Positions 1-64,000 of a stretch of DNA of 64,000 nucleotides are shown in pieces. The DNA is taken from IMG/VR virus record IMGVR_UViG_3300021387_000529, positions 218,811 through 282,810 of that record; one strand, given 5' to 3'. The notes beneath the pieces are model-generated. The model ran no database searches, was not told the DNA's origin, and saw only the letters and a program-made list of their open reading frames with translations. The position numbers and the translations under genes were made by a program. Positions within the stretch are counted from its first letter, which is position 1; each line of letters opens with the position of its first letter. Source of the DNA: a virus (taxonomy: Duplodnaviria; Heunggongvirae; Uroviricota; Caudoviricetes).

Positions 1-104
1 GGAGTAAAAATAGCTACAGAATGTGTCCCATCATCAATGTATTTTCCTGCTAATAGTTTTTCTATAGTTTTTTGCTTCCAGTTATGCTCTAATAGAACTT
101 CCAT
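1..104 (-). CDS. hypothetical protein, N-terminal fragment (gene runs off the left edge)
   Basis: ATG at 104-102 on the minus strand, open to the window edge (MEVLLEHNWKQK...). An ACTAATT box lies 4 nt upstream of the ATG and there is no Shine-Dalgarno site, as in the other late-type genes. Confidence 0.35.
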   Translation of the reverse strand, partial: MEVLLEHNWKQKTIEKLLAGKYIDDGTHSVAIFT

Positions 105-120
105 AAAAAATTAGTTGAAA

Positions 121-357
121 TTATTTAAAGCTTTCCCTGTATTCCTTATCATAAGCGGCTTTTCTCATGTCTGGATATTTTAACATCTTTTGAGCAAATT
201 TAATAGTTGCTTCTTTTATTTTTTTACTTCCAGAAAGGCTCTTCTCAGCATAAGCGTCTAAGCTTTCTTTAGTATTTTCAACCTTTCCTTCTCTAATATA
301 TCTCGCAAGCCAAAGTCCTTCTTCAACATATACTTGTGGTGTGCATGCCATAACCAA
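121..357 (-). CDS. hypothetical protein (78 aa)
   Basis: ORF with an AAGGAGG Shine-Dalgarno site (gataaggaggactttggtt-ATG) and a consensus early promoter upstream on the minus strand. Confidence 0.6.
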   Translation of the reverse strand: MVMACTPQVYVEEGLWLARYIREGKVENTKESLDAYAEKSLSGSKKIKEATIKFAQKMLKYPDMRKAAYDKEYRESFK

Positions 358-379
358 AGTCCTCCTTATCTTTTGTTTT

Positions 380-420
380 TATATTAATATATGAAAATTT
401 TGTTAGAAATTCAAAAATAT
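380..420 (-). promoter_or_regulatory. early-class sigma-A-like promoter (minus-strand copy): TTGAAT, 17 bp spacer, TATATT, within ttTCATATATTAATAT
   Basis: Reverse complement of 380-420 matches the 9-copy consensus TTTTTGAAY-N12-TtCATATATTATAT. It lies upstream of gene 121..357. Confidence 0.6.
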
Positions 421-462
421 TTTTTGAACTTATCACAGACTTTTCATATATTATATTCGTAA
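421..462 (+). promoter_or_regulatory. early-class sigma-A-like promoter: TTGAAC (424-429), 17 bp spacer, TATATT (447-452), discriminator ATATTCGTAA
   Basis: Copy 1 of the conserved motif tttttgaacttatcacagacttttcatatattatattcgtaa, about 22 nt before the Shine-Dalgarno site and ATG of 484. Confidence 0.65.
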
Positions 463-483
463 CCAACAATCAAGGAGAAAACA

Positions 484-819
484 ATGGCAAAATACAACTA
501 TCATCTTGAAGAAACAAAAGATGCAGGTTCACTTTATGCTTACTGTGATGTTTTCAATCTGCACTTTATTCACTTTGAGAAGTGGAACAGTGGAATTGCC
601 CTTGTCGACCTTGAAAGAGGCAAAGCAATCTTCAATGGCCAGAACGGCAAATCATACATTTTTGATGAAGACGTTCCTGAAGATTGGATTGAAGACCAGT
701 ACAACAAATGTGTTGACAAATACAGCCCAATTTCTTCTTACGCTGCTAACAGAATTAAGTTTGACAACGAAGCTGCAGTAAGAAAAATCATCAATGCAAA
801 AAGAGCTATGGACTACTAA
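484..819 (+). CDS. hypothetical protein (111 aa)
   Basis: ORF with Shine-Dalgarno site caaggagaaaacaATG, directly downstream of the early promoter. Confidence 0.65.
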   Translation: MAKYNYHLEETKDAGSLYAYCDVFNLHFIHFEKWNSGIALVDLERGKAIFNGQNGKSYIFDEDVPEDWIEDQYNKCVDKYSPISSYAANRIKFDNEAAVRKIINAKRAMDY

Positions 820-1003
820 AATGGAAAAACTTAATTGGAAACCTTGGAATAAAGAAGCTTACAGAACAATCAAACCCGGAAGGTATCATGTCAAGCTTGA
901 TGATGGAACTATAACATATGATGACTTCAAAAACCGAAGGTCTTTTGGCTATGGTTTTTCAGGTTATGTTGAAAAACACATTGTAGAATATGCTGAGTGG
1001 TGA
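794..1003 (+). CDS. hypothetical small protein (start uncertain; alternative ATG at 821)
   Basis: Short ORF overlapping the end of the previous gene with no clear Shine-Dalgarno site; translational coupling is possible. Confidence 0.4.
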   Translation: MQKELWTTKMEKLNWKPWNKEAYRTIKPGRYHVKLDDGTITYDDFKNRRSFGYGFSGYVEKHIVEYAEW

Positions 1004-1017
1004 TAAGGGGGATAACA

Positions 1018-1353
1018 ATGTCAAAAATCACTGAATTGCTCGACAAACTTGAAAAGATTGAAAATGGTAAACTTGAAAAAATCAAGAAAATGCGTGAAAA
1101 TAAAGGCGCAATTGAATATTGGGAAGACCATGGAGACGGCGGTTTTTGGAAGCCTCTCACTGAAGAAAAAGCAGCGAAGTTTGCAAATGACCATTGGGAA
1201 CTTGATGAGCTTCGTCTCAGTCTGTATTACCTTGTTAAAACAGATGCTGGTATTCGTATCTTGAATGCAGAAGAATACGCAACTTATACGGGAAAAGCTA
1301 CTGTCCTCTATCAGGGCAGCTATACCGCATGTAAAGACTTTATTAAGGTGTGA
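1018..1353 (+). CDS. hypothetical protein (111 aa; the track ORF starts at GTG 997)
   Basis: In-frame ATG at 1018 preceded by the Shine-Dalgarno site taagggggataacaATG. Confidence 0.55.
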   Translation: MSKITELLDKLEKIENGKLEKIKKMRENKGAIEYWEDHGDGGFWKPLTEEKAAKFANDHWELDELRLSLYYLVKTDAGIRILNAEEYATYTGKATVLYQGSYTACKDFIKV

Positions 1354-1356
1354 CAT

Positions 1357-1884
1357 ATGTATGAAGCATTATTTCAAAGAATTAAATCAACAGACTTTCC
1401 ATTGAAATGCAGAGGAATGTATTACTTTGCAAAAGGGCGCCACGCGCATCAAGAACGAAAAGGAAGCGGTTTTCCATACTTCGTTCATCCACGTGGAGTT
1501 GCTTATATTGTAATGGAACACAATGGTACAATTGACCAGATAAATGCCGCACTTGCCCACGACCTTTTAGAAGACACAGAAACATCTTTCCTTGAGATTG
1601 CTGCAATTGGTTCAATTCGTTGTGCAGAAATGTGTGCTGAACTTCGCAACAACAAGTTTACGATTGCTGAAATTGGAAAGGAAAAGTACCTTGAAGACAA
1701 ATTGATGAGAATGGACCCAGACACACTTCTCATCAAACTTGCAGATATGTTGTACAATTCGTATGATATGCCTGCAGAACAAGCCGCGCTCAGAATGATG
1801 TCAAATGCACGTAATGTGATTTTGAAAAGACTTGACCTAACGGAGGACCACAGACAGCTCGCGAAGCTAGTTTTCTGCAGTTAA
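1357..1884 (+). CDS. HD-domain phosphohydrolase, SpoT/Mesh1-type small alarmone ((p)ppGpp) hydrolase-like
   Basis: HAHQERKGSGFPYFVHPRGVAYIV...INAALAHDLLEDT matches the RelA/SpoT hydrolase HD motif (H..Q.RKSGEPYI.HPL.VA...AALLHDV(I/V)EDT). The protein is 175 aa. Confidence 0.7.
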   Translation: MYEALFQRIKSTDFPLKCRGMYYFAKGRHAHQERKGSGFPYFVHPRGVAYIVMEHNGTIDQINAALAHDLLEDTETSFLEIAAIGSIRCAEMCAELRNNKFTIAEIGKEKYLEDKLMRMDPDTLLIKLADMLYNSYDMPAEQAALRMMSNARNVILKRLDLTEDHRQLAKLVFCS

Positions 1885-1896
1885 TATTATAACTAT

Positions 1897-2457
1897 ATGA
1901 AAACTTTGATTTGTGGCCCAATGTACTCTGGAAAGTCAACTGCACTTTTCCAGAGAATGGAGCGCTTACTATTCGCAAAAAAGAAAGTGCTTTTAATCCG
2001 TCCTCAAAAAGATGATAGAGGATATTTTACGCATTCAGACGGCATTGATATTGAGAAACTTGAAAAGAACTTCCCAAACCTTGTCGTGTTGAAATTTAAG
2101 TCAATTGATGAATTTTTAGTGAGAAATATTAAAGCTGACAAATTTGATGCTGTCTTTGTAGATGAATATTTTATGATTCCAGGATCTCATCATCTTTGTC
2201 ATCAAACAGACTTTGATGTGTATTTTGGCGGGCTTTTGGCAACATCTGAATGCACACTTTTTGATGAGACTGTAAAGATTTTGCCATATTGTGACAAAAT
2301 TAAAAAATTAAACTCAGTATGTATGGATTGTGGCTCTGAATTAGCTTCATACTCATATGCTGATTTTAAGAAGACTTCTGAAGTTGATGTTGGTGACACA
2401 AAATACAAATGTTTGTGTCAAAAATGCTATGAAAAAAGGATGACTAATAATGGATAA
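1897..2457 (+). CDS. tdk: thymidine kinase (TK1 type)
   Basis: P-loop GPMYSGKST at the N-terminus, VDEYFMIP, and a C-terminal zinc ribbon (CMDCG...CLCQKC) typical of type-II thymidine kinases. The protein is 186 aa. Confidence 0.85.
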   Translation: MKTLICGPMYSGKSTALFQRMERLLFAKKKVLLIRPQKDDRGYFTHSDGIDIEKLEKNFPNLVVLKFKSIDEFLVRNIKADKFDAVFVDEYFMIPGSHHLCHQTDFDVYFGGLLATSECTLFDETVKILPYCDKIKKLNSVCMDCGSELASYSYADFKKTSEVDVGDTKYKCLCQKCYEKRMTNNG

Positions 2458-2917
2458 CAGCGTCTATACATATTCTGACCATTTTATAAAAATTGATGAA
2501 GAATTTATGCGACCAGACTGTGACAACTGGGAAAAATATGGAAAACTACATATTCCTAAAAGTGTCAAAAAATTTTTTGATGGGCGGCAGCCTGGTTACA
2601 GAATAAAAGCAGAGCATCCAAGCCCATCTTTTTGGGGCAATTCACAAGACAGTGAGTCAGTTCTTAAAAAATTTACTGAGCAGCTTTTTGTTGGCCAAGT
2701 TGAGTGGTCTGACCCGAACCATATTTGTAAACATTGTGGAAGGTTTTACGACCCAGCATATGAGTTTATTGAGGATGAAACAATTCTCAATTTTCTTAAA
2801 GGACAATGGGGTGATGAAAAATGGCCAGACTACTGTCCAGAATGTGAGCATGATTTTTATGACTTTTGCAATAATGCTGCTCAGGCATTTTATGATAGAG
2901 ACAAAATAAAGGACTAA
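2450..2917 (+). CDS. hypothetical Cys-rich (zinc-finger-like) protein
   Basis: CKHCG...CPEC pairs; overlaps the tdk stop. Confidence 0.5.
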   Translation: MDNSVYTYSDHFIKIDEEFMRPDCDNWEKYGKLHIPKSVKKFFDGRQPGYRIKAEHPSPSFWGNSQDSESVLKKFTEQLFVGQVEWSDPNHICKHCGRFYDPAYEFIEDETILNFLKGQWGDEKWPDYCPECEHDFYDFCNNAAQAFYDRDKIKD

Positions 2918-2920
2918 GAC

Positions 2921-3622
2921 ATGGGAAAAGACTTCATAGCGCACTTTGTTGAATTCAAAGATTGGAATTCTGCACTCAACAAGCTTAATAATATGAAAAA
3001 AGCTCGTTATATTCAAGGAGAAGTTTATTCTCTTAATGAGCCTGAACAATCATTTTTTAATGATCGCTATTTTACAGCTAAGTATGACATTAAACATCTT
3101 AATGAAATATATTATACCATCAAAGTTGAAAAAATAAATGGTTTTTCTAAATATGGATATGACTTCCATCCGATGTCGTATCTTTTCAAAGATGGATGGA
3201 CACGATGCCAAGGCTATAAGATTACAATTCGTGGCACAAAATTGAATAATGAAAAAACTGGAATAGATGACTTTTGGCATGGTATGGGGCCAAATGAAAT
3301 AAACTCTATTGTTGACGCAATTGCTCCAGGCTATGATTTTAACTATGCTCATAGCTATAAACCAAAGTTTACAACACTTCCAAAAGAGCTCAAAGAAGCC
3401 GCTAATAAAGCAGCTAAACACTATGACAAATTTGGGGTTTTGATTGAGCTTGGTGACATCATCGTTATTCCGTATGTTATAAATAGCAGTGCCCGCACCT
3501 GTGTTGAAGTTGTTGATAAAATTACTGACACTCGTGTAAATAATGTCACAGCTGAAAAAGTTGTGGTTATACGCACAAATAACACAAACAAAAAACTTAC
3601 GTTTGGAGGTCTTGTAAAATGA
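2921..3622 (+). CDS. hypothetical protein (233 aa)
   Basis: ORF with Shine-Dalgarno site aaggactaagacATG. Confidence 0.5.
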   Translation: MGKDFIAHFVEFKDWNSALNKLNNMKKARYIQGEVYSLNEPEQSFFNDRYFTAKYDIKHLNEIYYTIKVEKINGFSKYGYDFHPMSYLFKDGWTRCQGYKITIRGTKLNNEKTGIDDFWHGMGPNEINSIVDAIAPGYDFNYAHSYKPKFTTLPKELKEAANKAAKHYDKFGVLIELGDIIVIPYVINSSARTCVEVVDKITDTRVNNVTAEKVVVIRTNNTNKKLTFGGLVK

Positions 3623-3936
3623 ATTTTTTTAACAGTGTTGTTTTTAATAGTAATGAAAACAAACTTTCTATTGACTCAGAAGGCGAAGTTGAAATCATTG
3701 TTGATGGAAAAACAATTGCTACTGTAACAGCAAAGAATGTCACTTTCAAAGGAAAAGCAAATAAAGTGAATGGCATGCAATTTAACATAATTGGTGATGT
3801 TTCTGGCGATGTTGATGGCACAAATATTACAATTCAAGGTAATGTTGGTGGCGGTGTTGATGGCACAAATATTACAGTTAAAGGAAGTGTAGATGGCGAT
3901 ATTGATGGAATAAATGTAACTGTCCGTAGTAAATAA
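3619..3936 (+). CDS. bactofilin-like (DUF583-type) beta-helical repeat protein
   Basis: Tandem ~9-residue repeats (IIGDVSGDVDGTNITIQGNVGGGVDGTNITVKGSVDGDIDGINVTV) fit the bactofilin G.V.G.V...I.I repeat pattern. The protein is 105 aa. Confidence 0.45.
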   Translation: MNFFNSVVFNSNENKLSIDSEGEVEIIVDGKTIATVTAKNVTFKGKANKVNGMQFNIIGDVSGDVDGTNITIQGNVGGGVDGTNITVKGSVDGDIDGINVTVRSK

Positions 3937-3961
3937 ATATGAATATAGGAGAAGGTAATAA

Positions 3962-4342
3962 ATGACCAAAGAAATGCTTAAAGCATGTGAAGAATTTCTT
4001 AAGGATGAGAAAAATAGTCCTTCTAATTATAATTTCAAGTCTGATATTTTCAAAGAACTCAGCCATGACAAAGAACAAGAAAAAGAAGCATCATCTGTTG
4101 AGAAGAGATTTTACGATTTTCAAAACAGACTGCGAAAAATATTTATGATTGATGAAAACCATTTTGATATTGACTATTATATCATAAGCGCTGCATTAGC
4201 AGAAGAGTGCCAATATCAAGGTCTCAATCCTCGAGATGCTGTTCGCAGCGCTATGAATGCTCTTAGGTCTGTTATTGTCATCAACAAATATTCAAAATTA
4301 GAAGCAAATTATGAAACGAATAAGATGACGCCTATTCTTTAG
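3962..4342 (+). CDS. hypothetical protein (126 aa)
   Basis: ORF with Shine-Dalgarno site aggagaaggtaataaATG. Confidence 0.5.
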   Translation: MTKEMLKACEEFLKDEKNSPSNYNFKSDIFKELSHDKEQEKEASSVEKRFYDFQNRLRKIFMIDENHFDIDYYIISAALAEECQYQGLNPRDAVRSAMNALRSVIVINKYSKLEANYETNKMTPIL

Positions 4343-5559
4343 TTTCCTCCGCCCCTTTGTATTGCTAACTGCCCAACGAGACCGATAGAATTAAGAATTG
4401 GCTTAAGGTCAGTTTCGATCTCAGTTCGTGTTTCTTTCAATACAGCTGGGTCTAGTTGGCCTGCAACGTCAGTCTTACACAAACTACGCAAAATATTGAA
4501 ATTACGTAAAACTTCTGAACGTGCCATTGGGCGAGCAATTGGCTCTAAATCATCAAAGTCAATATCATCCCAGTTAGGTGACCAACACAACCATTTAATG
4601 TTTAAATTGCCACCAATTGTGCTGTAACCACGAGCATATAGTTTTCCATTTTCTTTTACTTTGCTATAATGCTCACGTCTGAAAACATTCAACATTCCTT
4701 GCTGTGCCATTAGAGCATCAACCATATTAGTTTGTGAGTCTGCTGTTCCAACAAAACCTGGTACCATTTTGTTACGATAACGCAAACCACCACCATAACG
4801 GTTTGAGACTGTTCCCATTCTTCCCATAGCCATTTGTCTTTCGCCAAAGAATGAGAATGGGTTCATAGATTGTCCGCCACCTCCTGTTGCTCCACCTGGT
4901 GTACAGTAATATGGCACGCAACCATATGCATTCTCTGGAAACTCAATGTCGAATGCATTTCCCTGAGCAATATTGCCATATCCCTCTTCACGGATAATTG
5001 GTCTGAATGTATAGTATCTTTGCATTGCAGGCCTAATCATATATTTTACAATCTGTTCTTTTGAATATTCAATATCTTCAAAATTGGCGAATGGGAAACC
5101 AATAATTGTCAAAATTGTTTCAAGTTCATCATCACTGATATTTATTCCGCCATAAGCTGCAACTTTTGTGAGATAGCCTTCTTCTATTGAAGTGTATGGA
5201 ATGAAATTATTATCTGGCAAAAATCCACCATTCCATTTTGCTGGCAAAATACCAAAATATGGAAGCTGAATGCCTTGAACTGCCGCATGAATACCTTCAA
5301 CATCATCTGCTGTCAGTTCATCCCATCTGATTGGAAACTTCGTTTTATTGTCAACACGATAGTCTTCTTGAATATAAACAATTTTATTATGAAGCGGAGC
5401 TCCTGAAACACGTGTTCCATCTAAAGACGCATCAACACGAACGACTGAGCCACGATTGTATATCTTTGTATTCTTATCAACAGTAACCTGTCCTAAAGCA
5501 TTCCAAGTATTCAAAATTTCTTCTTCAGAAGATTGCAATAAATATTTAAACTCATCCAT
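4339..5559 (-). CDS. putative virion structural protein (406 aa, Gly-rich segment), late class
   Basis: Monocistronic minus-strand gene. The ACTAATT box sits 5 nt upstream of the ATG (gacatAACTAATTttatt-ATG) with no Shine-Dalgarno site. The size is compatible with a capsid-type protein, but no fold could be assigned from sequence. Confidence 0.55.
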   Translation of the reverse strand: MDEFKYLLQSSEEEILNTWNALGQVTVDKNTKIYNRGSVVRVDASLDGTRVSGAPLHNKIVYIQEDYRVDNKTKFPIRWDELTADDVEGIHAAVQGIQLPYFGILPAKWNGGFLPDNNFIPYTSIEEGYLTKVAAYGGINISDDELETILTIIGFPFANFEDIEYSKEQIVKYMIRPAMQRYYTFRPIIREEGYGNIAQGNAFDIEFPENAYGCVPYYCTPGGATGGGGQSMNPFSFFGERQMAMGRMGTVSNRYGGGLRYRNKMVPGFVGTADSQTNMVDALMAQQGMLNVFRREHYSKVKENGKLYARGYSTIGGNLNIKWLCWSPNWDDIDFDDLEPIARPMARSEVLRNFNILRSLCKTDVAGQLDPAVLKETRTEIETDLKPILNSIGLVGQLAIQRGGGN

Positions 5560-5576
5560 AATAAAATTAGTTATGT
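5560..5576 (-). promoter_or_regulatory. late-class ACTAATT box immediately upstream of ATG 5559
   Basis: One of at least 14 start-proximal AACTAAWT boxes. Here it also forms an inverted repeat AATTAGT-N8-ACTAATT. Confidence 0.45.
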
Positions 5577-5706
5577 CATACTAATTGTTTATATCACTTG
5601 AGGAATTAGCTTGTTGTCCTCAGCCTTGAATAATATTGATAGGCGATGCAGTAGCATTTTATATGGCAATTATAGCAAATCTAACAAACATTAGGAGAAT
5701 TGACAA

Positions 5707-6753
5707 ATGAGAGTTGACACAAACGCTCAGAAACGCGAAGCTCTTGAGAAAAGACTCGCAGAAAAACGCGCTTTGAGAGAAGGCGCTCAGAAGAAAGTTC
5801 CAGCTTATATGAAGAAACCAACAGCAGACAAAACTGAGAAGTTGGAAGAGGGAAAAACAAATGACTTTGACATTGTTCTTAAAAACTTCAAAGCTCATAA
5901 GCTTGCCAAGCTTGGTGAGTCTAAAGTAACATATAAAGAAATTCGTGCACTTCGTGAAGCTGTAAATGAAGCTAACAAGAAAGGTGTAAAATTGGCAGAA
6001 GCAGATGAAAATTTCGCAGCTCCAGCAGCAGACCCAAATGCAGCAGCAGCCGCTCCTGCTCCAGCAGCTGGTGGTGTTTCACCAGATGTTCAGACACAGA
6101 TTCAGTCTCTTCTTTCACAGGTTCAGGCACTTGCACAGGCAGCTGGCGTAAACACAGCAGACTTCGGTGCAGACCCAAATGCTAATGTTCCTGCAGTTGA
6201 TGGAATGGCACAGCCAACAGCAGCTGATGGTGCAGCTCCAGCAGCAGATCCAAATGCTCCTTTGATGGAAGCTGTAAACAAAGCTCGTAAAGCTAACAAC
6301 GGTAAATGTGATGAAGCTACATTTGTAGACCTCAAAGCACAATTTGGTAAAGCATTGGTTGAGAGCCTTGGTGCTACTCGTGACCGCATCGCAATGCGTT
6401 CAGCTAAACTTGACACATTGAATGAGAAGTTTGAAGGTGACTTCGCTTCTGCATATTTTGAGAATGTTGGCTTGAAAGAGGCTATCTCACCAATCGCTGG
6501 TATTCCTTCTGAGAAAGAAGTTGCTAACGGAACAGCTGATGCTGCTAAAGGTTTGGCAAAAGAGTTGAAAACTCCTGTTGCTTGGCCAGACCATCAGATT
6601 ACAGGCGCTCCACTTCAGGGTGAAGGAGCTAAACAGCAGAAAGTTAAGGAATCTACTTCTCCTGTAACTGATGCTTATGTTGAAAATTTCTATGCTCCAA
6701 AACTTTCTCTCGACACAATTCGTGAGTCTATGCAGAGAGGCATTCTCGGCTAA
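5707..6753 (+). CDS. Ala/Pro-rich protein with repeated A(A/P)ADPNA motif (possible head or scaffold-associated; function unknown)
   Basis: 348-aa ORF with Shine-Dalgarno site ttaggagaattgacaaATG. It has an N-terminal charged coiled-coil-like segment, an A/P-rich low-complexity linker with three ADPNA repeats, and a globular C-terminus. Its G+C is locally higher. Confidence 0.6.
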   Translation: MRVDTNAQKREALEKRLAEKRALREGAQKKVPAYMKKPTADKTEKLEEGKTNDFDIVLKNFKAHKLAKLGESKVTYKEIRALREAVNEANKKGVKLAEADENFAAPAADPNAAAAAPAPAAGGVSPDVQTQIQSLLSQVQALAQAAGVNTADFGADPNANVPAVDGMAQPTAADGAAPAADPNAPLMEAVNKARKANNGKCDEATFVDLKAQFGKALVESLGATRDRIAMRSAKLDTLNEKFEGDFASAYFENVGLKEAISPIAGIPSEKEVANGTADAAKGLAKELKTPVAWPDHQITGAPLQGEGAKQQKVKESTSPVTDAYVENFYAPKLSLDTIRESMQRGILG

Positions 6754-6754
6754 T

Positions 6755-6784
6755 TTGAATAGGGGCGAAATGCCCCCTATTCAA
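6755..6784 (+). other. GC-cored 12-bp hairpin (ttgaataggggc-gaaa-gccccctattcaa, 1-nt bulge) with no U-tract, abutting the Shine-Dalgarno site of the next gene
   Basis: Seen directly in the sequence. It is not a canonical intrinsic terminator and may be an mRNA stabiliser, processing site or attenuator. Confidence 0.4.
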
Positions 6785-6797
6785 TGGAGGAAATAGA

Positions 6798-7220
6798 ATG
6801 ACAAAAGCAGAATATATTAAAGGATATTCAGAATACAGTGCAAAAGAAAATCTTCTTGAAAGAGACTTCAGCAAGTTTGCTGCTAACTGTAAAGAAGATG
6901 GTTTTAATGTAACACGTTCTGACTATCATCGCTATATTGAAGCTGTTAAGTCTGCTAAAAAGGGCAAAAAGCTCACAGAAGCATTGTTCTTGAATGATGA
7001 TGATGACCCAAGAAGCTTCAATGACATTTATGGAGAAGAAGGTATTCCACTTGATGGAGATGAAAATACTCCTGCGACTGTTGAAAACCTCGGTCCAGCT
7101 GAAATCCAGCAGTTGAGAGACTTGGCTAACCAAATTCTTGCAATCGTTGGCACAGGTGCTCCAGCTCCAGATGAAAGCATGACAGGTACGCCAGACTTCG
7201 ATGAAGGTGAAGAAGAGTAA
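6798..7220 (+). CDS. hypothetical protein with an acidic C-terminus (140 aa)
   Basis: ORF with Shine-Dalgarno site aatggaggaaatagaATG. Confidence 0.55.
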   Translation: MTKAEYIKGYSEYSAKENLLERDFSKFAANCKEDGFNVTRSDYHRYIEAVKSAKKGKKLTEALFLNDDDDPRSFNDIYGEEGIPLDGDENTPATVENLGPAEIQQLRDLANQILAIVGTGAPAPDESMTGTPDFDEGEEE

Positions 7221-7244
7221 TCTTCTTTTTTGAATTGCTATAAA

Positions 7245-7285
7245 ATAAAAGCCACTTTTTCACAAGTGGCTTTATTTATTTTTGA
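7245..7285 (+). terminator. rho-independent terminator
   Basis: aaaagccactt-tttcac-aagtggctttt hairpin followed by a T-run. Confidence 0.6.
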
Positions 7286-7322
7286 ACTTTTATAAAATTT
7301 TTCATATATTATTAATGTAATG
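7277..7322 (+). promoter_or_regulatory. early-class promoter copy (TTGAAC 7282-7287, 17 bp spacer, TATATT 7305-7310)
   Basis: tttttgaacttttataaaatttttcatatattattaatgtaa matches the consensus. Confidence 0.6.
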
Positions 7323-7337
7323 GAGAAAATTTAAATA

Positions 7338-8666
7338 ATGGAGAAAGCACTCTATATACATGGTCTTGGTGGTTCAGGAACAGGAAGTTCTGCTACCAAT
7401 GTTAGAAAAGCTCTTGAAGGTATCTATGACGTTGTTGCGAACACATATGACCATTTAGACCCTTTAGAGACTTTTGCAAGAATTAAAGAAGATGCTAAAA
7501 ATGTTGATGTGATTATTGCGTCTTCACTCGGTGCTTTTTATGCTCTGTCACTTGACACAATTAAACCAATTTTAGTTCTTAATCCTTGCATTTGTCCTAA
7601 AAAGGTTATTCCTGGACTTTTACGTGAAGACCAGAAAAAAGGTTATGATGAAGAAAAATGTTTCGAAGAATGGGATATTCTTGAAGAAAGTTGGGCAAGC
7701 ATCGACAGTGAAAATTGCGCAATGCGTTTTGCTGTTTTTTCAGATAAAGACGAATATTTCTCTTTTGAAAAAGAGTTTACAGCAAACTTCAAAAACCTTC
7801 ATTATGGCTTGAAGAATACGAAGTTTATTAACGGAACACACGAAATTGCAAAACATACTGATCAATTGAAGCAGGCTTTTTCAGCATTTTTCAAATATCT
7901 TGCTGAATTAAGCGATGCTGACAATTATGGCTCAGAACAAGTTGAATTAAATGAGTCTCATCTCCAGGAAAAATATCTCAATATGTTTTTCAATTCTGGA
8001 GACGCTCGACAAGAACATTTGATTGACGCAAACTTTGATGAAATTTGGGAAATCCTTGATAAAGCATACGCTTACACAAAAAACAACCAGCGTGGAAAAG
8101 GTGGCCCAGGTGGTTTTACTACTAAAGAAGACTTGTATGCAGATTGTTTGAAGTCTAATGCAATGGTAAAATGTATCAAGTCAGGTGGCGGTAAAATGCA
8201 AGCAGTTGCTATTTACAACCTCAATCGTGGTGGAAGAAAACTTTCATTGATTGGTGGAGATTGTGAATGGAACCCTGAAAAAGGAAAATATGTTGCAACT
8301 GAAGACGGAAAGAAAGCACTTTATAAGATTATCAAAGAAGACATAAAAGACAGTGGCCGTAACTTCTGGGGTGAAATCTCAGATGCTGCTGAAATCTTGT
8401 ATTTCTTCAAAACAAATGCACAATCTATCCCACAATCTGTTGTTGAAGCTTTGATGCCTGGAAAAGGAATACAAAATACTTCACACCATGAGCCTGTGAA
8501 GAGAGATAAGTCTGGAAATGAATACGAAAATCGCTTTGATAAAGACTACTACGAGCGTCCAATTGACGGAAATATCCATCGTAAGGTTGCTGTTACAGCT
8601 CCAGAAAATGTAGACAAAGTTCAAGACTTTCCATTAGTTAGATATAATAAAAAGAAAGGAGAATAA
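7338..8666 (+). CDS. YqiA/UPF0227-type alpha/beta-hydrolase (esterase) domain fused to a C-terminal domain of unknown function
   Basis: The N-terminus LYIHGLGGSG...SSLGAFYA...LVLNP parallels E. coli YqiA (LYIHGFNSS...SSLGGYYA...VVVNP), with a nucleophile elbow (A/G)xSxG. The ~250-aa C-terminal part (GKGGPGGF...GGGK...GGDCEW) is unassigned. The protein is 442 aa. Confidence 0.5.
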   Translation: MEKALYIHGLGGSGTGSSATNVRKALEGIYDVVANTYDHLDPLETFARIKEDAKNVDVIIASSLGAFYALSLDTIKPILVLNPCICPKKVIPGLLREDQKKGYDEEKCFEEWDILEESWASIDSENCAMRFAVFSDKDEYFSFEKEFTANFKNLHYGLKNTKFINGTHEIAKHTDQLKQAFSAFFKYLAELSDADNYGSEQVELNESHLQEKYLNMFFNSGDARQEHLIDANFDEIWEILDKAYAYTKNNQRGKGGPGGFTTKEDLYADCLKSNAMVKCIKSGGGKMQAVAIYNLNRGGRKLSLIGGDCEWNPEKGKYVATEDGKKALYKIIKEDIKDSGRNFWGEISDAAEILYFFKTNAQSIPQSVVEALMPGKGIQNTSHHEPVKRDKSGNEYENRFDKDYYERPIDGNIHRKVAVTAPENVDKVQDFPLVRYNKKKGE

Positions 8667-8671
8667 CACAC

Positions 8672-9136
8672 ATGAGTGAAATCGTAGAAGCTGCAAAGAA
8701 ACGCTATCCAGAAGCTGAAATTGAAGACATTGGCGATGACACAGTCTCAATTGATGGCTATATTTGGCATGCATACAAAGAAGATGAGCTTGAAAGAAGG
8801 GCAAAAGCTCTTATTAAAGAAGTCTTTGAAACATCTTATGATGATGCAGGTTTGACAACTTTTGTTAAAGAAAATGGAGGCTATAAAGACTTCTACAAAG
8901 ACTCATATATCAATGATATTCGTATTTCTGATGACTCTGGCATGTTTGACAGTATGTCAGATGAACAAATCATCGATGAGCTTGAAGCTATGGATTGGTT
9001 TAACGATGGCTATACCAAAGAAATGCTCGACTTTGACAAAATGACAGACTACACATATGATGTTGACGGTTTTTCTATTCTTGATGAAAATGGCAACAGC
9101 TTCTATGAAGACGGTTACAATTTTATTCAAGAATAA
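8672..9136 (+). CDS. highly acidic hypothetical protein (154 aa)
   Basis: The ORF is rich in Asp and Glu and follows 7338..8666 in the same operon. Confidence 0.55.
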   Translation: MSEIVEAAKKRYPEAEIEDIGDDTVSIDGYIWHAYKEDELERRAKALIKEVFETSYDDAGLTTFVKENGGYKDFYKDSYINDIRISDDSGMFDSMSDEQIIDELEAMDWFNDGYTKEMLDFDKMTDYTYDVDGFSILDENGNSFYEDGYNFIQE

Positions 9137-9138
9137 TT

Positions 9139-9180
9139 AAAAATTGAACAAACTCAGATTAATTTATATATAATTTACTA
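9139..9180 (+). promoter_or_regulatory. sigma-A-like promoter variant (TTGAAC 9144-9149, 17 bp spacer, TATATAAT)
   Basis: ttaaaaattgaacaaactcagattaatttatatataattt upstream of the Shine-Dalgarno site AGGAGG of 9194. Confidence 0.5.
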
Positions 9181-9193
9181 TAGGAGGCTACAT

Positions 9194-9934
9194 ATGCCAC
9201 GCATAAAAAAACCTGTTGAAATCTATTCTAAAACTGGGCTTCCATTCCGTCCAGATATGGAGCTTGTCATCAATGCACAGAAAGGCGATGAGAAGTCTTA
9301 TGTTGAACTTTGGGACAAGTTCTTCTTGCTCAGACAGAAAGAAAAGTTTGAGTTTATCAATTGGTGTAAACAGCATCACATCGAAAATGCAGTGTACCAA
9401 GACTATGTAGACTCTTGGGATGCTGATGCTTGGGAAAAATTCCGCAATCAAATGCCTGGTATTCGTATTGATGAGCTCAAAGCAAAGGGTTATACAAATG
9501 ACAACTGGGGTATCACAATTCGTTTGAAAGGCTACTTTGACGTTGTCAACCGTTCTTACAGCAATAACATCCTTAAGAAATTGAACAATGAAGTTCCAAA
9601 TGTGCGCTTTTATGACAAAGATGATGATGAAGGCGTATCGGTTCTCGATAATGTCTCACGTGATGAAGACATCCTTAAAGGATATGCGAAGAAAATCTTG
9701 AAAACTTCATATTCACGTATGCTTGCAGACTTGAATGTAAAGCAGCGTCAAGTTGTAACTTTGAAAGAAAAAGATTCTTCAGTTTCAGCAATCGTTCGTG
9801 AACTTGGAATAAAACGAAAAGAAGCAACAGATGCGCTCGAATATGCAAAGACACGCCTTGAATATTGGGTTGAAAAGTCTTCAAAAGAAGAAGGCGTGCC
9901 AATGACATATCGCGATATGGTTGAATATTTTTAA
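9194..9934 (+). CDS. putative phage-encoded sigma factor (sigma-70/ECF-like regions 2 and 4)
   Basis: LVINAQKGDEKSYVELWDKF resembles region 2, and the C-terminal LNVKQRQVVTLKEKDSSVSAIVRELGIKRKEATDALEYAKTRLEY resembles a region-4 helix-turn-helix. The protein is 246 aa. Confidence 0.45.
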   Translation: MPRIKKPVEIYSKTGLPFRPDMELVINAQKGDEKSYVELWDKFFLLRQKEKFEFINWCKQHHIENAVYQDYVDSWDADAWEKFRNQMPGIRIDELKAKGYTNDNWGITIRLKGYFDVVNRSYSNNILKKLNNEVPNVRFYDKDDDEGVSVLDNVSRDEDILKGYAKKILKTSYSRMLADLNVKQRQVVTLKEKDSSVSAIVRELGIKRKEATDALEYAKTRLEYWVEKSSKEEGVPMTYRDMVEYF

Positions 9935-12900
9935 GACTTCCATGAAGCGCTCTTCTTTCCTTCAATTTTATTATTGATTTCTGAAAGAAGAGCATAAATA
10001 TCATCCAAAGACTTTGCTCCATTATTTGAGGCTTCAGTAGACTTATTAGACCCAAATGAAAATTTAGACTTCCAATCTGCGATTGGAGAACTGCTTGTTG
10101 ATGTATTTTTTTGAACATCTTTTAGAATCTTCACAGAGTCTTTTTTCTTTGAGAGTTCAACCAATTCATTATTCAATGCATGAATAGATGACGCTAAGCT
10201 ATTAACAACATCTTTTGATGACGATAATGACTCAAATGACTTATTAAATGAGTCAGTAAAACTTGACAATGTATTTGCGTCAAATTTTGTAAGTTCTCTC
10301 ATTGCATCAACAAATTTCTTTGCATTCTTTTTCGATGGAGCTTCTTTTATTCCTTTTTCAATTCCTTTAAATCCACTCTTTAATTTTGAGCCATCAATTT
10401 TTGAAACAGCTTTTGTAATAAAGTCAATAGCTTTTAGACCTTTTACCATTGCTTTACTATCAAATTGAGCAGCAGCATTTCCAGCATCAATAAACTTCTT
10501 GAAAACATTTTTCATAGTTTTACCAATAAGAAGCATACTGACGCTTAATGGAATACATGCTGCAGCTGCAACAACTGAAGCAAGAGAAGCAAGACCGATT
10601 TCTCCATAGATTGGAATTAACTGGCTGATTTTATCTGATATTCCATTTAAGTCTGGAAGTTTGGCTAAAACAGACATTGAAGCGAAAAGTGCAGCTGCTG
10701 TTGGGATTAACAACAATGATGACGCCAACATCAATGGAATTGTTGGAATAATGACAATTGAAGCCAATCCAGCAATTGCCAATGCTCCAAATGTTTTTGC
10801 AAGTCCAAAGGCTTTATCAGTTATCACATTCATGTCTGGGAACTTTTCCATAATTTTGAATGCTCCAAGCAATGCTAATGATGAAGCTAACAATAATACA
10901 CCAGCAACTGTCATCATTGGTGCTAAAACAGCTAATGGAACTGCTGCAGCTGCGGCGACTGTTGTTGCTAAAAGAATTCCTGCTAAACCAACCATAGCAA
11001 GCATCATTTGTCCTACACCACCATTCTCATCTATAACTTGTTTTATTTTTCCAACCATCATCACAGAAAGCAACATTGCTCCTGTTGCGATAACTACTGC
11101 AATTCCTACTGCTGCTAAAGCTCCTGCTCCTGCAAGTACATATGGTGCTATTGCTCCAAGCGCAATAACAGCGGCAAAAACAATTGCCATCACTCCAAAT
11201 CCAAAAAGAACCATTTTCCAGTTCTGTTTCATAAAGTCACCAACTTTTGCAAGAAGTTTTACTGAGATTAAAAGACTTAAACTCATAACAGCTAATGCAA
11301 CAGCTAGAACAATCAATGCAAATGCGCCTTTCAAACAATTTTTTGCGAGCTTAGCAAGTAAGATTAAACCAGCAAATAAGACACCTGCAAGCAATAAACC
11401 TGGAATAGCTAAAACTGTCATTGGAACAGTCAAAAACAAAAGTGTTGTTGCTGTCAACAATGCTGTTGCAAAAACACTTAACAATATTACAGTTGCAATT
11501 CCCCATCCAAGTTCTTTCTTCAAATCAGAAAGTCTATTAAGCATAGTAGAAGTTGCATTAATCATATTTGTAAATTTTTTGTCAATGTTTTTGAGATGAG
11601 AAGCTATTCCTGCGGCGAATTTCATTGCTTTCATAGCGATAGCTAAGTTTATAAACAATGGTGTCATCAACATGCATGATACAATAGCTCCAGCAACTTT
11701 AGAAGGTTTAATATCATTAAATCCACTGAAAACTTTTGCAAGTTTACCAGTAAGAAGAGCGAGTGAGCTAAGCCCATCTTCTAATGATTTTTCATGTTTC
11801 TTAATAAATGAACTTGTAAATTTCAAAGCTAAAAACATCGGAACGAGCTGCAATGAGAATGCGATTATTCCAAACGCAATTAAATTTATATTCATTGCAA
11901 TGTTTTTTACAAGTTTAGTTTTATCTGAAAGCTCTTTTACGAGAGCAATATCTATTCCTGAGAATGCTTCTTTAATCTGTAATACCCAACTGTTAATTCC
12001 ATTTGATAAAAAATAAGATGCCAAAACAGCTGGTAAGATGGCAATCGCAAGTGGTGAAGTTGCGATAATCAATGTGCTCATAGCCATCAAACTCAATGCA
12101 ACCTTTGATATTGTTTTTGTATAATCTACATATTTTTTAGAGTCAAATTTATCAAGTGGTTTTTCAATTTTTTTAACATTTTTTACCCAATTTATTATTC
12201 CACTAAAACCAAGTTTAGAAGTTAACAAAAGCGCAACTTGGTATGGAACACCAGCTAAAATAGCAATTGATGCTCCAATTAAGCTGATTGAAGACTTTCC
12301 AATGTCTTTTGCTATTTTTACGATATTTCCAGAGTCAAAAGTTGCTACTTCACTGAGTTTATTTAAGCTTCGAGCATAATTTGTCAAACCTTTAAGATAA
12401 TTTTTTCTTCCATCTGGGAAAAGTTTATTAACCAATCCACTTAAAGGACGTGACTTAATAATAATTAAACTTATAGAGTTGATTGTTTTTGCAGTTGTTC
12501 TAATATCATTAGAAAACTTAAGTAAAGCTGAAGAGTCAATCTTCATATTTATAATGTCTTTATTAAAAGACTTTGCCCAGTTTTTTATGCCTTTTGATGC
12601 ATTGTTTAAAGCTTTTGTGTCTAATGTTTTTACTTTTGAGATGTCTTTTACAAGTTTATTGAATGACTTAATATATTGAGATGCCGCCATTGTATCACCA
12701 GCGACGATAGCAACTGCATTTATATCTCCACCTTTTTTATCGTTTTTCTTTTTTGTTCCAAAAATGTTTCCAAAAAGATTTTTTATACCACCAAACATTT
12801 TTCCAAAAAGTTGTGGAATTGATGAGAAAAATCCTTTTAAGTCTTTAAATGAACTTGTTATTGTATTCTTAATTCCAGCAAATGGCTTCGTTATTGAGTC

Positions 12901-13464
12901 TTTTATTCCTGCCGTAATTTTTGAGAATGGTGACGTAATTAAACTTGGAAGAGACTTCAATGAACCAAGAGCTTTATTGAAAGTCTTTGTAAATGAGTTT
13001 GACATTGAATTTTGTGATTTTTCAAATGACTTAAACATGTCTCTAAAGCTGTTTCCACCTTTTTCAGCAGATTGTATTTTTTGTGGTCTATCTTTTTTGT
13101 TATCTTTTCCAAGATTTCCAAGAGACTTTGTTTGTATATTCAATGCCTTAACTGTATCATTAAAACCTTTTGTTAGTGTTGCTACAATTACAACTGCTCC
13201 AATTCTGTCTGAAACATCAGATTTCATGTCAGTTACATTTTTAGCTCCAGTTTTTAATGATGAGTTTATTTTCTTTCGTTTATCTATTTCTTCAGACAAA
13301 GATGGACTATTTTTTGAAGACTTTTCATTTATAGTATTACTTTTTGCTGTATCTTCTAAAATTGTAAGAATTTTTTCTAAAGCTTCTGTAATAAAATTAT
13401 TTTCATCTTTAAAATATGATGCTGTTTCGCTTGTAGATTTTGCTATCGCTGTTAGTCCATCCAT
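9931..13464 (-). CDS. tail tape-measure protein (putative)
   Basis: 1177 aa with a Lys-rich N-terminus, a long central block of many hydrophobic, transmembrane-like helices, and coiled-coil C-terminal parts. An ACTAAAT box is 5 nt upstream of the ATG. Confidence 0.6.
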   Translation of the reverse strand: MDGLTAIAKSTSETASYFKDENNFITEALEKILTILEDTAKSNTINEKSSKNSPSLSEEIDKRKKINSSLKTGAKNVTDMKSDVSDRIGAVVIVATLTKGFNDTVKALNIQTKSLGNLGKDNKKDRPQKIQSAEKGGNSFRDMFKSFEKSQNSMSNSFTKTFNKALGSLKSLPSLITSPFSKITAGIKDSITKPFAGIKNTITSSFKDLKGFFSSIPQLFGKMFGGIKNLFGNIFGTKKKNDKKGGDINAVAIVAGDTMAASQYIKSFNKLVKDISKVKTLDTKALNNASKGIKNWAKSFNKDIINMKIDSSALLKFSNDIRTTAKTINSISLIIIKSRPLSGLVNKLFPDGRKNYLKGLTNYARSLNKLSEVATFDSGNIVKIAKDIGKSSISLIGASIAILAGVPYQVALLLTSKLGFSGIINWVKNVKKIEKPLDKFDSKKYVDYTKTISKVALSLMAMSTLIIATSPLAIAILPAVLASYFLSNGINSWVLQIKEAFSGIDIALVKELSDKTKLVKNIAMNINLIAFGIIAFSLQLVPMFLALKFTSSFIKKHEKSLEDGLSSLALLTGKLAKVFSGFNDIKPSKVAGAIVSCMLMTPLFINLAIAMKAMKFAAGIASHLKNIDKKFTNMINATSTMLNRLSDLKKELGWGIATVILLSVFATALLTATTLLFLTVPMTVLAIPGLLLAGVLFAGLILLAKLAKNCLKGAFALIVLAVALAVMSLSLLISVKLLAKVGDFMKQNWKMVLFGFGVMAIVFAAVIALGAIAPYVLAGAGALAAVGIAVVIATGAMLLSVMMVGKIKQVIDENGGVGQMMLAMVGLAGILLATTVAAAAAVPLAVLAPMMTVAGVLLLASSLALLGAFKIMEKFPDMNVITDKAFGLAKTFGALAIAGLASIVIIPTIPLMLASSLLLIPTAAALFASMSVLAKLPDLNGISDKISQLIPIYGEIGLASLASVVAAAACIPLSVSMLLIGKTMKNVFKKFIDAGNAAAQFDSKAMVKGLKAIDFITKAVSKIDGSKLKSGFKGIEKGIKEAPSKKNAKKFVDAMRELTKFDANTLSSFTDSFNKSFESLSSSKDVVNSLASSIHALNNELVELSKKKDSVKILKDVQKNTSTSSSPIADWKSKFSFGSNKSTEASNNGAKSLDDIYALLSEINNKIEGKKSASWKS

Positions 13465-13468
13465 AGAT

Positions 13469-13488
13469 TATTTAGTTATAACTAAATA
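13469..13488. promoter_or_regulatory. perfect 20-bp palindrome TATTTAGTTATAACTAAATA placing an AACTAAAT box before both divergent genes (13464 minus strand, 13495 plus strand)
   Basis: Seen directly in the sequence. It is a bidirectional version of the late-class box. Confidence 0.5.
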
Positions 13489-13494
13489 TATTGT

Positions 13495-16400
13495 ATGACT
13501 GACAATAAAGATCCTTACATTTATAATGTTGATAAAAACTCAGATTTTGAACAATTCGCATGGGCTCTTGAAAATTTTGATGTAAAAGCAGCATTCAAAG
13601 ATTTTCTAAATATTGAAAATAACATACAAAAAAGTGATAAAGAAAATAACACAAAAATTTATGATAGTCTCTATAAACAGTTTCTTGATACAAAGTCTTC
13701 AGATCATCTTTCACAATTACAGCTTGATGTTTTAAATTATATTCTTAAATATGAGAACGGAACATATAAAGTTAATGATAAAATCGTAGACATCGAAACT
13801 AACAAGGGTGAAAAGACTTTTACGCTCTATGAGCCAGGATTTTATAAGGTTGAGATTAAAGGACCATCAGGACTTCAATTAAAAAACTCAACAAATCAAT
13901 TTTTATCATCTGGAAAAAATTATGTAGTTTATGAGTCTAAAGATAAAACAACATTTTTTATCATCAATACTAAGTTTGAATACATTTTCCAATATGCTGT
14001 ATCTTCAAATATAAATATTTCATGTGGTGTAGCTGAAGTAAATGACACAAATGTTTTTCTTTTTGAGCAATTTCATGATTATGATCGACCGGTACATAAT
14101 TTTCAGCAATTAATTGAGGTTGATAATTATTTTAATAAATGTGACGTTTATAATGTTAATAAGTCTACTGTATTTGAGTATTTTTCTTTCATAGATGATG
14201 CGTTTGATAAAAACTTTTATTGTCTTAAGACTAATATTGTTTCACAAAGTACAATTTTATCACATGCAGATATAACATACAATCCAACCACATATGTATG
14301 TGGTTTACCAGAAAATGAACGAAGTGAATATCTATCTGGAATTCAAAACGGTTATTATTCTAAAAAAATTTCTGAAAATATGAATATTAACTCTTTGAAA
14401 GAGCTTACTTTCTCTTCATTTTTGAAGTCTGGTGCTGTTTACAATTATAATTATTTGCATGGTGGTGATGGTGGCTCGGTTGTCGCAATTATTAAGCTCG
14501 ATAAAGAAACAACTTTCCAATACAATATTGGAAAGTCTGATGAAGGAAGTTCTACATTTTTAAAGTCATCTAATTATAGTTTCTATGCAGAATGTGGTCT
14601 TAATGCGAATGAAAAAAGTTTTTTAAAGACATCTGACCATATATCAAATGATAGCCTATGCAATTTAAGACTCATCACAGACCATAATTTTAGAGATGAC
14701 GCATCAAAATCTACAACAGACAAAGTAAACTTCCATATTGGAGAAAACTTAGACTATAGCACATATGAAGCCGGTTGCGGAAGAGGCTTTGTTATTATAA
14801 ACAATAATTGTGTTTTTGAGTCTTATGGCGCAGGAGAATATGGCTCAGGCTATAGACTGAATGAATTTAAAAATGCAGTTTATCAACCTCCAAAAAATGG
14901 TTCTATTAAAATAGAATTTCTTGGCTCAAGATATGTTCTTCATAAAAAAGTAAATTTTAGCTCAGACAACAATATTAGAAATAATTTGTATATATGTGAT
15001 GAAGGTCTTCCAATTGGCTGTAAATTTAATTTCCAATCAATGATTACGAATTCTATGTATGGTTGTTTCAAAAATACATATAGCTTCTTGTCTGAAAATG
15101 GAAGACATTTTAACTACATTGGAATTTCTGTTGATACAAAGGAAATTGAAGATAATGTTGTATTAAACTTTGATAACAACTTGAAATATATAAATATCGA
15201 TAAAGAAAATAAAACAATTTTTACACTTCAAAATGACAAAAATCTTTTTGGAACCCTTACTGGATCTGATGGTGAAAGTCTTATGTTAGACACTATTATG
15301 AATGGGTCTTTCAGTTTTTATAATGACCTTTTGTATAATTATAATAAATTTTGTTCAAATGGTCTTTCAGTAAGTATTTCATCATTCTCATCAGAAAGCT
15401 TTGACCTAAAAACATTATTTAAAAACTTTAATAATTTAAATATATTTAATAATGTTGAGTCAATTACACAAGTTGAGTTTTCTTTTGAAAACTCTTTATC
15501 ATTTTCAAAATACACTGACATCTATGGACAAGTCGTATTGCCAGACGTTGATGAGGCTAAGATAGTAAAACTTGAGTACTCTCTTTATAATCATGAAAGT
15601 CCTGTTCCATATGAAAAAGGCCAAAAAATAATTATTCCTTCAAATACTAAAATGTTTTTGAAATTTACATTTAACACTTCAAGGGTAAGACTTGATGAAA
15701 ATCTTACATCATTTCAAGGCTATAAATATTTTTATAGAAAAAATGTAGATTTTGATAATAACTACATAAAAGATGAATATTTTAAAACTAATGGAATAAA
15801 CTTTCAATGTGTTGAATTTATTCCTCAAACATCACAATATTGCAGCGTTTTTATTCAAAAAAATACATATAATTTCTCAATTAGTCCAGACCTTTTTAAT
15901 GAGCTCGACTTAAAAAATTTCTATAATAGAAGTGAGTTTGAAGTTGGAGAAGCTGTTCTTTTACAATTGAACATTAAAAACTATGTTAGAGTTTCAAATT
16001 TAAAAAATTATTATTATAAACAACAGTCAAAAACGATACTTGGTACGCCATTCCCAGCCCCAGATAAAACTTGCCCTTGCTATACATATTTTGATACAAA
16101 TAATATTTTTGAGTCTTTTATTAGATTTGGAAACCTTGAAGACGATAAAAATTTTTGTGACTCTTCAGTTGTAGACCTTTTATCAAGAAAAGGTTTCAAC
16201 AATGTGGCGATTGAAAGCGGCAAAGAAAAAAATTATAATGGCATTGATGTTCTATGCTCAAGAGAAGTTGAAGAAAAAGACTATGAAGGTGATATTACAA
16301 ATAACCCAACTTTAAAAATCACATGTACTGCGTCTGCTTCAAAAGATGAATCTGTCTTTATCTATATCTACATGAAAGAATGCGATATTAAATTAAGACT

Positions 16401-18018
16401 TTCAGCAAATTATAATCCAGGACAAACTATTGCTTGTGTTGAGAACTTGAACTCTGCTTATGTAAGTATATTCAAGAATTACTGCTTTACTATCTTCGGA
16501 GTTGGTGGACCAACTGGAAATGGTGAAAATGGTGGTTTCGGCGAAATGGACGGAACAACTGAGAGTATGCCTGGGTCATTTGGTGGAGATGGCTATAATA
16601 GTGGAAGTGGTGGATGTGGTGGTTCTACTAAAAACATACGGCCTTGGACACATTATTGGGGTGGTTTCGTTCCTACGAATGTCGACCTCCAAGTAGCTGC
16701 TGCAGGTTTTGGAGGATTTCCTGGAAGAGCATTTTTCTCACCTGGGTCTAAAGGTTCTGATGGCCGTTGTTTACTTGGAAATAAGTATCAGTATATCTTT
16801 AAACTTAGAGCGAAAACTTCAGAAAGAGGTGGTCAAAAATTTATAGAAATTTGGAACCCTGGAGAGAAAAAAGTTCCATATTATACAGGAATTCCAATTG
16901 TTGTTTTTACAGAAATTATCAAACATAAAGAAAACTTTATAAAGCCAGTAATTTATATTAAATCTGGAATAAAAGGACTAAGTCATCTAACAGCTGAATA
17001 CCAATTAGATGGCTTAGGTGGTGGTCCTGGACTTCCATCATTTTTAAAAATTATTCATAATAATGATGTTCCTTATGGTAGTAATAACACAGAATTAAAA
17101 TTAATTTCTAAAAAGACAGCTTATGGTGAAATATATTCATATTTTTATGATAATGGTAATTTGTCTATTAGTAATGAAGATGAAAATACTGCTGGAATGT
17201 CTTCTGGAAAGTTAGACTATAAAGATAAAGTTAATGTAGACTCAATGATTTTTGAAGGTGGAATTGCTGGTCAGTGTCACACTAGACAACCAAAAAGAAT
17301 TTCTACTTACCTCACAGTTTGGGGTTGGCCTTCTAATAATAGTAGCGATGATGAAGACAGATTTTCTGACTATTCTCCATTTACATATAATTATTTATCA
17401 GGATATACTGCTTCATATGCTCAAGGAAACAGTCAATTTACTCAAGACTGCAAAGCTAGCCTAAAATTCACATCGTCTGGTTCAGATGATATTAAAGGAT
17501 TTTATACAATAAGTCAAAATTTTACAAGAAATAAACTTACAGATTACCGTCTAAAAGAACTTTTAGGAATTTGCGTTAATGGTAACGATAATGGCACTAG
17601 AACTCGTGGTTCGCTCGTTAAATTTGGATTTAAAGGTTTTGACTCAGAATATTATAGCCTTTTTTGTGATAGTGATACAGGACGTAACTTTGATAATACA
17701 TTTGTATTCACAAATTGTTCGGCTGCATATGGGCTATCTAAAGAGTCAGAAGACGGAGAACAAACAATTGCAGAAAATCTTATGAAATCATTCAACTTTG
17801 TAGGTGAGTCAAATGTTTCAACAGACTCTGGAATCGTAAAAATACAAACATTCAATGATATTAGTGTTGATAAAAACAAAAGTGAAAAAATAAGCTTAGA
17901 GTCATTCTATAAAGGAGAACCAGACAACCATAATAGCCTAATAGATGCTGAAACAAATCCGACATCATTGATCAGTATTAGTACGTCAACCTTTATTCCT
18001 GAACAGCCTTTGGAGTAA
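13495..18018 (+). CDS. large tail protein (fibre or baseplate-associated, putative; 1507 aa)
   Basis: Asn-rich giant ORF with a Gly-rich segment (GGPTGNGENGGFGEMDG...GGDGYNSGSGGCGG). It is divergent from the tape-measure gene and preceded by an AACTAAAT box 7 nt before the ATG, with no Shine-Dalgarno site. Confidence 0.55.
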   Translation: MTDNKDPYIYNVDKNSDFEQFAWALENFDVKAAFKDFLNIENNIQKSDKENNTKIYDSLYKQFLDTKSSDHLSQLQLDVLNYILKYENGTYKVNDKIVDIETNKGEKTFTLYEPGFYKVEIKGPSGLQLKNSTNQFLSSGKNYVVYESKDKTTFFIINTKFEYIFQYAVSSNINISCGVAEVNDTNVFLFEQFHDYDRPVHNFQQLIEVDNYFNKCDVYNVNKSTVFEYFSFIDDAFDKNFYCLKTNIVSQSTILSHADITYNPTTYVCGLPENERSEYLSGIQNGYYSKKISENMNINSLKELTFSSFLKSGAVYNYNYLHGGDGGSVVAIIKLDKETTFQYNIGKSDEGSSTFLKSSNYSFYAECGLNANEKSFLKTSDHISNDSLCNLRLITDHNFRDDASKSTTDKVNFHIGENLDYSTYEAGCGRGFVIINNNCVFESYGAGEYGSGYRLNEFKNAVYQPPKNGSIKIEFLGSRYVLHKKVNFSSDNNIRNNLYICDEGLPIGCKFNFQSMITNSMYGCFKNTYSFLSENGRHFNYIGISVDTKEIEDNVVLNFDNNLKYINIDKENKTIFTLQNDKNLFGTLTGSDGESLMLDTIMNGSFSFYNDLLYNYNKFCSNGLSVSISSFSSESFDLKTLFKNFNNLNIFNNVESITQVEFSFENSLSFSKYTDIYGQVVLPDVDEAKIVKLEYSLYNHESPVPYEKGQKIIIPSNTKMFLKFTFNTSRVRLDENLTSFQGYKYFYRKNVDFDNNYIKDEYFKTNGINFQCVEFIPQTSQYCSVFIQKNTYNFSISPDLFNELDLKNFYNRSEFEVGEAVLLQLNIKNYVRVSNLKNYYYKQQSKTILGTPFPAPDKTCPCYTYFDTNNIFESFIRFGNLEDDKNFCDSSVVDLLSRKGFNNVAIESGKEKNYNGIDVLCSREVEEKDYEGDITNNPTLKITCTASASKDESVFIYIYMKECDIKLRLSANYNPGQTIACVENLNSAYVSIFKNYCFTIFGVGGPTGNGENGGFGEMDGTTESMPGSFGGDGYNSGSGGCGGSTKNIRPWTHYWGGFVPTNVDLQVAAAGFGGFPGRAFFSPGSKGSDGRCLLGNKYQYIFKLRAKTSERGGQKFIEIWNPGEKKVPYYTGIPIVVFTEIIKHKENFIKPVIYIKSGIKGLSHLTAEYQLDGLGGGPGLPSFLKIIHNNDVPYGSNNTELKLISKKTAYGEIYSYFYDNGNLSISNEDENTAGMSSGKLDYKDKVNVDSMIFEGGIAGQCHTRQPKRISTYLTVWGWPSNNSSDDEDRFSDYSPFTYNYLSGYTASYAQGNSQFTQDCKASLKFTSSGSDDIKGFYTISQNFTRNKLTDYRLKELLGICVNGNDNGTRTRGSLVKFGFKGFDSEYYSLFCDSDTGRNFDNTFVFTNCSAAYGLSKESEDGEQTIAENLMKSFNFVGESNVSTDSGIVKIQTFNDISVDKNKSEKISLESFYKGEPDNHNSLIDAETNPTSLISISTSTFIPEQPLE

Positions 18019-18693
18019 GCACTCTTTCAACACTAATGTATTTTGTGTTGTTATGTCATAATAATAAAAAACAGTTAAATTCTCTTTAGTCTTCTCTTCA
18101 AAATAGACTCTATCAAGTTTATTTTTTTCTAAAGAGAATTTCAAAATTTCTCTTCCTTCTTTTAAAATATCTTTTAAAAATTCATGATTACTACTTACAC
18201 CATGCTCATAAAAATAAAGGTCTGTTATTTGGTTTTTTAGATTAAACGAACAATAATTCAAATAAAATATTTTTCCGTTCAAACCAAAGACAAGCTCATT
18301 TTTAATGTTGCTACTTAATATTTCAACCAGTTCTTTTAATGAACTAATGTAAAAATTCTTTATTTTATATATTTGTCTTCTGTTAAAGAAATCTTCACTG
18401 ATAGACGGATTTATGATTTCATAATATTCTTTTAATTTTCCATCTTTTATTTTTTCTGCTCCAAAATAACTGTCACCTCTGTCATAAAAATATGCATATT
18501 CTTTTGCATCTTCAATTGACGGAATTTTACCATTTATGTAGTCCTCATAAGGAACTTTTATCTCAATCTCAGTGATAGTCTTTTTGGTGCATTTAGACTT
18601 CGCATTTTTTAGTCCTAATTTTCTGCGAAGTCTATTTGCTTTTCTATTTGCTCTTTTAATTTCTCGTTTAATTCTTCTTGGTAAAGTTTCCAT
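17986..18693 (-). CDS. hypothetical protein with an Arg/Lys-rich N-terminus (nucleic-acid-binding-like); start uncertain (the track ORF extends to 18747)
   Basis: The internal ATG at 18693 (METLPRRIKREIKRANRK...) overlaps the SbcC stop by 26 nt. No Mre11/SbcD phosphoesterase motifs are present. Confidence 0.45.
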   Translation of the reverse strand: METLPRRIKREIKRANRKANRLRRKLGLKNAKSKCTKKTITEIEIKVPYEDYINGKIPSIEDAKEYAYFYDRGDSYFGAEKIKDGKLKEYYEIINPSISEDFFNRRQIYKIKNFYISSLKELVEILSSNIKNELVFGLNGKIFYLNYCSFNLKNQITDLYFYEHGVSSNHEFLKDILKEGREILKFSLEKNKLDRVYFEEKTKENLTVFYYYDITTQNTLVLKECLLQRLFRNKG

Positions 18694-20719
18694 TTTTTGC
18701 CTCAAAAATATAAATATCGTCATAATTCTCTTCCAAATAACTTCCAAGAGCTTTTTTATGAGATATTAAAAACAGTTGATGGAACTGATGAAGATTTAGT
18801 AAAACTGAAAAAAGTTTAATGGAGTCATTATCGCTTGAGGCTTTATCGATTTCATCTCCAACAAAAAAGTCTATTTTGTAATATTTTGCCAAAATAGTCT
18901 TAAAAGCTGTTGTCAAAACTGCACGTTCAAATCCAGATGACATTCGTGTATCAAGCCATCTATTCTTATTTTCATCAACAACCGTATTGTCTTTTGTATA
19001 CAGCAAATCACAGCCTTTTTTAGAAGTCTTTACAAGGACATCATATTTTGGGAAAATCATATGAACGAAGGCATTTAGATCATTTTTGATTGTATCACAA
19101 AAAACTTTAGTTCGATACTGTGGCAACAACTTATTCAAAACTTCCCAAGCTTCATCATAAACAGATGCCATTATATTCACTTCTGTAAGTTCAGCTTCAT
19201 TCTTTCCCAAAGCTTCATCTATGGCTTTAATTTTATTTCTCTTCTCTTCATTTTGTCTCATGATAAATTGATTTTTATCATTTGCGCGCTCATATTCTTT
19301 TATGTCAGCAAGAATTTTATTATTCTCATTGACTATGCCAGAAACATCAACTTTCTTAATAGAAGAAACTTTATCTTGAAGAGTCTTCTGCTCAACCTCT
19401 AATTTTGAAATTAAGTCTTTCAAGTCTGCAAGTCTTTTTCTGACTAAAGGCTCTTCTGCTAATGAATAACTAATGCCTTTTTTAACTTCCTCAGACTCTA
19501 CAATCATATTCTCATAATTTCTTTTCATATGAGTATATTCTGTGTGAGCTGCTGTCAATTCAGCACTTGTGCTCTGAGCGTTTGTGTTTGCTGTCCTATA
19601 ATAGTCCACCATTTTATCAGCATCTAAACATTTTTCTTTAAGTTCTGAAATCTCTTTCTCAAAATGAGCGACAACATTGTCTGTGCTTTGGCCACAAACT
19701 GGGCACTTTCCATCTCTACATTTTTCTTCTCTCTCTTCAAAAGATTTCAACTCAAATCTGAGGTTGTTTCGTGTGTCAGTCGCTTCGCTTAATTGTTTGT
19801 AAGTCTCTGCAATTGTGTCTTCAATTTTGTTTATGTCTTTGCTTCTTTCAATTGCTTCTGCATCAAGCTCAGCAATTTTTTCCTTAAATTCTTCAATTCG
19901 CTTGTCTTCATCTACAAGTTTATTTTTCAAATTGTCAATGTCACGAAGTTTATTTTCATATGGAGCTACATCGAGTTGGTTTTTATGAAGAGATAATTCG
20001 ACTTCACGGAGCTGAGACATCAATTCATCTTGTTTTTTCTGAGCTTCACTTACTTTAGAAATTTTTTCCAAGTTTTCAGATAGTCTATTATTAAATTTAA
20101 TAATCTGCTCAGCTGTAAAAGGCATTGCAATAGCTTGCTCAAAATGAGACAATTCAGACTTCAAAGCATTTTTAGACGCAGTGTCAATACGCAATTCTTC
20201 GAGCTGTTTTTTTGCCTGTTGCAATTTTTCAGTAATTATCTGCTTTTGTGAGTCATAATTAAAATTAAAAAGATTTTTAATGTATTCAAGACGCGAAGCT
20301 GATGTTTGGTCTACAATATCTTTCGCATTCTGCATTTGGAACATAATTTTTGAATAATATGAAATTCCAAGAGCAGAGAGTTTTTCAGACGCTTTTGTAT
20401 TTTTATATGTTTCGCCTTTGTAGTCTAATTCACATTCATATGGTGTGCCATTCACACGGTTCAATGTTAGGCGTATTTCTGCATCATCCTCATAAATCTT
20501 AAACTTTAAGACAATATTAGCGTTATCACACCCTTGTTTTACATATTCACCATATGTGCCAGAACGTTTTTCATCACTAAAACATATTGATATTGCTTCG
20601 AATACAGCAGATTTTCCAGAAGCTGGTTCTCCATAAAAATAATTTATATTTCCAAAATCAAATGAAGCATTTGTAATGTTCATGAAATTTTTAATTGAAA
20701 GAGACTTTATTCTTAACAT
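18668..20719 (-). CDS. SbcC/Rad50-like SMC-family ATPase (recombination nuclease subunit)
   Basis: N-terminal Walker A (YFYGEPASGKSAV), a long coiled coil with a central CPVCGQ zinc hook, a C-terminal signature (MSSGFERAV), and Walker B plus D-loop (FFVGDEIDKAS). The protein is 683 aa. Confidence 0.85.
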   Translation of the reverse strand: MLRIKSLSIKNFMNITNASFDFGNINYFYGEPASGKSAVFEAISICFSDEKRSGTYGEYVKQGCDNANIVLKFKIYEDDAEIRLTLNRVNGTPYECELDYKGETYKNTKASEKLSALGISYYSKIMFQMQNAKDIVDQTSASRLEYIKNLFNFNYDSQKQIITEKLQQAKKQLEELRIDTASKNALKSELSHFEQAIAMPFTAEQIIKFNNRLSENLEKISKVSEAQKKQDELMSQLREVELSLHKNQLDVAPYENKLRDIDNLKNKLVDEDKRIEEFKEKIAELDAEAIERSKDINKIEDTIAETYKQLSEATDTRNNLRFELKSFEEREEKCRDGKCPVCGQSTDNVVAHFEKEISELKEKCLDADKMVDYYRTANTNAQSTSAELTAAHTEYTHMKRNYENMIVESEEVKKGISYSLAEEPLVRKRLADLKDLISKLEVEQKTLQDKVSSIKKVDVSGIVNENNKILADIKEYERANDKNQFIMRQNEEKRNKIKAIDEALGKNEAELTEVNIMASVYDEAWEVLNKLLPQYRTKVFCDTIKNDLNAFVHMIFPKYDVLVKTSKKGCDLLYTKDNTVVDENKNRWLDTRMSSGFERAVLTTAFKTILAKYYKIDFFVGDEIDKASSDNDSIKLFSVLLNLHQFHQLFLISHKKALGSYLEENYDDIYIFEAKNGNFTKKN

Positions 20720-20767
20720 AGTTTTCTATACCATTTATTATATTAATAATAAGAAATTCAGTATTAA

Positions 20768-20843
20768 CTATATTATAATTTAAAATCTATAGGGAAGCAG
20801 AAAGTGCTTACCCTTTTAAAGATTATTTAAACAGGTAACTAAA
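20768..20843. repeat. conserved intergenic element, copy A (76 nt): ctatattataatttaaaatcTATAGGGAAGCAg-aaag-TGCTTACCCttttaaagattatttaaacaggtaactaaa
   Basis: Identical to copy B (51403..51479) except for the hairpin loop (gaaag versus gggatt). The stem is GGGAAGCA/TGCTTACCC. It lies in the divergent gap between the SbcC start and gene 20892. Confidence 0.8.
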
Positions 20844-20891
20844 CTCACTTTGTAACTATTAATATATTACACATAAATAAGGAAGGATAAA

Positions 20892-21230
20892 ATGAAAGAA
20901 AACACAGCACATGTTGGAATTGATAGCGAAATTGACTACAAGATTGGAGACCATATTTTTACAGCAGACTTTGTAGGTGGCGGTGAAAATGAAAGTAAAT
21001 TCGATGTCAAAGAATATGAAATCAAAGATATGAAAAAAATTCTTGGAAAACCAAATTACTATGAAATTGTTGATATTCGTTTTCCAAAATCAGTTATTAA
21101 GTCCGACTTGCAGACTGGCTTCTTCAAATCAGCAAAAGAAGCTGCAAAGGCATTCTTAGACTCAATTGACTTCATTCATGATGAATGCCATAAAGTTTAC
21201 GAAAAAGAATACGGAAAGGATAATGCTTAA
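20892..21230 (+). CDS. hypothetical protein (112 aa)
   Basis: ORF with Shine-Dalgarno site aaggaaggataaaATG, directly downstream of conserved element A. Confidence 0.55.
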   Translation: MKENTAHVGIDSEIDYKIGDHIFTADFVGGGENESKFDVKEYEIKDMKKILGKPNYYEIVDIRFPKSVIKSDLQTGFFKSAKEAAKAFLDSIDFIHDECHKVYEKEYGKDNA

Positions 21231-22263
21231 ATATAATGTAGATGAGTTTTACAGCTTAGCACAAAAATCTACTAAAACTGTAAAGTCTATTGACCCTCAT
21301 AAAAGACTTGTCTATTTGAATGGCCTGATTGATATGAAATTGGGCCGTGCTTTGCAAGTTTTGGAAAATGCAAAATTCATTAAAAAGTGCTCAATTGCAT
21401 TTATTGGCACAACGCATGCTGATGGAACACGAGACTTAAATCAACATTATGGACATATCTGCATTGATGATGAGAAATACTATCGTGTGTCAACATGTCT
21501 CGATAAGCAGCATATGACTATTCAAATTCCGTCATATGAGTCACAATATTGGGATGAAAATACATATTTGTGCTTTACGACTGGTGACTTATTTCTTACA
21601 GTGAAAGCTTTGGATTTGAATGGCTGTTTGCATACTAAGACTGATATTGGAAATGATGAGTTTTATATTCTCGAGCTTTTACAGAAAAAAGTTGTGCGTC
21701 ATTTTGGTATTATTGATGATGTCAATCTCATGGAGTCTACAGTTTCTGATTGTGACTTGAAAAAAGTTAATTTATTAGATGGCTTTAATGACTTTAAGAT
21801 TAAAGGCTGTCTTTCATCACAGCATCCAAAATATGCATTAAAATACGCGCATTCAAATGATGTTGAGTATTTTGCTTCATTAGAAGGTATTCGTAAAGTC
21901 TATCCTTCTTTACGTTATTCTCGGCAGTATTTGAGCAGTATCTCGAAGAAAAATATTTCTGAAAAATTTAATGAGCCAAAAGAAATTACAATTGACGGAA
22001 TTGACTATATTTTGTACAATATTAAAGGCATCACAATTGATGACTTCATAAAAATGTTGCCTACAGAATATAAGGATGAGTCAGTTCTTTATGATGATAG
22101 CATTGAACTAACTATAAAAGAAGCTGAAGACTTTATTAAGTCTATTTCTTCAATTACAGTAAGTGAGTTTGATATTACAAATATCAAAAATCTTTTCGGA
22201 AAAGTGACGAAAGCGACGTGTAATGAAGCAGTTGAATTAGGACAAATTAGGTGTTATGGTTAA
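21223..22263 (+). CDS. hypothetical protein (346 aa; the track ORF starts at 21166)
   Basis: The in-frame ATG at 21223 has Shine-Dalgarno site gaaaggataATG. The gene is translationally coupled to the helicase gene, overlapping 22256-22263. Confidence 0.5.
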   Translation: MLKYNVDEFYSLAQKSTKTVKSIDPHKRLVYLNGLIDMKLGRALQVLENAKFIKKCSIAFIGTTHADGTRDLNQHYGHICIDDEKYYRVSTCLDKQHMTIQIPSYESQYWDENTYLCFTTGDLFLTVKALDLNGCLHTKTDIGNDEFYILELLQKKVVRHFGIIDDVNLMESTVSDCDLKKVNLLDGFNDFKIKGCLSSQHPKYALKYAHSNDVEYFASLEGIRKVYPSLRYSRQYLSSISKKNISEKFNEPKEITIDGIDYILYNIKGITIDDFIKMLPTEYKDESVLYDDSIELTIKEAEDFIKSISSITVSEFDITNIKNLFGKVTKATCNEAVELGQIRCYG

Positions 22264-24187
22264 AGTTGAGTTTGAAGATGGATTGTTATATGTGACTTGT
22301 GGCGGTGCTCGTTTTTCAGAGCAGCTTGAAACTTGCCGTGATATGAAAATGATTTATTCGCCTTCTAAAAAGGCATGGACAATATCACCAGGAAAATACG
22401 AAGAAGTCTTAGCAGAATTTCACCAGTTTGGAGTTCAGCTTTCAGAATATGACAAACTTCAAATCAACCAGTACATCGATAATATCTCAGACTTTCATAA
22501 AATTATGAAACGTTCTGAGCGTCGTCATTATGATGATGATGTTCTCAATTCCCCACCAAAATATGACTTTCAAAGAGTAGATGTAAACAGAGCAATTAAC
22601 CAAACTTCAATGCTTTTCAAATGGGACACAGGAACTGGAAAGTCATGGGCTCTTGCAGCGACATTAGAAGAATTACGTAAAATTGGAGAAGTTCACAAAG
22701 CAATTATCCTAACTTCATCAATTGGTATTATGAACTTGAATGGTGAGCTTAAGAAGTTCATTAAAAATTATGACGAGTCACGAACATTAGTCGTTGCATC
22801 TGTAACAGACTTGAAAAAAGACAGAGCAATTTTCAGCAATGATGACTATGACATTATTATTATGGGTTATGACTCATTCCGTTCGATAAATGATTATTAT
22901 GACAAAATTGTAAATAAACGTGAAAAGAAAGTTGTAACCGATGAAAATGGAAAAAAGCATACTAAAAAAGTTCGCTATAGAAAGTCTTCATTACCACTGA
23001 AAGAATGGTACGGTGATAAAGAAGGAATAGTCTTTTTAGATGAATGCCATCTTTCTGGAAAGCATGGTTCACAGCGTGGTGATGCTCTTATAATGAATTT
23101 GAAGTTTTGGAAATATCGTTATCTATTTTCAGCAACTCCAAATGATGTAGAAGAAAACTTTTATCCAACATTACGTATTCTTGATAATGCTCTTGTAAAA
23201 GGCCTTTCATACCAAGATTGGTTGCAATTATATTGTGAGCTTGGAACTCGATTTTCAAGATATGCTCCAAATAAGTCTACTTGGAACTGGGGAAAATGGG
23301 CAGCATTACAGCATGCATTAGGCGAAACATATGTTTCAACTCGTGAGAAAAGCTTATTAGGACTTCCACCTGCAATTGATATGGACCTCATAATGGTTGA
23401 AATGTCACCACAGCAAAGAAGAATTTATGAGATTTTCTCAAATATTACGCTTGAAATTATTAAGAAAAGAAACCAAGAGAAAAACACTGGCGTTGTAAAT
23501 GAACTTTTAAATACATTCCAAGTTTTACAAATGGCAGTCGATAATCCAGAGTCTATTATTGGCTCAAAAGTTATGGACACAATCTCTGCTTTGAATATTG
23601 ACACAAAGATGAAAATAGACTTTGTAAATGCATTAAATGATTTTGATTATTTGAAGCACTTTAATAAAATCAAAGCATTGGAAAATATTCTCGAATATGA
23701 ATGTGAAGAAATGGGCAATAAAGTTATAGTTTTCTATTATCACCCATTGACAATGGAAAAACTTAAAAAAATTTACCCAAATGCATTCATCCTGTCTTCT
23801 GATATTGAAGAGTCTGAGCGCTTTAAGATTGTTGAAGACTTCAAAAAGTCTAGTGAGAAAGTTTTAATTGCGTCTATTATGATCGCAAATACTTCATTCA
23901 CATTGACTGAATGTAAAGCAGCAATTTTTTATGAGCGTTATTGGTCTGGAATTATATATGAACAAGCTCGTGGACGTATTCATAGAATTGGACAAACAGA
24001 AGAAACACGTTACTATAATATGTGCTATGAAAACTGTATAGATAATTTGCAGCTTGAAGCATTGAAAACGAAAGGCCAATGTATTCAGAATATCGGTAAA
24101 ATGTCAACACTTACAAAAGATGAATGGCGCTTAATTTTTGGTGGAACAGCTGAAGAATTGAATGGATTCTTAAAAAAGATTGCATAA
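22256..24187 (+). CDS. SNF2-family DNA-dependent ATPase/helicase
   Basis: Motif I KWDTGTGKSW, motif II FLDECH, and motif VI QARGRIHRIGQ (a canonical SNF2 signature). The protein is 643 aa. Confidence 0.8.
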   Translation: MVKVEFEDGLLYVTCGGARFSEQLETCRDMKMIYSPSKKAWTISPGKYEEVLAEFHQFGVQLSEYDKLQINQYIDNISDFHKIMKRSERRHYDDDVLNSPPKYDFQRVDVNRAINQTSMLFKWDTGTGKSWALAATLEELRKIGEVHKAIILTSSIGIMNLNGELKKFIKNYDESRTLVVASVTDLKKDRAIFSNDDYDIIIMGYDSFRSINDYYDKIVNKREKKVVTDENGKKHTKKVRYRKSSLPLKEWYGDKEGIVFLDECHLSGKHGSQRGDALIMNLKFWKYRYLFSATPNDVEENFYPTLRILDNALVKGLSYQDWLQLYCELGTRFSRYAPNKSTWNWGKWAALQHALGETYVSTREKSLLGLPPAIDMDLIMVEMSPQQRRIYEIFSNITLEIIKKRNQEKNTGVVNELLNTFQVLQMAVDNPESIIGSKVMDTISALNIDTKMKIDFVNALNDFDYLKHFNKIKALENILEYECEEMGNKVIVFYYHPLTMEKLKKIYPNAFILSSDIEESERFKIVEDFKKSSEKVLIASIMIANTSFTLTECKAAIFYERYWSGIIYEQARGRIHRIGQTEETRYYNMCYENCIDNLQLEALKTKGQCIQNIGKMSTLTKDEWRLIFGGTAEELNGFLKKIA

Positions 24188-24189
24188 AA

Positions 24190-24222
24190 ATAAAAGCCGC
24201 TCTTTTGAGCGGCTTTTTATTA
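24190..24222. terminator. bidirectional rho-independent terminator between convergent genes
   Basis: aaaagccgctc-tttt-gagcggctttt hairpin flanked by A/T runs on both sides. Confidence 0.6.
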
Positions 24223-24447
24223 AACTCGTGATGGATAAACTTTTGTGTTCCAAGTTTTCATTCTGTCTGGCATTATATTTTCTTCTTTTGTGATAGCATC
24301 GTCTTTCATGTCGTATGTCATATCAGGCTTGTAAAATTTCTTAAACTTACCATCAAGCCCATACCAACCGTCATCCAAGTCAAATAATGGGCAAGGTGGA
24401 ACATTTTCACTTTCTAAGATACTTTCAAAAAGACGTGACTCAGCCAA
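24220..24447 (-). CDS. hypothetical protein (75 aa)
   Basis: Short ORF downstream of 24450..25544 on the minus strand. Confidence 0.4.
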   Translation of the reverse strand: MAESRLFESILESENVPPCPLFDLDDGWYGLDGKFKKFYKPDMTYDMKDDAITKEENIMPDRMKTWNTKVYPSRV

Positions 24448-24449
24448 TA

Positions 24450-25544
24450 TTATACCCTCTTTCTAGGACGCATATCAATTGTTCTGTTATCATGAGCATT
24501 TGTTATGACATAAACAATTCCGTATTCCCAAACTTCAAGTTTGAAAATAATCTCATCTTGGAAGCGTGTAACAGCAACTTCATATTTTGTAAGTTCTTTA
24601 GAAAGTTCATTAGCTTCTTCTTCACTTTCAGCGACTGGCCACATATTTGAGAAATAGTGTTTTTCAAGGAAGTCAATATGCTGTTTATCATATTCAGGAT
24701 GAACTTTCATCTCAACCTTACCTTCGTTGATATAGTCAACCAATGAGAAAATAATTCCAGCAGCTTCATTATAAGAATTACACTCTTTTACATAACCATT
24801 TGTATAATAGTCAACTGAACTGAAGCATGTGCCATGAATAGCTTTATATAGTTCTTTATCAAGGTCTATGCTGTATTTTTTATATTTTGCAGGAATATCA
24901 ACACGTTCTGGAGCAGCAGACTCTTGAAGCTCATCATCAATAAGATGAGACTTATTGTTAAGATTTCCCCAATACATAGAAACATCTTGATAAACTTTCA
25001 AGTCAAAATTACTTACGTCAAGTTTATTAGTTTTTGAAACTTTAAATGCTTTTAAGAGCTTAGTGAAAACTTCTTTTGCAGGATTGCCATCTTCTAAGTC
25101 TTTTATAACAAACTCACTTTTTTCAAATGGACGATTTACAGTACTTTTATGGTATTCTGTGAAAACTGTGCCATAGTCATCTTTTGGGTCTTTAATTTCT
25201 TTAATGATTTCACGTGATACAAATGTCTGAACATATCCTTCAATTGAGTTTATGTACATGTGGAGTGTACATGCAATTCTAAATCCATTTGGATAAGTGC
25301 TGACGTATCCTTTCGTGTAGAACTCTTCACGTTGTGCATCATCAAGATTTACGAGCTTCCATTTTCCGTCTTCTTTTACAAAAATTTGCTCTAAAAATGT
25401 GAGGTAATAATTATCTCTGTCGATTTCTGCCAAAAAAGAAAGCTCTTCAATTTGGCGTAAAACTTCATTGAAATCTCTATTAAAATTAAAGCTGAAGTCT
25501 TCTACTTCAGTATATTTTTCCAAAAGTGTGTCAAGTTTGCTCAT
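24450..25544 (-). CDS. hypothetical protein (364 aa), late class
   Basis: ORF with the box ctgcAACTAATTatttc-ATG and no Shine-Dalgarno site. Confidence 0.6.
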   Translation of the reverse strand: MSKLDTLLEKYTEVEDFSFNFNRDFNEVLRQIEELSFLAEIDRDNYYLTFLEQIFVKEDGKWKLVNLDDAQREEFYTKGYVSTYPNGFRIACTLHMYINSIEGYVQTFVSREIIKEIKDPKDDYGTVFTEYHKSTVNRPFEKSEFVIKDLEDGNPAKEVFTKLLKAFKVSKTNKLDVSNFDLKVYQDVSMYWGNLNNKSHLIDDELQESAAPERVDIPAKYKKYSIDLDKELYKAIHGTCFSSVDYYTNGYVKECNSYNEAAGIIFSLVDYINEGKVEMKVHPEYDKQHIDFLEKHYFSNMWPVAESEEEANELSKELTKYEVAVTRFQDEIIFKLEVWEYGIVYVITNAHDNRTIDMRPRKRV

Positions 25545-25558
25545 GAAATAATTAGTTG
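25545..25558 (-). promoter_or_regulatory. late-class AACTAATT box 5 nt upstream of ATG 25544
   Basis: Member of the start-proximal box family. Confidence 0.45.
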
Positions 25559-25562
25559 CAGA

Positions 25563-25763
25563 TTATTTTGAAGGTCTTTGCGAATAGAGCATCATTTGAA
25601 TTGCTCCTGATACAGACGGGTCTTCTTTTGTTGTAGTTACTTGCCCAAAATGTCGTGAAGCATTTTTACCACAAAATGGGCAAGATATTGAAAAGTCTGG
25701 TTTTGTTGTATAGTCTTTTTTAATTTCTCTATTGCATGATTTGCAAAAATATGTAACAGTCAT
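25563..25763 (-). CDS. small zinc-ribbon protein (66 aa)
   Basis: CKSC...CPFC cysteine pairs. Confidence 0.5.
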   Translation of the reverse strand: MTVTYFCKSCNREIKKDYTTKPDFSISCPFCGKNASRHFGQVTTTKEDPSVSGAIQMMLYSQRPSK

Positions 25764-25766
25764 ATA

Positions 25767-25937
25767 TTACTTAGTGTGACTTGCCCAAGGGTTGTAAGGT
25801 TTGAGACAATTCTCAGAATATTTCTTACAAGATGGGCATCTCTGACGTGCCGTAACTGCTGTTGTACTTGGAACTCTGATAGTCCACTGAAATTTACATT
25901 TTGGACATTGAAATTGAATTGACTTAATTGATGCCAT
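25767..25937 (-). CDS. small zinc-ribbon protein (56 aa), absent from the ORF track because it is under 60 aa
   Basis: Reverse-strand ORF MASIKSIQFQCPKCKFQWTIRVPSTTAVTARQRCPSCKKYSENCLKPYNPWASHTK with two CxxC pairs. It has a strong Shine-Dalgarno site AAGGAGA 9 nt upstream and sits tightly between two minus-strand genes (3-nt gap, 14-nt overlap). Confidence 0.55.
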   Translation of the reverse strand: MASIKSIQFQCPKCKFQWTIRVPSTTAVTARQRCPSCKKYSENCLKPYNPWASHTK

Positions 25938-26367
25938 TTACGTTATTCTCCTTTAAACAATGGAATAGTGTGTTTTTATAGAATGGTCCGAAACTTTCTG
26001 TCAAAATGACATCAGTGCCAAGTTCGTCATCAGACAAAACTTTAGCATAAGGACACTCTAAAGCTTCGATTGGTGTTGATTGCGGAATAACTGGAACTTT
26101 TGGCCCAGTTGAAGGCATCTCTGAAGGCGTAATATTAGCATAATCAGCTGGTGTGTCACCTTGAACAATTTTTGTAGCTGGGTCAACACGCTGATATGTA
26201 ACTGTATTATCATCAAACTCTTTTTTTGCTTCTTGAGTGAAACCAGTTGTTTCACCATTGATTGCTTTAGGCGAGATAAAATATTCTACTGTTGTACCTT
26301 TTGGAGGAATAAAAGAAATTGCCTTCAAAAAGTCTTCTAGTCCAAGTTCATTCGTTGTTAAAAACAT
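25924..26367 (-). CDS. hypothetical protein (147 aa), late class
   Basis: ORF with AACTAAAT 4 nt upstream of the ATG and no Shine-Dalgarno site. Confidence 0.55.
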   Translation of the reverse strand: MFLTTNELGLEDFLKAISFIPPKGTTVEYFISPKAINGETTGFTQEAKKEFDDNTVTYQRVDPATKIVQGDTPADYANITPSEMPSTGPKVPVIPQSTPIEALECPYAKVLSDDELGTDVILTESFGPFYKNTLFHCLKENNVNGIN

Positions 26368-26373
26368 AATTAT

Positions 26374-27138
26374 TTAGTTGGATGCACGTTTAAGTCTATC
26401 CAAAAGCTCAAGTTCGATGAGATTAACCATATCAATTTCTTTTTTATTAGAGCAACACATTTTAATAAATTGACTTTTGATGTGTCTGTTCTTTGGCTTT
26501 TTGAAAATCAAATTGATGTAAAAGCGACACTTCATTTTGATAATGTCACCACCACAAACTTGTTCAAGTTCTTCATCCAATTCATGCAAAACTTCTTCAA
26601 CAATGTCTTCAAATGTGTTTTTGAACATATCTTCAAAATGGTCATAGTCTTGCGAAAGAATAGGCTTAATGTCTGCTTTGTCAGCAATGCTCAATAAGTC
26701 CAATTCAGATGAGTCTGTATCAAGAATTAAAGAAAGAGTTTTGTCTTCTTCTTTTTCACCATAAACAGCTTCAAGAACTTTGTAGTTAATCATTTTACCG
26801 AATGACGTTCCACATTTAAAATTACGACGATACAAATATTGTGACATAAAACGAAGTGATGAGTCACTTGTGTAGTCATCAATAATGTCTGGAGACAAAA
26901 ACTTTTTATGCTTCAATTTCTGCAAAACCATTGAACGAGCATATGTCTGAACAAAACCATACATCTTTGTCCAAATGTTTATTTTCTGTTTATCGTCTTT
27001 TTCTTTGTACCATGCTTCTTGAAGTTTGTAAAGTGTCTGTTCAATTTCAGGTTTATCTTCTAATGAGCCTTCCCACTCGACTTCAGTTGCGTCATCAACT
27101 TCAGGGCGGTCGTCTTCTTCGTAATCAATCAAATCCAT
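26374..27138 (-). CDS. hypothetical protein with an acidic N-terminus (254 aa)
   Basis: ORF. A weak resemblance to a transcription-factor or sigma-like helix-turn-helix at the C-terminus is not supportable from sequence alone. Confidence 0.5.
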   Translation of the reverse strand: MDLIDYEEDDRPEVDDATEVEWEGSLEDKPEIEQTLYKLQEAWYKEKDDKQKINIWTKMYGFVQTYARSMVLQKLKHKKFLSPDIIDDYTSDSSLRFMSQYLYRRNFKCGTSFGKMINYKVLEAVYGEKEEDKTLSLILDTDSSELDLLSIADKADIKPILSQDYDHFEDMFKNTFEDIVEEVLHELDEELEQVCGGDIIKMKCRFYINLIFKKPKNRHIKSQFIKMCCSNKKEIDMVNLIELELLDRLKRASN

Positions 27139-27157
27139 ATATAATATATTAATATAA

Positions 27158-27200
27158 ATTTTTTGAATTTAATTAATCTTTTTCATATATTATATTTGTA
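27158..27200 (+). promoter_or_regulatory. early-class promoter copy (TTGAAT 27163-27168, 17 bp spacer, TATATT 27186-27191)
   Basis: ttttgaatttaattaatctttttcatatattatatttgtaa. The leader is only about 12 nt before ATG 27214. Confidence 0.6.
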
Positions 27201-27213
27201 AGAGGAGACCACA

Positions 27214-27486
27214 ATGGCTAAAGGAAAGCTTGACTTCAAACGCGAAGAACTTGTTGTTGGAACGCTTTATGGAATGTTTTTCCCTGAAAGAATAACAAAA
27301 ATCGTAAAAGAAGGAAAAGCTTCAGTTATTGTTGAACTTGCTGATTGTATGCATCCTGAATATAAAAAACTCGGAGTTTTTAAATTGGAGGAAACTGGTT
27401 TTTATGAGTGCAGAATTGAGTGTGGCAAAGAAGATTTTGAAGGCGCGGAGTTCTGGTTCAATGCCTATGAGCGAGAGGCTGCGTAA
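27214..27486 (+). CDS. hypothetical protein (90 aa)
   Basis: ORF with Shine-Dalgarno site aagaggagaccacaATG. Confidence 0.55.
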   Translation: MAKGKLDFKREELVVGTLYGMFFPERITKIVKEGKASVIVELADCMHPEYKKLGVFKLEETGFYECRIECGKEDFEGAEFWFNAYEREAA

Positions 27487-27814
27487 TCTCGAGTTTCTTC
27501 AGAATAAAGCAAATGCATATTACAAACAAATTGCTGATTTAAAAAGCGACTTGAAACGGATTGGCAAAAATCCGTTGGACATAAATAAATATGTTTCGTA
27601 TTCTCCTGGCGGCTATCATTTTTGGGAAGAAGAGGAAGACTTGTATAATTATCAAAAATATTATGCATATCTTATGTACTTCCGCAAACTCGTCAAACTT
27701 GTTGAGGATGAGATACGAAGACAAAAGAAACTGATAAAAGAGGAACATCGTGAACAGAATAGACGAAATCAAGAAAACCATAAAGCATCGCGCAGTCGTC
27801 CAAAAGATTGCTAA
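27461..27814 (+). CDS. hypothetical basic protein (about 117 aa; the track ORF starts at TTG 27329)
   Basis: Codon usage supports this frame only after about 27460. The ATG at 27461 overlaps the previous stop by 26 nt. Confidence 0.4.
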   Translation: MPMSERLRNLEFLQNKANAYYKQIADLKSDLKRIGKNPLDINKYVSYSPGGYHFWEEEEDLYNYQKYYAYLMYFRKLVKLVEDEIRRQKKLIKEEHREQNRRNQENHKASRSRPKDC

Positions 27815-28160
27815 AGAGCACGGTTACTCTTTCCCACTTCATGATTTCGTGAAGATGATTAACATTGCAATTTTTGGTGACAAAATTGCAACTAAAATTC
27901 ATCGTAAGTTCTCAAGTCATCATGCTCATATGAGACACATTAGAGTTTATTATGATGATGGAATGCATAAATGGTCTAAGGTTCAGCCTGCTGGAAGATT
28001 TATCAAAAATCAGGTAGAAGCAGCGGTTGACTGGGAAAGCGCCCGCTTCACTAAACCTGAAAAACCTTTGAATGCTTACCAAACTTGGAAGAAATATTAC
28101 TCAGACATAGACATGGAAGAAACCTTGAAGAAGTTGGGTTTTTGGGAAGAAAATTTTTGA
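27750..28160 (+). CDS. hypothetical protein (136 aa, GTG start)
   Basis: GTG preceded by the Shine-Dalgarno site aaaagaggaaca. Confidence 0.5.
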   Translation: MNRIDEIKKTIKHRAVVQKIAKEHGYSFPLHDFVKMINIAIFGDKIATKIHRKFSSHHAHMRHIRVYYDDGMHKWSKVQPAGRFIKNQVEAAVDWESARFTKPEKPLNAYQTWKKYYSDIDMEETLKKLGFWEENF

Positions 28161-28196
28161 ACAAAGACTAAACTTTTCATATATTATATCCGTAAA
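28152..28196 (+). promoter_or_regulatory. early-class promoter copy (TTGAAC 28157-28162, 17 bp spacer, TATATT 28180-28185)
   Basis: aaatttttgaacaaagactaaacttttcatatattatatccgtaa. Confidence 0.6.
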
Positions 28197-28224
28197 TCAA
28201 CATCAAACACTAAGGAGTTTTATT

Positions 28225-28527
28225 ATGGCACAGTTCTTCACTTCATACAATGTTTCTGACAAATGGGTTGTAGGTTTTAAGAAAAGCGAATACAACGGAA
28301 AAAATATCATTGTGTTTGGCGACAAGTCTTATGACTTTGATGAAATGTGTGGAATTAAGTGCCAGATAACGACTGGTTCATACTATGCTGAAGACATTGC
28401 AAACCATGCTGGAATGCTTTGGCTTGACAGCTCAGTTGACTCATGGAAAGTTTCTGCTGAAGATATGGTTATGGTTCGCAAAATCATTCATCTTGTTGAC
28501 ATTCTTGATGCTCAGGAGGCTGCATAA
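28225..28527 (+). CDS. hypothetical protein (100 aa)
   Basis: ORF with Shine-Dalgarno site ctaaggagttttattATG. Confidence 0.55.
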   Translation: MAQFFTSYNVSDKWVVGFKKSEYNGKNIIVFGDKSYDFDEMCGIKCQITTGSYYAEDIANHAGMLWLDSSVDSWKVSAEDMVMVRKIIHLVDILDAQEAA

Positions 28528-28811
28528 TGGCCATTAGTTTCACAGACTATGCGAAAAAACATGATGATGAAACACTCTATGATATTCTTTGTAAAGTGTT
28601 TCCGAAAGACTCAGTTTTTAAAACTGATAATGCAAATGTAGTTGAATTGTATTTCCAGAAAAATGGAGCTCCAGACTTTGTTGTCATTGGAACAGAAAAT
28701 GCTCGTCCAGTCTTCACTTACACAATTGAAGTTGAGCAGCTTCAGGAAGGTGGACCATATGAGATTCAAGGAATTCACAACATCCTGTCAAAATTGTCGG
28801 AGGCAGAATAA
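28527..28811 (+). CDS. hypothetical protein (94 aa)
   Basis: ORF with Shine-Dalgarno site caggaggctgcataATG, coupled to its neighbours. Confidence 0.55.
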   Translation: MAISFTDYAKKHDDETLYDILCKVFPKDSVFKTDNANVVELYFQKNGAPDFVVIGTENARPVFTYTIEVEQLQEGGPYEIQGIHNILSKLSEAE

Positions 28812-29413
28812 TGTTTAAAGTTGGTTCAGTAAATAAAGAGAAGCTTGAAAGTTTCGGCCTTCCTTGGAAAGTTTATGAGAACACTGAACTCTGGAAAGGT
28901 GGAAAAGCATTTTGCTTCCAATACCATAAAGGTGATGAAGACAAAATTGAAAACGTCATAAACTTCTTCAATACGTTTGTCAGCTACAACAAGATTGAGT
29001 CTAAGATAACACGCGCTGAAGCTGAAAAACATGCGAAGTGGCTCATTGATAGCAAAAACTATACATATCATTTGGACCCTAATGGAACACCTTTTGATGA
29101 GCTTTCAGAAGAAGACAAGATGGGAATTGGTTATTCGAGCTCAGGCAGTCGATGGTCTAAATGGACAGTTGATGAAATCTTACGCAAAAATGGCTGGTAC
29201 GATGATGACTTGGTTTGGTTTTCTTTGGAGAAAGACAACACCTACACATACCAGATAATTCTTCAAGATGGAATGTGGCTGTATTTTGCTCCATTTTTGA
29301 GCCATGATAATGAGCCATTTGGCTATGTAAAAAACACTGGAATTGAAGATGCAGCTCCACTTCCTTATATGTATGATTGGGCTGAAGTAAAGTTCTTGGA
29401 GGCAAACGCATGA
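28811..29413 (+). CDS. hypothetical protein (200 aa)
   Basis: ORF overlapping its neighbours by 1-4 nt. Confidence 0.55.
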   Translation: MFKVGSVNKEKLESFGLPWKVYENTELWKGGKAFCFQYHKGDEDKIENVINFFNTFVSYNKIESKITRAEAEKHAKWLIDSKNYTYHLDPNGTPFDELSEEDKMGIGYSSSGSRWSKWTVDEILRKNGWYDDDLVWFSLEKDNTYTYQIILQDGMWLYFAPFLSHDNEPFGYVKNTGIEDAAPLPYMYDWAEVKFLEANA

Positions 29414-29724
29414 TTACTGTTGAGCACAGAGACCGCGGAAATGACGAAGAAACTGTTTTCAGAACACAAGGCAATAAGCCTTTTACAGCTGGTGAGCTTA
29501 AAACTGTTCTTAACCAAATTCCTGAAGAGTTTAAGGACGCAGAAGTAAGAATTCAAGAATGTAGTAATGACTATAAAGTCAGAACAATCGTTTTTCGAAA
29601 TGAGAAAATTATGCCGCAAGATGGTGAACTCGACTTTGACAATCGTCGACGTTCAATCCATCTTTTTGGATGTGCAATTTTCAGAGGAGGAACAATCACA
29701 GATGCATATACTTTGGAGTCGTAA
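29410..29724 (+). CDS. hypothetical protein (104 aa)
   Basis: ORF. Confidence 0.5.
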   Translation: MITVEHRDRGNDEETVFRTQGNKPFTAGELKTVLNQIPEEFKDAEVRIQECSNDYKVRTIVFRNEKIMPQDGELDFDNRRRSIHLFGCAIFRGGTITDAYTLES

Positions 29725-30076
29725 ACACAGAGCAAATTGGGTTCGAGATACTGACAAGATTTTTGAGACTGAGCTTGATAAAGGCTCTCAATACTGGTGT
29801 CAGCTTCATAAAAAGCTTGATTGCTATCATTTCTGGAAAAAAGAGCTCAGCAGAATCCAAAATCATATCATTGAGACAAAAGGCGCGATGACTGCAATAT
29901 GGAGAATTAAGTCTTTGCGTTCTGACAGAGACTTGCTTCACTATGAGCTTTTGTATTTTCGTGAGATGTACATCGCCGCGCAAAAACAATGCCGAGCAGC
30001 AAAAAAGTTGATGATTGATGCTGACAGGGCATACAATCGATTTTCTAAAAATCCAGCAAACTATGGGAAGTGGTAA
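29702..30076 (+). CDS. hypothetical protein (124 aa; the track ORF starts at 29567)
   Basis: The ATG at 29702 is preceded by the Shine-Dalgarno site agaggagg. Confidence 0.45.
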   Translation: MHILWSRKHRANWVRDTDKIFETELDKGSQYWCQLHKKLDCYHFWKKELSRIQNHIIETKGAMTAIWRIKSLRSDRDLLHYELLYFREMYIAAQKQCRAAKKLMIDADRAYNRFSKNPANYGKW

Positions 30077-31141
30077 ATGGTAACATCTCTTATTAAAGAC
30101 ATTGCAACTGAAAAACAGAAATCTCAAAACTATTTCAGAATTGTTTTCAAAGAAAAAAATTGGAAAAGTCTTTTTCCAGAAGGCGATGAAAATTATATCA
30201 ATGATTGCGGTTTTATCTGGAATGCTGGTCTTTGGTGTTATGATACATGCGGTGTTCCAGATAAAGATGGCAATACTGTCGGCGTTACATACAAAGAAAG
30301 CGTTCATACTCGGTTAGACTATGACTATGAAAAACATGAGCATGTTACAAAAAACTATGGTTTCATATATGGTGACCGTGTAAAAATCCCAAGCTTCGAC
30401 CCGTTCAAAGACTCTTGGTTTTCGGATGACGGCATCAACAAGAAAAGTCTCACTGTTGAGCCAGTAAAATTTTCACCATTTGAGACACACTGTCATAAAG
30501 TTTTGAATGATGTCAACTATGATTGGAATGGCATCAGCAATACAGATGTTGAAGGAGACAATTCTTGGATTAATAAATCACATCTTGTAATGTCAACATT
30601 TATTTTTGACTATGCTGGAAAACAGCTTCGTAAAAAATATGGTGACTCTGTAAAATATACGTGCGATAAAGGTGAGTATTTATTTTATTACAAAGATGAA
30701 AGCTGGAATACGATCATTGGGCACGGATGTTCATGGGAAGTTTACATCCCCGACAATCAAGACATCACAAAACGTGATATGGAAAAATTGGTTGGTGAAA
30801 CTGGAATTATTGAGCTCTTAGAAAAAGCTTACCAGAATGAGTTTGACTTCATTGTTTCAAAGAAAACCATCAAACCTCGAAAAAACAGACTTGGTGGAAG
30901 ACCAGAAATCAATGTTGATAAGCTTACAGACATGTGCGGAGTTGAAATTGAAGCTGGTGACATGATTGCCTATCCTTATAGCCGTGGAAAATATGACTAT
31001 GGCCTTGGATATGCTATTGTCAAAGAGTTCTCTGGAAAGTATGTTGTGCATGTGAATGGAAAAACATGCGCAAGCAAAGTTTTGGTAATAAAACCAAAAA
31101 ATTCTGAAAAAATATTGCCATTTCAAACAGATGGCAATTAA
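30077..31141 (+). CDS. hypothetical protein (354 aa)
   Basis: ORF. Confidence 0.55.
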   Translation: MVTSLIKDIATEKQKSQNYFRIVFKEKNWKSLFPEGDENYINDCGFIWNAGLWCYDTCGVPDKDGNTVGVTYKESVHTRLDYDYEKHEHVTKNYGFIYGDRVKIPSFDPFKDSWFSDDGINKKSLTVEPVKFSPFETHCHKVLNDVNYDWNGISNTDVEGDNSWINKSHLVMSTFIFDYAGKQLRKKYGDSVKYTCDKGEYLFYYKDESWNTIIGHGCSWEVYIPDNQDITKRDMEKLVGETGIIELLEKAYQNEFDFIVSKKTIKPRKNRLGGRPEINVDKLTDMCGVEIEAGDMIAYPYSRGKYDYGLGYAIVKEFSGKYVVHVNGKTCASKVLVIKPKNSEKILPFQTDGN

Positions 31142-31181
31142 TATATAAAATAATAATAATAATTTTTAAGGAGGTTGACAA

Positions 31182-32825
31182 GTGTTAATTTTGTCAGCAA
31201 TTATTGGTGGAGGAATTCTCGCAATCCTCATTCTTATCATGTTTTTTGTTGGATATTTCAAAGCTCCAACAAATAAATGTTTTGTTATTTCGGGTTTGCG
31301 CAAGAATGCACGAAAAGTTATTGGAAAGTCTGGCTTCAGGATTCCGTTCCTCGAGCGTAAGGATGAGCTTACTCTTGAGTTGATTTCAGTTGATGTAAAG
31401 ACACAGGAAGCTGTTCCAACTGCAGAATGTATCAATATCTCAGTTGATGCTGTAGCGAACATCAAGATTGGTACTTCTGATGAAATGTTGCAGAAAGCAT
31501 CACAGAACTTCTTAAACCAGGATGTACGATATATCAACAGCGTTGCTCGCGAAGTTCTTGAAGGTAACTTGCGTGAAATTGTTGGTACCATGACTTTGAA
31601 AGCCATGATGAATGACCGCAAAACTTTTGCTGAGAAGGTTCAGGAAAATGCAGTTCCAGACCTTAACAAAATGGGTCTTGAGATTGTATCATTCAATGTA
31701 CAGAACTTCAGCGATGAGCAGGGTGTAATCAACAACCTTGGTATCGATAACATCGCAACTATTCAGAAGAACGCATCAATTGCAAAAGCAAATGCTAACA
31801 AAGAAGTTGCTGTTGCAGAAGCAAAAGCTCGTGAAGAGTCAAATGACGCAAAGGTTGCTGCTGATACTGCAATTGCTGAAAAGAACAATGCTCTTGAAGT
31901 TCGTAAAGCCGAACTTGAAGCTGAACGTTTGAAGCAGATTGCAAAAGCTGAAGCTGCAGGTGCAATTGAGAAAGAAACACAGCGTAAGACTGTTGAGGTT
32001 ACAAAACAGGAAGCTGAGATTGCCCGCTTGCAGAAAGAGAATGACTTGAAAGAGCAGGAAATCTCAATCAAGGAAAAAGCACTTGATGCTGAAATCAAGA
32101 AACAGGCCGATGCTGAAAAGTATGCTGCTCAGACTCGTGCTGATGCTGAACTTTATGAACGTACAAAAGCCGCTGAAGCTGAAAAGATTGAGAAAGAGCG
32201 CAATGCTGAAGCAAACCTCATTGCTCTCCAGAAGAAAGCTGAAGCTGATAAATACGAGCAGGAAAAAGCCGCTGAAGCTTTGGTTGCAAGGTCTGAAGCT
32301 GAAAAACAGCAGAAGTTGAATGAAGCTGAAGGTCAGAAAGCTCTTGCTGAAGCTATCCAGGCCAAGGGTGAAGCTGAAGCTGCTGCTGTAAAAGCTAAAC
32401 TCGAAGCTGAAGCTGAAGGTCTTCGTAAGAAAGCACTTGCTGAAGCTGAAGGTTTGAAACAGAAAGGTTTGGCTGAGGCTGAAGCAATCAACAAGAAAGC
32501 TGAAGCTCTCGCAAAGATGAATGAAACTGGTAAAATGGACATGCAGTTGGAAGCACTGAAAGCGCTCTTCAGCCAGTTGCCAGCAATGTATGAAGCAGCT
32601 GCCAAACCTTGGGAGAAAGTTGGAAACATCACAATGTACAGTGGTGGAAAAGATGGTGGTGACAACCTTCTTACAGGCAACATCACTAAGACAATCACTC
32701 AGGTTGGTGCAGGTCTTAAAGACTCGCTTGGTATCGACCTTGGAGACGTTGTTAAGGGCCTTGTTGGTGGAAAGCTTGTTGGTTCAGAAGTTGCGAAAGC
32801 ACTTTCAACAAAAGACAAAGCATAA
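31182..32825 (+). CDS. flotillin-like SPFH/band-7 membrane scaffold protein (FloT/YuaG-type)
   Basis: GTG start after the Shine-Dalgarno site AAGGAGG. The protein has an N-terminal transmembrane helix, an SPFH domain (FVISGLRKNARKVIGKSGF...LEIVSFNVQNF), a ~250-aa Ala/Glu/Lys-rich coiled coil (EA repeats), and a Gly-rich C-terminus. Its architecture and 547-aa length match bacterial flotillin. Confidence 0.8.
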   Translation: MLILSAIIGGGILAILILIMFFVGYFKAPTNKCFVISGLRKNARKVIGKSGFRIPFLERKDELTLELISVDVKTQEAVPTAECINISVDAVANIKIGTSDEMLQKASQNFLNQDVRYINSVAREVLEGNLREIVGTMTLKAMMNDRKTFAEKVQENAVPDLNKMGLEIVSFNVQNFSDEQGVINNLGIDNIATIQKNASIAKANANKEVAVAEAKAREESNDAKVAADTAIAEKNNALEVRKAELEAERLKQIAKAEAAGAIEKETQRKTVEVTKQEAEIARLQKENDLKEQEISIKEKALDAEIKKQADAEKYAAQTRADAELYERTKAAEAEKIEKERNAEANLIALQKKAEADKYEQEKAAEALVARSEAEKQQKLNEAEGQKALAEAIQAKGEAEAAAVKAKLEAEAEGLRKKALAEAEGLKQKGLAEAEAINKKAEALAKMNETGKMDMQLEALKALFSQLPAMYEAAAKPWEKVGNITMYSGGKDGGDNLLTGNITKTITQVGAGLKDSLGIDLGDVVKGLVGGKLVGSEVAKALSTKDKA

Positions 32826-32841
32826 CATAAGCTTTTAAGTG

Positions 32842-32870
32842 AAGGGACCACGAAAGTGGTCCTTTTTTCA
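32842..32870 (+). terminator. rho-independent terminator
   Basis: gggaccac-gaaa-gtggtcc followed by tttttt. Confidence 0.7.
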
Positions 32871-32901
32871 TTAATCTATATTCATAAAGGAGAAACAAAA
32901 A

Positions 32902-33192
32902 ATGAGTGATGCTTTTGATTGTACAAAAGAAGAACATATTTTCAGAAAGAAGCCTGTAACTGTTGCAGCGATTGGTTGGAATGGTAAAAACTTTGATGCA
33001 GTGAAAAAATTTGCAGGCGATAATGTTCATCTTGAAAATGGCGAGTTGGTTATCAGAACTTTGGAAGATGGCGTTGATGGAAAAGCAAAGCATGTAGCGA
33101 CAATTGGAGATTTTGTCATTCGCGGCGTTAAAGGTGAATTCTATTTTTGTAAGCCAGACATCTTTGAGCAAACATATGAGGTAGTTGAGTGA
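32902..33192 (+). CDS. hypothetical protein (96 aa)
   Basis: ORF with Shine-Dalgarno site aaaggagaaacaaaaaATG. Confidence 0.5.
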   Translation: MSDAFDCTKEEHIFRKKPVTVAAIGWNGKNFDAVKKFAGDNVHLENGELVIRTLEDGVDGKAKHVATIGDFVIRGVKGEFYFCKPDIFEQTYEVVE

Positions 33193-33902
33193 TAACTATA
33201 AAAGAATACACGACGAAAGTTCCTCTCCAAATGATTGGAGAGTTTTCCGGTATTTGTTGGGGAGCAAACATTGAAGACAGACAGAAAAACATAAAACGTG
33301 CCTGGGACTGTATCGAAAGTGGGCATGGTAGAACTGAAGAATTTCCAGATGTCTATGTTGTCATAGATGGATATTCAGCAAAATGCCTTCGTGAGTTGTA
33401 CACACATATTGGTGGAAGCCCAACAAGATTGCAAGCTTCAACTCGCTATATTGACTATGAAAAGAAAGGCGTTGATGTTGTAATACCATCTTCAATTGAA
33501 AAAAATCAAGATGCTTTGGCTGTATGGAATTCAACTATTGAAACAGTCAGAAGTGCGATGAGAATACTGAAAGACTATGGTATTCCAAATGAAGACTTGA
33601 CGAATTTATTGCCTCTTGCGTATCGAAGTAAAATGGTTTGGAAAGTCAATCTTCGTACTTTAGTAAACTTCTTCGGAATGCGTTTGTGTAATCGTGCATA
33701 TTGGGAAATTAGAGCACTTGCTAAAGAATTGAAAGATGCTTTGAGTGAATATTCGCCAGAATGGAAAGAAATTGCTGATGCTCTATTTGTTCCAAAATGT
33801 GTTCATGTTGGTTTCTGCACAGAAGCAAAAAGCTGCCATTATAGACCGCCAAAAAATGAAATAAAAATTGTTTGGGAAGGAGGAAATTATGACCCTCAAT
33901 AA
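33189..33902 (+). CDS. thyX: flavin-dependent thymidylate synthase ThyX-like
   Basis: SGHGRTEEF...ELYTHIGGSPTRLQASTRY approximates the ThyX RHR...S...S.RY motif. NLRTLVNFFGMRLCNRAYWEIRALAKEL matches the conserved ThyX (N)ARELxHFxxLRxxxxAQWEIR block. Confidence 0.65.
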   Translation: MITIKEYTTKVPLQMIGEFSGICWGANIEDRQKNIKRAWDCIESGHGRTEEFPDVYVVIDGYSAKCLRELYTHIGGSPTRLQASTRYIDYEKKGVDVVIPSSIEKNQDALAVWNSTIETVRSAMRILKDYGIPNEDLTNLLPLAYRSKMVWKVNLRTLVNFFGMRLCNRAYWEIRALAKELKDALSEYSPEWKEIADALFVPKCVHVGFCTEAKSCHYRPPKNEIKIVWEGGNYDPQ

Positions 33903-34344
33903 AATAAAAGGTGATATTTTCAGCCAGATTGGATATTCAATTGCTTTTGCAGTTGATGCAACTTACAGATGTGATGTCGGTATCTGTAAGCAACTCGATG
34001 ATAAGTTTCGTGTTGAAGCTCTTTTGAAGTCATTGCCTGAAGAGGCAACAAAATGGAAAGGAAAAGGTTACTGTATTGCATTTACTTCAGGAACTCAAGA
34101 CTTATATGCTCTTGTCGTTAAGTCACTTCCACAGAAATATCCAGACTATTCAAACATCAAAGAAGCTCTTATGAGTTTGGCAGCAGATGTTGCACGAAAA
34201 AGCAGCATTCTTACGCCTAAAATTGCTATGCCTAAGATTTGCTGCGGAATTTATGACAGACGAGATTGGGATAAAATTGAAAGTCTTATCATTGATGTTT
34301 TCAAAGGCATTGATTGTGAAATTTTAATTGTTGAAAAAGACTAA
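33889..34344 (+). CDS. hypothetical protein (151 aa); weak macro-domain-like N-terminus, not confirmed
   Basis: ATG at 33889 with Shine-Dalgarno site GGAAGGAGG (the track uses TTG 33868). Confidence 0.5.
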   Translation: MTLNKIKGDIFSQIGYSIAFAVDATYRCDVGICKQLDDKFRVEALLKSLPEEATKWKGKGYCIAFTSGTQDLYALVVKSLPQKYPDYSNIKEALMSLAADVARKSSILTPKIAMPKICCGIYDRRDWDKIESLIIDVFKGIDCEILIVEKD

Positions 34345-34345
34345 A

Positions 34346-34392
34346 ATTTTTTGAACTAGTCACATAATTTTCATATATTATATCCGTAACAA
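34346..34392 (+). promoter_or_regulatory. early-class promoter copy (TTGAAC 34351-34356, 17 bp spacer, TATATT 34374-34379)
   Basis: tttttgaactagtcacataattttcatatattatatccgtaa. Confidence 0.6.
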
Positions 34393-34412
34393 ACGCTATG
34401 GAGGTTGCGGAT

Positions 34413-34751
34413 ATGGTATACACTTCAAAAGAAGCAATTGTAAAACAGATGAGAGCTCAGCTTTCGGTTCGTTCAGACATTCGCAAAAGAGCTCTTCTTC
34501 GCATCTTCCAGAATCAGACATTCGACGAACAGAAGTCTGAGTCAACTAACAAATACAATGGTGTTGGTTTCACAGGAGCTGACGCGCCATTACTTTCATC
34601 ATTTGCAAAACAGCTCAAATATAAAGGTTATCTTTCTGAAAAACAGGATGCAATTCTCAAAAGAAAAATTATCAAATATGCACGCCAGCTTGTAAACGGT
34701 TCAATTGCTGAAGGCAAAATCCGTGAAGTCAATGGCAAATATGTTTGGTAA
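34413..34751 (+). CDS. hypothetical protein (112 aa)
   Basis: ATG at 34413 after the Shine-Dalgarno site GGAGGT (the track starts at 34398, inside the Shine-Dalgarno site). Confidence 0.5.
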   Translation: MVYTSKEAIVKQMRAQLSVRSDIRKRALLRIFQNQTFDEQKSESTNKYNGVGFTGADAPLLSSFAKQLKYKGYLSEKQDAILKRKIIKYARQLVNGSIAEGKIREVNGKYVW

Positions 34752-34770
34752 AAATGTGGGAGGTTTTCTT

Positions 34771-34905
34771 ATGGAAAAGAATAAGAAAAAGTTTTTGAAG
34801 GCTCTTAAAGAAGCCATCAAGAAAGGTTCTTACGATTGGGAAACAGCAATCGAACACACAGCTTCAAAAATCGCAGACTATCCACAAGCTCTTCTTTGGA
34901 GGTAA
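34771..34905 (+). CDS. hypothetical small protein (44 aa; the track ORF starts at 34705)
   Basis: ATG with a strong Shine-Dalgarno site gggaggttttcttATG. Confidence 0.4.
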   Translation: MEKNKKKFLKALKEAIKKGSYDWETAIEHTASKIADYPQALLWR

Positions 34906-34908
34906 AAA

Positions 34909-35223
34909 ATGAAAAAAGTTTTGATGTATGTTGCAGTTGCTATTCTGGCAATTCCATTTACATACGCAGCTGTAAAAGCAGCTGATAAACAGTGGGAATA
35001 CAAGACACGCCAAACTCTTGAATACATGGTCAACCATGACTACGAAGGCATCACACCTGAACTTCTTTCTGAAATCAAAAAATGTATGCCGAATGGTTTC
35101 AAATTTGAAGAATGGGGACATCCTGAATTTGACTGTGATGGACATTGTGACTTCGATGCAATGGTCGCAACTGGCATCAATGAAAAAGACGAACTTAACA
35201 GAATTATGAAAGGAAGCTATTAA
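34909..35223 (+). CDS. small secreted or membrane protein (N-terminal signal or transmembrane helix; 104 aa)
   Basis: MKKVLMYVAVAILAIPFTYAAVKA hydrophobic N-terminus with Shine-Dalgarno site ggaggtaaaaaATG. Confidence 0.55.
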   Translation: MKKVLMYVAVAILAIPFTYAAVKAADKQWEYKTRQTLEYMVNHDYEGITPELLSEIKKCMPNGFKFEEWGHPEFDCDGHCDFDAMVATGINEKDELNRIMKGSY

Positions 35224-35233
35224 TATAATATCT

Positions 35234-35695
35234 ATGTGGTATTATATTAGAAGTTATCCAAGCGCACATTATTTTCTTAACCTTTGTGGTCATTATTCAT
35301 TAACAGAAGAAAAAAGCATTGCTTCTCGCTGGGATGAAAAAGGCCACAAAGCCATGTGGTATTTTTTACATGAGCTTCGAGCATCCACAAATCAAGAATG
35401 GGTTGTTGTTGACATTTATGGTGAAATCATAAAAGAACCTAAAGAAGCCCGCACATTCCTAATTACAAAAATAAACACAATTGAAAATGTTGAGTTTGAA
35501 GTGACACTTGAAGAAAAGACATTTAATGAAGAATTCAACGACAATAAACCTATCCCATCTGACATTTTCTATTCTGAGCTCCGTATAAATGGAGAAATAA
35601 AATTCCTACCTATCGCAAAAGTAAACGGAAAGTTTTACAGATATAAACATTGTCTTCCAGCAAAAGACATGACAGAACGAATGTGGAGATGGTAA
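35234..35695 (+). CDS. hypothetical protein (153 aa, start uncertain)
   Basis: ORF with no clear Shine-Dalgarno site at the first ATG. Confidence 0.45.
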   Translation: MWYYIRSYPSAHYFLNLCGHYSLTEEKSIASRWDEKGHKAMWYFLHELRASTNQEWVVVDIYGEIIKEPKEARTFLITKINTIENVEFEVTLEEKTFNEEFNDNKPIPSDIFYSELRINGEIKFLPIAKVNGKFYRYKHCLPAKDMTERMWRW

Positions 35696-36055
35696 ATGAA
35701 AGAACTTCCAATGGGATTTAATGGAGAGTCGAATAGGCGAGCTCCAGCTATGAGTTATTCCCAATCTATTGGGTGGAAAGGCAATACTCGCATTGAATAT
35801 GTAATTGTTCAAGATGAATATGGCTACTCAGACGAAAGCGGCGAAACATTAAACCGAGTAAAAGTTGAGAAGATTGAGCAGCATTGCCCAGATGGAAAAG
35901 CATATGGACTTTTCTCAGGATGCCCACAGATAAAAGTCATAAATCTGTATATGAATAAAGAAGGCGATGCTTATAAAACTTGGAAAGGAAAACTAAAAGG
36001 AAAGCCAGTTTGTAATTTTTATCGCGGTGTTGTATATGACAATGGGCGTGGTTAA
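35696..36055 (+). CDS. hypothetical protein (119 aa)
   Basis: ORF coupled to the upstream gene. Confidence 0.5.
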   Translation: MKELPMGFNGESNRRAPAMSYSQSIGWKGNTRIEYVIVQDEYGYSDESGETLNRVKVEKIEQHCPDGKAYGLFSGCPQIKVINLYMNKEGDAYKTWKGKLKGKPVCNFYRGVVYDNGRG

Positions 36056-36076
36056 TATTATAAATAGAGGAAAATA

Positions 36077-37252
36077 ATGGATTTTAAATTTTTTATCAAC
36101 AAAGAACAGATTGCAAGAATTAAAACTCTTCAAAACTTTATTAAAAAGCTTGAGTCAATTTCACCATTGAGCCAAACTCAGCTTTTTGTAATTGAAGATG
36201 ACAAGTTGACAATCTATGGTTATGGAAATGGTTCGCTTGGTTCTGGAAATATTCAGGCAACATTTGACTTGATTTCTGATAAAGAGAATGACAATTTTTA
36301 TTTCTCTTGTTCAATTGGAAACTTTGTCAAATTTCTTGAAAAAACAAAGTCTGACATCATTTCAGTAACCTTGAAAGACAGAACTTCATTGACAATTAAA
36401 GGCGAAAACACAAAGTCTGTTTTCAATCAGACAGTCCTTGCAACAGTTGATGCAGAAGTTGAAGAAATTAAAAAAGCTGTAGTAGAATATCCAACTTCAA
36501 ACTATTACAAAGCTTCAAAAACAATCAAGCTTTCTGGCTCAAAAGATACAATCTCAATTGCTTCACAGCTTCTTGCTCTTTTGAACACAAACAAGTTTTT
36601 AACAATCGGCAATAAAAACATTCGAGTTGCAGATGATTGTTCTATTATCGACTTGAAAACTGACATTGAAGACGAAGCATCACTTCTTAAAACAACTGCA
36701 AATCTTTTTGCAGATGTTGATGAGATTAAGTATTATAAAGATGACAATGGCTGTGCATGGATTTATGCTGATGTAGCTCAGTATGGAATTACACTTTATT
36801 TTGCTCAAGAGCCTGAAAACTTCCAGTGCCCAACTGATGCTGAAATTGAAGCTATGTCACCAAAAGACAAATATATCACAGTTTCTGTAAAAGTTGAAGA
36901 TTTGTTTAATGCATTTGATGAGTTCAAAGACGTTTTCAGCAATGACAGTTGGCAGTACAAGCAGGTTTCAATGGTTACAGATGTTAACGCAAGTCTTTTC
37001 AAAATGCATTTTGATGATATGGTAACATCAATTGAGACTGAGCTGCCTTTCACAATTGTTGAAAACAAAGAAGACGAGAATGAGTTTTCAATGACATTCC
37101 CATTCTTACAGTTGAATGTTCTTGAGCCAATTATCAGACAGAATGAAGTTTTAACATTCACATATTCTTCTCTTCCAGAAGAACCAATTATCAAAATTAC
37201 TGGAGACAAAAACTCATTTAATAACATTATCATTACAAAATTGATGGATTAA
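36077..37252 (+). CDS. hypothetical protein (391 aa); possibly a DnaN-like sliding clamp (weak)
   Basis: Shine-Dalgarno site atagaggaaaataATG. The length and alternating beta-rich pattern loosely resemble beta-clamps, and the gene lies next to the recombinase gene. No firm motif was found. Confidence 0.5.
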   Translation: MDFKFFINKEQIARIKTLQNFIKKLESISPLSQTQLFVIEDDKLTIYGYGNGSLGSGNIQATFDLISDKENDNFYFSCSIGNFVKFLEKTKSDIISVTLKDRTSLTIKGENTKSVFNQTVLATVDAEVEEIKKAVVEYPTSNYYKASKTIKLSGSKDTISIASQLLALLNTNKFLTIGNKNIRVADDCSIIDLKTDIEDEASLLKTTANLFADVDEIKYYKDDNGCAWIYADVAQYGITLYFAQEPENFQCPTDAEIEAMSPKDKYITVSVKVEDLFNAFDEFKDVFSNDSWQYKQVSMVTDVNASLFKMHFDDMVTSIETELPFTIVENKEDENEFSMTFPFLQLNVLEPIIRQNEVLTFTYSSLPEEPIIKITGDKNSFNNIIITKLMD

Positions 37253-37277
37253 AAAGTTTCTATTAAAAAACATTTTT

Positions 37278-37312
37278 GCAAGGTAGCTTGAGAAAGGCTA
37301 CCTTGTTTTTAT
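37278..37312 (+). terminator. rho-independent terminator
   Basis: caaggtagc-ttgagaaag-gctaccttg followed by ttttt. Confidence 0.65.
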
Positions 37313-37345
37313 TAATCTAAATTAGATAAAAGGAGAAATTTATAA

Positions 37346-38509
37346 GTGTCAGAAGCGTTTAGAAAATTGATGAAAAAAACGATAGCAGCTGCTCCAAGCT
37401 TGATTGGAGATGGTACAAAGTCAGCATTGAAATGGTGTCCGCTTGAGTCACCATTAATGACATACATGTTCGGTGGCGGTGTTCCAATTGGACGTATTAT
37501 TCGTTTCCGTGGCCCAAACTCAGCTGGTAAGTCTGCTGTTTGTACATATTGTGCAGCTGCCCTTCAAAAGCATCTTCCAGAGATTACAGGAAGACCTGAC
37601 CAGAAAGTCGTAATCTATGTAGACTTTGAGCGTACATTTGAAATGAAATATGCACAAACAATTGGTCTTGATACAAGCCCAGACTATTTTGTTCATTTGA
37701 AGCCTGAAACAATCGAAGATGCTGCAGAGTTCTTGGACGAAGCTATTCGTACAGGTGATGTCGCTGCTGTTATTTGGGACTCAGATGGAGCTTCACCAGT
37801 TCGTACGCAGATGAATGATGAGTTTGGTAAAGCAACTTTTGGTGGTTCTGCTCGTATTACAGCTGAATTTTTGAAGAAGTTCAACATTCTTTTTGCAGAC
37901 CGTGACATAACAACATTGTGGATCTCACAGGAACGCGCTAACATGAAACCAATGGCTCGTTTGCCACAGCCAACTGGTGGTGAGGCTATTCCTTTCTATT
38001 CTTCAATCATTTGTCGTATTACAAAGTCTGATGATATTAAAGACGCTGATGGTATTATTGGAATTGAGATGACAATCCGTGACATGAAGAATAAATGTTC
38101 TGTTCCATTCCGTCTTGCTGAAGGTGTTAAGCTTTTCTTTGATGGTGGTTTTAATGCTGATGCAGAATATATTGACTTCTTCTTGAAGCTCAACTTCATG
38201 GTTCAAAAAGGCGCATATTTCCAGTTTGACTTTGAAGGTGAGCACTATTCATTGCAAGGTCGTCAGAAGTTGATGGATTGGCTTTATGAGCACAAAGACA
38301 CATATGAAAAATGGAAGACTGATGTTAGAAACATGTTGAGTGGTCATATTGACGCTCTTGATAAAGACAATTATGCTGTCAATGAAGAGACTGGTGAAGC
38401 TTTGAATGAGGCTGACCAGAAGAAAGCTGAAGCTTATGCTCTTAAGACAACTGGTGGTAAAGTCGAAGATGAAACAGAAGCTACAGCTGATGAAGCATTA
38501 AAAGACTAA
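37346..38509 (+). CDS. RecA-superfamily recombinase (UvsX/RecA-like)
   Basis: GTG start after the Shine-Dalgarno site aaaggagaaatttataa. MTYMFGGGVPIGRIIRFRGPNSAGKSAV corresponds to the RecA GG(L/I)P.GRI.E..G...SGKT Walker A region. The 387-aa size is similar to T4 UvsX. Confidence 0.75.
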   Translation: MSEAFRKLMKKTIAAAPSLIGDGTKSALKWCPLESPLMTYMFGGGVPIGRIIRFRGPNSAGKSAVCTYCAAALQKHLPEITGRPDQKVVIYVDFERTFEMKYAQTIGLDTSPDYFVHLKPETIEDAAEFLDEAIRTGDVAAVIWDSDGASPVRTQMNDEFGKATFGGSARITAEFLKKFNILFADRDITTLWISQERANMKPMARLPQPTGGEAIPFYSSIICRITKSDDIKDADGIIGIEMTIRDMKNKCSVPFRLAEGVKLFFDGGFNADAEYIDFFLKLNFMVQKGAYFQFDFEGEHYSLQGRQKLMDWLYEHKDTYEKWKTDVRNMLSGHIDALDKDNYAVNEETGEALNEADQKKAEAYALKTTGGKVEDETEATADEALKD

Positions 38510-38515
38510 AGTTTT

Positions 38516-38546
38516 TCAAGCCGGCGAAAGCCGGCTAATTTTTTAA
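38516..38546 (+). terminator. rho-independent terminator
   Basis: agccggc-gaa-agccggct followed by aatttttt. Confidence 0.7.
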
Positions 38547-38549
38547 TAT

Positions 38550-39230
38550 ATGATTGCAGAAAGAGAATGGCTTAAAAAATATATTGGTTATGACACAAAT
38601 ATAACGCATCCTGTGACAATTTTGCATATGTATGATATGTGCAATTTACAATGCTCATGCTGTTATGTTAAACAAGGATGCTATATGGCAATTCCAAGTG
38701 GCACATTTTTGAGTGATGATGCATTACGAAATGTTGTAAAAGAGTCTGCTGAAAGAAATCAATGCATTTTTACAGGAATTGGTGAGCCATTTCTTTTTTG
38801 GGATAAATACACTAAACCAAAATTATTGCCATTATTAAAAGAATATGGCGCAAAATGTGTAATTTCAACAAATGGGCTTTGGGGAAATAATGATGATGTC
38901 ATTAACGACATTATTTCACTTGAGCCAGAATGCATAAACTTTTCTATAGACTATTATCATAAAGTACCTATTGAGAGTCTCAATCATGCTATAAAAATTT
39001 TATCGTCAGACTCTGTGAAAACTAGAATTTTTATGTCACAAATAACAGACAAAGAACACCCAATTGGGCATATCAAACCGATAAATTATGATAAACTTGT
39101 GAAAGTTGAATTTCCAATGAATAGAAACTCTAATTCAAATCAAGGACTTTCTTTTCATGATGCAGATGGACATATAATTTTTACATCAAAACCAACCACA
39201 AAAGAAAGCTCTCTCAATGTATTCGTTTAG
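38550..39230 (+). CDS. radical SAM protein (QueE/NrdG-like)
   Basis: MYDMCNLQCSCCY contains a CxxxCxxC cluster, and FTGIGEPFLF matches the GGEP-like SAM-binding motif. The protein is 226 aa. Confidence 0.55.
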   Translation: MIAEREWLKKYIGYDTNITHPVTILHMYDMCNLQCSCCYVKQGCYMAIPSGTFLSDDALRNVVKESAERNQCIFTGIGEPFLFWDKYTKPKLLPLLKEYGAKCVISTNGLWGNNDDVINDIISLEPECINFSIDYYHKVPIESLNHAIKILSSDSVKTRIFMSQITDKEHPIGHIKPINYDKLVKVEFPMNRNSNSNQGLSFHDADGHIIFTSKPTTKESSLNVFV

Positions 39231-39808
39231 TCTTCTACAGATGGAGTTTCTTCTTGTGTAGACTTTTCATCATTGTTAAACTCTTCTGTTATTGCATCAT
39301 CAACTGTTGAGTCTAATTGTCCTTCATTTATTTTCTGAATAACTGTAATGATATTTGTAATGGTTTTCATGAATTTTGGGTCACGAAGCAAATACATTTC
39401 TACCCAATCCATTGTAATTTTTCCTGGGTCCAAAAATGTCTTCACTTTATTCATGAATTTTTCATTTTCAGAAAGTGCTTTTACAAGCTCATCATTATCA
39501 ACAATCGCATCAATATTTGCCTGAATTTGGCCATGTTTATTTAGAATTAAAGAATTGTTATCAATATCAATAAAACGAGAATTTACCTTAAATTGTGACA
39601 TTAAAACTTTTTTGTCAGTTTGATTTTGTGGATGTGGAATTTCACTGTTTCCGAGAAGATTGACAAATGAACATGTGATAGAGTCAAGGTCTTCGTCTGT
39701 CAATTTTTTATTTACAGAAATTGTAAGGTCATCTGAATTTTTATAAAAACCATCTTTAAGAATAACCTTAAGCCAATTGAAAATTTCTTGTTTTGTTAGT
39801 AATGCCAT
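39227..39808 (-). CDS. hypothetical protein (193 aa), late class
   Basis: ORF with the box gcgACTAATTttttatt-ATG and no Shine-Dalgarno site. Confidence 0.55.
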   Translation of the reverse strand: MALLTKQEIFNWLKVILKDGFYKNSDDLTISVNKKLTDEDLDSITCSFVNLLGNSEIPHPQNQTDKKVLMSQFKVNSRFIDIDNNSLILNKHGQIQANIDAIVDNDELVKALSENEKFMNKVKTFLDPGKITMDWVEMYLLRDPKFMKTITNIITVIQKINEGQLDSTVDDAITEEFNNDEKSTQEETPSVED

Positions 39809-39817
39809 AATAAAAAA

Positions 39818-39845
39818 TTAGTCGCCCTTTCGGGCGACTTTTATT
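39818..39845. terminator. hairpin terminator (agtcgccc-tttc-gggcgact) serving minus-strand gene 39851..40048; it overlaps the box of gene 39808
   Basis: Stem-loop with flanking T-runs on both strands. Confidence 0.55.
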
Positions 39846-39850
39846 ATTGT

Positions 39851-40048
39851 TTATTGTTCATCATCATCGTCATTTCCGAATAAAACTCTATAAGCAGCTG
39901 ACAGTGCATCATCAACTTCTGTTACAGCGTCTTCGAGCTTGTTGTATTCATATCCATTTGTTCCAACTTTATCGTCAACGCTAATAAGAATATCAACAAG
40001 CTTGTCATGAATTTCTTCTGAAAGACTATCAAATGTTTCTTTATCCAT
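39851..40048 (-). CDS. small acidic protein (65 aa)
   Basis: ORF with an Asp/Glu-rich C-terminus (NDDDDEQ). Confidence 0.5.
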   Translation of the reverse strand: MDKETFDSLSEEIHDKLVDILISVDDKVGTNGYEYNKLEDAVTEVDDALSAAYRVLFGNDDDDEQ

Positions 40049-40051
40049 ATG

Positions 40052-41794
40052 TTAACCCCTCTGATTGATTTTATTCATCAATGAAAGAACAAACTTACCT
40101 GTAATCTTCTCAGCAACCTGTCTCTGAACTTCTTTATCTTCGATATTGAGTTCATGACGCATTGCATAAGAAGAAGCACCACGACACCATTCATTTGCCA
40201 TTTCTTCAAAAAGACGGAATGTAAACTTACGTCTGATTGTTACTTTACGACCAAACAATGTTGCGCCTGCATTGAATGCTTCAATAATACCAAGGAATGC
40301 TGTGTAAGCTGATTGTTTACCCCAGTCACGCATCCACTGTGGTCTTGAAGAGTAGTCTTCACCTTTACACAAACCACCCATTACAGTCTCAAGACGCTGT
40401 ACAAACTGTGGAAGTGTCAAAGAAATTTCACAACATTCACAACGGTCAGCAACAGCTGGAGAGATGTCTGTCAATTTCAAGTTTGAAATAAATACAACTG
40501 AAGAGTTGAAAATAAATGATGGCTCCATTGTGTATTCTGACTGTCCATCACCATCTGCATATTCATTTGCGTCATCATCATCTGTGTCAGCGAATACATC
40601 GTCATCTTCATCATCGAATGCTTCCTTCAATCTTGAAGTAGGACGAATCATATTTGTAAGTTCAAGCTTTGTTTTTTCATCAAGTTTAAACTGGTCAGCA
40701 ACAACACCGTTGATAGAATATTTGAAGAAACCTTCTTTAAGAGCTTCCATATCAATATCAACACGAGTTCCTTCTTTTGGAGCTTTTATTGTTGACTCAT
40801 TCAAACCAGAAATCATATCAAGCTGGGCTTGGAATTTGCTCATCATTGTTGTTGGAACAGATACAGGCTTTTTAAGAGCTGAAGGGTCAAGAACAGCTTT
40901 CATAAAGTTTTGTGTGTTCTGGTCACAAGCTTTCATAATAACTTTATCATTATCATCAAGAATAATGATTTCATTATCTTTGTGGAAGAAGAAGAATGGA
41001 ACAACTGATGTCATAGATGGAGACATAGCACCTGCAGAATAGAAAAGTTTCTTTCCAGACTGCCCAATATATTGTTCAATTACTTTACGAACTGTGTATG
41101 TTTTACCAATACCAGGGTCGCCTGCAATCATAGCATGGCGTTTGTCAGCAACACCAACAACGATTTCACGAACGATGTCTTCCATATCATCGAAAACTTC
41201 ATTTACGTCCTGAACACCTGGGGCATCAGCATATTTTTCAGACCAAGCTGCAAGTGTGTCAGACTGAACATAATTCTCTGCATCAAAGTCATCACCTCTC
41301 TTATATGGTCCGTCATCGTCATCAATGTCAGCATAAGCATTATTGCGAGCTGAAGAAGCTGTTCCGGCAAGCGCGTTGCCAACATCATCCTGGTCTACTC
41401 TTCCATTCTTAAGCAACCATTTTACGCCATCGATGTATTCTCTCTGTGAGCAATACTCACCTTTGCGGTTCTTTGAGTCTTCATAGAATGAAGAATTTTT
41501 GAAAGCGTCAAAAGACTTATCATCTGTACCACTTTGCAAAAAGTTTGTGATAGCATCATTTTTTGCTTCGATAAGTTTCTTCATCTGCAAATATCTGTTA
41601 ACTGTTGCTTCTTTTACAGGAGCAGTTGGCTCTTCTGTTGAAGCACTTCCATCCATTTCAGGGTCTTCACTTGCATCATAACCTGCTGTATTATTATTTG
41701 GGTCTGGAGCGAGGTCGGCTAATTCAACACCGTGGTTCTCTCCTTTCTCAATGTCTTTCAAGAGGTCTAATGCGCCTGCTTCAGAAATTCTCAT
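40052..41794 (-). CDS. AAA+ ATPase (580 aa) with acidic insertions
   Basis: Walker A IAGDPGIGKTYTV at about residue 220 and Walker B IIILDDND, with poly-Asp/Glu tracts. An AACTAATT box plus a Shine-Dalgarno site lie upstream. Confidence 0.6.
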   Translation of the reverse strand: MRISEAGALDLLKDIEKGENHGVELADLAPDPNNNTAGYDASEDPEMDGSASTEEPTAPVKEATVNRYLQMKKLIEAKNDAITNFLQSGTDDKSFDAFKNSSFYEDSKNRKGEYCSQREYIDGVKWLLKNGRVDQDDVGNALAGTASSARNNAYADIDDDDGPYKRGDDFDAENYVQSDTLAAWSEKYADAPGVQDVNEVFDDMEDIVREIVVGVADKRHAMIAGDPGIGKTYTVRKVIEQYIGQSGKKLFYSAGAMSPSMTSVVPFFFFHKDNEIIILDDNDKVIMKACDQNTQNFMKAVLDPSALKKPVSVPTTMMSKFQAQLDMISGLNESTIKAPKEGTRVDIDMEALKEGFFKYSINGVVADQFKLDEKTKLELTNMIRPTSRLKEAFDDEDDDVFADTDDDDANEYADGDGQSEYTMEPSFIFNSSVVFISNLKLTDISPAVADRCECCEISLTLPQFVQRLETVMGGLCKGEDYSSRPQWMRDWGKQSAYTAFLGIIEAFNAGATLFGRKVTIRRKFTFRLFEEMANEWCRGASSYAMRHELNIEDKEVQRQVAEKITGKFVLSLMNKINQRG

Positions 41795-41918
41795 GTGTAA
41801 TAATCTCCTTAATAAAAAATTAGTTGGCTTATTTTAAATATACCATTCAATATGTTATGCAAGGTCATTGAAAGTATTCATCATAAATTTTTTAGTCTCC
41901 ATTGTAAAAAATTAGTTT

Positions 41919-42245
41919 TTAAATAAACTTATCTAATATTACAAAGTCTTTTTTCTCAAAAAAATTTTTAAGAGGAACAAACTTTTTAATTTTAGATTTT
42001 TGAAATACCATAAAAATTGCAATCAGCTTTTGTTGTGTATTTATAGATAAATTTTTTAATAAAGTATAGTTATAAAATTTATTTTTTTCTAAAACACTAC
42101 ACAAGTATAAGAAAACTTTCTCTAATAGCTCATCATAATACCCATGAAAAGCATTACATTTAATGATATTTTGCAGAGCTAAATTTATATAATTTAACTC
42201 TGCATTGTCAGACTCTAACTCAAAATTAGTTTCCAGTTCCGTCAT
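41919..42245 (-). CDS. doubtful ORF in a very AT-rich gap (108 aa from the ATG at 42245)
   Basis: Open frame overlapping the giant gene stop by 20 nt with no Shine-Dalgarno site. The region has roughly 20% G+C and may be non-coding or regulatory. Confidence 0.25.
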   Translation of the reverse strand: MTELETNFELESDNAELNYINLALQNIIKCNAFHGYYDELLEKVFLYLCSVLEKNKFYNYTLLKNLSINTQQKLIAIFMVFQKSKIKKFVPLKNFFEKKDFVILDKFI

Positions 42246-45200
42246 CTGGTGGTGCGGCTTCTTCTGAGCGTTCTCCAATTGTGGCATCAATCTCTCCTTT
42301 TCTATATGCTTCTCCTAAAGAAGCAAGGCTAGTTTTAATTATTGGTTCAGCTAAACCTACTTCTGGGACCCAGTTACCATTAGGCAGATTTGCATATAAC
42401 GTTTCATCAATAAAATATTGAAGACTCATATTTTCAAGTAAGAATTCTTTCCATGCTGCAAAGTCTAATACTTTTTCAGTTATTGATGAACTTAGCTCAA
42501 CATTCATGTCTTCTCGTCCTTCTGTAGTAATAGTAAAATAGCCTGGAGCAGCAATTTCTTCACTTAAATACGGTTTAAATATTCTTGGCTTTTCAGGCCA
42601 GACTCTAATATTTGGAATAACAAAATAGTTTCTCTTGTATTCATTCAATTTATATTTGTGCGTTCCATTATCCTCATCAAGAACCATACCATATAATTCA
42701 AGATTATATCTTACTGGGTCATTATTTGTTTTTTCTACATCAACAACAATTACAGTGAAAGATGTTATCTCATATTCTTGTCCTTTAAATTTAAGCTTAA
42801 TCGCTCTTGAAGATGTGTCAACAATATTATAACGTGTAAATGATTTTAGCTCGATATTATTTGGAGACTTTGCAACATCAAGTTTAAGTGCTGATGGAGT
42901 AAGCGTATGCTGTAATTCTATGAGCTGTCTAATATTTTCAGAAGAAATCTCGATTTTTGAGTCAGGAATTGGCAATATCTGACCATTTATATATGAGTTA
43001 TCTCTGAACTTAAACTCATTAACAAATGTCGTTTCTTTGAAAATTTGTGGTCTAACATTTTGTGTATTGAACAAATATTCATTAAATTCAGTTTCAAATC
43101 TATCCGCTGCGCATCTTGTAGACTTTTTCAAAATAGGTGAACGAACAAATGCGTCTTTAACTGAGACCAAATTTCTTCTTAAAGGCTTAATATAATACTC
43201 TTTATAAGTATGGTTAAAATCACCTTCTGAATGAACAACAGACTTTTCTGAAGTAATATTATGGTCATGTGTAAAAGGCGTAAACTCTGCTGTTGCAGTG
43301 TTATCCGCATGTGTTTCTTTCCAATTTTCAAAACCAGAATTACCAATGCTTACAGTATGGTTAAATGTTGTCGGTGTAGTTGTAATATTTGATGTGCCTA
43401 AAAGAACATTTGCTGTTGTAGTTTTAAGCTCAATTTTTTGTTTGCTTAGTGTAACTACTGGTTTTGCAGACTCATTATTAGTTAAAGAAGGAGCAGATTT
43501 TGTGCCTTCAGATACTAAGTCGCTTCCTTTTACAGTTATTTTAACAGTCTTATTATTTGCTGTTGGTGAGAATGTCGCTGATATTGTTGGGGCGCTACCA
43601 GCAAGCTTAGCAGCAGTCCAAAGTTTGTTAATTGCGTCTTGAAGATTATTAAGTGTAATTGTTCCTCCAGAAGATACATCAACAGTTGTTGAATACTCTT
43701 TATCAGAAGTGCTAATTCCTTCAAGGAAATTATTAGAATTAAGTCCTAAACCGCTTTTGATGAATTTCTGTTCGCCAACTGTAATACCTGTAACGTATTC
43801 TGCTTTATCACCTTCCAATTTAACAGTCTTAATTACGTCTTCTTTATTTTGAGTAAATCCATACTGGTTTATTGTATGCGCAGACACATTTACAGTTAAA
43901 GACTTTTTATCATCTTTATTGTTATTATTTTCAGTCTTGTCTTCTATATAATGAACATACTGCTTACTTGATTTATCTTCATTGCAACTATCTACGGTAA
44001 CGTGCAATTGTTCTGTCTCACGAGTAGACATTAAAATAGAGTCTTTACTAATTGACGTTTCAACCTCTTGACTTGTATCTCCACCTTGTGAATTTACATC
44101 TTCTGGAATATTATCAGAAATTAAAACGTCATGTTTATATGAAGCAGCTGTAGAGTCGATGTCTTCTGTTAAGTTGCCATCTGTACCGTCACTAAAGAAT
44201 TCTTTTTCAAAGAAATAACCTTCAGTAAAACCACCTTTAGTTGGGTCTAACCAATCAATATCATTATTAAGATATTGGCTTACATATGAGAACTCATCGC
44301 TGAATTCAAATCCTGAAAGAGGCTTTCCAACGTTTTCTGGTTCAAGAACTTCACCAATCTGTGTCACATCTTTGAGTACAGTAGCTATATCTGCATATTT
44401 ATTAATTCTTTCAAAGAGTGTTTTATCAGGTATATGTGAGTCTCTTATATTTTTACTAAATACATTTTTTTCAATAAATGCTCGAACGTCCAAAGACTCT
44501 ATCTTTGCATCATCACCAAAAATAGACATATCATAGTCTTCATGGTCTGAACAAGAAATTATGTCATAATTCCAGCCTCTTTCGAGTGTATCGTCATCTA
44601 CAATTTCAATATGAGTTGTGTCTGTATCAAGCAAATTATATTTTTCAGATGAACTATAAACTTTTTTATCAATATAATCATTGAAATCACAACTATGTTC
44701 TTTTCCATTTCTGTCTACCCAAACAAGGTCATTATTCGCAATAGGTCTTTGCAAATATGGGAATGCTTGTTCATATTCAGATGAAAGTCCTGTAATTCCA
44801 TTTAAGAAACCAAAGAAAAATTTTCTTTTTTCTAAGTCTTTGCCACATGATGCATTGATCTTATTTAAGAAAAGGTTTACACTTGTATGATAAACTGGTC
44901 TTGCTAAACGATATGACAAACTTGACTCATATACACCATCAGCTTTTGCTTCTACTGTATAATGTTTTTTATCATGATAATCTGACCATGATGGGAAAAA
45001 GTTTTTAATGAATTGCTCATTAATTTTATCAGGATGACCAATAAGCTCAATAATTTTTCTAAATTCACTCGAGACATTTGTTACTTCTTCATATCCTTCA
45101 AAAAGAGAATCTACCCATTCTGCATCAATATCAGCTGAGTCAAAGTCACGCTCACGTGTAAGTTTTATTGAAGGGATTAAGTCTATTGAGTCTTTTTCAG

Positions 45201-48200
45201 GATTTTGTCCTGAAAAATGACAATCAGACGTTTGTCCCTTAGTTGGTAAATCAACTGGATGTTTAAGACTTTCTAAGTAAGTATTTATGTCAACATCCAA
45301 TCCGTCTTTAAACATTGGAACTGCAATGTCTGAATAGTCACCATTTGGTATGTCATAATAGATGTAACCTGTTTTTATTCCTTCAATAAAGTCATTATAC
45401 ACTGCAATTTCTTTTTCATAATCACTTTGTGTATATTTTTCTACTTTTTTCTCACCATTTTCGTAAGTTGTCTTGTCTCCTTGTAGTACATTAGTGTACA
45501 CTCCACCTTCGATGTTACCCAAAATTAAGAAGACATAAAGAGCATAAAATTGGATTGGCTCTGTGAGTTCAACAGAGCAAATTTTTCTTGAATATGCAGA
45601 TTTATTCCATCTTTTATATAATTTTGTTACAGTTTCATCTGACCACTCACCAATAATACTTTGATTTGAGAACTTAAATCCAGGGTCTTTTTGTCCAATT
45701 TTTAGTCCATAACCTGTAACAAATCTATCATTGTCAAATTCGAATGCTGAGTAAACTGAGTCAGTGTTTGAGCTATTTGAAAAAACCTGTATATTATCCA
45801 AACTTTTGAATGTTGGTATATTTCCAAAAGTCATATTTATAAATGACGCGATATGCGTTCTTTTCGGATTAAATGTTCCATCGTATCTAAATTGTGCTTT
45901 CATGAAAGACAATTTTATGATAATGTCATAAATTATTCCTTCAAGAGATTGTGGAGCAAAGGTTGCTTTCTGACCTTCATAAGGTGAGCCATCAGAAAAG
46001 AACTTATCAGGCTCATCAGCCATTACAACATATTTTTCACCATTTCCATTATCTACGACATAGTCGCCTGTTGCGTCACTAACACCAAAAATTGTATTAC
46101 CAAAGAAATTTTCTTCAAGTGTTACTCCAGTTCTTTCTTCCCATTTAGGGTCAATATTTATTGGCCATGAGAAAGGTGTTCCTTTATAAATTTCACCTTC
46201 AAAAGGTAAGTCAGTATTATAACCTTTACAGTTTTTTGAAAAAACAATATTTTTTGCTAAAGTAAAACTATATGAGTCATCAGCTCTTGTATAGTTTACA
46301 GGTCTATCGTAACGTGAGTTCATTGTGATGCGTGAACATGCTTTTATAATCTCTTGACATTTATAGTTTATCCATAATTGAGCAAGATGTGATATTCCAC
46401 CAGACTCTTTTAAAATATCTTTTAATTTTAGATTTCCTTTTGAAAAGTCATCATATGCATCTTCAATTGTTTTAAAATTACGTGTTGAAGAAGAAGCACG
46501 TTTTTTGCCATAGTCACTGTAGTTATCAACTAAAAGATTCAATAATAATGACTTAAAACCATTGTTTTCAGCAACAACGTCAAGGCTATCCAAATAGCTA
46601 TCAGTCTTATAGCTAATAAAGCCATTTTCATTCAAAAATTTCAAAAATCTTGAAATTCCTAAATCATCAACATAGTATGATAATTCTGTTTCGACATTTG
46701 CTTCTTTTGAGAATGCGCCAAAATAGTCATATCCGAATAAAAGTCTTTCAATCTTCAAAAGTCTTTCTTCTGTTTCTGTTGCTGCTCTTGACAAAAGTCC
46801 TAAAAATGACTGATAATCAATTCTTGAACGGAGAGACCAACCATCGTTTATTGCTTGCTTTATATCTGCATCAGACTTATCAACTGAAAGCTTATTTGTA
46901 GACTCATTAATTTTACCATTAAAAGTATCATCAAAAATTTTAAAAGAATATCCATTCTCCAAAAAGTCTGAAAGTCTATCTTTAATAATTGAAATTTTTT
47001 CTTTCCCAGATGTTGACTCATTAAAAATAGATGGATATAATACCTTAAAAATTCTTAATGCGCTCTTATCATATTCAACACCATGCTCATTTGTTGTGTC
47101 TTCTGCTGTGAATGACGCTTGGAATTGTGCATTTAATTTTGCAACTGGAACTTCACCAGACAAGTCATATTCCCATGAGATTTTCTTTTCATTCTCTCCA
47201 TCACCGATAATATAATCTTGTGTGAATATTTCTGTGTCAGAGTCTTTTCCACTTATAAGTCTATAAACTACGCCAGCTTTATTTTCACCATCTGTGTGTT
47301 TGAACTCAATACTACTTGAGAGCTCTCTTGTAAATCCAGATGAAGCATTTCCATCATCTTCATTTATATCAACTTTTCCACCGATATAGATTTTATCGCC
47401 TTGAATTACAAGGTTATTTGCTGAGTCAACCAATGGAGTCCATGGATTGAGTGCAGGATATTGATTCAAATAGATTGAGTTATACTGTGTTGGTCTACGA
47501 CGAACTGTTACATATAGCTGAATAGTTTTTTGAGCTTTAGTTCCTATTGGCCAAGTTACACCAAGACAATCTTCATTATTTACATTTTCAGGCTGAGTAA
47601 TCATATAAAGATATGTATTCTTTGACTCAGCTACAACTTGCCATTCAAATCCAGCAAATTTTCCATTTGGAAGCTGCCAAAAACCTGGTGAAATTATTTG
47701 TCCACTTTCTTTTTCCTGAACAATAATGTCATATGCTTCAATGTTCTGTCCATTATTGTCCATATATGCGCCAAGCTGTACAAGATTTGTAATATTTATT
47801 CTGAGGTCAGATGACTCTACTGTTCCGCCTCTAGTTCCAACTTTTTTGTAAGGAATATCCAATTGATAACACTGTTCTGGCCAAACATATGCTTGAGACT
47901 CAGGTGAGCCTTCTTTTGAATACTTTATTTGAGCAGCACATGTTTTACCGTCATCGATTGTATAATAAAGGTCTCTAAATTTCCAATATGTTGGTTTTGT
48001 TTTTGAAAGAATACCAGTTTCAGTATTCTCACCATAGAGTTCCCAGTTGCCTTCATTTACACGAGTGAATGGACCATTTTTATTTTTAGAGAATACAAAA
48101 ATATCTTTTGCATAACAATATGTAAGAAGTGGCGTCCAATCAATAGACTCACCATAAACAGTATGTACAGACTTATCGATTAAACAATATCCAGCATCTG

Positions 48201-49296
48201 TCAAGTTTTCACCAAAAACAGGCTTGATTGTTCCAATCATTTCTGCAGACGCAATAGACTTTGCATAGCGACAATCAACAAGAAATTTGTTTGTTCCGAA
48301 TCCAACACCTACTTTAAACTCGATTGAGTCAGAAGATTCTTCAAAGTCAATGTCTCCATCTTTAATGCAAGCTGTTTTACCAAATGAGCTTGTGCTAAAT
48401 CCAAAATTTCCGCTTACAATTCCGAGTCTTGTGATTGTGATTGTTTTTCCGAGATAGTCTTCTAATGATAATTTTCCATTTTTTGATGGCGCTACAAAAA
48501 CACCAGCAATGTCATTCTTGTCATTTGCTTTTAAAATTGTGTCATTTAAGACAAGAATACCTTTTCCATTTACAATTTTTACAGGAATAATTTTATCATA
48601 GTCAGATGTATTATCTTCTAATGAGATTTCTTGTGTATCTGTAATATCAACTGAAATTTGTGTTGTGTCTACAACACCGCGTACATCACCTGAGAGCTGA
48701 ATTTCAATTAAAATTTTTTGATATTTTTTTAATACTTCTTTTGATGGAAGTGGAGCATCAGCTATACGTCCAATACAGATGATTGTTCCACCATCATAAG
48801 TGGCCTCTGCGAGGTCTATAGTAAGCTCGCCTTTATTTTTATTTGAAACATAGACTGGCTTACCAATGTCTTCATATGTCCATTTAAAAGCATTTCCATC
48901 ATTTGGAGGAAGATAATAGTCTTCTTTACCATAATTTGCAATATCATACTCAATCTGGCCATGTGATTGAACATGTACTTTTTTGTTATCGCCTGCTATT
49001 CCAGGCTCAAGAAGAATACCAACTGAAAATTGATTTACTGATGGGTCAACAACTACAATTGCGCTATCGCCTTGGCCTGAAGCTTCAACTGCAAGTTGAC
49101 TTTCATATCCAACTGCGACTGGTTGTCCTTTTTTAAGTTTGGTTGAACTACCTACCAAATATGTTGAAAGTGGGTTCAACCAATTAGAAGCTGCATCATT
49201 TTTTGAATTATATCTTAATTGGCCATTTTTTCCATTAATCCAGATGTTACCTTCTTTGTAAAGAAGCTCTTGTGGTAAATCAATATTTGCATTCAT
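42226..49296 (-). CDS. giant virion protein (2356 aa; tail or baseplate-associated, putative)
   Basis: Single 7.07-kb ORF with the box ttcatAACTAATTatttaatt-ATG and no Shine-Dalgarno site. No enzymatic motif was recognised. Confidence 0.7.
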   Translation of the reverse strand: MNANIDLPQELLYKEGNIWINGKNGQLRYNSKNDAASNWLNPLSTYLVGSSTKLKKGQPVAVGYESQLAVEASGQGDSAIVVVDPSVNQFSVGILLEPGIAGDNKKVHVQSHGQIEYDIANYGKEDYYLPPNDGNAFKWTYEDIGKPVYVSNKNKGELTIDLAEATYDGGTIICIGRIADAPLPSKEVLKKYQKILIEIQLSGDVRGVVDTTQISVDITDTQEISLEDNTSDYDKIIPVKIVNGKGILVLNDTILKANDKNDIAGVFVAPSKNGKLSLEDYLGKTITITRLGIVSGNFGFSTSSFGKTACIKDGDIDFEESSDSIEFKVGVGFGTNKFLVDCRYAKSIASAEMIGTIKPVFGENLTDAGYCLIDKSVHTVYGESIDWTPLLTYCYAKDIFVFSKNKNGPFTRVNEGNWELYGENTETGILSKTKPTYWKFRDLYYTIDDGKTCAAQIKYSKEGSPESQAYVWPEQCYQLDIPYKKVGTRGGTVESSDLRINITNLVQLGAYMDNNGQNIEAYDIIVQEKESGQIISPGFWQLPNGKFAGFEWQVVAESKNTYLYMITQPENVNNEDCLGVTWPIGTKAQKTIQLYVTVRRRPTQYNSIYLNQYPALNPWTPLVDSANNLVIQGDKIYIGGKVDINEDDGNASSGFTRELSSSIEFKHTDGENKAGVVYRLISGKDSDTEIFTQDYIIGDGENEKKISWEYDLSGEVPVAKLNAQFQASFTAEDTTNEHGVEYDKSALRIFKVLYPSIFNESTSGKEKISIIKDRLSDFLENGYSFKIFDDTFNGKINESTNKLSVDKSDADIKQAINDGWSLRSRIDYQSFLGLLSRAATETEERLLKIERLLFGYDYFGAFSKEANVETELSYYVDDLGISRFLKFLNENGFISYKTDSYLDSLDVVAENNGFKSLLLNLLVDNYSDYGKKRASSSTRNFKTIEDAYDDFSKGNLKLKDILKESGGISHLAQLWINYKCQEIIKACSRITMNSRYDRPVNYTRADDSYSFTLAKNIVFSKNCKGYNTDLPFEGEIYKGTPFSWPINIDPKWEERTGVTLEENFFGNTIFGVSDATGDYVVDNGNGEKYVVMADEPDKFFSDGSPYEGQKATFAPQSLEGIIYDIIIKLSFMKAQFRYDGTFNPKRTHIASFINMTFGNIPTFKSLDNIQVFSNSSNTDSVYSAFEFDNDRFVTGYGLKIGQKDPGFKFSNQSIIGEWSDETVTKLYKRWNKSAYSRKICSVELTEPIQFYALYVFLILGNIEGGVYTNVLQGDKTTYENGEKKVEKYTQSDYEKEIAVYNDFIEGIKTGYIYYDIPNGDYSDIAVPMFKDGLDVDINTYLESLKHPVDLPTKGQTSDCHFSGQNPEKDSIDLIPSIKLTRERDFDSADIDAEWVDSLFEGYEEVTNVSSEFRKIIELIGHPDKINEQFIKNFFPSWSDYHDKKHYTVEAKADGVYESSLSYRLARPVYHTSVNLFLNKINASCGKDLEKRKFFFGFLNGITGLSSEYEQAFPYLQRPIANNDLVWVDRNGKEHSCDFNDYIDKKVYSSSEKYNLLDTDTTHIEIVDDDTLERGWNYDIISCSDHEDYDMSIFGDDAKIESLDVRAFIEKNVFSKNIRDSHIPDKTLFERINKYADIATVLKDVTQIGEVLEPENVGKPLSGFEFSDEFSYVSQYLNNDIDWLDPTKGGFTEGYFFEKEFFSDGTDGNLTEDIDSTAASYKHDVLISDNIPEDVNSQGGDTSQEVETSISKDSILMSTRETEQLHVTVDSCNEDKSSKQYVHYIEDKTENNNNKDDKKSLTVNVSAHTINQYGFTQNKEDVIKTVKLEGDKAEYVTGITVGEQKFIKSGLGLNSNNFLEGISTSDKEYSTTVDVSSGGTITLNNLQDAINKLWTAAKLAGSAPTISATFSPTANNKTVKITVKGSDLVSEGTKSAPSLTNNESAKPVVTLSKQKIELKTTTANVLLGTSNITTTPTTFNHTVSIGNSGFENWKETHADNTATAEFTPFTHDHNITSEKSVVHSEGDFNHTYKEYYIKPLRRNLVSVKDAFVRSPILKKSTRCAADRFETEFNEYLFNTQNVRPQIFKETTFVNEFKFRDNSYINGQILPIPDSKIEISSENIRQLIELQHTLTPSALKLDVAKSPNNIELKSFTRYNIVDTSSRAIKLKFKGQEYEITSFTVIVVDVEKTNNDPVRYNLELYGMVLDEDNGTHKYKLNEYKRNYFVIPNIRVWPEKPRIFKPYLSEEIAAPGYFTITTEGREDMNVELSSSITEKVLDFAAWKEFLLENMSLQYFIDETLYANLPNGNWVPEVGLAEPIIKTSLASLGEAYRKGEIDATIGERSEEAAPPDDGTGN

Positions 49297-49314
49297 AATT
49301 AAATAATTAGTTAT
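49297..49314 (-). promoter_or_regulatory. late-class AACTAATT box 8 nt upstream of ATG 49296
   Basis: Member of the start-proximal box family. Confidence 0.45.
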
Positions 49315-49333
49315 GAACTAAAATGTCTAATCA

Positions 49334-49714
49334 TTAGCCTTGTTTTTCTTCAATAACAGAAAATTTTAATGGAACAACTGCAGCTTTGCAAATGTCATCT
49401 TTTAGCATTTTATTGTCATCGATAACATCAGCTGGTATAAGCTTTTTTGCAATCAATTGATTTATAAACTCTGGAAAAAACGCCTGAGCCTGCGCAAATG
49501 TTGGAAAAATCTCATTTGAATAAAATGGAAATACAAACTTCTGATTTTCCAATTCTTCTTTCAATAGTTTTGGTGTCTTTTTATGAGCACGCTCATCATA
49601 ATGCTCAAGCTCATTTGCAATTGGCGTGCCATAAAAAATAGCACACTGAAAAAATCCTTCCTGTTTCGGCATTTTGCTCATAATTCTTTCCTTATTGATA
49701 ATATCACTCGACAT
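49334..49714 (-). CDS. hypothetical protein (126 aa) coupled to the chaperonin gene
   Basis: Overlaps the GroEL-like stop by 11 nt. It has no GroES-like mobile-loop signature. Confidence 0.55.
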   Translation of the reverse strand: MSSDIINKERIMSKMPKQEGFFQCAIFYGTPIANELEHYDERAHKKTPKLLKEELENQKFVFPFYSNEIFPTFAQAQAFFPEFINQLIAKKLIPADVIDDNKMLKDDICKAAVVPLKFSVIEEKQG

Positions 49715-51350
49715 TAAACATTCTTCCTGGGTCTACAATTTCATCAAGTGGCTCAATTGACATATTCTTTACGTCTGAAACAACAATAGTGTCAATCGAC
49801 ATAAATTGCTCAGCAATGTTTGAAGAATATATAATTGAGTTCTTTACAACAGTGTATGGGTCAATAATTCCTTTTTCAAGGATGCGCTCAACAGTTGCTG
49901 TTCGTGCATTGAAACCAACATCAGGGTCGTTCAAAATCTGTGGAACAACTGCTACAATTTCAGAGCCAGTTGACTCAATCAATTTCAAAGCTGGAGCACG
50001 AATTGCAGCCATAAATCTCTCATATGCAGTTTTCTGTGGGATAGTCAAGTCTTTTGTATCTTCTGGAGTTGTGCTATATGAAATACGAAGAAGTGAAGTT
50101 CCAGCACCAATCAAAACACCTTCAGCCAAAGAATTACGAACAGCGTTGATTGCGTCTTCATATCTGTCTTTCTTTTCTGAAAGCTCAACTGATGTTAAAG
50201 CTCCAACATAGATTGTTGCAATACCACCTGTAAGGCGAGCGATACGTTCTTTAATTGCATCAATTTGAAATGGCGACTTACCATGAATACAGTCGCCTTC
50301 TTCAGTCAAGCTCTTCAAAAGCTCAATGTGTTTATCAAATTCTTCTTTATTTGTATTTGGGTCAGTGATGATTGTTTCTTTTGCTGTTACATTGATTGCG
50401 CCGCAAGTTCCACAATCTTTAAAAGAATTGAACTCATCAATTTCTTTATCAATACCAATAATTTTTCCAGATGTGATAACAGCAATATCCTGAATATTTG
50501 CCTGAATAGACTCACGTGAAATACCAGGCGCACGAATAAAAACAACATTCTGTGTTACAAGTTTTTTGATATACATTGCAAGAACATCATCACCATATTC
50601 TGGAGCAACAACAAGAATATTTTTTCCGAGAAGTGGCTGCAAAATAAGTGCCAATTTTTCAGAGTCTTCAACAATATCATTAAACAAAATGACTTTTACA
50701 TCATTCAAAATACACTGGTCATTTGCAGAATTGACACATTTTGATGAAATAAAACCTTTATCAAGTTGAAGTCCCTGTTTGATGTCAAGCACAGTTTTTC
50801 CTGTTCGTGACATAGAGTCTGCCATTGAAACAAGACCACCATCACCAATTGAAGTGAATGCTTCAACAACCATATTAGCGATTTCTTCATCACCATTTGC
50901 AGAAACAAGAGCAATATTTCTCATCATTTCTTCTGAGTCAATTGTTTTTTTGTAAGCTTCAAGTTTTTTAAGAACATCTTCACGAGCTTTTTTGTAAGCT
51001 ACACGAAGGTCATTGATGTCAATTCCCTGCATAAGAAGTGAATTAGCTTTATCACACAATGCAGCTGTCAAAATTGTAGTAGATGTTGAGCCATCACCAG
51101 AATGCATATTTGCGCGGTCAGATGCTTCTTTCAAAAGTTTAAGTCCTGTGTCCATACACTCATCCGAAAATTGAAGAATTTTTAAGACTGAAATACCATC
51201 TTTTGTTGATATTGAGTTTGTTCCTTTTGTATAAGAAACAGTACGTCCTCTTGGTCCAAATGTTGATGCTACTGCTCTAGCAGCAAGTTGAATTCCTATA
51301 TTTATCTGAGCTCTTGCTCTTTGTCCAAATATTATACTTTTACCTGCCAT
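49704..51350 (-). CDS. groEL: GroEL-type (Cpn60) chaperonin
   Basis: GPRGRTVSY...TKDGISV...GDGSTSTT...LVVAPEY...GGIATIYVGALTSVELSEKKDRYEDAINAVRNSLAEGVLIGAGTSLL aligns block by block with GroEL ([66 protein letters not shown]). The protein is 548 aa and lacks the C-terminal GGM repeats. Confidence 0.85.
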   Translation of the reverse strand: MAGKSIIFGQRARAQINIGIQLAARAVASTFGPRGRTVSYTKGTNSISTKDGISVLKILQFSDECMDTGLKLLKEASDRANMHSGDGSTSTTILTAALCDKANSLLMQGIDINDLRVAYKKAREDVLKKLEAYKKTIDSEEMMRNIALVSANGDEEIANMVVEAFTSIGDGGLVSMADSMSRTGKTVLDIKQGLQLDKGFISSKCVNSANDQCILNDVKVILFNDIVEDSEKLALILQPLLGKNILVVAPEYGDDVLAMYIKKLVTQNVVFIRAPGISRESIQANIQDIAVITSGKIIGIDKEIDEFNSFKDCGTCGAINVTAKETIITDPNTNKEEFDKHIELLKSLTEEGDCIHGKSPFQIDAIKERIARLTGGIATIYVGALTSVELSEKKDRYEDAINAVRNSLAEGVLIGAGTSLLRISYSTTPEDTKDLTIPQKTAYERFMAAIRAPALKLIESTGSEIVAVVPQILNDPDVGFNARTATVERILEKGIIDPYTVVKNSIIYSSNIAEQFMSIDTIVVSDVKNMSIEPLDEIVDPGRMFNVE

Positions 51351-51402
51351 ATCTTATAATATTAATAGTGCAATGATGAAATTTCTAGAAATTCCCCTAT
51401 TA

Positions 51403-51479
51403 CTATATTATAATTTAAAATCTATAGGGAAGCAGGGATTTGCTTACCCTTTTAAAGATTATTTAAACAGGTAACTAAA
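51403..51479. repeat. conserved intergenic element, copy B (77 nt)
   Basis: Same sequence as copy A apart from the hairpin loop. It lies in the divergent gap between the GroEL start and gene 51505. Confidence 0.8.
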
Positions 51480-51504
51480 AATTCTCATTGTTAATATATT
51501 ATAC

Positions 51505-51813
51505 ATGAGAATAAATAAGACAGAAATTGATGCAATTGTAAATAAAGATGACACATCAATGATTGACATTGTTAAAAATGGTGAAGTCGTACGCAGAACA
51601 AAAGTTTTAAGCTGGAAGAAACAGGAAATTTATGACGCAAAATATAATGGAGCTGCATTGATAGTTCAAATGAAAACTCCACTCACTGGTACAGTTTATG
51701 CTTGGTATACAGCAAAAGACTCTGGACTATGCATTTCACCTATGACACCAGTTTCTACTTTATCTATAACAGAAGCAAAAAAGAGAGAAATTGTTAAAAA
51801 TTTTTTGAATTAG
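51505..51813 (+). CDS. hypothetical protein (102 aa)
   Basis: The ATG directly follows TAATATATTATAC, so the transcript may be leaderless. Confidence 0.5.
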   Translation: MRINKTEIDAIVNKDDTSMIDIVKNGEVVRRTKVLSWKKQEIYDAKYNGAALIVQMKTPLTGTVYAWYTAKDSGLCISPMTPVSTLSITEAKKREIVKNFLN

Positions 51814-51845
51814 TTATGCACTCTTCATATATTATATACGTAACG
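51800..51845 (+). promoter_or_regulatory. early-class promoter copy (TTGAAT 51805-51810, 17 bp spacer, TATATT 51828-51833), overlapping the 3' end of gene 51505..51813
   Basis: ttttttgaattagttatgcactcttcatatattatatacgtaa. Confidence 0.6.
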
Positions 51846-51853
51846 AGGTGAAT

Positions 51854-52960
51854 ATGACAACACTTGAAAATAAAATTCTTGAAGCTCAGGACGCATACTA
51901 CAACGGCACACCAATCATGAACGACATCGAGTTCGATGCTCTCTGGGAACAGTTGAAAAAAGAACAGCCAGACTCTGAAATCCTTCAAGCAGTTGGAGCT
52001 GACCATACTGATGGTTTTGCCAAGGTTGACCATATGATTATTATGGGAAGCCAGAATAAAGCAAAGAATGTTGAAGAGCTCAACGAATGGTATATTTTCA
52101 ACGCCATTGAGCCTGACACAATTGCTCAGTACAAAATGGACGGCATTTCTCTTGAGCTTACATACAAAAATGGTAAGCTTCAGAAAGCTGTAACACGTGG
52201 TGATGGACACACAGGCGATGACATTACAGCAAATGTAAAGAAAATGCAGGGAGTTGTAAAAACTCTCAAGTCAGACTACACAGGCGCAGTTCGTGGTGAA
52301 ATCTTGATGAGCCGCAAAGAAAAAGATGAGTTCTTCCCAGATAAAGCAAACTGCCGCAATGCAGCTTCAGGCGTTGCAAAACGAAAAGATGGCGAAGGTT
52401 GTGAACACCTCGCAGTGGTTGTTTATGATGCCCAGCCTCTTAATATGACTGAGGAAAACTCTTTCAAATATCAGACACTTCTTCAGACTTGGCTTGAAGG
52501 TGAGGGCTTCAAAGTTGCTCCATGGCAGAAAATTGAGCACTTCAGTGCTGAAAAAGCAAAAGAGCTTCTTGACAAAACATTTGATGACTTCGACAACCTC
52601 GAGTTTGATATTGATGGTTTGGTTATCAAACAGAACCGCATTGACGTTAAGGACATTACAACAAACTACCGTCCAAAAACTCAGATTGCTCTTAAGCCTG
52701 AATATGTAAAAGCAACTTCAATTCTTCGTTCAATTGAATGGAGCTTGAAAAATGGAACATTTACTCCGGTTGCTCACTTTGACCCGGTTGAAATCCAGGG
52801 AGCAATTATCGAAAAAGCTTCACTTGGAAATATCTCTCTTATGGAAGATATGGAGATTGAAATTGGACACGAAATAACAGTTGTACGTGCTGGAATGATT
52901 ATTCCAAAAGTTATCAAAGATAACACAACTGGTAAATTTGCTGAAGGTTATGCATTTTAA
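51854..52960 (+). CDS. ligA: NAD-dependent DNA ligase (short, adenylation plus OB-fold form)
   Basis: KxDG motif (AQYKMDGISLELTYKNG) and AVTRGDGHTGDDITANV match the LigA signature TRGDG..GED(V/I)T. At 368 aa the protein lacks the C-terminal zinc-finger, HhH and BRCT domains. The track start is GTG 51848. Confidence 0.75.
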   Translation: MTTLENKILEAQDAYYNGTPIMNDIEFDALWEQLKKEQPDSEILQAVGADHTDGFAKVDHMIIMGSQNKAKNVEELNEWYIFNAIEPDTIAQYKMDGISLELTYKNGKLQKAVTRGDGHTGDDITANVKKMQGVVKTLKSDYTGAVRGEILMSRKEKDEFFPDKANCRNAASGVAKRKDGEGCEHLAVVVYDAQPLNMTEENSFKYQTLLQTWLEGEGFKVAPWQKIEHFSAEKAKELLDKTFDDFDNLEFDIDGLVIKQNRIDVKDITTNYRPKTQIALKPEYVKATSILRSIEWSLKNGTFTPVAHFDPVEIQGAIIEKASLGNISLMEDMEIEIGHEITVVRAGMIIPKVIKDNTTGKFAEGYAF

Positions 52961-52974
52961 GAGGTGAGGAAAAT

Positions 52975-53241
52975 ATGATGAAGAAGAGACTGAGCAAAAA
53001 CTTGGGTGAAGTTGAAGGAACAATCACAAAGGTTCTGGAAGATGCTATTCCGGTTATGAACAAACTTAAAACTGCACAAGAAGTTTCAGACTTCGTTGAG
53101 TTTACATTTGCAACAAATGCAATTAACACTCCAAAGTCGAACAAAATCCTTGAGCGGCTGAAGAAAAGCACAAACTTCACAAAGTCTATCCAACTCATAT
53201 GGAACACAATGCTTGCAGGTGAAAACATGGCCACTTTCTAA
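52975..53241 (+). CDS. hypothetical protein (88 aa)
   Basis: ORF with Shine-Dalgarno site agaggtgaggaaaatATG. Confidence 0.5.
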   Translation: MMKKRLSKNLGEVEGTITKVLEDAIPVMNKLKTAQEVSDFVEFTFATNAINTPKSNKILERLKKSTNFTKSIQLIWNTMLAGENMATF

Positions 53242-53253
53242 AAGGAGAAAACA

Positions 53254-53442
53254 ATGGAAAGAGTTGTAAAAATCTTAATGGAAAGAGATGGAATGTCTGA
53301 AGCAGATGCAAAACGTGAAGTTCAAAACTTCATTGATGATGCGACAGACCTTTTAATGGAAGGTGACCATGAAGGTATTGAAGAGCTCTTGATGGACAAT
53401 CTTGGGCTTGAGCCAGACTATTTGGAGGATTTACTTTTTTAA
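53254..53442 (+). CDS. hypothetical acidic protein (62 aa)
   Basis: ORF with Shine-Dalgarno site aaaggagaaaacaATG. Confidence 0.5.
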   Translation: MERVVKILMERDGMSEADAKREVQNFIDDATDLLMEGDHEGIEELLMDNLGLEPDYLEDLLF

Positions 53443-53900
53443 TGAAAAATTTTGATGAGTGCGGAATGACAGTCGCACATTTGTATGGAAAACAGTCAAC
53501 TTGCAGCCGAAAACAGGTTGGAGTTGCAATTCTTGACAATTATGGACATGTAATTTCAACTGGCTTTAATGGCTCACCAAGCGGTTGTGAGCATTGTAAA
53601 GATGTCTTTACGCCAGATAAGATTAAAAGTCCAGACTACATGGAAGCACATCGACAGTGGGCAGCAATCAATGAAATTCATGGTGAAGCAAATGCAATTA
53701 TTACAGCATTGAAGTTGGGCCGCTCACTTGAAGGATGTATTCTTTACACAACTCTCTCACCGTGTAAAGATTGCGCAAAACTTATCATCGCAGCTGGAAT
53801 AAAAGAAGTTGTTTATGATGAAGTCTATGACAGAGACTCTAGTCCAGTTGAATGGCTCAAAAATCATAGTGTTAAAATTAGGCAGTACTCACTAAACTAA
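53442..53900 (+). CDS. dCMP deaminase (zinc-dependent cytidine/deoxycytidylate deaminase family)
   Basis: H(A/G)E motif (IHGEANAI) and PCKDCAKLI (PCxxC) zinc ligands. The protein is 152 aa. Confidence 0.8.
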   Translation: MKNFDECGMTVAHLYGKQSTCSRKQVGVAILDNYGHVISTGFNGSPSGCEHCKDVFTPDKIKSPDYMEAHRQWAAINEIHGEANAIITALKLGRSLEGCILYTTLSPCKDCAKLIIAAGIKEVVYDEVYDRDSSPVEWLKNHSVKIRQYSLN

Positions 53901-53910
53901 ATTTAATACA

Positions 53911-54177
53911 ATGGGAATGAAAGAAACATTTGATAAAAAATTAGCCTACCTGATTTCCATGGTAGGCTTTCATGGTTTAATGAAGATTCCTAATGATTGG
54001 TGGGACTATGCTTATACTGACAAACCAGCAACAAAGTCTGGTTTACATGAATACGGAACTACTTTTAGGATTGTGTCATTATGCAAACAATATGAAAAAC
54101 AATATCTCAAAAAATTAGATGATGCTGGAATTAAAATATCAGCAACAAAAGATGGAATTACATATTCAAAAAAATAA
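53911..54177 (+). CDS. hypothetical protein (88 aa)
   Basis: ORF. Confidence 0.45.
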   Translation: MGMKETFDKKLAYLISMVGFHGLMKIPNDWWDYAYTDKPATKSGLHEYGTTFRIVSLCKQYEKQYLKKLDDAGIKISATKDGITYSKK

Positions 54178-54206
54178 AAAGACGCTCATGAAGAGCGTCT
54201 TTCTTC
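54176..54206. terminator. bidirectional terminator (aaagacgctc-atgaa-gagcgtcttt)
   Basis: Read on the minus strand, the hairpin is followed by ttttatttttt, so it terminates the bS21 gene. It also follows plus-strand gene 53911..54177. Confidence 0.65.
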
Positions 54207-54464
54207 TTAGTCTTTCTTCGACTGTTTCTTAGCTTCAGCTTCTTTTAGCCATTCAGGTTTTGAAGCTTCTTTACGTTCAGCATCAGCAATCTTTTTCTGG
54301 ATATGGCGTGCATGAACTCTCTTCAAATGTTTCTTTGCAGAAGGCTTAACATAACGTGTCCGTTCCATGTAGTCTGAAAGAATACATTCTTTGTCAATCT
54401 CTTTCTTGAACTTGCGAAGTGCTTTATCAAGAGACATTTTCTCAGTAAGATTGACGGTTACCAT
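54207..54464 (-). CDS. rpsU: ribosomal protein bS21 homologue
   Basis: MVTVNLTEKMSLDKALRKFKKEIDKECILSDYMERTRYVKPSAKKHLKRVHARHIQKK aligns with E. coli S21 ([59 protein letters not shown]), and the protein has a Lys-rich C-terminal tail. The likely start is the ATG at 54464 with Shine-Dalgarno site AAGGA; the track extends to GTG 54500. Confidence 0.8.
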   Translation of the reverse strand: MVTVNLTEKMSLDKALRKFKKEIDKECILSDYMERTRYVKPSAKKHLKRVHARHIQKKIADAERKEASKPEWLKEAEAKKQSKKD

Positions 54465-54514
54465 AAGAATCACCATCCTTAACAGGAGCGGTATACTCAC
54501 TGTTATTTTTTAGA

Positions 54515-54850
54515 TTAATAATTATTCACATCTTTTTTGTCAGCAAGCGCGCTCTCAACAAAACCAAGCAAGTCATTTCCCTGAGGAATATAGAAGTCAT
54601 CACCAGGCTTAAGTGCATTTATGTAAGGCACGTTATTTTCCATTAAAAGAATGTCATCGTCTTCTTCTTTATCATAATATTCTTCAACAATAGTCCAAGG
54701 CTTTGTAATTTGAGAAGATGATATTTTTATGCCAATTGGAATTTTTTCAATTTTTCCATTATTATAATTTATTGAAAGTGGATCTGGAAAATTCAATCCA
54801 TCTTCATCGAGAACACAACTTTCATCATAGTAGTCATAACGTGAATGCAT
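54515..54850 (-). CDS. hypothetical protein (111 aa; the track TTG start at 54868 lies inside the box)
   Basis: The ATG at 54850 is preceded by ttGACTAATTataataca and has no Shine-Dalgarno site. Confidence 0.5.
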   Translation of the reverse strand: MHSRYDYYDESCVLDEDGLNFPDPLSINYNNGKIEKIPIGIKISSSQITKPWTIVEEYYDKEEDDDILLMENNVPYINALKPGDDFYIPQGNDLLGFVESALADKKDVNNY

Positions 54851-54871
54851 TGTATTATAATTAGTCAATTT

Positions 54872-54883
54872 AACTAAATATTT
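54872..54883 (+). promoter_or_regulatory. late-class AACTAAAT box 4 nt upstream of ATG 54884 (plus-strand example)
   Basis: caatttAACTAAATattt-ATG with no Shine-Dalgarno site. Confidence 0.45.
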
Positions 54884-56557
54884 ATGTTTAGCCTTTTTGA
54901 GTCTATTTTATATAAAACACGAGAAAATTACTTACAAGAGTCTCTTGAATATTTGACAGAAGCTGCAAAAAATAAAATAAAAAGTTTTGATGAATTGCCA
55001 TCTGTTTTTTCAAGCCTTGGAATTGGAAAAGAATTTTGCATAAATGGTAAATATTTTGGTATTCAGAAGTCTGGAAACGCAACAGTAAAAAACTGCGGTG
55101 GAAACTTAGTTGTCTCATCAAATGGAAAAAGAGCAATTCCAGCAACACAAAATGAAATTATTGCAGTATTAGATGAAATTAAAAAAGCTAAGCCTGATGC
55201 AAAAACATCTTATGGAAACACTTTTAACATTGATATTGACGGATATGTCTTAAAATTGCGTGTAACAGGTGGTGGAGGTAAACAGAGCACATTCTTTCCT
55301 GCAGGCGATGAAGAAAATAATAGTCCTTATGTTAAAGAAGTTGAAGCTGGCTTGTCAATGTCAAATCTTACATTTTTTGAAGAGTTTATGACTGCACAAC
55401 TATTCAACATTTCTAAGAAAAACGATAGTTTTGAGGATTTATGCAATATTGTTGAAGGAAAAGCCGATAGGTCTTCAGCATTTTATGAAAGATGTTTTTC
55501 AATTTTAAGCAGTATCAATAAAAAACTTTCTGAAGGCGTTAAAAAAGTATTAGAAAATGTAAAGTCAGCAGAAGACTTTAGAAATGAAATTTTGCCTCAA
55601 CTTGGAGACTGGAAAGAAGCAATTTCAAAAGTTGTTGTTTGTATGAACCATAAAATTGATGAAGAAATTAAGCGTGTAAGTGGCGAAAATAGAAACAATT
55701 GGAATAAAGAAAATTGTACTGTAAATGAAGAAATGGTTGCATTCCATCCAAAGCAATTGGACACTTTTGAAGTAGACCAATATTTAGACCCAACTGATAT
55801 TGTTTTATTGAATGAGGTTTATAAACAAGGCGGAACACACACAGATAGAAATGGAAAAGAGAGACAAAATAAACTTGAATATAACACAAAAGGAAAAAAT
55901 CCATTTATTGAGCCAGGAATGAGCTCAAAAGACCCAATTATTAGATATAAAGCAATTGGTGTTTCATTGAAAAAACCTTCAGATAGTGAAGCTAACGCAC
56001 ACTATATTGGAACAGCTCATATTGAAAGGTCTACAGCATTAAGTGTAGGCTTTGACAAAGATGGAAATCTGATTGGTGATTTGAAAGACGTAAAGGTTAG
56101 AAACTCATCTTCATCAGGCTATTTCGACTTCGAAGTAAGTGATGAATTCGCAGAAAGCATTGGAAGCAACACAACTGTAAATTTTTCTATGAGAAATAAA
56201 AATACAAATAGCTCCAGCGGCTCAATTACAGGCGAAGCAAACGGAATTGCTGGAGCACGTGGTGGTGGTTTAGGTGGAGCTGAATTGATGAAGTCACTTT
56301 TTGAAGGTAAGAAAGCTCCAGAAAAATATTCTGAACCATATAAAAATGGCCCATCATTCATAAATTATCTATTGAATGCTTATGGTGAAAAAACAACAGC
56401 TCCAGAAGCAACAAATGCAGATGGCGCTATGAGCATTAAACAAAATAAAGCATTGACTATTGCAATTGCGAAGGCTTTCGCTGCTTCTTTGAAAATTCCA
56501 TTTGTTGAAATTGGAAAGAATGCAACTGTAATACCATCATATATTAAGATCGCATAA
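54884..56557 (+). CDS. hypothetical protein (557 aa), late class, possibly virion-associated
   Basis: ORF with the late box and no Shine-Dalgarno site. No motif was recognised. Confidence 0.6.
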   Translation: MFSLFESILYKTRENYLQESLEYLTEAAKNKIKSFDELPSVFSSLGIGKEFCINGKYFGIQKSGNATVKNCGGNLVVSSNGKRAIPATQNEIIAVLDEIKKAKPDAKTSYGNTFNIDIDGYVLKLRVTGGGGKQSTFFPAGDEENNSPYVKEVEAGLSMSNLTFFEEFMTAQLFNISKKNDSFEDLCNIVEGKADRSSAFYERCFSILSSINKKLSEGVKKVLENVKSAEDFRNEILPQLGDWKEAISKVVVCMNHKIDEEIKRVSGENRNNWNKENCTVNEEMVAFHPKQLDTFEVDQYLDPTDIVLLNEVYKQGGTHTDRNGKERQNKLEYNTKGKNPFIEPGMSSKDPIIRYKAIGVSLKKPSDSEANAHYIGTAHIERSTALSVGFDKDGNLIGDLKDVKVRNSSSSGYFDFEVSDEFAESIGSNTTVNFSMRNKNTNSSSGSITGEANGIAGARGGGLGGAELMKSLFEGKKAPEKYSEPYKNGPSFINYLLNAYGEKTTAPEATNADGAMSIKQNKALTIAIAKAFAASLKIPFVEIGKNATVIPSYIKIA

Positions 56558-56567
56558 AGGAGAAAAA

Positions 56568-58514
56568 ATGTCAAAAATATTTGAGCAAATACTATTACAA
56601 GAAGCTGATAAGTCTCGTTTTTTCAAACCATTATGGGATGAGTTTTCAGGAGACAACGACCTTGTCCAAAAAGATGGTGTAACATACACACAGTTATTAA
56701 ATTTTGTTAATAAAGATGACCCACTTTTGAAAAAACAATTTCAATTAAGAGGTGTTGATTGGCAAAAAGGCTCAGATGCCATGAAATGGGTAGCTATCTG
56801 CCAAGCATATATTGAGAGAGACCAAAAACAAAAAGCTGACGAAAGTAATAAAGCAGCTTATAAACAAAAAGATGTTCTTTCTATGATTAAAGCTGAAAAG
56901 CTTCTTGTATTAGCTGGCGAAAATGAGCCTGCATACGACGTAGACTTTGTCCATCTTTCACAACTTGATAACGGAAAATTTACATTTGTGGTTCCAATGA
57001 CTTATGAAGCTGCTATATTCTGTGACTCAGCAAAGTGTGGTGGTGAAGGCGCAAAATGGTGTATTGGCTATGAGAGAGACCAAGGCTATTGGAATGACCA
57101 TACACAAGATGGACAATTATTTATCTTGGCATTCAACAATGAGTCTTTTGCAAAAGGTCCTAATAATCGTGAAAAAGACACATTAAAATATATGATTACT
57201 TTGTCTCCAGAAGCCAGAGATACTGAAGCTTGGTTACAAAGTGATGAGCCTGAAGACACAATTCCAATTTATAAATTTAAAAAATTCTTTGGACATGACG
57301 CAATTGAAATGGCAACAGTCTTCGCAAATCGTATTTTAGTAGAGGAAAACAGATACTCAGAATGTAGTCAAGACACATTCTGGGACAGAGATGAAGAAGT
57401 TCCAGTTCATCCTTGGGATGACCAAGATTTAATTGACTCAGTATTAGAGTATGACGACTTTTTAGCTGGTATTTATAATATTAACAATAAGCAGCCTGAA
57501 GGCAATGGAAAAGTCGGAAGCAAAGGTTCTTGGGCAAAACAGCATGTTTATGATAAAGCATATAATGAAGTTATTTTTGATGGAAATAATAAGAAAGTAA
57601 TTCCAGCTCAGATGCAGATTGGTGGCAACTTTGATAAAGGTATTTTTGATATTCCAACTTTCTGTGATTGGCTTAAGAAATGTAATGTAGAAAATGCATC
57701 ATCAATTACAATTAAAAATGCGCGTATCGAAAAAATGATACATGAGCCAGAAGCATCAGATAACTCAATGGACATTTACCTTGAGAACTGTGAAATCGGC
57801 GATTTGATATATACAGACTATAGCAATGATATTGAATTCCATATTGATAAAAATTGCTATATTAGCAAGTTGCATTGGCCATGCTCTTCTGAGCATTTTG
57901 ACAATAATTGTGCTCAGCATTTACATATTGATGACGGAGCAACTATTTATAATGAAGAATATGATGAGGATGAAGAACAATTGAATGAGAACAAAGACTA
58001 TAAAAGCTCAAGTCTGCATGAAAAACGAACTGTGCAAGTTGAGTTTATGGACGACACTGAAGCAATGGAGTTTAAAAAAGAAATGGAAAAACGTTATGGT
58101 GTAAATAGAGCAAGTAGATATGCTCTTCCGAAAGGAACTGGAAAGCGTGGAACTGTTTTTGTTGAGTCGAAGTTATTTAACAAAATTCTTGGTGAAACGT
58201 TAAAAGAAGGCTCAAATTATGGACACGGACGAAATGATGTTTATCATTTGAATGACAAGCTCGAATATAAACACAATTGTAGAGGCTCAGAAGTATGTAC
58301 AACTGGTGATATTGTTGTGACATCAGATGGTGATGAGTTTATGGTTGGTAAAAAAATTAAGTCGGTGTTTAAGAAAACAATGGATAATGGAGCACGTCAG
58401 AGGGTTTTTGGAAATGATGTAAATTATTTTGAAACAGACGACCCATCAGTTTTCGTAAAAACAGAATATGACACATTTTTGGAGAATGAGGTAATCTCGC
58501 TCCGTTTTGATTAA
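56568..58514 (+). CDS. hypothetical protein (648 aa)
   Basis: ORF with Shine-Dalgarno site aaaggagaaaaaATG. Confidence 0.6.
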   Translation: MSKIFEQILLQEADKSRFFKPLWDEFSGDNDLVQKDGVTYTQLLNFVNKDDPLLKKQFQLRGVDWQKGSDAMKWVAICQAYIERDQKQKADESNKAAYKQKDVLSMIKAEKLLVLAGENEPAYDVDFVHLSQLDNGKFTFVVPMTYEAAIFCDSAKCGGEGAKWCIGYERDQGYWNDHTQDGQLFILAFNNESFAKGPNNREKDTLKYMITLSPEARDTEAWLQSDEPEDTIPIYKFKKFFGHDAIEMATVFANRILVEENRYSECSQDTFWDRDEEVPVHPWDDQDLIDSVLEYDDFLAGIYNINNKQPEGNGKVGSKGSWAKQHVYDKAYNEVIFDGNNKKVIPAQMQIGGNFDKGIFDIPTFCDWLKKCNVENASSITIKNARIEKMIHEPEASDNSMDIYLENCEIGDLIYTDYSNDIEFHIDKNCYISKLHWPCSSEHFDNNCAQHLHIDDGATIYNEEYDEDEEQLNENKDYKSSSLHEKRTVQVEFMDDTEAMEFKKEMEKRYGVNRASRYALPKGTGKRGTVFVESKLFNKILGETLKEGSNYGHGRNDVYHLNDKLEYKHNCRGSEVCTTGDIVVTSDGDEFMVGKKIKSVFKKTMDNGARQRVFGNDVNYFETDDPSVFVKTEYDTFLENEVISLRFD

Positions 58515-58526
58515 GAGGAATAAAAA

Positions 58527-58859
58527 ATGAGAAACAGACTACTTGAACAGATTTTGAATGAGAAAAGAGTTGATGTATTTGAAAGCACAAACTCAACTTA
58601 TGCGTTTTACAGAGAATGTCTAAATGACATTATGCGTGGCACTATTGCTGATATGGTTGGCGATGGTGATGTGATGTCTGATGGATACGAAATGCACATC
58701 TATTTTGAAATTCCAGAAAGCCATGTTGAATGTAACTGTGACTTCAAAGATGGGACATACAGACTATGCGCATATATCGACCATGAGCCTGAACATAAAT
58801 ATCAAGGTTCAACACTTGAAGAGCTCATTGCAGATGTAAAATCTATTGGAAACGCTTAA
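58527..58859 (+). CDS. hypothetical protein (110 aa)
   Basis: ORF with Shine-Dalgarno site aagaggaataaaaaATG. Confidence 0.55.
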   Translation: MRNRLLEQILNEKRVDVFESTNSTYAFYRECLNDIMRGTIADMVGDGDVMSDGYEMHIYFEIPESHVECNCDFKDGTYRLCAYIDHEPEHKYQGSTLEELIADVKSIGNA

Positions 58860-58867
58860 GTTTTAAT

Positions 58868-58902
58868 TATGAGGCGCTTTTACGGCGCCTCACTTTTTTT
58901 AA
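58868..58902 (+). terminator. rho-independent terminator
   Basis: tgaggcgc-ttttac-ggcgcctca followed by ttttttt. Confidence 0.75.
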
Positions 58903-58918
58903 TAATCACTAAATCTAC

Positions 58919-59695
58919 ATGAAAGAATTAAATGTTTCTAAAGGCTATGAAAATTACTCGCAGAGAAATAATGAAATTGGCTCTGCTGATGTGTGCGGTC
59001 CTACAAACTTCATCCAGGCACTTGAATATTCTGGTTGGCAATGGGACAATTCTATGTTTCCGCAATTTGCTCAACCTGAAGACAAATTGACATATTTTTG
59101 TAGAACTAATCCAGACGTTCTCAAATATTATGAAACAAAATACAACAACATGTATAAAAACTGGAGGAAAGAGAGCGAAGCACTTGCTAAAGAAGAAGGA
59201 AAAGAATATTGGCGTGTTTCTTGTAAAGACTCATATCCACCAAATGAAGTTCATGATGTAATGTCATATGCAGTTAATCTTTTTATTGGCTATAAACCTG
59301 CTGAACTTTCACCACGTCCAGTAACACGTTTTTATAATGAGTTTGTAGAATGGGAAGTTTTGTGGTCTCTCAAAAAGAAGCTTCCAGTTGTTTCATCAGT
59401 TGACCCATTCAAAAGAGGTGGCGGACATTATATCACAATTGTAGGTGTTACATTTAAAAAAGATGTTTCACAAATTGACCTCAATAAGCTTCAATATGAT
59501 GAAAAATCTGTTGGCAAATATGTAGACCTTATTGATGAATACATTATTGATAATACATATGGCAAATTTGATTTCAATCTTAAAAAATATATTGCTGTTT
59601 CAGGAAATGATGAGCATATTAAGCGTGAAAAATTCTTAGAGATTATCAAACCTGTATCACATTATTTTTCAGCTGGCGCAGCCGCTTGTTGTTAA
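58919..59695 (+). CDS. putative papain-like (CHAP/NlpC-P60-type) cysteine peptidase; candidate lysis enzyme
   Basis: Cys motif SADVCGPTNF and downstream His motif GGGHYITIVGV, in the Cys-then-His order of papain-fold peptidases. A CACTAAAT box is 6 nt before the ATG with no Shine-Dalgarno site. Confidence 0.4.
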   Translation: MKELNVSKGYENYSQRNNEIGSADVCGPTNFIQALEYSGWQWDNSMFPQFAQPEDKLTYFCRTNPDVLKYYETKYNNMYKNWRKESEALAKEEGKEYWRVSCKDSYPPNEVHDVMSYAVNLFIGYKPAELSPRPVTRFYNEFVEWEVLWSLKKKLPVVSSVDPFKRGGGHYITIVGVTFKKDVSQIDLNKLQYDEKSVGKYVDLIDEYIIDNTYGKFDFNLKKYIAVSGNDEHIKREKFLEIIKPVSHYFSAGAAACC

Positions 59696-59891
59696 TATAT
59701 AAAGGAATACGAAAATGGATTTTGATAAATTTTGTTCAACAAACTGTATGACAACAAATGAAACTGAAGACTTTAAAAAATGGCTTACTAAAAGAAAGGA
59801 TAATCTCGAGCCACGCTCAATAAACAATTGGCTATATGTGTTTAATTTATTTTTTGACTCTCACTAATTTTTAATAAAGGAGAAATTGTAA

Positions 59892-61127
59892 ATGACAATT
59901 AACCAACATACACTTGCATCTAAGATGAAGTCTGCCCTCAAAACAAAAGGCGGAAATGAGATTACAATCGAAGGTTGCGAGATTTGGGGCCCAGGCATCT
60001 TCGACATCACATACAACACTGATGATGAAATGCCTGCATTCTACACTTACTGTAAAGATATGGGCACAATGGGACGCGGTCATAATATCTGGGAAGCCAT
60101 TGAAGAAATGTTCTGTGCAGATAATGAAATCAGAGATGAGTTTGAAAAGAATAATGAAGAAATTACAGTTCCAGACTCTGAGCTCGAAAAACTTAATTCT
60201 TTGTTGAATGAGACATTTGACTGTGGAGATGAGGTTTTTAATGCTGTTTATGAATGCGCAAATATCTTAAAGTTTGTAATGACAAACTCAGATGATGGAA
60301 CAATTCGCTCTAAAGCAGCTCGTTTGTTTGGCATTAAAAGAGGAACTCAAAAACCTTATCCAGAAGCAGTTGAAGATGCTGACACCGTTGCAGACTACCT
60401 TTTTGAGCAATCTTATGAAGAGTACGCGCAGGACATTTGGGATGCATTTGCTCAATGCCGCCAAAGTTCTCTTAAAGAAGCATCAATAAGAATTTATAAT
60501 AGTGCTGGTAGAAAAATCGACATGAGCACATTAAAGTCTATGTCAGAAGGAAAAACTCTTCTTGTAAGTGTTGGAAATCAACTTCAAGGTTGGAACCATG
60601 CTGGTGATAAAGATGACTATACCTTTAGAGTTCTTGAACAAGGAGCCAATGAACTTGGTTTGCCATTTAATTATGCTTATGTAAAGATGAGTCCTTCAAC
60701 ATATGAAGAAGTTAAAAATAGACTTCCTGAAAATACAAAACTTTTTGAAGACTATGTTGATATTCTTAAAAAAGACGTTAGAGCTGCTGTTGTAAATACG
60801 GGGCTTATGAATTATATTGAATACAGCTATATGTCTACACCAAATCTTGAAGTTCCAGTAATCTTCAAAAAAGCTCTTGGTGAAGACCATATCATATGTA
60901 AATATATTGAAAAGCTCATAAGGTCATATGGCAAAGTTAATAAGCTTAGTAATTTATTTGATGTTCTTGGACTTGAAAGACATTGGCTTTATGAATGCTA
61001 TCCAAAATTTAGACCAATCGAGTCAATACTTGGATTTGCTGGAGTTAATCACTTGCTCGAATGCCTATCTTCATGTGATATAGAAGAAATTGACAGTATG
61101 ATTGCTGAAATTAAGAAAGAGTTCTAA
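59892..61127 (+). CDS. hypothetical protein (411 aa)
   Basis: ORF with CACTAATTTTT followed by the Shine-Dalgarno site AAAGGAG upstream. Confidence 0.55.
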   Translation: MTINQHTLASKMKSALKTKGGNEITIEGCEIWGPGIFDITYNTDDEMPAFYTYCKDMGTMGRGHNIWEAIEEMFCADNEIRDEFEKNNEEITVPDSELEKLNSLLNETFDCGDEVFNAVYECANILKFVMTNSDDGTIRSKAARLFGIKRGTQKPYPEAVEDADTVADYLFEQSYEEYAQDIWDAFAQCRQSSLKEASIRIYNSAGRKIDMSTLKSMSEGKTLLVSVGNQLQGWNHAGDKDDYTFRVLEQGANELGLPFNYAYVKMSPSTYEEVKNRLPENTKLFEDYVDILKKDVRAAVVNTGLMNYIEYSYMSTPNLEVPVIFKKALGEDHIICKYIEKLIRSYGKVNKLSNLFDVLGLERHWLYECYPKFRPIESILGFAGVNHLLECLSSCDIEEIDSMIAEIKKEF

Positions 61128-61175
61128 ATATAATTTGGGGCTTATGGCCCCAATTTTTATCTATGGAGGTAAAAT

Positions 61176-61655
61176 GTGCAAATTAACATCAATAAAAAAA
61201 CTTTTATTTACATTGGCATTATTGTCCTTGTGTTCTTTGCGGGTATTTTCACAGACAGACACACACGATTTGGAAGAGCTTCAGGAACTAGCGAGCAGCT
61301 TGTCGAAGGAATCGTACTCTCAGGAGATGACGCAAGTAGAGTATTGGACGAACTTGGTATTGCAAGATGCACAGGACAATCAGCAGCAGACCTTGGATAT
61401 GCAGTTAGTCAAGGAATTGAAAAACTATGCTACTCAAATGAAGTCCAGCGAGTTTTTATCGATGACGTTCGAAGAGAAATTGATACTGCAACAGAAAATG
61501 CAAAAATTATCAATGACTCTTTCAATGGAGTATCTGACGCAGTCGATTACGGATGGAACGTCATACTCGAAGAAGCTCGAGCACTTAAACGGATTGCTGA
61601 CCGCACAAGAGAATTTGAAGCGAATACTTCTGAAAATGGTAAAAAGCCAGAGTGA
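61176..61655 (+). CDS. membrane-anchored protein (N-terminal transmembrane helix; 159 aa)
   Basis: GTG start 5 nt after GGAGG. Codon third-position usage (A/T/C-rich, few G) matches other genes in the window. By contrast, the overlapping track ORF 61102..61965 has G-ending codons through this stretch. Confidence 0.5.
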   Translation: MQININKKTFIYIGIIVLVFFAGIFTDRHTRFGRASGTSEQLVEGIVLSGDDASRVLDELGIARCTGQSAADLGYAVSQGIEKLCYSNEVQRVFIDDVRREIDTATENAKIINDSFNGVSDAVDYGWNVILEEARALKRIADRTREFEANTSENGKKPE

Positions 61656-61965
61656 AGACATTTCAGTCCTGAATGAAGAAATTGCAAAAGCAATCAATGA
61701 CACTGAGTCTATTAAGCTCAGACTTTCAGTTTGTCAATTACTAGCTGAAAAACAAGCTGAAGAGATTGCTTTTTATGAAAGAATGAAAAAGCGACTACGA
61801 GCAGCAGCTCATGTTGAGATTGGAATTGGAGTTCCATGCTTAGTTGTTGGCCTACTTCCAATTTGGACAGATGAACAGCAGAATATTAAAAATCTGTTTT
61901 TAGGAATTGGAGCTGCTAGTACTGTTGCTGGAACTGCGACTTTTGTTTTTACAATTCATTTTTAA
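61636..61965 (+). CDS. small protein with two C-terminal transmembrane helices (holin-like topology, speculative)
   Basis: This is the in-frame distal part of track ORF 61102..61965, and its codon usage becomes typical only from about 61636. The ATG at 61636 overlaps the stop of 61176..61655. Confidence 0.35.
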   Translation: MVKSQSEDISVLNEEIAKAINDTESIKLRLSVCQLLAEKQAEEIAFYERMKKRLRAAAHVEIGIGVPCLVVGLLPIWTDEQQNIKNLFLGIGAASTVAGTATFVFTIHF

Positions 61966-61971
61966 TAAGAA

Positions 61972-62001
61972 AATACCGCTAAAAAGCGGTATTTTTTTTT
62001 G
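61972..62001 (+). terminator. rho-independent terminator
   Basis: accgct-aaaaa-gcggt followed by attttttttt. Confidence 0.7.
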
Positions 62002-62040
62002 AACTTATACTTTGTTTTTCATATATTATATTCGTAAATC
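61994..62040 (+). promoter_or_regulatory. early-class promoter copy (TTGAAC 61999-62004, 17 bp spacer, TATATT 62022-62027)
   Basis: tttttttgaacttatactttgtttttcatatattatattcgtaa. Confidence 0.6.
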
Positions 62041-62065
62041 ACAATCTTAAAGAGAGGTAATCTAC

Positions 62066-62479
62066 ATGATGACAAGAGCAGAAGCAGCAAAAATGAACAA
62101 AGAGCTTCAGGACGCAGTGAAAGCAATCTTCGAAAAGCACGGAATGACAATTGACCGTTCAAACCTTACATACGGTGACTATGAAATCAAGCTCGCTGTA
62201 AAAGCAACTCCGAAAACAGCTGGTGGAGCAAAGGTTCTTTCACCTGCAGTAAAATCAAAAGCCGCAATGACGGTTGCAATGTTCAATCCAAACTTTAAGA
62301 ATGTTCCAGACCTTTCAGAAAGACTTTTCAACGACCCAGTTATGATTGCAAACCTTGGTTCTGGTTTCGTTGTCGACTACAACAGCAAATGCAGCAAATA
62401 TCCGTTCGTTGTAGAAGTTCACGGAACAAAATATAAATGTGCTCGCAGCAGCATCATCAAGTTTGCAAAAGTTGACTGA
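62066..62479 (+). CDS. hypothetical protein (137 aa), probably highly expressed
   Basis: It has a strong promoter, the Shine-Dalgarno site aaagagaggtaatctacATG, and C/T-ending codon bias. Confidence 0.55.
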   Translation: MMTRAEAAKMNKELQDAVKAIFEKHGMTIDRSNLTYGDYEIKLAVKATPKTAGGAKVLSPAVKSKAAMTVAMFNPNFKNVPDLSERLFNDPVMIANLGSGFVVDYNSKCSKYPFVVEVHGTKYKCARSSIIKFAKVD

Positions 62480-62514
62480 TAATAACAAATAATAATAATA
62501 GCAAGGAGAATAAA

Positions 62515-62856
62515 ATGATGAATCTTACAGGTGAAAAATTTCGAGGAAAATGGGGAAAAGACTATCAGGAAGACTTGAACAAACCTGGTAAATATGTCAT
62601 TGAAGTTGTTGACTACGACGAAGAAAATGAAGACGGCTTCACAAATGTCGAGGTTGACGTAAAAGCTGTCCATCTCACTGCTGGTGAGCATACAATCATT
62701 GCTGAGTTCCTTGATGGCAAAAAGAAAGGTGAGCTCCACATGATGTATTACAATGGCAGCCAGGGTTGCTGGAAATATGGCCCAACTGGTTGGGATGAAG
62801 ATGTTTCAACATTATATCCGCAGCTCTTTGAAAAAACTGTAGAGTTTGACGAATAA
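62515..62856 (+). CDS. hypothetical protein (113 aa)
   Basis: ORF with Shine-Dalgarno site caaggagaataaaATG. Confidence 0.55.
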   Translation: MMNLTGEKFRGKWGKDYQEDLNKPGKYVIEVVDYDEENEDGFTNVEVDVKAVHLTAGEHTIIAEFLDGKKKGELHMMYYNGSQGCWKYGPTGWDEDVSTLYPQLFEKTVEFDE

Positions 62857-62864
62857 AAATAAAA

Positions 62865-62890
62865 AATGGGAGCATTATGCTCCCATTTAT
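62865..62890. terminator. bidirectional terminator (tgggagca-tta-tgctccca)
   Basis: Hairpin with A/T runs on both sides, lying between convergent genes. Confidence 0.65.
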
Positions 62891-62894
62891 AAAT

Positions 62895-64000
62895 TTAAAT
62901 CAATTTTCTAACTTCGCCTTCTTTAACAATCTCACAAGACATGCCTTCTTGCTTCAATAAATTTTGTAAAAATTCTTGAGCGTCTGTATCACCATGAACT
63001 AAGAAAATCTTTTTTAGTTTAGATGTGTCAATTTCATGAAGCCATTCTAAGATTTCTTCATAATCTGCATGAGCTGAAAATGCATTTATTTTATGAACTT
63101 CAGCTTTCAGTTTGTATTCTTTCTTATCAATTGTAAGTGTCTCTTCTTTGTCAAGAATTTTACGTCCAAGTGTTCCTTCACCCATATAGCCAACAACCAA
63201 AATTGTGTTCTTAGGATTAGACACACCTTCTTTCAAATGGTTGATAATACGGCCAGCTTCACACATACCATTTGCAGCTATGATGATTGCTGGCTCTTTA
63301 GACTTTGCAATCTCCAAACTTTCCTTACAATCTCGAACAAACTTAAGAGAACGAACACTGAATGGATTTTTGCCTTTACTGATAAACTCTTTTACAATTT
63401 TATCATTTAGACATTCTGGATGAATATTGAAAACGCCAGTGGCGTTACTCGCCATTGGGCTGTCAACATATACTGGAACATATGGAATTCTTTTAGATGA
63501 CATCAATTGCTTGATATAATAAATCAATTCTTGTGCACGTTCAACAGCAAAAGATGGAATAATGACTTTTCCCTTTCTTTTAATTGTATTATTTATTACA
63601 GCTTCCAACTCGCCATAACAATGCTCAAGTGACTCATGCGTTTTATTTCCATATGTGCTTTCAAGAAAAATATAGTCTGGAGCAGGCATGTTTGTTGCAG
63701 GCTTTTTAGTGATTGGGTTAGACTTACGGCCTAAGTCTCCAGTAAATAAAATATGCATATTGTCGTCTTCTTTATGAAGAAGTTTTTGAAGAAAAGTTTT
63801 CTGTCGTGGTGTTGAAATGTCAAGCATAGATGAACCAAGAATATGACCAGCATCATACATCGTATAAGTCAACTTTTCATCTAATTTCTTTTCTTTTTTA
63901 TATGCATGGCATCTAAAATGATTTATAGTCTCAACTACATCATTTTCATCATAAGCTGCTCCAGCAGGCTCGTACATTTGTATTCGTGCTGAGTCGAACA
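62895..64000 (-). CDS. metallo-beta-lactamase-fold beta-CASP nuclease (RNase J/CPSF-like), N-terminus beyond the right edge
   Basis: DAGHILGSS (MBL motif 3), ...FLESTYGN..., and the beta-CASP motif C in FSAHADYEEILEWL. The reading frame stays open past the annotated Met to position 64000, so the HxHxDH motif should lie outside the window. Confidence 0.7.
   Translation of the reverse strand, partial: FDSARIQMYEPAGAAYDENDVVETINHFRCHAYKKEKKLDEKLTYTMYDAGHILGSSMLDISTPRQKTFLQKLLHKEDDNMHILFTGDLGRKSNPITKKPATNMPAPDYIFLESTYGNKTHESLEHCYGELEAVINNTIKRKGKVIIPSFAVERAQELIYYIKQLMSSKRIPYVPVYVDSPMASNATGVFNIHPECLNDKIVKEFISKGKNPFSVRSLKFVRDCKESLEIAKSKEPAIIIAANGMCEAGRIINHLKEGVSNPKNTILVVGYMGEGTLGRKILDKEETLTIDKKEYKLKAEVHKINAFSAHADYEEILEWLHEIDTSKLKKIFLVHGDTDAQEFLQNLLKQEGMSCEIVKEGEVRKLI

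Follow-up and report, generated by a model that had tools for sequence, protein, structure and literature searches.

In the window, by which we mean the whole 64,000-nucleotide stretch of DNA that was analysed, a tightly packed cluster of nine genes occupies positions 484–4342 of the + strand, and its fourth gene is predicted to encode a small alarmone hydrolase (SAH), followed directly by a thymidine kinase gene (tdk). The phage that carries the cluster is an uncultured giant of ~300 kb, probably from the rumen. The features of the cluster are the following.

424–463, + strand: sigma70-like promoter motif, with −35 TTGAAC at 424–429, a 17-nt spacer and −10 TATATT at 447–452
447–463, + strand: conserved core of this promoter motif, the 17-mer TATATTATATTCGTAAC
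484–819, 794–1003 and 1018–1353, + strand: three small upstream ORFs, function unassigned, with overlaps or very short gaps
1345–1350, + strand: Shine-Dalgarno-like AAGGTG, 6 nt ahead of the SAH start codon, read directly from the sequence
1357–1884, + strand: predicted SAH gene, 175 aa, single RSH hydrolase domain
1456–1461, 1486–1488 and 1558–1563, + strand: SAH catalytic codons, first half (R34-K35, H44 and H68-D69)
1570–1575, 1744–1746 and 1756–1758, + strand: SAH catalytic codons, second half (E72-D73, D130 and N134)
1881–1891, + strand: TTAATATTATA element, overlapping the SAH stop codon TAA (1882–1884) and ending 5 nt before the tdk ATG
1897–2457, + strand: thymidine kinase gene, TK1 type, 186 aa
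2450–2917, 2921–3622, 3619–3936 and 3962–4342, + strand: four downstream ORFs, function unassigned, with gaps of −8 to 25 nt

The interval 1357–2457, which the original prediction had described as a small alarmone hydrolase next to a thymidine kinase, is filled exactly by two + strand ORFs (1357–1884 and 1897–2457) spaced 12 nt apart, and both assignments were borne out by profile matches, the first product matching Pfam HD_4 (PF13328) at 34.8 bits against a gathering cut-off of 27.2 (E 1.6e-8) and the second matching Pfam TK (PF00265) at 97.5 bits against a cut-off of 20.6. The stop codon of the ORF preceding the SAH gene lies at 1351–1353, 3 nt before the SAH ATG. The SAH motifs fall in three stretches, H29-A-H-Q-E-R34-K35-G-S-G-F-P40-Y41-F-V-H44-P45-R-G-V-A49, A64-A-L-A-H68-D69-L-L-E72-D73-T74 and K127-L-A-D130-M-L-Y-N134. 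The SpoT/Mesh1 motif set reported earlier for this protein was correct in AALAHDLLEDT, which is present exactly, and incorrect in RKSG.PY, the sequence being RKGSGFPY, one residue longer. The set of catalytic and metal-binding residues is complete (R34, H44, H68-D69, E72-D73, D130 and N134); in an alignment of 44 family members R34, Y41, H44, H68, D69, E72, D73, D130 and N134 were invariant, and the catalytic residues aligned without change to those of MESH1, M. tuberculosis Rel, the SAH of Salmonella phage SSU5 and gp436 of BcepSaruman.

The HMM search proposed in the original prediction, in addition to placing HD_4 above its cut-off, matched the SAH to the N-terminal region of TIGR00691 spoT_relA at E 1.4e-15, covering profile positions 2–118 of 687 only, and PF13328 was also found in 118 of the 120 homologues among the matches listed. 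HD_4 and HD are the only Pfam matches to the 175-aa protein, whose predicted architecture is a single domain, synthetase, TGS and ACT domains all being absent. Among solved structures, the best sequence match was human MESH1 (3nr1, E 1.9e-12), and all 21 chains with E < 1e-3 were MESH1, SAH or Rel/SpoT; the only other matches at E ≤ 1 were two plant desaturase chains (E 0.48 and 0.82). A search of 1.84 billion proteins returned 5,286 cluster representatives at E ≤ 1e-3, and about 355 representatives lie at E ≤ 1e-10. The AlphaFold2 model (pLDDT 95.1, pTM 0.91) aligned by Foldseek to MESH1 with a TM score of 0.77 over the whole 175 aa and to RelH with 0.71–0.74, and the best 50 Foldseek matches were MESH1, RelH, PaSAH and Rel/SpoT-type chains, with the exception of the (p)ppApp hydrolase Aph1 (7smg) at ranks 39–40. 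In BFVD, half of the best ten matches were unnamed and the named ones, from phages and giant viruses, were HD-domain or (p)ppGpp synthetase/hydrolase proteins. Similarity to the subfamily exemplars was uniformly low (MESH1, E 1.9e-12; Lmo0812, 4e-7; RelH, 7.5e-7; PaSAH, 4e-5; SSU5 PaSpo, 5e-7), with an identity of 20–35% to any characterised SAH, and the protein is assigned here to none of the named SAH subfamilies (Mesh1, Mesh1-L, PaSpo, PbcSpo and others of the Atkinson/Jimmy classification). The profile matches, the match to MESH1, the modelled fold and the invariant active-site residues uphold the SpoT/Mesh1-type identity claimed at the outset, and the product of ORF 1357–1884 is accordingly named here, on sequence and model, as a predicted stand-alone RSH-type hydrolase with an intact active site.

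A generic HD phosphohydrolase, either a dNTPase or a 5′-nucleotidase acting as the partner of thymidine kinase in nucleotide salvage, might be suggested by the tdk gene 12 nt away and by the PHROG families that match the SAH, whose names are merely "metal-dependent phosphohydrolase". This is most improbable, however, as no variation occurs in the RSH-specific ED pair or at the R, Y and N positions, and the protein did not group with dNTPases: there was no dGTPase, SAMHD1, YfbR or HD-GYP among the 21 sequence matches (E < 1e-3) or the best 50 Foldseek matches, no dNTPase/YfbR-type similarity among the Pfam and NCBIfam matches, and a phage dNMP phosphatase appeared in BFVD only at E 0.93. The postulated partner was also missing, with no tdk near the SAH in any of the 17 relatives examined. 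The adjacency is not conserved outside this phage species and therefore implies no functional coupling, and a functional SAH–thymidine kinase pair was rejected on the absence of synteny in all relatives examined.

Human and Drosophila MESH1 (HDDC3; 3nr1, 5vxa, 9chy, 3nqw) matches the window SAH in length and in its all-helical HD fold, and the MESH1 residues R24, K25, H35, H61 and D62 correspond to R34, K35, H44, H68 and D69, while E65, D66, D122 and N126 correspond to E72, D73, D130 and N134. The two proteins differ in that they share only ~25% identity in the fold alignment, that MESH1 has RKDPEG where the window SAH has RKGSG, and that MESH1 is eukaryotic, being the metazoan SpoT orthologue, with NADPH and PAPS as documented substrates. 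Since MESH1, including its complexes with NADPH and PAPS, tops the solved-structure matches in the sequence search and the fold search alike, and a bacterial SAH is promiscuous, acting on (pp)pGpp, pppApp and also NADPH (PMC9765508), we considered whether the phage enzyme is a metabolic phosphatase that removes the 2′-phosphate of NADPH or the 3′-phosphate of PAPS and so reshapes host cofactor pools. This reading is improbable given the low identity to MESH1, the finding that NADPH is a ~40-fold poorer substrate for the bacterial SAH than for Mesh1 (PMC9765508), and published phage SAH tests, which indicate alarmone and toxSAS targets (PMC7229694). Characterised SAHs range from promiscuous to (p)ppApp-only, a preference that is unreadable from sequence.

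The hydrolase domains of long Rel/SpoT enzymes (RelSeq 1vj7, T. thermophilus Rel 6s2t and A. baumannii SpoT 7qpr) agree with the window SAH in fold and in the six hydrolase motifs, but these enzymes also carry synthetase, TGS and ACT domains, and because the window SAH lacks them, the allosteric control of long RSH enzymes does not apply to it. Aph1 (7smg; Ahmad et al. 2023, PMC10083569) likewise has an HD fold and acts on 3′-pyrophosphorylated purine nucleotides, being (p)ppApp-specific. Membership of the window SAH in the Aph1 family was rejected, as Aph1 was absent from the sequence matches at E ≤ 1 and was a weak fold match (rank 39, E 7.8e-3, TM 0.54).

The neighbouring tdk product also matches PHROG 592 and NCBIfam PRK04296, and its best solved match was 2orw (E 8.6e-14, aligned residues 3–179). 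The P-loop GPMYSGKST spans residues 7–15, VDEYF provides the DE(x)QF-like motif, and a four-cysteine zinc site, CMDC...CQKC, lies at the C-terminus; the lasso-loop arginine of human TK1 has presumably been replaced in this protein. Public gene calls put the tdk start at 1921, which cuts into the P-loop, and the start at 1897 is judged correct because the alignment to solved thymidine kinases begins at residue 3. There is no Shine-Dalgarno sequence ahead of tdk, and the TTAATATTATA element before its start codon may act as an internal promoter or as some other signal near the start. The motif family TTAATAT(AT)TATA / TTAATATAATA has 9 matches against 0.2 expected, 7 of them 1–16 nt upstream of a start codon, that of GroEL included. 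With no Shine-Dalgarno sequence and a separate start-proximal motif, the control of tdk probably differs from that of the SAH gene. Co-transcription of the two would be possible by read-through. We treat tdk as a gene of nucleotide salvage that stands apart from the SAH, no coupling between the two being demonstrable.

The promoter motif at 424–463, which a generic promoter scan finds as well, contains a 17-mer core that occurs six times in the window where 0.02 would be expected; every copy is intergenic, on the + strand and ahead of a + strand cluster. Aligned copies of the motif also have AAAWTTTTTTGAAY and TTTTCA in common, and another copy heads an operon with genes for a NAD-dependent DNA ligase and a dCMP deaminase. 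Sigma70-like hexamers are common in the 35% G+C sequence of the window (36 found against 20 expected). The 424–463 motif is the nearest promoter-like element to the SAH gene, ~900 nt upstream, and none adjoins the gene itself. No + strand terminator-like sites were found in positions 1–6000 of the window, and that scan thus offers nothing against co-transcription; an Rfam scan of the whole window, able to show ppGpp or PRPP riboswitches, returned nothing. Because the cluster follows a conserved sigma70-like promoter, host RNA polymerase probably transcribes the SAH gene shortly after infection, and early expression is plausible by analogy with other phages. The suggestion that the SAH gene and tdk share an early promoter is plausible insofar as a sigma70-like motif heads the cluster, but none adjoins the SAH gene and tdk has a signal of its own.

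The three upstream ORFs (484–1353) are also called in public contigs and had no Pfam match reaching cut-off, no PHROG and no PADLOC match, the sole sub-threshold Pfam match being AOX on the third ORF (13.5 bits against 22.7, E 0.057), and the four downstream ORFs (2450–4342) had no significant family matches. These neighbours bear on the proposal that the SAH serves as type IV hydrolase antitoxin in a toxic alarmone synthetase module borne by the phage; ATfaRel, an SAH encoded beside the toxSAS FaRel as its antitoxin, is a precedent (PMC7229694). Seven flanking ORFs (484–3622) showed no Pfam synthetase match at E ≤ 0.1, nine flanking ORFs (121–4342, including 121–351) had no PADLOC match, and no synthetase domain was recorded beside the SAH in six relatives with Pfam-annotated neighbours, all of which makes an antitoxin role very hard to credit. 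A toxSAS–SAH toxin–antitoxin module was rejected, the flanking ORFs having no synthetase or defence-model match.

Close relatives of the SAH form a clade of ~175-aa proteins with 50–97% identity over many contigs. A scan of genome collections placed these relatives exclusively on contigs assembled from ruminant metagenomes, with the labels Bacteroidaceae, Clostridia or Rickettsiales, and because these taxonomic labels disagree, such contigs probably represent phage DNA that was binned wrongly. Bacterial genomes reach 38% identity at most. At least 7 of 18 relatives have their own SAH promoter (TTGACA-17-TATATT-like) and an AAGGAG ribosome-binding site directly upstream. The SAH domain is also found as the C-terminal module of 242–622-aa phage proteins built of shuffled small modules, with the linker E(S/N)KEQLFDxILNEA. 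When 12 window proteins were compared by tblastn with 11 IMG/VR relatives, nothing matched except the SAH, and the Pfam-annotated neighbourhoods of six further relatives contained no thymidine kinase and no common partner. IMG/VR scans with the window helicase and a 406-aa protein found no relatives, against 11 for the SAH. This is a hint of unusual conservation or mobility of the SAH, though a weak one, as the scan demands exact 8-residue matches. A near-identity DNA search of window positions 1–8000 against 50,697 phage records gave no match, and neither PHROG nor Pfam had a match to the largest window proteins (2356, 1507, 1177 and 406 aa, among others). A more specific proposal, to which we give rather little weight, is that the clade is phage-restricted and mobile among dissimilar ruminant-gut huge phages; this, together with the modular fusions, would fit a dedicated counter-defence effector, maybe targeting toxSAS/CapRel-pyrophosphorylated tRNA, and not a housekeeping alarmone hydrolase.

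Among experimentally tested proteins, the SAHs of phages SSU5 (PaSpo) and PVP-SE1 (PbcSpo) are likewise phage-encoded single HD_4 domains of ~175–215 aa with no adjacent synthetase. SSU5 SAH shares 35% identity with the window SAH in a pairwise comparison (E 6e-14) and all catalytic residues; identity over the core is ~33–35% and the C-terminal third is unalignable. The SSU5 gene (SSU5_099) and the window gene both lie amid small hypothetical genes. Unlike the SSU5 and PVP-SE1 proteins, which come from another host and ecosystem, the window SAH is from the ruminant gut and falls in a clade apart, which has a conserved N-terminal motif of its own (K10, D13-F14-P15, C18-R19). An HD-family alarmone hydrolase, the "HD-alarmone PDease", is known from jumbo phages with genomes >200 kb, where it is listed as a counter-defence gene and proposed to counter nucleotide signalling (Iyer et al. 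2021, PMC7824862). Annotated jumbo-phage homologues occur in the Burkholderia phages BcepSaruman and BcepSauron and in Vibrio and Erwinia jumbo phages, with BcepSaruman gp436 sharing 35% identity over 86% of the query. These jumbo phages infect Proteobacteria, whereas the window clade, at ≥50% identity, was found only in ruminant-gut huge-phage contigs.

Given the family, active site, fold, gene order and promoter-like motif described above, we infer a substrate range, a time of expression and a biological role for the protein. By homology, H44, H68, D69 and D130 would bind Mn2+, and the E72-D73 pair, R34 and N134 would direct hydrolysis of the 3′-pyrophosphate of (p)ppGpp and/or (p)ppApp. We consider it likely that the SAH is an Mn2+-dependent 3′-pyrophosphohydrolase acting on (p)ppGpp/(p)ppApp, probably read early by host RNA polymerase from the promoter of the cluster, and that the phage would benefit because the infected cell is kept from alarmone- or toxSAS-driven shutdown. 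Every toxSAS toxin tested was neutralised by the SAHs of SSU5 and PVP-SE1 (Jimmy et al. 2020, PMC7229694), and a role in lowering alarmones or countering alarmone-based defence, as originally suggested, would agree with those tests.

The enzyme may, like MESH1 and ATfaRel, also act on tRNA whose 3′ CCA has been pyrophosphorylated by toxic alarmone synthetases. It is conceivable, though we hold this only tentatively, that such tRNA, modified by abortive-infection toxins of the toxSAS/CapRel type, is the selected target in place of free alarmone, making the SAH an RNA-repair counter-defence protein; this overlaps the explanation just given. MESH1 and ATfaRel strip the 3′-pyrophosphate and restore the tRNA (bioRxiv 10.1101/2021.04.30.441581), the toxins neutralised by phage SAHs include the tRNA-targeting PhRel, PhRel2, FaRel2 and CapRel as well as FaRel (PMC7229694), and RNA-repair-type genes lie 2–5 kb from the SAH in two relatives, RtcB in L025 and an AAA_33 kinase, a metallophosphatase and an RNA ligase in L027. 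However, there is no RNA-repair gene near the window SAH and the neighbourhood is not conserved, the window has no tRNA genes, and the isoelectric point of the SAH family is ~6.5, giving no sign of an unusually basic surface.

Phage SAHs, those of jumbo phages included, have already been published and tested, and their concept, fold and occurrence are not new. The window SAH belongs to a distinct clade, found so far only in huge phages of ruminant guts, which, being compact, conserved and confidently modelled, is convenient for testing the targets of phage SAHs ((p)ppGpp, (p)ppApp and modified tRNA); just two phage SAHs have been tested to date. If active, the enzyme would add a well-conserved ruminant-gut huge-phage case to the few phage genes thought to disarm alarmone/toxSAS responses.

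The interval 1357-2457 is filled exactly by two plus-strand open-reading frames separated by 12 nt, in a window with a G+C content of 34.6%:

1357-1884, plus strand, small alarmone hydrolase (SAH), 175 aa
1897-2457, plus strand, TK1-type thymidine kinase (tdk), 186 aa

Contigs of 300,791 and 301,258 bp from public metagenomes carry the identical protein in the same gene order, indicating that the window comes from an uncultured phage of ~300 kb, and no near-identical record was present among 50,697 phage genomes.

Every line of evidence points to a RelA/SpoT-homologue (RSH)-type hydrolase for the 1357-1884 product. The HMM check proposed with the original prediction returned Pfam HD_4 at 34.8 bits (gathering score, 27.2) and a match to the N-terminal hydrolase region of NCBIfam TIGR00691 (spoT_relA) at E 1.4e-15. 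A sequence search of all solved structures gave 21 matches at E < 1e-3, the best being MESH1 (E 1.9e-12) and all being MESH1, bacterial SAHs, or Rel, RelA, or SpoT hydrolase domains; the only others within E ≤ 1 were two desaturase chains (E 0.48 and 0.82). An AlphaFold2 model built from a 44-sequence alignment was confident (pLDDT 95.1, pTM 0.91) and matched MESH1 at TM 0.77 in a Foldseek search of the PDB, where the top 50 were MESH1, RelH, PaSAH, Rel, or SpoT-type chains, the one exception being Aph1, a (p)ppApp hydrolase, at ranks 39-40. The predicted motif strings are present as H29-AHQE-R34-K35-GSGF-P40-Y41-FV-H44-P45-RG-V48-A49 and AALA-H68-D69-LL-E72-D73-T, apart from RKSG.PY, which actually reads RKGSGFPY; a third motif is KLA-D130-MLY-N134. 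The Mn2+-binding and catalytic residues of MESH1 (R24, H35, H61-D62, E65-D66, D122, and N126) align with R34, H44, H68-D69, E72-D73, D130, and N134, which are invariant across 44 family members as well as against MESH1, M. tuberculosis Rel, the SAH of Salmonella phage SSU5, and gp436 of Burkholderia phage BcepSaruman. Since a second domain is absent and the active site is intact, the product is a small alarmone hydrolase, an identification that is correct and well supported. The competing identity, a generic HD phosphohydrolase such as a dNTPase, was rejected because sequence, fold, and active-site evidence are all RSH-type, with no dNTPase, SAMHD1, YfbR, or HD-GYP protein among the solved-structure sequence matches or the Foldseek top 50.

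The adjoining gene is likewise the thymidine kinase it was said to be (Pfam TK, 97.5 bits; PHROG 592; solved thymidine kinases from E 8.6e-14). The alignment with solved thymidine kinases begins at residue 3 and takes in the P-loop GPMYSGKST, which supports the start at 1897; public gene calls (loci L001-L006) use an internal ATG at window position 1921 (178 aa), losing the first residues of this P-loop. A 155-aa ORF (2450-2917, plus strand), the first 8 nt of which are shared with the end of tdk, had no family match; its two CxxC pairs (CKHC...CPEC) look like a zinc ribbon.

The SAH gene is the fourth of nine plus-strand genes (484-4342) spaced by -26 to 25 nt. It is preceded by a Shine-Dalgarno-like AAGGTG at 1345-1350 and by the stop codon of the previous ORF, 3 nt before its start, and a scan of positions 1-6000 found no plus-strand terminator-like site for the cluster. 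Three classes of repeated signal were found in the window, the first of them ahead of this cluster:

424-463, plus strand, sigma70-like promoter motif TTGAAC-17 nt-TATATT, ahead of the cluster and inside a longer conserved block
447, 27186, 28180, 34374, 51828, and 62022, all plus strand, six copies of the promoter-like block
1881-1891, 35220-35230, 36052-36062, and 51491-51503 (plus); 51365-51355, 27152-27140, and 20746-20736 (minus), start-proximal copies of the TTAATAT(AT)TATA family
5566-5574 (minus), 13471-13486 (both strands), 25557 (minus), 26379 (minus), 49306-49314 (minus), 53895 (plus), and 54872 (plus), (AT)AACTAAW

Other genes of the window, the first five being auxiliary and replication genes and the last four giant or large ORFs, are:

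49704-51350, minus strand, GroEL-like chaperonin (PHROG 5725, E 2.9e-100)
51848-52960, plus strand, NAD-dependent DNA ligase
53442-53900, plus strand, dCMP deaminase
18668-20719, minus strand, SbcC-like protein
22256-24187, plus strand, helicase
42226-49296, minus strand, 2356-aa ORF
13495-18018, plus strand, 1507-aa ORF
9931-13464, minus strand, 1177-aa ORF
4339-5559, minus strand, 406-aa ORF

All six copies of the 17-mer TATATTATATNCGTAAC (0.02 expected) are on the plus strand, each in an intergenic gap ahead of a plus-strand cluster, and one of them heads the DNA ligase/dCMP deaminase operon. Upstream AAAWTTTTTTGAAY and TTTTCA are common to these copies, so that the full block is AAAWTTTTTTGAAY-N13-TTTTCA-TATATTATAT-NCGTAAM, reading as a sigma70-like promoter with -35 TTGAAC and -10 TATATT. 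At least 7 of 18 relatives have a TTGACA-17-TATATT-like promoter of the SAH gene's own, with an AAGGAG ribosome-binding site, immediately ahead of that gene. Phage genes transcribed through the host primary sigma factor are generally early or early-middle, and the promoter pattern fits such transcription, which makes the predicted early promoter plausible. The tdk gene is different: it lacks a Shine-Dalgarno sequence, and TTAATATTATA (1881-1891), which overlaps the stop codon of the SAH gene, ends 5 nt short of the tdk ATG. The predicted co-transcription, by read-through, is therefore likely, but tdk probably has a further signal of its own.

TTAATATTATA belongs to the family TTAATAT(AT)TATA / TTAATATAATA, present in nine copies against 0.2 expected, seven of them 1-16 nt upstream of start codons, that of GroEL included. 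Of the seven genes concerned, only that at 36077 has a Shine-Dalgarno sequence; the six without one include tdk and GroEL, and the family may be a promoter class for leaderless or very short-leader mRNAs. Eight start codons (0.38 expected) have the third motif, (AT)AACTAAW, 5-9 nt ahead of them. Most belong to genes without a Shine-Dalgarno sequence, including the four large ORFs, and in the gap between the 1177-aa and 1507-aa genes, which diverge, the motif forms a perfect palindrome, TTAGTTATAACTAA. This motif may act as a late promoter or as a different kind of translation signal. The four large ORFs had no match in Pfam or PHROG; they presumably encode parts of the virion or of a polymerase in a huge-phage lineage that has been little sampled.

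The pairing of SAH with tdk finds no support from conservation. On 11 IMG/VR phage contigs with SAHs 55-74% identical to that of the window, neither a thymidine kinase nor a homologue of any of the ten other flanking window genes lies within 5 kb. In six more relatives, for which Pfam neighbourhoods had been computed beforehand, there was no thymidine kinase and no partner in common. The usual surroundings are small unannotated ORFs. Near individual relatives in other large phage contigs we observed a Cas3-like helicase-nuclease with a Cas7fv-like protein (L007, 9313-12675, on a 13.7-kb contig, although the same SAH is also found on contigs as long as 475 kb), an RtcB RNA ligase with an intein (L025, 7752-10067, on a 417-kb contig), and an AAA_33 kinase, metallophosphatase, and RNA ligase (L027, 2325-4348 and 10287-10543).

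A protein search with the window SAH found 136 homologues, the best 120 of which are all at least 49% identical and lie mostly on contigs that are tens to hundreds of kb long. Among 185,579 bacteria and archaea (one genome per species), relatives at 65-72% identity occur on three contigs only, the next matches being at most 38% identical. These metagenome-assembled contigs (L028, L029, and L030) are filed under MAGs labelled Bacteroidaceae for the one from sheep reticulum, Clostridia for the one from yak omasum, and Rickettsiales for the third, the record of which gives no sample source. Two are thus from ruminants, and the conflict of labels suggests phage DNA mis-binned into bacterial genomes. 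Identity to annotated phages does not exceed 38%, those compared including SSU5, BcepSaruman, jumbo phages of Vibrio and Erwinia, and several uncultured phages of 480-640 kb, and a library of 1.84 billion representatives held 16 clusters at E ≤ 1e-30 versus 5,286 at E ≤ 1e-3. From these hits and the drop in identity, the window SAH belongs to a compact clade, apparently restricted to phages and the ruminant gut, within the large SAH family. On general knowledge of such signals, strong Shine-Dalgarno use (41/66 genes) and TTGACA/TATAAT-type promoters suggest a host outside Bacteroidota. The nearest outgroup (proteins P0124-P0139; loci L066-L072) comprises 242-622-aa phage proteins at 42-46% identity with the SAH domain C-terminal, behind shuffled small modules that lack Pfam matches and also stand alone in other IMG/VR phage contigs. 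Their modules are joined by a linker, E(S/N)KEQLFDxILNEA, that recurs, and by eye the window SAH N-terminus, YEALFQRIKSTDFP, resembles this junction.

By homology, the window SAH would hydrolyse a 3′-pyrophosphate ester on a ribose. SAHs cleave (p)ppGpp and (p)ppApp and, in some cases, NADPH (PMC9765508); a role as an NADPH or PAPS phosphatase is a less probable alternative here. Phage SAHs are already known. Two stand-alone SAHs, from the Salmonella phages SSU5 and PVP-SE1, neutralised all five toxic alarmone synthetases (toxSAS) tested (PMC7229694), CapRel is routinely tamed with the SSU5 enzyme (PMC9712102), and a comparison of 224 jumbo phages lists "HD-alarmone PDease" among counter-nucleotide defences (PMC7824862). 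Pfam and PADLOC searches of the ORFs flanking the window SAH gene found no protein of synthetase or defence type. The gene is therefore not in a toxSAS module, and an antitoxin reading was rejected. MESH1 and ATfaRel, the SAH antitoxin of FaRel, restore tRNA CCA ends pyrophosphorylated by toxSAS (bioRxiv 10.1101/2021.04.30.441581); a dedicated tRNA-repair role is compatible with the data, and the RNA-repair genes close to L025 and L027 hint at it, but the window's own genome lends it no support. Most likely, by analogy, the window SAH plays the same role as the tested phage SAHs, in which alarmones or toxSAS products would be kept low so that transcription, translation, and nucleotide synthesis could continue in the infected cell. 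The novelty is modest: a distinct and well-conserved SAH clade found so far only in huge phages of ruminant guts, an SAH that stays highly conserved while its neighbours turn over completely, and a sister group whose SAH domain is fused to series of shuffled small modules.

Follow-up and report, generated by a model that had tools for sequence, protein, structure and literature searches.

Start-abutting ACTAAWT box as a probable promoter element of putative near-leaderless late genes in uncultured large rumen phages

Does a short box that stands just before start codons without a Shine–Dalgarno (SD) site act in the DNA, as a promoter, or in the RNA, as a substitute for the ribosome-binding site? 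The question is raised by a window of 64,000 nt (the whole stretch of DNA analysed here) from a 300,791-bp sheep-rumen scaffold, which belongs to a clade of uncultured phages of roughly 260–300 kb. On the sequence evidence presented below, we consider ACTAAWT to be the core, and possibly the sole, element of a phage-specific promoter class that lacks a −35 element and would give near-leaderless late mRNAs, a reading to which we assign a probability of about 0.7.

The preliminary description of this DNA reported at least 14 occurrences of a start-proximal box, a number that now extends to 15 start-adjacent copies, with conservation of the box in relatives. The window holds 22 exact copies of ACTAAWT on the two strands, against 36.7 ± 5.8 expected from dinucleotide shuffles, so the word is under-represented overall; 15 of these copies are nevertheless located directly 5′ of a start codon (Table 1). 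At 13 copies the ATG follows 4–8 nt downstream with no SD site (ATGs 104−, 5559−, 13464−, 13495+, 25544−, 26367−, 39808−, 41902−, 49296−, 53911+, 54850−, 54884+ and 58919+), and at two the ATG follows 22–23 nt downstream with AGGAG between the box and the ATG (41794− and 59892+), as had been described for these two genes. An ATG 3–9 nt downstream that opens a reading frame of at least 50 codons is found for 11 of the 22 window copies and for 24 of the 63 copies in relatives. The corresponding frequency for 419 composition-matched permuted words, pooled, is 2.5%, making this arrangement 15–20 times more frequent for the box.

Table 1 Box sites and associated genes in the window. Distances run from the box to the ATG or gene named.
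Feature	Position	Strand	Context
Box	109..115	−	4 nt before ATG 104; 463-aa gene runs on left of the window
ACTAATT box	5565..5571	−	5 nt before ATG 5559 of the 406-aa gene (4339–5559); no SD; site that raised the question
ACTAATT box	5580..5586	+	120 nt 5′ of the 348-aa gene (5707–6753); followed by a short stem-loop and a strong SD
Divergent sigma-70-family-like protein gene, 246 aa	9194..9934	+	Candidate specificity factor
Two divergent boxes, palindrome ATTTAGTTATAACTAAAT	13470..13487	both	In a 30-bp intergenic gap
Minus-strand box of the 13470..13487 pair		−	5 nt from ATG 13464; 1177 aa, weak tape-measure match
Plus-strand box of the 13470..13487 pair		+	7 nt from ATG 13495; 1507 aa
Box	25550..25556	−	5 nt before ATG 25544 (364 aa)
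One-mismatch box ACTAAGT	25769..25775	−	5 nt before ATG 25763 (66 aa, zinc-ribbon-like)
Box	26372..26378	−	4 nt before ATG 26367 (147 aa); TAA of the box is the stop of the upstream 254-aa gene
One-mismatch box GCTAATT	38534..38540	+	9 nt before ATG 38550 (radical SAM protein)
Box	39816..39822	−	7 nt before ATG 39808 (193 aa)
Box	41818..41824	−	23 nt before ATG 41794 (580 aa, AAA ATPase); AAGGAG between; leadered mode
Box	41910..41916	−	7 nt before ATG 41902; 15-codon ORF only
Box	49305..49311	−	8 nt before ATG 49296 (2356 aa, no family match); a degenerate inverted partner precedes 49311
Box	53896..53902	+	8 nt before ATG 53911 (88 aa); TAA of the box is the stop of the dCMP deaminase gene
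Ribosomal protein bS21 homologue	54207..54464	−	Downstream, on the same strand, of box gene 54515–54850
Divergent box pair	54859..54879	both	Between ATG 54850 (−) and ATG 54884 (+)
Minus-strand box	54859–54865	−	8 nt from ATG 54850 (111 aa); bS21 gene next
Plus-strand box	54873–54879	+	4 nt from ATG 54884 (557 aa)
Box	58908..58914	+	4 nt before ATG 58919 (258 aa)
Box	59863..59869	+	22 nt before ATG 59892 (411 aa); AAGGAG between; TAA of the box is the stop of the upstream 50-aa ORF

When the 40 nt preceding each of the window's 72 called genes were scanned for 7-mers without bias, the box was recovered together with the SD site and two further motifs. The word itself is narrowly defined. Two one-mismatch copies, ACTAAGT before ATG 25763− and GCTAATT before ATG 38550+, behave as the box does; one-mismatch copies otherwise show no enrichment near starts (17 of 479), and a wider family of such boxes was rejected. 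The preceding base, given earlier as A or C, is most commonly A (17 of 36 aligned sites) and is not fixed. No −35 or other flanking element was detected, no position from −50 to −1 exceeding 0.28 bits among the 36 aligned sites. A literature search combining ACTAATT with phage and promoter returned primers and unrelated papers only.

Genes that abut the box lack an SD site, as had been claimed: at 14 box-proximal genes the best duplex with the anti-SD has a mean energy of +0.2 kcal/mol, versus −7.0 kcal/mol at 52 other genes (Mann–Whitney p = 3.5e-7). The start codon is ATG at all 14 box-proximal genes of the window, and GTG and TTG are absent among the 38 box-proximal sites. A −10-like signal approximately 10–12 bp before the start codon is an accepted in silico mark of leaderless genes (PMC3160421); the genes studied here combine a promoter-type signal approximately 10 nt upstream, the absence of an SD site and an AUG start. 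The very short-leader or leaderless mRNAs put forward in the preliminary description thus have their in silico signature, with start points that are predicted from sequence. The gap between box and ATG is 3–9 nt at the 38 sites, with a mode of 4–5 nt and a bimodal distribution (4–5 and 7–8 nt), owing to which many transcripts would carry leaders of 3–4 nt and would not be strictly leaderless.

Eight related metagenomic phage loci, whose marker-protein identities are 74–33%, retain the box at orthologous genes. The copy at 5565..5571 is retained as AATTAGT in five aligned relatives, the divergent pair at 13470..13487 is also present in L001, and the right flank of the window contains three tandem SD-less genes with a box before each. 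Neither megablast with 12 kb nor tblastn with three proteins found a match among 50,697 phage records. A scan of IMG/VR gave none with a single protein and one locus with an alignment, and scans of GTDB genomes for the host, whether based on the 348-aa protein alignment or on RecA, gave no match; no tRNA genes were detected in the window.

The box also occurs 20–140 nt 5′ of genes equipped with an SD site. One of these is the 348-aa gene, at whose orthologue the box is located approximately 100–125 nt upstream in L001, L003, L004, L006, L007, L008 and L011, and approximately 260 nt upstream in L009; a strong SD site is present at this gene in the window and in L001 and L004, the relatives in which the start region was read. 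In the window and relatives together there are 85 copies, of which 28–35 abut a start, 29 lie within 300 nt 5′ of a same-strand gene and 25 are intragenic, in DNA with an intergenic share of only 8.8%. Inside genes, one sense and three antisense copies were counted where codon-order shuffles predict 10.1 for each orientation (none of 300 shuffles fell as low), and control words showed no depletion inside genes in the same test.

Placement relative to neighbouring genes adds to this picture. Between divergent genes 30 bp apart, boxes stand back to back, and they often follow or overlap terminator-like hairpins: those at 38534..38540 and 39816..39822 overlap the 3′ arm and T-tail of the hairpins at 38519–38536 and 39820–39839, respectively, and the one at 58908..58914 is situated 16 nt past the hairpin at 58870–58892. 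Because the distance to the gene is variable, with SD sites at the distant genes, because a distant copy is conserved, and because the box is associated with hairpins and avoided on both strands, it is best understood as a promoter-type element in DNA and not as a ribosome-binding substitute, in agreement with the first of the two options offered in the preliminary description. Four boxes provide the TAA stop codon of an upstream gene. Termination–reinitiation was rejected as a general explanation, since at most boxes no same-strand gene ends at the site.

The box had been assigned to structural genes. The 406-aa product is a head-to-tail adaptor by fold, which supports that assignment. No significant match underlies the label "virion protein" given to the products of 1507 aa and 2356 aa, or the label "peptidase" given to the gene at 58919–59695. 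The ATG at 41902 opens only a mini-ORF, and the box before it possibly provides the AAA gene with a second, more distant promoter. As most box genes have no recognisable function, their late or structural character is drawn from few genes. In codon bias the 348-aa gene ranks first within the window, and its product is best called a highly expressed, probably head-associated protein. Its identification as the major capsid protein was dropped, because its alignment is rich in alanine and looks helical, and sequence searches gave no structural match. The stability of this gene's leader does not exceed that of shuffles (z = +1.66). A gene for a beta-CASP/RMMBL nuclease is located at the right edge of the window, and the bS21 gene, which the preliminary description did not mention, is possibly relevant to the translation of SD-less mRNAs.

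Two further promoter-type motifs accompany the box. The early class has a TTGAAC −35 element, a 17-bp spacer and a TATATT −10 element, and is sigma-A-like. The other, TTAATAT, is a −10-like word that parallels ACTAAWT in the same genome and forms a second start-abutting class, 7–9 nt before the SD-less ATGs of metabolic genes, which the preliminary description overlooked. The statement that essentially all metabolic genes have SD sites was therefore wrong, and leaderless-type starts extend beyond structural genes, since the genes for thymidine kinase, GroEL and others carry TTAATAT and no SD site. The box itself is not a canonical sigma-70/sigma-A promoter: its invariant core is ACTAAWT and not TANNNT, and it has no TTGACA-like −35 element at 16–18 bp. 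The sole TANNNT reading of the box, TAAWTN, has the final T in about half of the sites and places the start point inside the ATG at gaps of 4–5 nt. As a 4-nt gap combined with sigma-70-like geometry would set the start inside the ATG, the distance from the element to the start point must be shorter than usual.

In the promoter mechanism that we propose, transcription would begin a few bases past the box. A box 3–9 nt from the ATG would leave the mRNA with 0 to approximately 5 nt of leader and a leaderless route of translation, which would explain why each abutting gene has its own box, lacks an SD site and always begins with ATG; a box 20–140 nt upstream would give a leader bearing a normal SD site. 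The genes served would be mainly large virion-type genes (encoding the head-to-tail adaptor, the tape-measure-like protein, the 1507-aa and 2356-aa proteins and the highly expressed 348-aa protein), and from this gene content we infer that ACTAAWT is the late class. The genome would thus use three classes: early TTGAAC-N17-TATATT promoters read by the host polymerase, a second TTAATAT class that partly abuts starts, and late ACTAAWT promoters, the last probably read by the core polymerase of the host, which a phage factor would redirect.

One candidate for such a factor is the product of the gene at 9194–9934, which is preceded by TTGAAC-N17-TATATA and an SD site, and so would itself be driven by an early promoter. 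Fold comparison indicates region 2 and region 4 folds in the 246-aa protein (model pLDDT 71.6, moderate), and the gene is conserved across the clade. At the level of sequence, Pfam Sigma70_r4_2 reaches 5e-4 at best among homologues, and the window protein scores 15.4 bits versus a cut-off of 25.7; the PHROG sigma match (E = 0.007) is below threshold, and searches of the PDB with phmmer and with profiles gave nothing significant (profile E at least 0.1). The protein, described earlier as a possible cognate sigma factor, is thus sigma-like by fold and misses the curated sequence thresholds; it is a candidate partner of the ACTAAWT box and could just as well belong to the TTAATAT class. Its apparent retention of region 4 contrasts with the lack of a −35 partner at the box. 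No second sigma paralogue was found within the window.

A phage-encoded RNA polymerase, whether of the multisubunit non-virion kind known from AR9 and phiKZ or contained as a domain in one of the giant proteins, could also be imagined as the reader of the box. Like the late elements of those jumbo phages, the motif is very short, lies near the start point and has no −35 element; about half of its sites open with AAC, loosely recalling the AR9 late consensus AACA-N6-TA/G, and the early motif has ATATATTAT in common with the consensus of the AR9 virion polymerase (PMC5312081). The 2356-aa and 1507-aa proteins are without assigned function, and the sequence read, approximately 82 kb of a genome of approximately 300 kb, leaves space for such genes. 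However, the box does not conform to AACA-N6-TA/G or to TATG, and AR9 untranslated regions measure 26–491 nt, which is not leaderless (PMC5312081). Early promoters appear to be of host type here, with TTGAAC at 17 bp typical of the host sigma-A holoenzyme, and the clade keeps a sigma-like gene. The DFDGD-type catalytic motif is absent from every frame of the window and of the loci fetched, the large proteins scanned give no polymerase family match, and polymerase subunit genes, including split beta/beta′-like ones, were not found in the window and its flanks, together about one quarter of the 300-kb genome, or in the relatives' loci. We therefore regard a phage polymerase as an unlikely reader.

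The remaining explanations dispense with initiation at the box. If it replaced the SD site in RNA, as an enhancer or as a site for bS21-remodelled ribosomes on longer transcripts from promoters elsewhere, the narrow distance (3–9 nt) to SD-less ATGs would be accounted for, and a phage bS21, a protein proposed to favour phage late mRNAs (PMC9723584), is encoded beside box genes. Such a role becomes very improbable in view of the conserved boxes 20–140 nt 5′ of genes with their own SD, the antisense avoidance inside genes, which an RNA signal does not require, and the divergent pairs 30 bp apart, where no other conserved element could act as promoter. In addition, the box comes after terminator-like hairpins, is not complementary to the anti-SD tail on inspection, and does not display the fixed distance and one-strand constraint of an SD-independent enhancer. 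Divergent pairs also weigh against an endonuclease site at which long transcripts would be processed into leaderless mRNAs, since back-to-back boxes would need antisense transcription through both neighbours; both-strand avoidance and the placement after terminators fit initiation better. We give cleavage little credence, even though the box is AU-rich, the phage encodes a beta-CASP/RMMBL nuclease that could perform it, and stem-loops after the box in L006 and before the 348-aa gene could shield a processed 5′ end. The inverted pairs at 13470–13487, 5565–5586 and 54859–54879, together with the degenerate partner before 49311, could suggest the half-sites of an operator bound by a dimeric phage regulator, a repressor or activator of conventional promoters. 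Yet each clear pair lies between divergent genes with every box facing its own gene, the spacing within pairs varies (4, 7 and 8 nt), most sites are single and no conventional −35/−10 pair lies alongside, and an operator is barely conceivable.

Among known systems, the closest to the promoter class proposed here are the leaderless late genes of Thermus phages and the late promoters of T4. YS40 and Lalka27a are, similarly, large lytic phages whose transcripts mostly begin at the initiator codon, and the late promoters of Lalka27a have a distinctive −10-type TAGGGT taken to imply a specificity-changing phage factor (bioRxiv 10.64898/2026.04.20.719267). They differ in a conserved C at −25, whereas ACTAAWT has no conserved upstream base, and only certain promoter classes abut starts in the present phages, where the arrangement is known from the sequence. 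Leaderless genes make up 36–46% in Deinococcus-Thermus versus 2–17% in Firmicutes (PMC3160421). The host of the present phages is probably SD-reliant, because the phage genome is low in G+C and SD-rich. Cellular leaderless genes share the promoter element abutting the ATG, the absence of an SD site and the AUG start (PMC3160421), but the box is not TANNNT, is 1–2 nt closer to the start, and is a phage-specific word counter-selected elsewhere in the genome.

The T4 late promoter (8-bp TATAAATA at −10, with gp55, gp33 and the sliding clamp) likewise has no −35 element. Its sequence differs from ACTAAWT, placing the box outside this type; T4 late mRNAs carry leaders with SD sites, and, in comparison with gp55, the 246-aa protein is closer to ECF-type sigma factors with regions 2 and 4. 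In SPO1, as covered in part by PMC13401047, the host enzyme reads strong sigma-A-type early promoters, and later classes, each with its own consensus, are read with phage sigma factors, a scheme resembling the one proposed for these phages. The middle and late promoters of SPO1 (gp28, gp33/34) differ, however, in having −35 and −10 elements and mRNAs with leaders, and a single sigma-like gene was found here, with no paralogue in the window.

The proteins of these phages are almost all unannotatable, and if the promoter reading is correct, the box would be a sequence-only readout of the temporal programme of uncultured rumen and gut phages of approximately 300 kb, so that box-bearing genes could provisionally be called late or virion genes. 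It would also represent leaderless expression that is systematic and tied to promoter class, within a genome otherwise reliant on strong SD sites. To our knowledge, such a leaderless arrangement has so far been documented in phages mainly in Thermus. ACTAAWT and the 246-aa sigma-like protein may constitute a compact orthogonal promoter with its candidate factor. The presence of a bS21 gene beside SD-less, presumably late genes makes the role of phage bS21, a question of long standing, directly testable; the protein might favour leaderless or SD-less initiation. More speculatively, and with odds that we consider long, late expression in an SD-dependent host could pass through a channel with two levels, in which the −35-less box and a divergent sigma-like factor would produce a separate leaderless mRNA for every late gene, and host ribosomes remodelled by bS21, the product of a gene within a unit that the box would drive, would favour these over host and early mRNAs; if true, this would be the first concrete mRNA feature tied to phage bS21.

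With 22 copies over the two strands of the 64-kb window, the heptamer ACTAAWT (W, A or T; hereafter the box) is rarer than chance (36.7 ± 5.8 copies expected from dinucleotide-preserving shuffles), and each copy was inspected in context. In 13 of them, the box is followed by 4–8 A/T-rich nucleotides and an ATG, and six have no connection to any start. At 11 of the 22 copies, an ATG 3–9 nt downstream begins an ORF ≥50 codons long, compared with a pooled 2.5% for 419 composition-matched words. An unbiased 7-mer count over the 40 nt upstream of 72 called genes recovered the box as one of four groups, the others being AGGAGA (the Shine–Dalgarno (SD) site), TTAATAT/TATTAAT and CATATATTAT. Box-proximal genes, all starting with ATG, have a mean best anti-SD duplex of +0.2 kcal/mol (n = 14) versus −7.0 kcal/mol at 52 others (Mann–Whitney p = 3.5e-7); genes were called from a simple codon-usage score, and some GTG or TTG starts of the others are probably wrong. 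The abutting rate and the duplex energies bear out the preliminary description of the box as a start-proximal signal used without an SD site, and AAGGAG does lie between box and ATG at the two genes described as carrying both.

Coordinates of box copies, promoter-like motifs and associated features (window positions unless a locus is named)
Feature	Plus strand or unsigned	Minus strand	Detail
ATG 4–8 nt after box	13495, 53911, 54884, 58919	104, 5559, 13464, 25544, 26367, 39808, 41902, 49296, 54850	
Box before 406-aa gene		5565–5571	5 nt before ATG; the box first noted at 5560–5576
Box + AAGGAG + ATG (position of ATG)	59892	41794	box 22–23 nt upstream; 2 of 22 copies
Distant box	5580		120 nt 5′ of 348-aa gene at 5707
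One-mismatch box + ATG (position of ATG)	38550	25763	GCTAATT + 9 nt (plus); ACTAAGT + 5 nt (minus)
Terminator-like hairpins preceding or overlapping a box	38519–38536, 39820–39839, 58870–58892		
59-nt early-type promoter	405–463, 7263–7321, 27144–27202, 28138–28196, 34332–34390, 51786–51844, 61980–62038	near 393	
TTAATAT	1881, 20859, 31138, 35220, 36052, 51491, 59692	20746, 27152, 51365	
Unusual gene content	31182–32825, 3619–3936; L018 (a metagenomic locus) 16528–17547, 19718–20342	49704–51350, 18668–20719	

One-mismatch forms show no enrichment near starts (17 of 479), with the two exceptions tabulated. The TAA within the box is the stop codon of the preceding gene at four copies (26372–26378, 42224–42230, 53896–53902 and 59863–59869), and the second of these terminates the 2356-aa gene with no obvious gene start beyond. 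The ATG at 41902 (-) opens only 15 codons; this mini-ORF (41856–41902 (-), METKKFMMNTFNDLA) begins 7 nt past one box and lies 5′ of a second box and the SD site of the AAA ATPase gene.

No relatives were found among 50,697 deposited phage genomes (12-kb megablast; tblastn with three proteins), and the 39 homologues of the 348-aa protein are exclusively metagenomic, on contigs of up to 260–300 kb. Scaffold labels, and the NCBI prefix AUXO of a related contig, denote sheep-rumen metagenomes. Eight distinct related loci were compared (348-aa protein identity 74–33%), and all eight contain the box, before the 406-aa orthologue and other genes, and as two boxes back to back separating the tape-measure-like gene from the 1408-aa gene; 24 of their 63 copies abut the ATG of a long ORF (2.5% for permuted words). 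Seven further box sites are present in the two flanks of the window, taken from the 300,791-bp scaffold SHIW14-1_SAMN02144230-S009_METAG-scaffold_16 (ENA analysis ERZ28612940; window identical, 0 mismatches over 10.8 kb). Across 38 box-abutting sites, at which no GTG or TTG alternative starts were found, the gap to the ATG is 3 nt (2 sites), 4 nt (10), 5 nt (11), 6 nt (2), 7 nt (5), 8 nt (7) or 9 nt (1). No further conserved position was found from −50 to +35 around the box, and hence no −35 element.

The preliminary description read the box as a −10-like element of late promoters giving leaderless mRNAs, with a non-SD translational enhancer as the alternative. Its sequence context indicates that the box is most likely a promoter-type element and not a ribosome-binding substitute. 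In the window and relatives, 29 of 85 copies have a gene on the same strand at most 300 nt downstream, and genes with a distant box have a normal SD site where start regions were read. The box lies approximately 100–125 nt 5′ of the 348-aa orthologue in seven relatives and approximately 260 nt in the related locus L009, and is followed by both a small stem-loop and a strong SD site in the closer relatives. Window coding DNA contains one sense and three antisense copies, where codon-order shuffles predict 10.1 of each (0 of 300 as low; control words not depleted), and this avoidance on both gene strands argues against an RNA signal, which would be shunned on one strand only. Two back-to-back boxes are the sole conserved content between the divergent pairs 13464/13495 (30 bp) and 54850/54884 (33 bp), and where a box follows or overlaps a terminator-like hairpin, a new transcript must start there. 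Distant boxes with SD sites, both-strand avoidance, divergent gaps, hairpins and the motif that each SD-less gene carries (below) speak against the enhancer.

Start-abutting boxes would give leaderless mRNAs. Each SD-less gene has its own motif, as initiation on an AUG at the mRNA 5′ end requires, including the closely spaced tandem 618-, 533- and 339-aa genes of the right flank; window genes lacking a motif have an SD site. Leaderless genes are conventionally recognized in silico by a −10-like signal approximately 10–12 bp 5′ of the start codon (PMC3160421). At the 4-nt gaps, the predicted start point must sit nearer the box than in sigma-70 promoters, and the 7–9-nt gaps would give leaders of a few nucleotides, thus not strictly leaderless. 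Few boxes abut an ATG in the most distant relative, L006, so leaderless organization seems to be confined to the closer clade. This locus has tandem boxes with a GC-rich hairpin after each (box–hairpin–box–hairpin; 9855–9960 and 13462–13560). In the window, the convergent genes 38550–39230 (+) and 39227–39808 (-), whose 3′ ends overlap by 4 nt, both begin directly after a near-identical GC-rich hairpin (38519–38550; 39808–39839), its 3′ arm and T-tail forming box and spacer (hairpin-(A/G)CTAATTTTTTA-ATG).

The box genes encode mostly large proteins of unknown family, and no family match was found for most products; the 1177-aa protein has a weak match to tape-measure PHROGs (E = 1e-4). Structural genes do not make up the whole class, since the AAA ATPase, GGDEF and radical-SAM genes also have boxes. 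Promoter-type behaviour and start-abutting sites stand from the earlier reading; ‘late’ is therefore assigned from gene content, not timing. The 406-aa protein (4339–5559 (-)) matches no sequence family and is, by predicted fold, a putative head-to-tail adaptor or connector, about twice the length of solved adaptors and with a glycine-rich, low-confidence insert (residues 222–294). Codon bias is higher in the 348-aa gene than in any other window gene; a capsid label for the gene's alanine-rich product, which has no structural match, was dropped. Gene content unusual for a phage comprises a GroEL-type chaperonin, an SPFH/flotillin protein with alanine-rich repeats, a bactofilin-like protein (below threshold), an SMC/SbcC-like ATPase, a GGDEF protein and a eukaryote-type topoisomerase I domain.

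From the motifs we infer a programme of three promoter classes, TTGAAC/TATATT, TTAATAT and ACTAAWT. The first, TTTTTGAAC-N17-(TTTTCA)TATATTATATNCGTAA, has 11 copies of its literal core CATATATTA in the window and at least eight of the full 59-nt architecture (TTTTTGAAC-N17-TTTTCATATATTATATNCGTAA); the full copies are followed by a leader and an SD site, and the class resembles strong host sigma-A promoters. Its core ATATATTAT matches the AR9 virion-polymerase consensus AAATATATATTAT exactly over nine bases, and here has a sigma-A-like −35. The second class, TTAATAT(WWTA), has no visible −35, is conserved in relatives and serves genes for DNA metabolism and chaperones, which in relatives include those of a 5′–3′ exonuclease and an Mre11-like phosphoesterase. 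It lies 7–9 nt before an SD-less ATG at five window genes, namely thymidine kinase (1897), GroEL (51350 (-)) and the starts at 27138 (-), 35234 and 51505, which encode 254, 153 and 102 aa; the remaining copies precede a leader with an SD site. SD sites are therefore less general among early and metabolic genes than the preliminary description had it. In all sequence read, 12 of 111 TTAATAT copies abut a long ORF (2.9% for permuted words), and the existence of another −10-like class that abuts start codons makes the leaderless reading stronger. A repeat of approximately 95 nt, 88–100% identical, lies between divergent promoters (20752–20843, 51387–51479 and, in L018, near 12050–12110); it contains an inverted segment (GGGAAGCAG...TGCTTACCC) plus the run TTTAAAGATTATTTAAACAGGTAAC, and could be a regulator site or small RNA.

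The 246-aa protein (9194–9934), proposed as the cognate sigma factor, has a region-2.1-like N terminus and a C-terminal helix-turn-helix. Matches to PHROG sigma (E = 0.007) and, for 7 of 11 homologues, to Pfam Sigma70_r4_2 (best 5e-4) are below threshold, and PDB profile searches gave nothing significant (E ≥ 0.1), so that the evidence is suggestive. The gene adjoins the same block in relatives (67, 44, 32 and 32% identity), and no paralogue was found in the window. Its upstream TTGAAC-N17-TATATA motif and SD site fit an early gene. The protein is a plausible candidate specificity factor for the box or TTAATAT alike, and its apparent region 4 fits poorly with the predicted −35-less box promoters. 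A scan of all frames of the sequence read (about one quarter of the phage genome) revealed no polymerase catalytic motif.

Late promoters of T4 are alike in their −10-only architecture and differ in that their mRNAs are leadered. AR9 shares a short, start-proximal late element (AACA-N6-TA/G) and differs by its leaders of 26–491 nt and its own polymerase (PMC5312081). The nearest parallel is found in the Thermus phages YS40 and Lalka27a, in which the initiator codon is the start of most transcripts and, in Lalka27a, late promoters have a special TAGGGT −10 element ascribed to a phage factor on the host polymerase (bioRxiv 10.64898/2026.04.20.719267); their hosts belong to a lineage in which leaderless genes are common (PMC3160421). 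New here is the box word itself, in a new uncultured clade.

Directly downstream of the box gene 54515–54850 is a ribosomal protein bS21 homologue (54207–54464 (-); PF01165, E = 1.1e-11, 44.6 bits, cut-off 27), with a TTAATCT motif and an SD site upstream; the relative L003 also has bS21 (11853–12077). Phage bS21 genes lie among structural genes, are expressed late and have been proposed to bias ribosomes toward phage mRNAs (PMC9723584). A connection of phage bS21 with SD-less late mRNAs would be a speculative but testable lead. The combination of a strong-SD genome with promoter-class-specific leaderless genes, as predicted from sequence, is new.

Follow-up and report, generated by a model that had tools for sequence, protein, structure and literature searches.

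The two near-identical intergenic repeats predicted in this phage DNA belong to a real, strongly constrained, clade-specific family of cis elements. Each member spans approximately 95 bases and combines a box resembling a promoter with a variable hairpin and an AT-rich palindrome that is invariant. From the sequence, we tentatively favor a regulated rightward promoter cassette, in which a sigma-A-type −10 element would precede a bistable leader or operator recognized by a phage factor, a reading to which we give somewhat less than an even chance. The original prediction, made on a 64,000-nt stretch of the genome (hereafter, the window), was correct in its observation and understated the extent of the family.

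Proteins identical to those of the window are encoded on two sheep-rumen metagenome contigs of 300,791 and 301,258 bp, which places the window within a jumbo phage of approximately 300 kb. The GC content is ~34%, and Shine-Dalgarno sequences are in use. A megablast search of GenBank phages with positions 18000–24000, the SbcC–helicase region that holds copy 1, returned no match. The replication and recombination genes are T4-like and include an SbcC-like ATPase, which we take to be a homologue of T4 gp46, together with a Metallophos nuclease, RecA, Thy1, TK, dCMP deaminase, and NrdD. The phage also carries unusual cargo (ribosomal protein S21, GroEL, a beta-CASP/RMMBL RNase, a GGDEF protein, and a eukaryotic-type topoisomerase IB), located at 54207–54500 (−), 49704–51350 (−), and 62895–63977 (−) of the window and at 16977–17996 and from 20167 onward of L042; related contigs further encode flagellin-like, PARG, NAD synthase, and NAPRTase proteins. 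A 547-aa ORF (31182–32825) contains Ala/Glu-rich coiled-coil repeats at 31860–32510 with GCTGAAGCT periodicity. Among three giant ORFs, the divergent 1177/1507-aa pair is 34–42% identical in the relative L019 despite flanks that are ~97% identical, and may represent a hypervariable host-range module.

Three parts recur in every copy of the element: a left block (TATAATTTAAAATCTATAGGG), a hairpin that differs from copy to copy (H1), and an invariant palindrome of 13-5-13 layout (H2; TTACCCTTTTAAA-GATTA-TTTAAAcaGGTAA), the last of which had been overlooked by the original prediction (Table 1). Alignment of the variants defines the invariant right block as (T)TACCCTTTTAAAGATTATTTAAACAGGTAA. The variable segment of 10–16 nt corresponds to the 5′ arm and loop of H1, and the remaining arm of H1, NNTTACCC, is part of the right block. 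This 3′ arm is also used by H2 as its 5′ arm, which sets H1 in competition with the H2 outer stem. The left block is invariant in 18 of 20 variants, with both variants from context D reading TCATTAGGG instead, and its TCTATAGG box is conserved across three clades. Upstream, the GAAATTC box and its preceding bases form a weak −35-like hexamer, (A/T)AGAAA, situated 16 nt from TATAAT in copy 1 and 17 nt in copy 2; the box could alternatively be part of a leftward promoter. The 102-aa ORF that follows copy 2 lacks a Shine-Dalgarno sequence, and its mRNA may be leaderless. Several element-flanking genes (the GroEL start at 51350, the ORF at 51505, and L042 12478) display a −10-like box 3–8 nt before the ATG without a Shine-Dalgarno sequence, which suggests leaderless mRNAs.

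Table 1. Coordinates of the element parts and of related features; positions refer to the window unless another contig is named.
Feature	Position	Strand	Remarks
GAAATTC box, copy 1	20753–20759	+	semi-conserved; 12–18 nt (usually 14) 5′ of TATAAT
Left block TATAATTTAAAATCTATAGGG, copy 1	20774–20794	+	consensus −10 hexamer (20774–20779) and TCTATAGG box
Hairpin H1, copy 1	20792–20813	+	GGGAAGCA / loop GAAAG / TGCTTACCC; upper stem and loop copy-specific
Palindrome H2, copy 1	20808–20838	+	TTACC-CT-TTTAAA-GATTA-TTTAAA-CA-GGTAA; invariant
−10-like box TTAATATATTA, separate from element	20859–20869	+	ahead of 112-aa gene, ATG 20892
−10-like box TTAATATAATA of divergent SbcC-like gene	20747–20757	−	start codon 20719
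GAAATTC box, copy 2	51388–51394	+	TAGAAA-17-TATAAT scores 10/12 as sigma-70-type promoter
Left block, copy 2	51409–51429	+	
Hairpin H1, copy 2	51427–51449	+	loop GGGATT
Palindrome H2, copy 2	51444–51474	+	
−10-like box TTAATATATTA, copy 2	51491–51501	+	3 nt ahead of 102-aa ORF ATG (51505)
TTAATCTAWA motif	32873, 37314 (+); 54516 (−)	+ and −	16–32 nt 5′ of Thy1 operon, RecA, 117-aa gene
Family of long, conserved sigma-70-like early promoters TTTTTTGAAC-N17-CATATATTATATYCGTAA	405–463, 7263–7321, 27144–27202, 28138–28196, 34332–34390, 51786–51844, 61980–62038	+	
Back-to-back partners of early promoters	near 382–419, 27124–27177, 28147–28186	−	several bidirectional pairs
ACTAATTTTTTA(T)TA box	38535, 59864 (+); 41915, 41823, 39821, 114 (−)	+ and −	13–30 nt before start codons
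Giant ORFs of 1177, 1507, and 2356 aa	9931–13464 (−), 13495–18018 (+), 42226–49296 (−)		
Tandem element duplication	L183 9756–9942		each copy after CATGGCCATG-type palindromes and CCATGTTGTCA

Both predicted copies, at 20768–20843 and 51403–51479 on the plus strand, were recovered as described, differing solely in the H1 loop. Their similarity reaches further upstream at 88%, to 20752 and 51387, up to a AGAAATTC motif (families D8 and D10). The window holds no additional members, as the 17-mer core occurs twice even when three mismatches are permitted, and a covariance model run with filters off yielded the same two copies and no others. Scanning for further copies, as had been proposed, expanded the family considerably. 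Pattern scans of IMG/VR and JGI metagenomes gave 20 distinct variants in 10 genomic contexts (A–J), with three copies on a single 97-kb contig, and at least 10 contexts were found in close relatives in addition to orthologous copies in two sister clades. A third copy in the genome of the window lies ~0.5 kb beyond the window end, ahead of an 86-aa ORF and the beta-CASP RNase. Copy density is approximately one per 25–30 kb, and context D is missing from the genome of the window, so the presence of the cassette differs among close relatives. Copy number and orthology together rule out a simple recent duplication of a spacer. Scanning the genome contigs with the left block returned 120 matches, all attributable to chance and none accompanied by a right block, and a clade-general pattern matched IMG/VR by chance in coding DNA only; the early-promoter pattern matched five IMG/VR loci.

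The junctions at which the element resides are highly biased. Divergent junctions account for 9 of 12 contexts, compared with 13% of all window junctions (P = 1.7e-6), in agreement with the preference originally proposed. The upstream neighbor is divergent in all 12 contexts and co-directional in none, and three contexts (E, I, and L189) have no same-strand gene downstream, with the element facing the 3′ end of a convergent gene. The plus-strand early promoters lie between co-directional genes in four of seven cases, a position in which the element is never found. Within the window, the minus-strand neighbors are, as first described, an SMC/SbcC-like ATPase for copy 1 and a Cpn60 chaperonin for copy 2, while the rightward operons encode a ResIII/Helicase_C helicase and an NAD-dependent ligase, respectively. 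The distance to the plus-strand gene, originally given as 30–50 nt, holds for copy 1 (48 nt, to 20892) but not for copy 2 (25 nt, to 51505). The accompanying statement that the neighbors lack the early promoter also requires correction, as the ligase gene immediately 3′ of the 102-aa ORF has its own early promoter (51786–51844).

Across contexts, the genes downstream of the element encode a UvsW-like helicase, the 102-aa ORFan followed by NAD ligase and dCMP deaminase, NrdD, dUTPase with PolA, and a beta-CASP RNase, which fits the suggestion, made at the outset, of a middle-class promoter or regulator site. Upstream genes encode SbcC, GroEL, an AAA+ protein, an AAA ATPase, TopIB, and ClpP; on the strength of a Walker motif and an unassigned DNA_pol3_delta2 match, we take the AAA+ protein for a clamp loader. 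Unrelated small ORFans come after most copies, and no paralogy was found among the proteins that neighbor the copies. Leftward promoters are of the early type in contexts D, F, and H, resemble the late box in E, and consist of a plain −10 box in A, B, C, I, and J, a mixture indicating that the element is not a class marker for the leftward genes. The late box named by the original prediction is probably the ACTAATTTTTTA(T)TA box, two of whose six occurrences (38535 and 39821) directly follow GC-rich GAAA-tetraloop terminators. Nearer the ATG, most rightward genes possess a −10-like box of their own, 17–36 nt from the element; this variable spacing led us to reject the idea that the right block acts on the downstream box as a fixed −35 or an activator site. 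In context I (L012 11112–11564, L035, and L029), a 150-aa P-loop kinase-like ORF that we judge to be real ends inside the right block, and its terminal ...YLFK* is the reverse complement of GGTAAG..TTTAAA.

The proposal that the stem is kept and the loop varies holds, and true covariation was observed in H1, where compensatory changes produce AAGC/GCTT, AAC/GTT, and AAGT/ACTT pairings. In the three-clade alignment, four H1 pairs have changed on both sides, and none of 500 shuffles reached the observed score. Covariation in H2 is modest, with one pair (columns 41–68) switched from A-U to U-A in the L183 clade. Within the clade of the window, H2 is invariant save for a CA-to-AG change in two independent contexts (L036 and L039), which closes the internal loop to give a perfect 13-bp stem. 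Predicted folding energies indicate that H2 is always available (−6.6 to −18 kcal/mol), whereas H1 ranges from −2.5 to −11 kcal/mol; the energies are close and trade off between copies, a strong H1 tending to accompany a weak H2. Both strands fold with the same stability, without the G-U asymmetry that would assign a strand, and so RNA and DNA (cruciform or operator) readings are inseparable by sequence. H1 is followed directly by TTTTAAAG, with only four T residues, and an intrinsic terminator scan (GC-rich hairpin plus at least five T in 8 nt) was negative at both copies. At the gathering threshold, the window matched no Rfam family, a permissive search around copy 1 gave only chance-level matches (E above 5), and a tRNA/tmRNA scan of the window found none.

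A search with the SbcC-like protein identified homologues at 52, 50, 41, and 34% identity, which allowed the element to be followed over a greater evolutionary distance. Two sister clades, at 50–70% protein identity, retain it at the SbcC and GroEL junctions. In the 50% relative (L183), SbcC faces a 114-aa ORF, a 346-aa ORF, and the helicase in the same synteny as the window, and the SbcC gap contains two diverged tandem copies. The 52% relative (L189) has lost the helicase operon, and one copy still lies beside SbcC. Where the 102-aa ORFan is 70% identical, the copy at the GroEL junction is retained. No element was found in the 41% and 34% relatives. IS200/IS605-type TnpA and/or TnpB genes occur in L187 (17390–19388; the 41% relative) and L189 (8072–9364), where they adjoin the rearranged SbcC region and are not next to elements.

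Persistence across clades is limited to TCTATAGG, CCCTTTTAAAGA, both TTTAAA motifs, and AGG(T/A)AA. The box common to the three segments reads GGGAAG/CTTACC/GGTAA(G/C) in the clade of the window, GGAAAG/CTTTCC/GGAAAG in all three L183-type copies (two loci), and GGTAAC/GTTACC/GGTAAC in L189. The boxes thus change in concert within a clade (TTACC/GGTAA versus TTTCC/GGAAA), while the upper stem of H1 remains copy-specific. This combination argues for a co-evolving trans factor rather than base pairing alone or gene conversion, and points to boxes that would be read by a clade-specific protein or other factor acting in trans. TATAAT is also replaced in the sister clades, by TGT-CACAAT, TGT-CATATT (twice), and TGT-TATTTA.

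Several additional candidates were set aside. TATTAC flanks many copies in the clade of the window and is absent from sister-clade copies; an HUH-type nick site was rejected on this basis, as was the CATGGCCATG palindrome near −30 as a part of the element, which is likewise not conserved across clades. The right block contains CCCTT, which we take to be a poxvirus TopIB site; its avoidance elsewhere in the window was not supported, with 25 occurrences observed against 29 expected and hence no depletion. Contigs that begin inside the element were discarded as evidence for a start site, given that their ends fit a repeat break at k=31 and that they include metagenome assemblies.

In the promoter cassette that we favor, the left block would be read rightward by a host sigma-A-type RNA polymerase using a perfect TATAAT and, in several copies, a weak −35-like TAGAAA at 17 bp, with transcription predicted to start within or just 5′ of TCTATAGG. 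The first ~60 nt of the transcript, or the same stretch of DNA, would fold as either H1 or H2 through their common arm, with a balance particular to each copy. A clade-specific phage factor would recognize the TTACC/GGTAA boxes and TTTAAA-N5-TTTAAA, in DNA as an operator at about +25 to +55 or in RNA as a hairpin, and would thereby time transcription into the downstream DNA-metabolism operon as a middle-class switch. Direct observation covers how the element is built, its copy family, its bias in junctions, the covariation, the concerted change of boxes across each clade, and what the neighboring genes encode. TATAAT is present in all 20 variants of the clade, including the A at position 2 and T at position 6 that characterize a −10 element. 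Among the sister hexamers, CACAAT and CATATT keep both bases, TATTTA (L189) has A at position 6, and TGT lies upstream of each. A perfect hexamer, or a weaker hexamer with TGn, is the pattern expected of a sigma-70/sigma-A −10 rather than of a T7-type specificity region. At a spacing of 16–18 bp, TAGAAA-17-TATAAT is present in copy 2 and some other contexts, and copy 1 falls under the scan threshold. The AATCTAWA sequence is common to the left block and the motifs upstream of RecA and Thy1 and, as a lead only, may represent the core of a middle promoter class.

Several known systems offer partial parallels to this cassette. T4 middle promoters pair a MotA box at −30 with a sigma-70 −10. The element is similar in that its −10 lacks a proper −35, a semi-conserved box (GAAATTC here) lies around −30, and DNA-metabolism genes follow, and the gene set at the element is T4-like (gp46-like SbcC, UvsW-like helicase, RecA/UvsX-like, NrdD, and Thy1). 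It differs in its long invariant region 3′ of the −10 and its varying box spacing, and no MotA/AsiA homologue was identified. The nut sites of phage lambda and put sites of HK022 are hairpin-based leader elements near divergent promoters that act on the elongating polymerase. Like them, the element is a hairpin-built cis element just 3′ of divergent promoters; however, the loops and bulges of nut and put are conserved and recognized and occur in two copies, whereas the loops of the element vary, its stems and flanks are invariant, and its copies number approximately ten. Among described systems, the PeSL/PmSL cassettes of T4-like phages come closest; in these, a sigma-70-like or middle-mode promoter and a stem-loop recur in multiple copies (PMC2839356, PMC4122927). 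Both are short conserved intergenic composites of variable presence, with a G3-loop-C3T3-4 type stem-loop and ORFans often following them, and a promoter with an adjacent stem-loop in many copies is found in each. PeSLs are mostly found immediately behind a stop codon in gaps between co-directional genes, and their stem-loop has been shown in tests to act as a terminator (PMC2839356, PMC4122927). The element, in contrast, sits at divergent junctions (0 of 12 contexts have the co-directional upstream position), has a weak or absent −35, and possesses a second invariant palindrome of 31 nt that has an arm in common with the first hairpin.

Certain observations count against the promoter cassette. 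The −35 is weak and its spacing variable, three contexts have no same-strand gene downstream, most downstream genes have −10-like boxes of their own, and the element avoids the co-directional junctions used by the ordinary early promoters of this phage. Strand-equal hairpin stability also fits a DNA palindrome as well as it does an RNA leader. A unit that is not primarily a promoter we consider possible though doubtful: a bistable three-box DNA or RNA device (seg1, seg2, AT-rich spacer, and seg3) in which formation of one hairpin precludes the other. At divergent junctions, it would be read by a clade-specific phage protein. Its role would be to initiate replication or sense supercoiling at multiple copies, or to act as a new kind of leader switch timing DNA-metabolism operons, with individual copies tuned by H1 strength.

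A DNA structural element, either origin-like or a cruciform three-box site (box-hairpin-box, AT-rich spacer, and box), strikes us as rather unlikely. Such a site would bind a clade-specific initiator or architectural protein where divergent transcription builds negative supercoiling, and any promoter activity might serve priming. The preference for divergent junctions flanked by replication genes is consistent with this, as are the joint change of seg1 (forward), seg2 (reverse), and seg3 (forward) within a clade, the lack of strand asymmetry in hairpin stability, the AT-rich TTTAAA-N5-TTTAAA center, and the persistence of the L189 element beside SbcC after loss of the helicase operon. Both window copies also coincide with local minima of the cumulative GC skew, a signal confounded with gene orientation. 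The herpes simplex origins oriS and oriL are likewise built of three boxes. They resemble the element in having an AT-rich spacer between inverted boxes, a third box that can pair with the middle box into a hairpin, and a location between divergent genes that include replication genes. This is an analogy only, as the virus type differs, the element has many more copies, and no origin-binding protein was identified. Likewise, no initiator protein was identified, and the variation in box spacing (20 to 22 bp) and in the gap between left and right blocks (10–16 bp) would be awkward for a protein that binds duplex DNA rigidly. We know of no phage with approximately ten origins per genome that each carry a 76-nt conserved sequence, which also weighs against an origin.

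The three contexts without a downstream gene and the tandem pair in L183 could instead reflect a family of stand-alone small RNA genes of ~40–70 nt, comprising the promoter, H1, and H2, that act in trans and for which the downstream genes are incidental. The conservation exceeds what a leader would need, in keeping with this proposal. Nonetheless, we find it improbable, given the lack of a canonical terminator, of an Rfam match, and of a G-U strand bias.

We assign a similarly low probability to a recombination or mobility cassette, either a PeSL-like patch of homology that shuffles ORFan modules or a miniature hairpin element of the IS200/IS605 type. The variable presence of context D, the L183 duplication, the small ORFans after most copies, and the TnpA/TnpB genes in relatives would fit, and PeSLs provide a precedent (PMC2839356, PMC4122927). 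Contexts A and B, however, are orthologous across clades, orientation and junction type are strongly constrained, and neither target-site duplications nor an association with a transposase was seen. A cassette of this kind would also be compatible with a regulatory role.

The original prediction likened the core to a promoter for a T7-like single-subunit RNA polymerase, starting at GGG straight into the hairpin, an explanation that we rate as highly doubtful. The element contains CTATAGGGA, which matches the T7 consensus promoter from −5 to +4, and the T7 record displays CTATAGG at phi1.1B and CTATAG at phi1.1A. The 21-nt left block is about the size of a T7-type promoter, a conserved duplex of ~23 bp running from −17 to +6 with a (C)TATAGG(G) start region, and a hairpin at the proposed +1 presumably resembles the leader of T7 phi10. 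That class III promoter has a CTATAGG core followed by a 5′ GGG...CCC hairpin and an AU-rich leader, all three of which have counterparts in the element. A phmmer search with T7 RNA polymerase nevertheless gave no match among all ORFs of at least 100 aa in 648 kb (302 kb non-redundant, ~215 kb of it from this clade, so that about two-thirds of the genome was covered), Pfam and PHROG scans revealed no RNA polymerase, and a motif scan of the same DNA for the polymerase metal site (DxDGD-type) found none. The 1507- and 2356-aa giant ORFs gave no significant match to Pfam, PHROG, or PDB sequences and no RNA polymerase, and the 1177-aa ORF gave only weak tape-measure matches in a PHROG search. Positions −17 to −7, the specificity region of such a promoter, are invariant within the clade and replaced in the sister clades by TGn plus sigma-type hexamers. 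Copies are also few, with other genes using the early family, the ACTAATTTTTTA box, or TTAATCTAWA, and the palindromic nature of CTATAG makes the match less informative than it appears.

Finally, a bidirectional terminator or insulator, with a hairpin between an A-tract and a T-tract, is very unlikely indeed, for despite the pseudo-dyad symmetry (TTTAAAATCTATA-GGG...CCC-TTTTAAAGAT) and the position of the E, I, and L189 copies directly after an opposite-strand stop codon, 9 of 12 copies lie where no transcript needs ending, the terminator scan was negative, the real terminators of this phage are GC-rich GNRA hairpins of unrelated sequence, and terminators do not require 50 invariant bases.

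The transcription programs of uncultured jumbo phages are almost unknown. In this context, the element serves as a searchable, sequence-defined marker for a class of replication and nucleotide-metabolism genes in a lineage of ~300-kb rumen phages. It also predicts a co-evolving trans-acting factor and supplies exact coordinates for 5′-end mapping and binding assays. Should the element prove to be merely a promoter with a leader, it would still be a clean addition to the few characterized phage promoter cassettes. If the favored reading is true, the shared-arm, two-hairpin design with its copy-specific balance would represent an unusual regulatory device.
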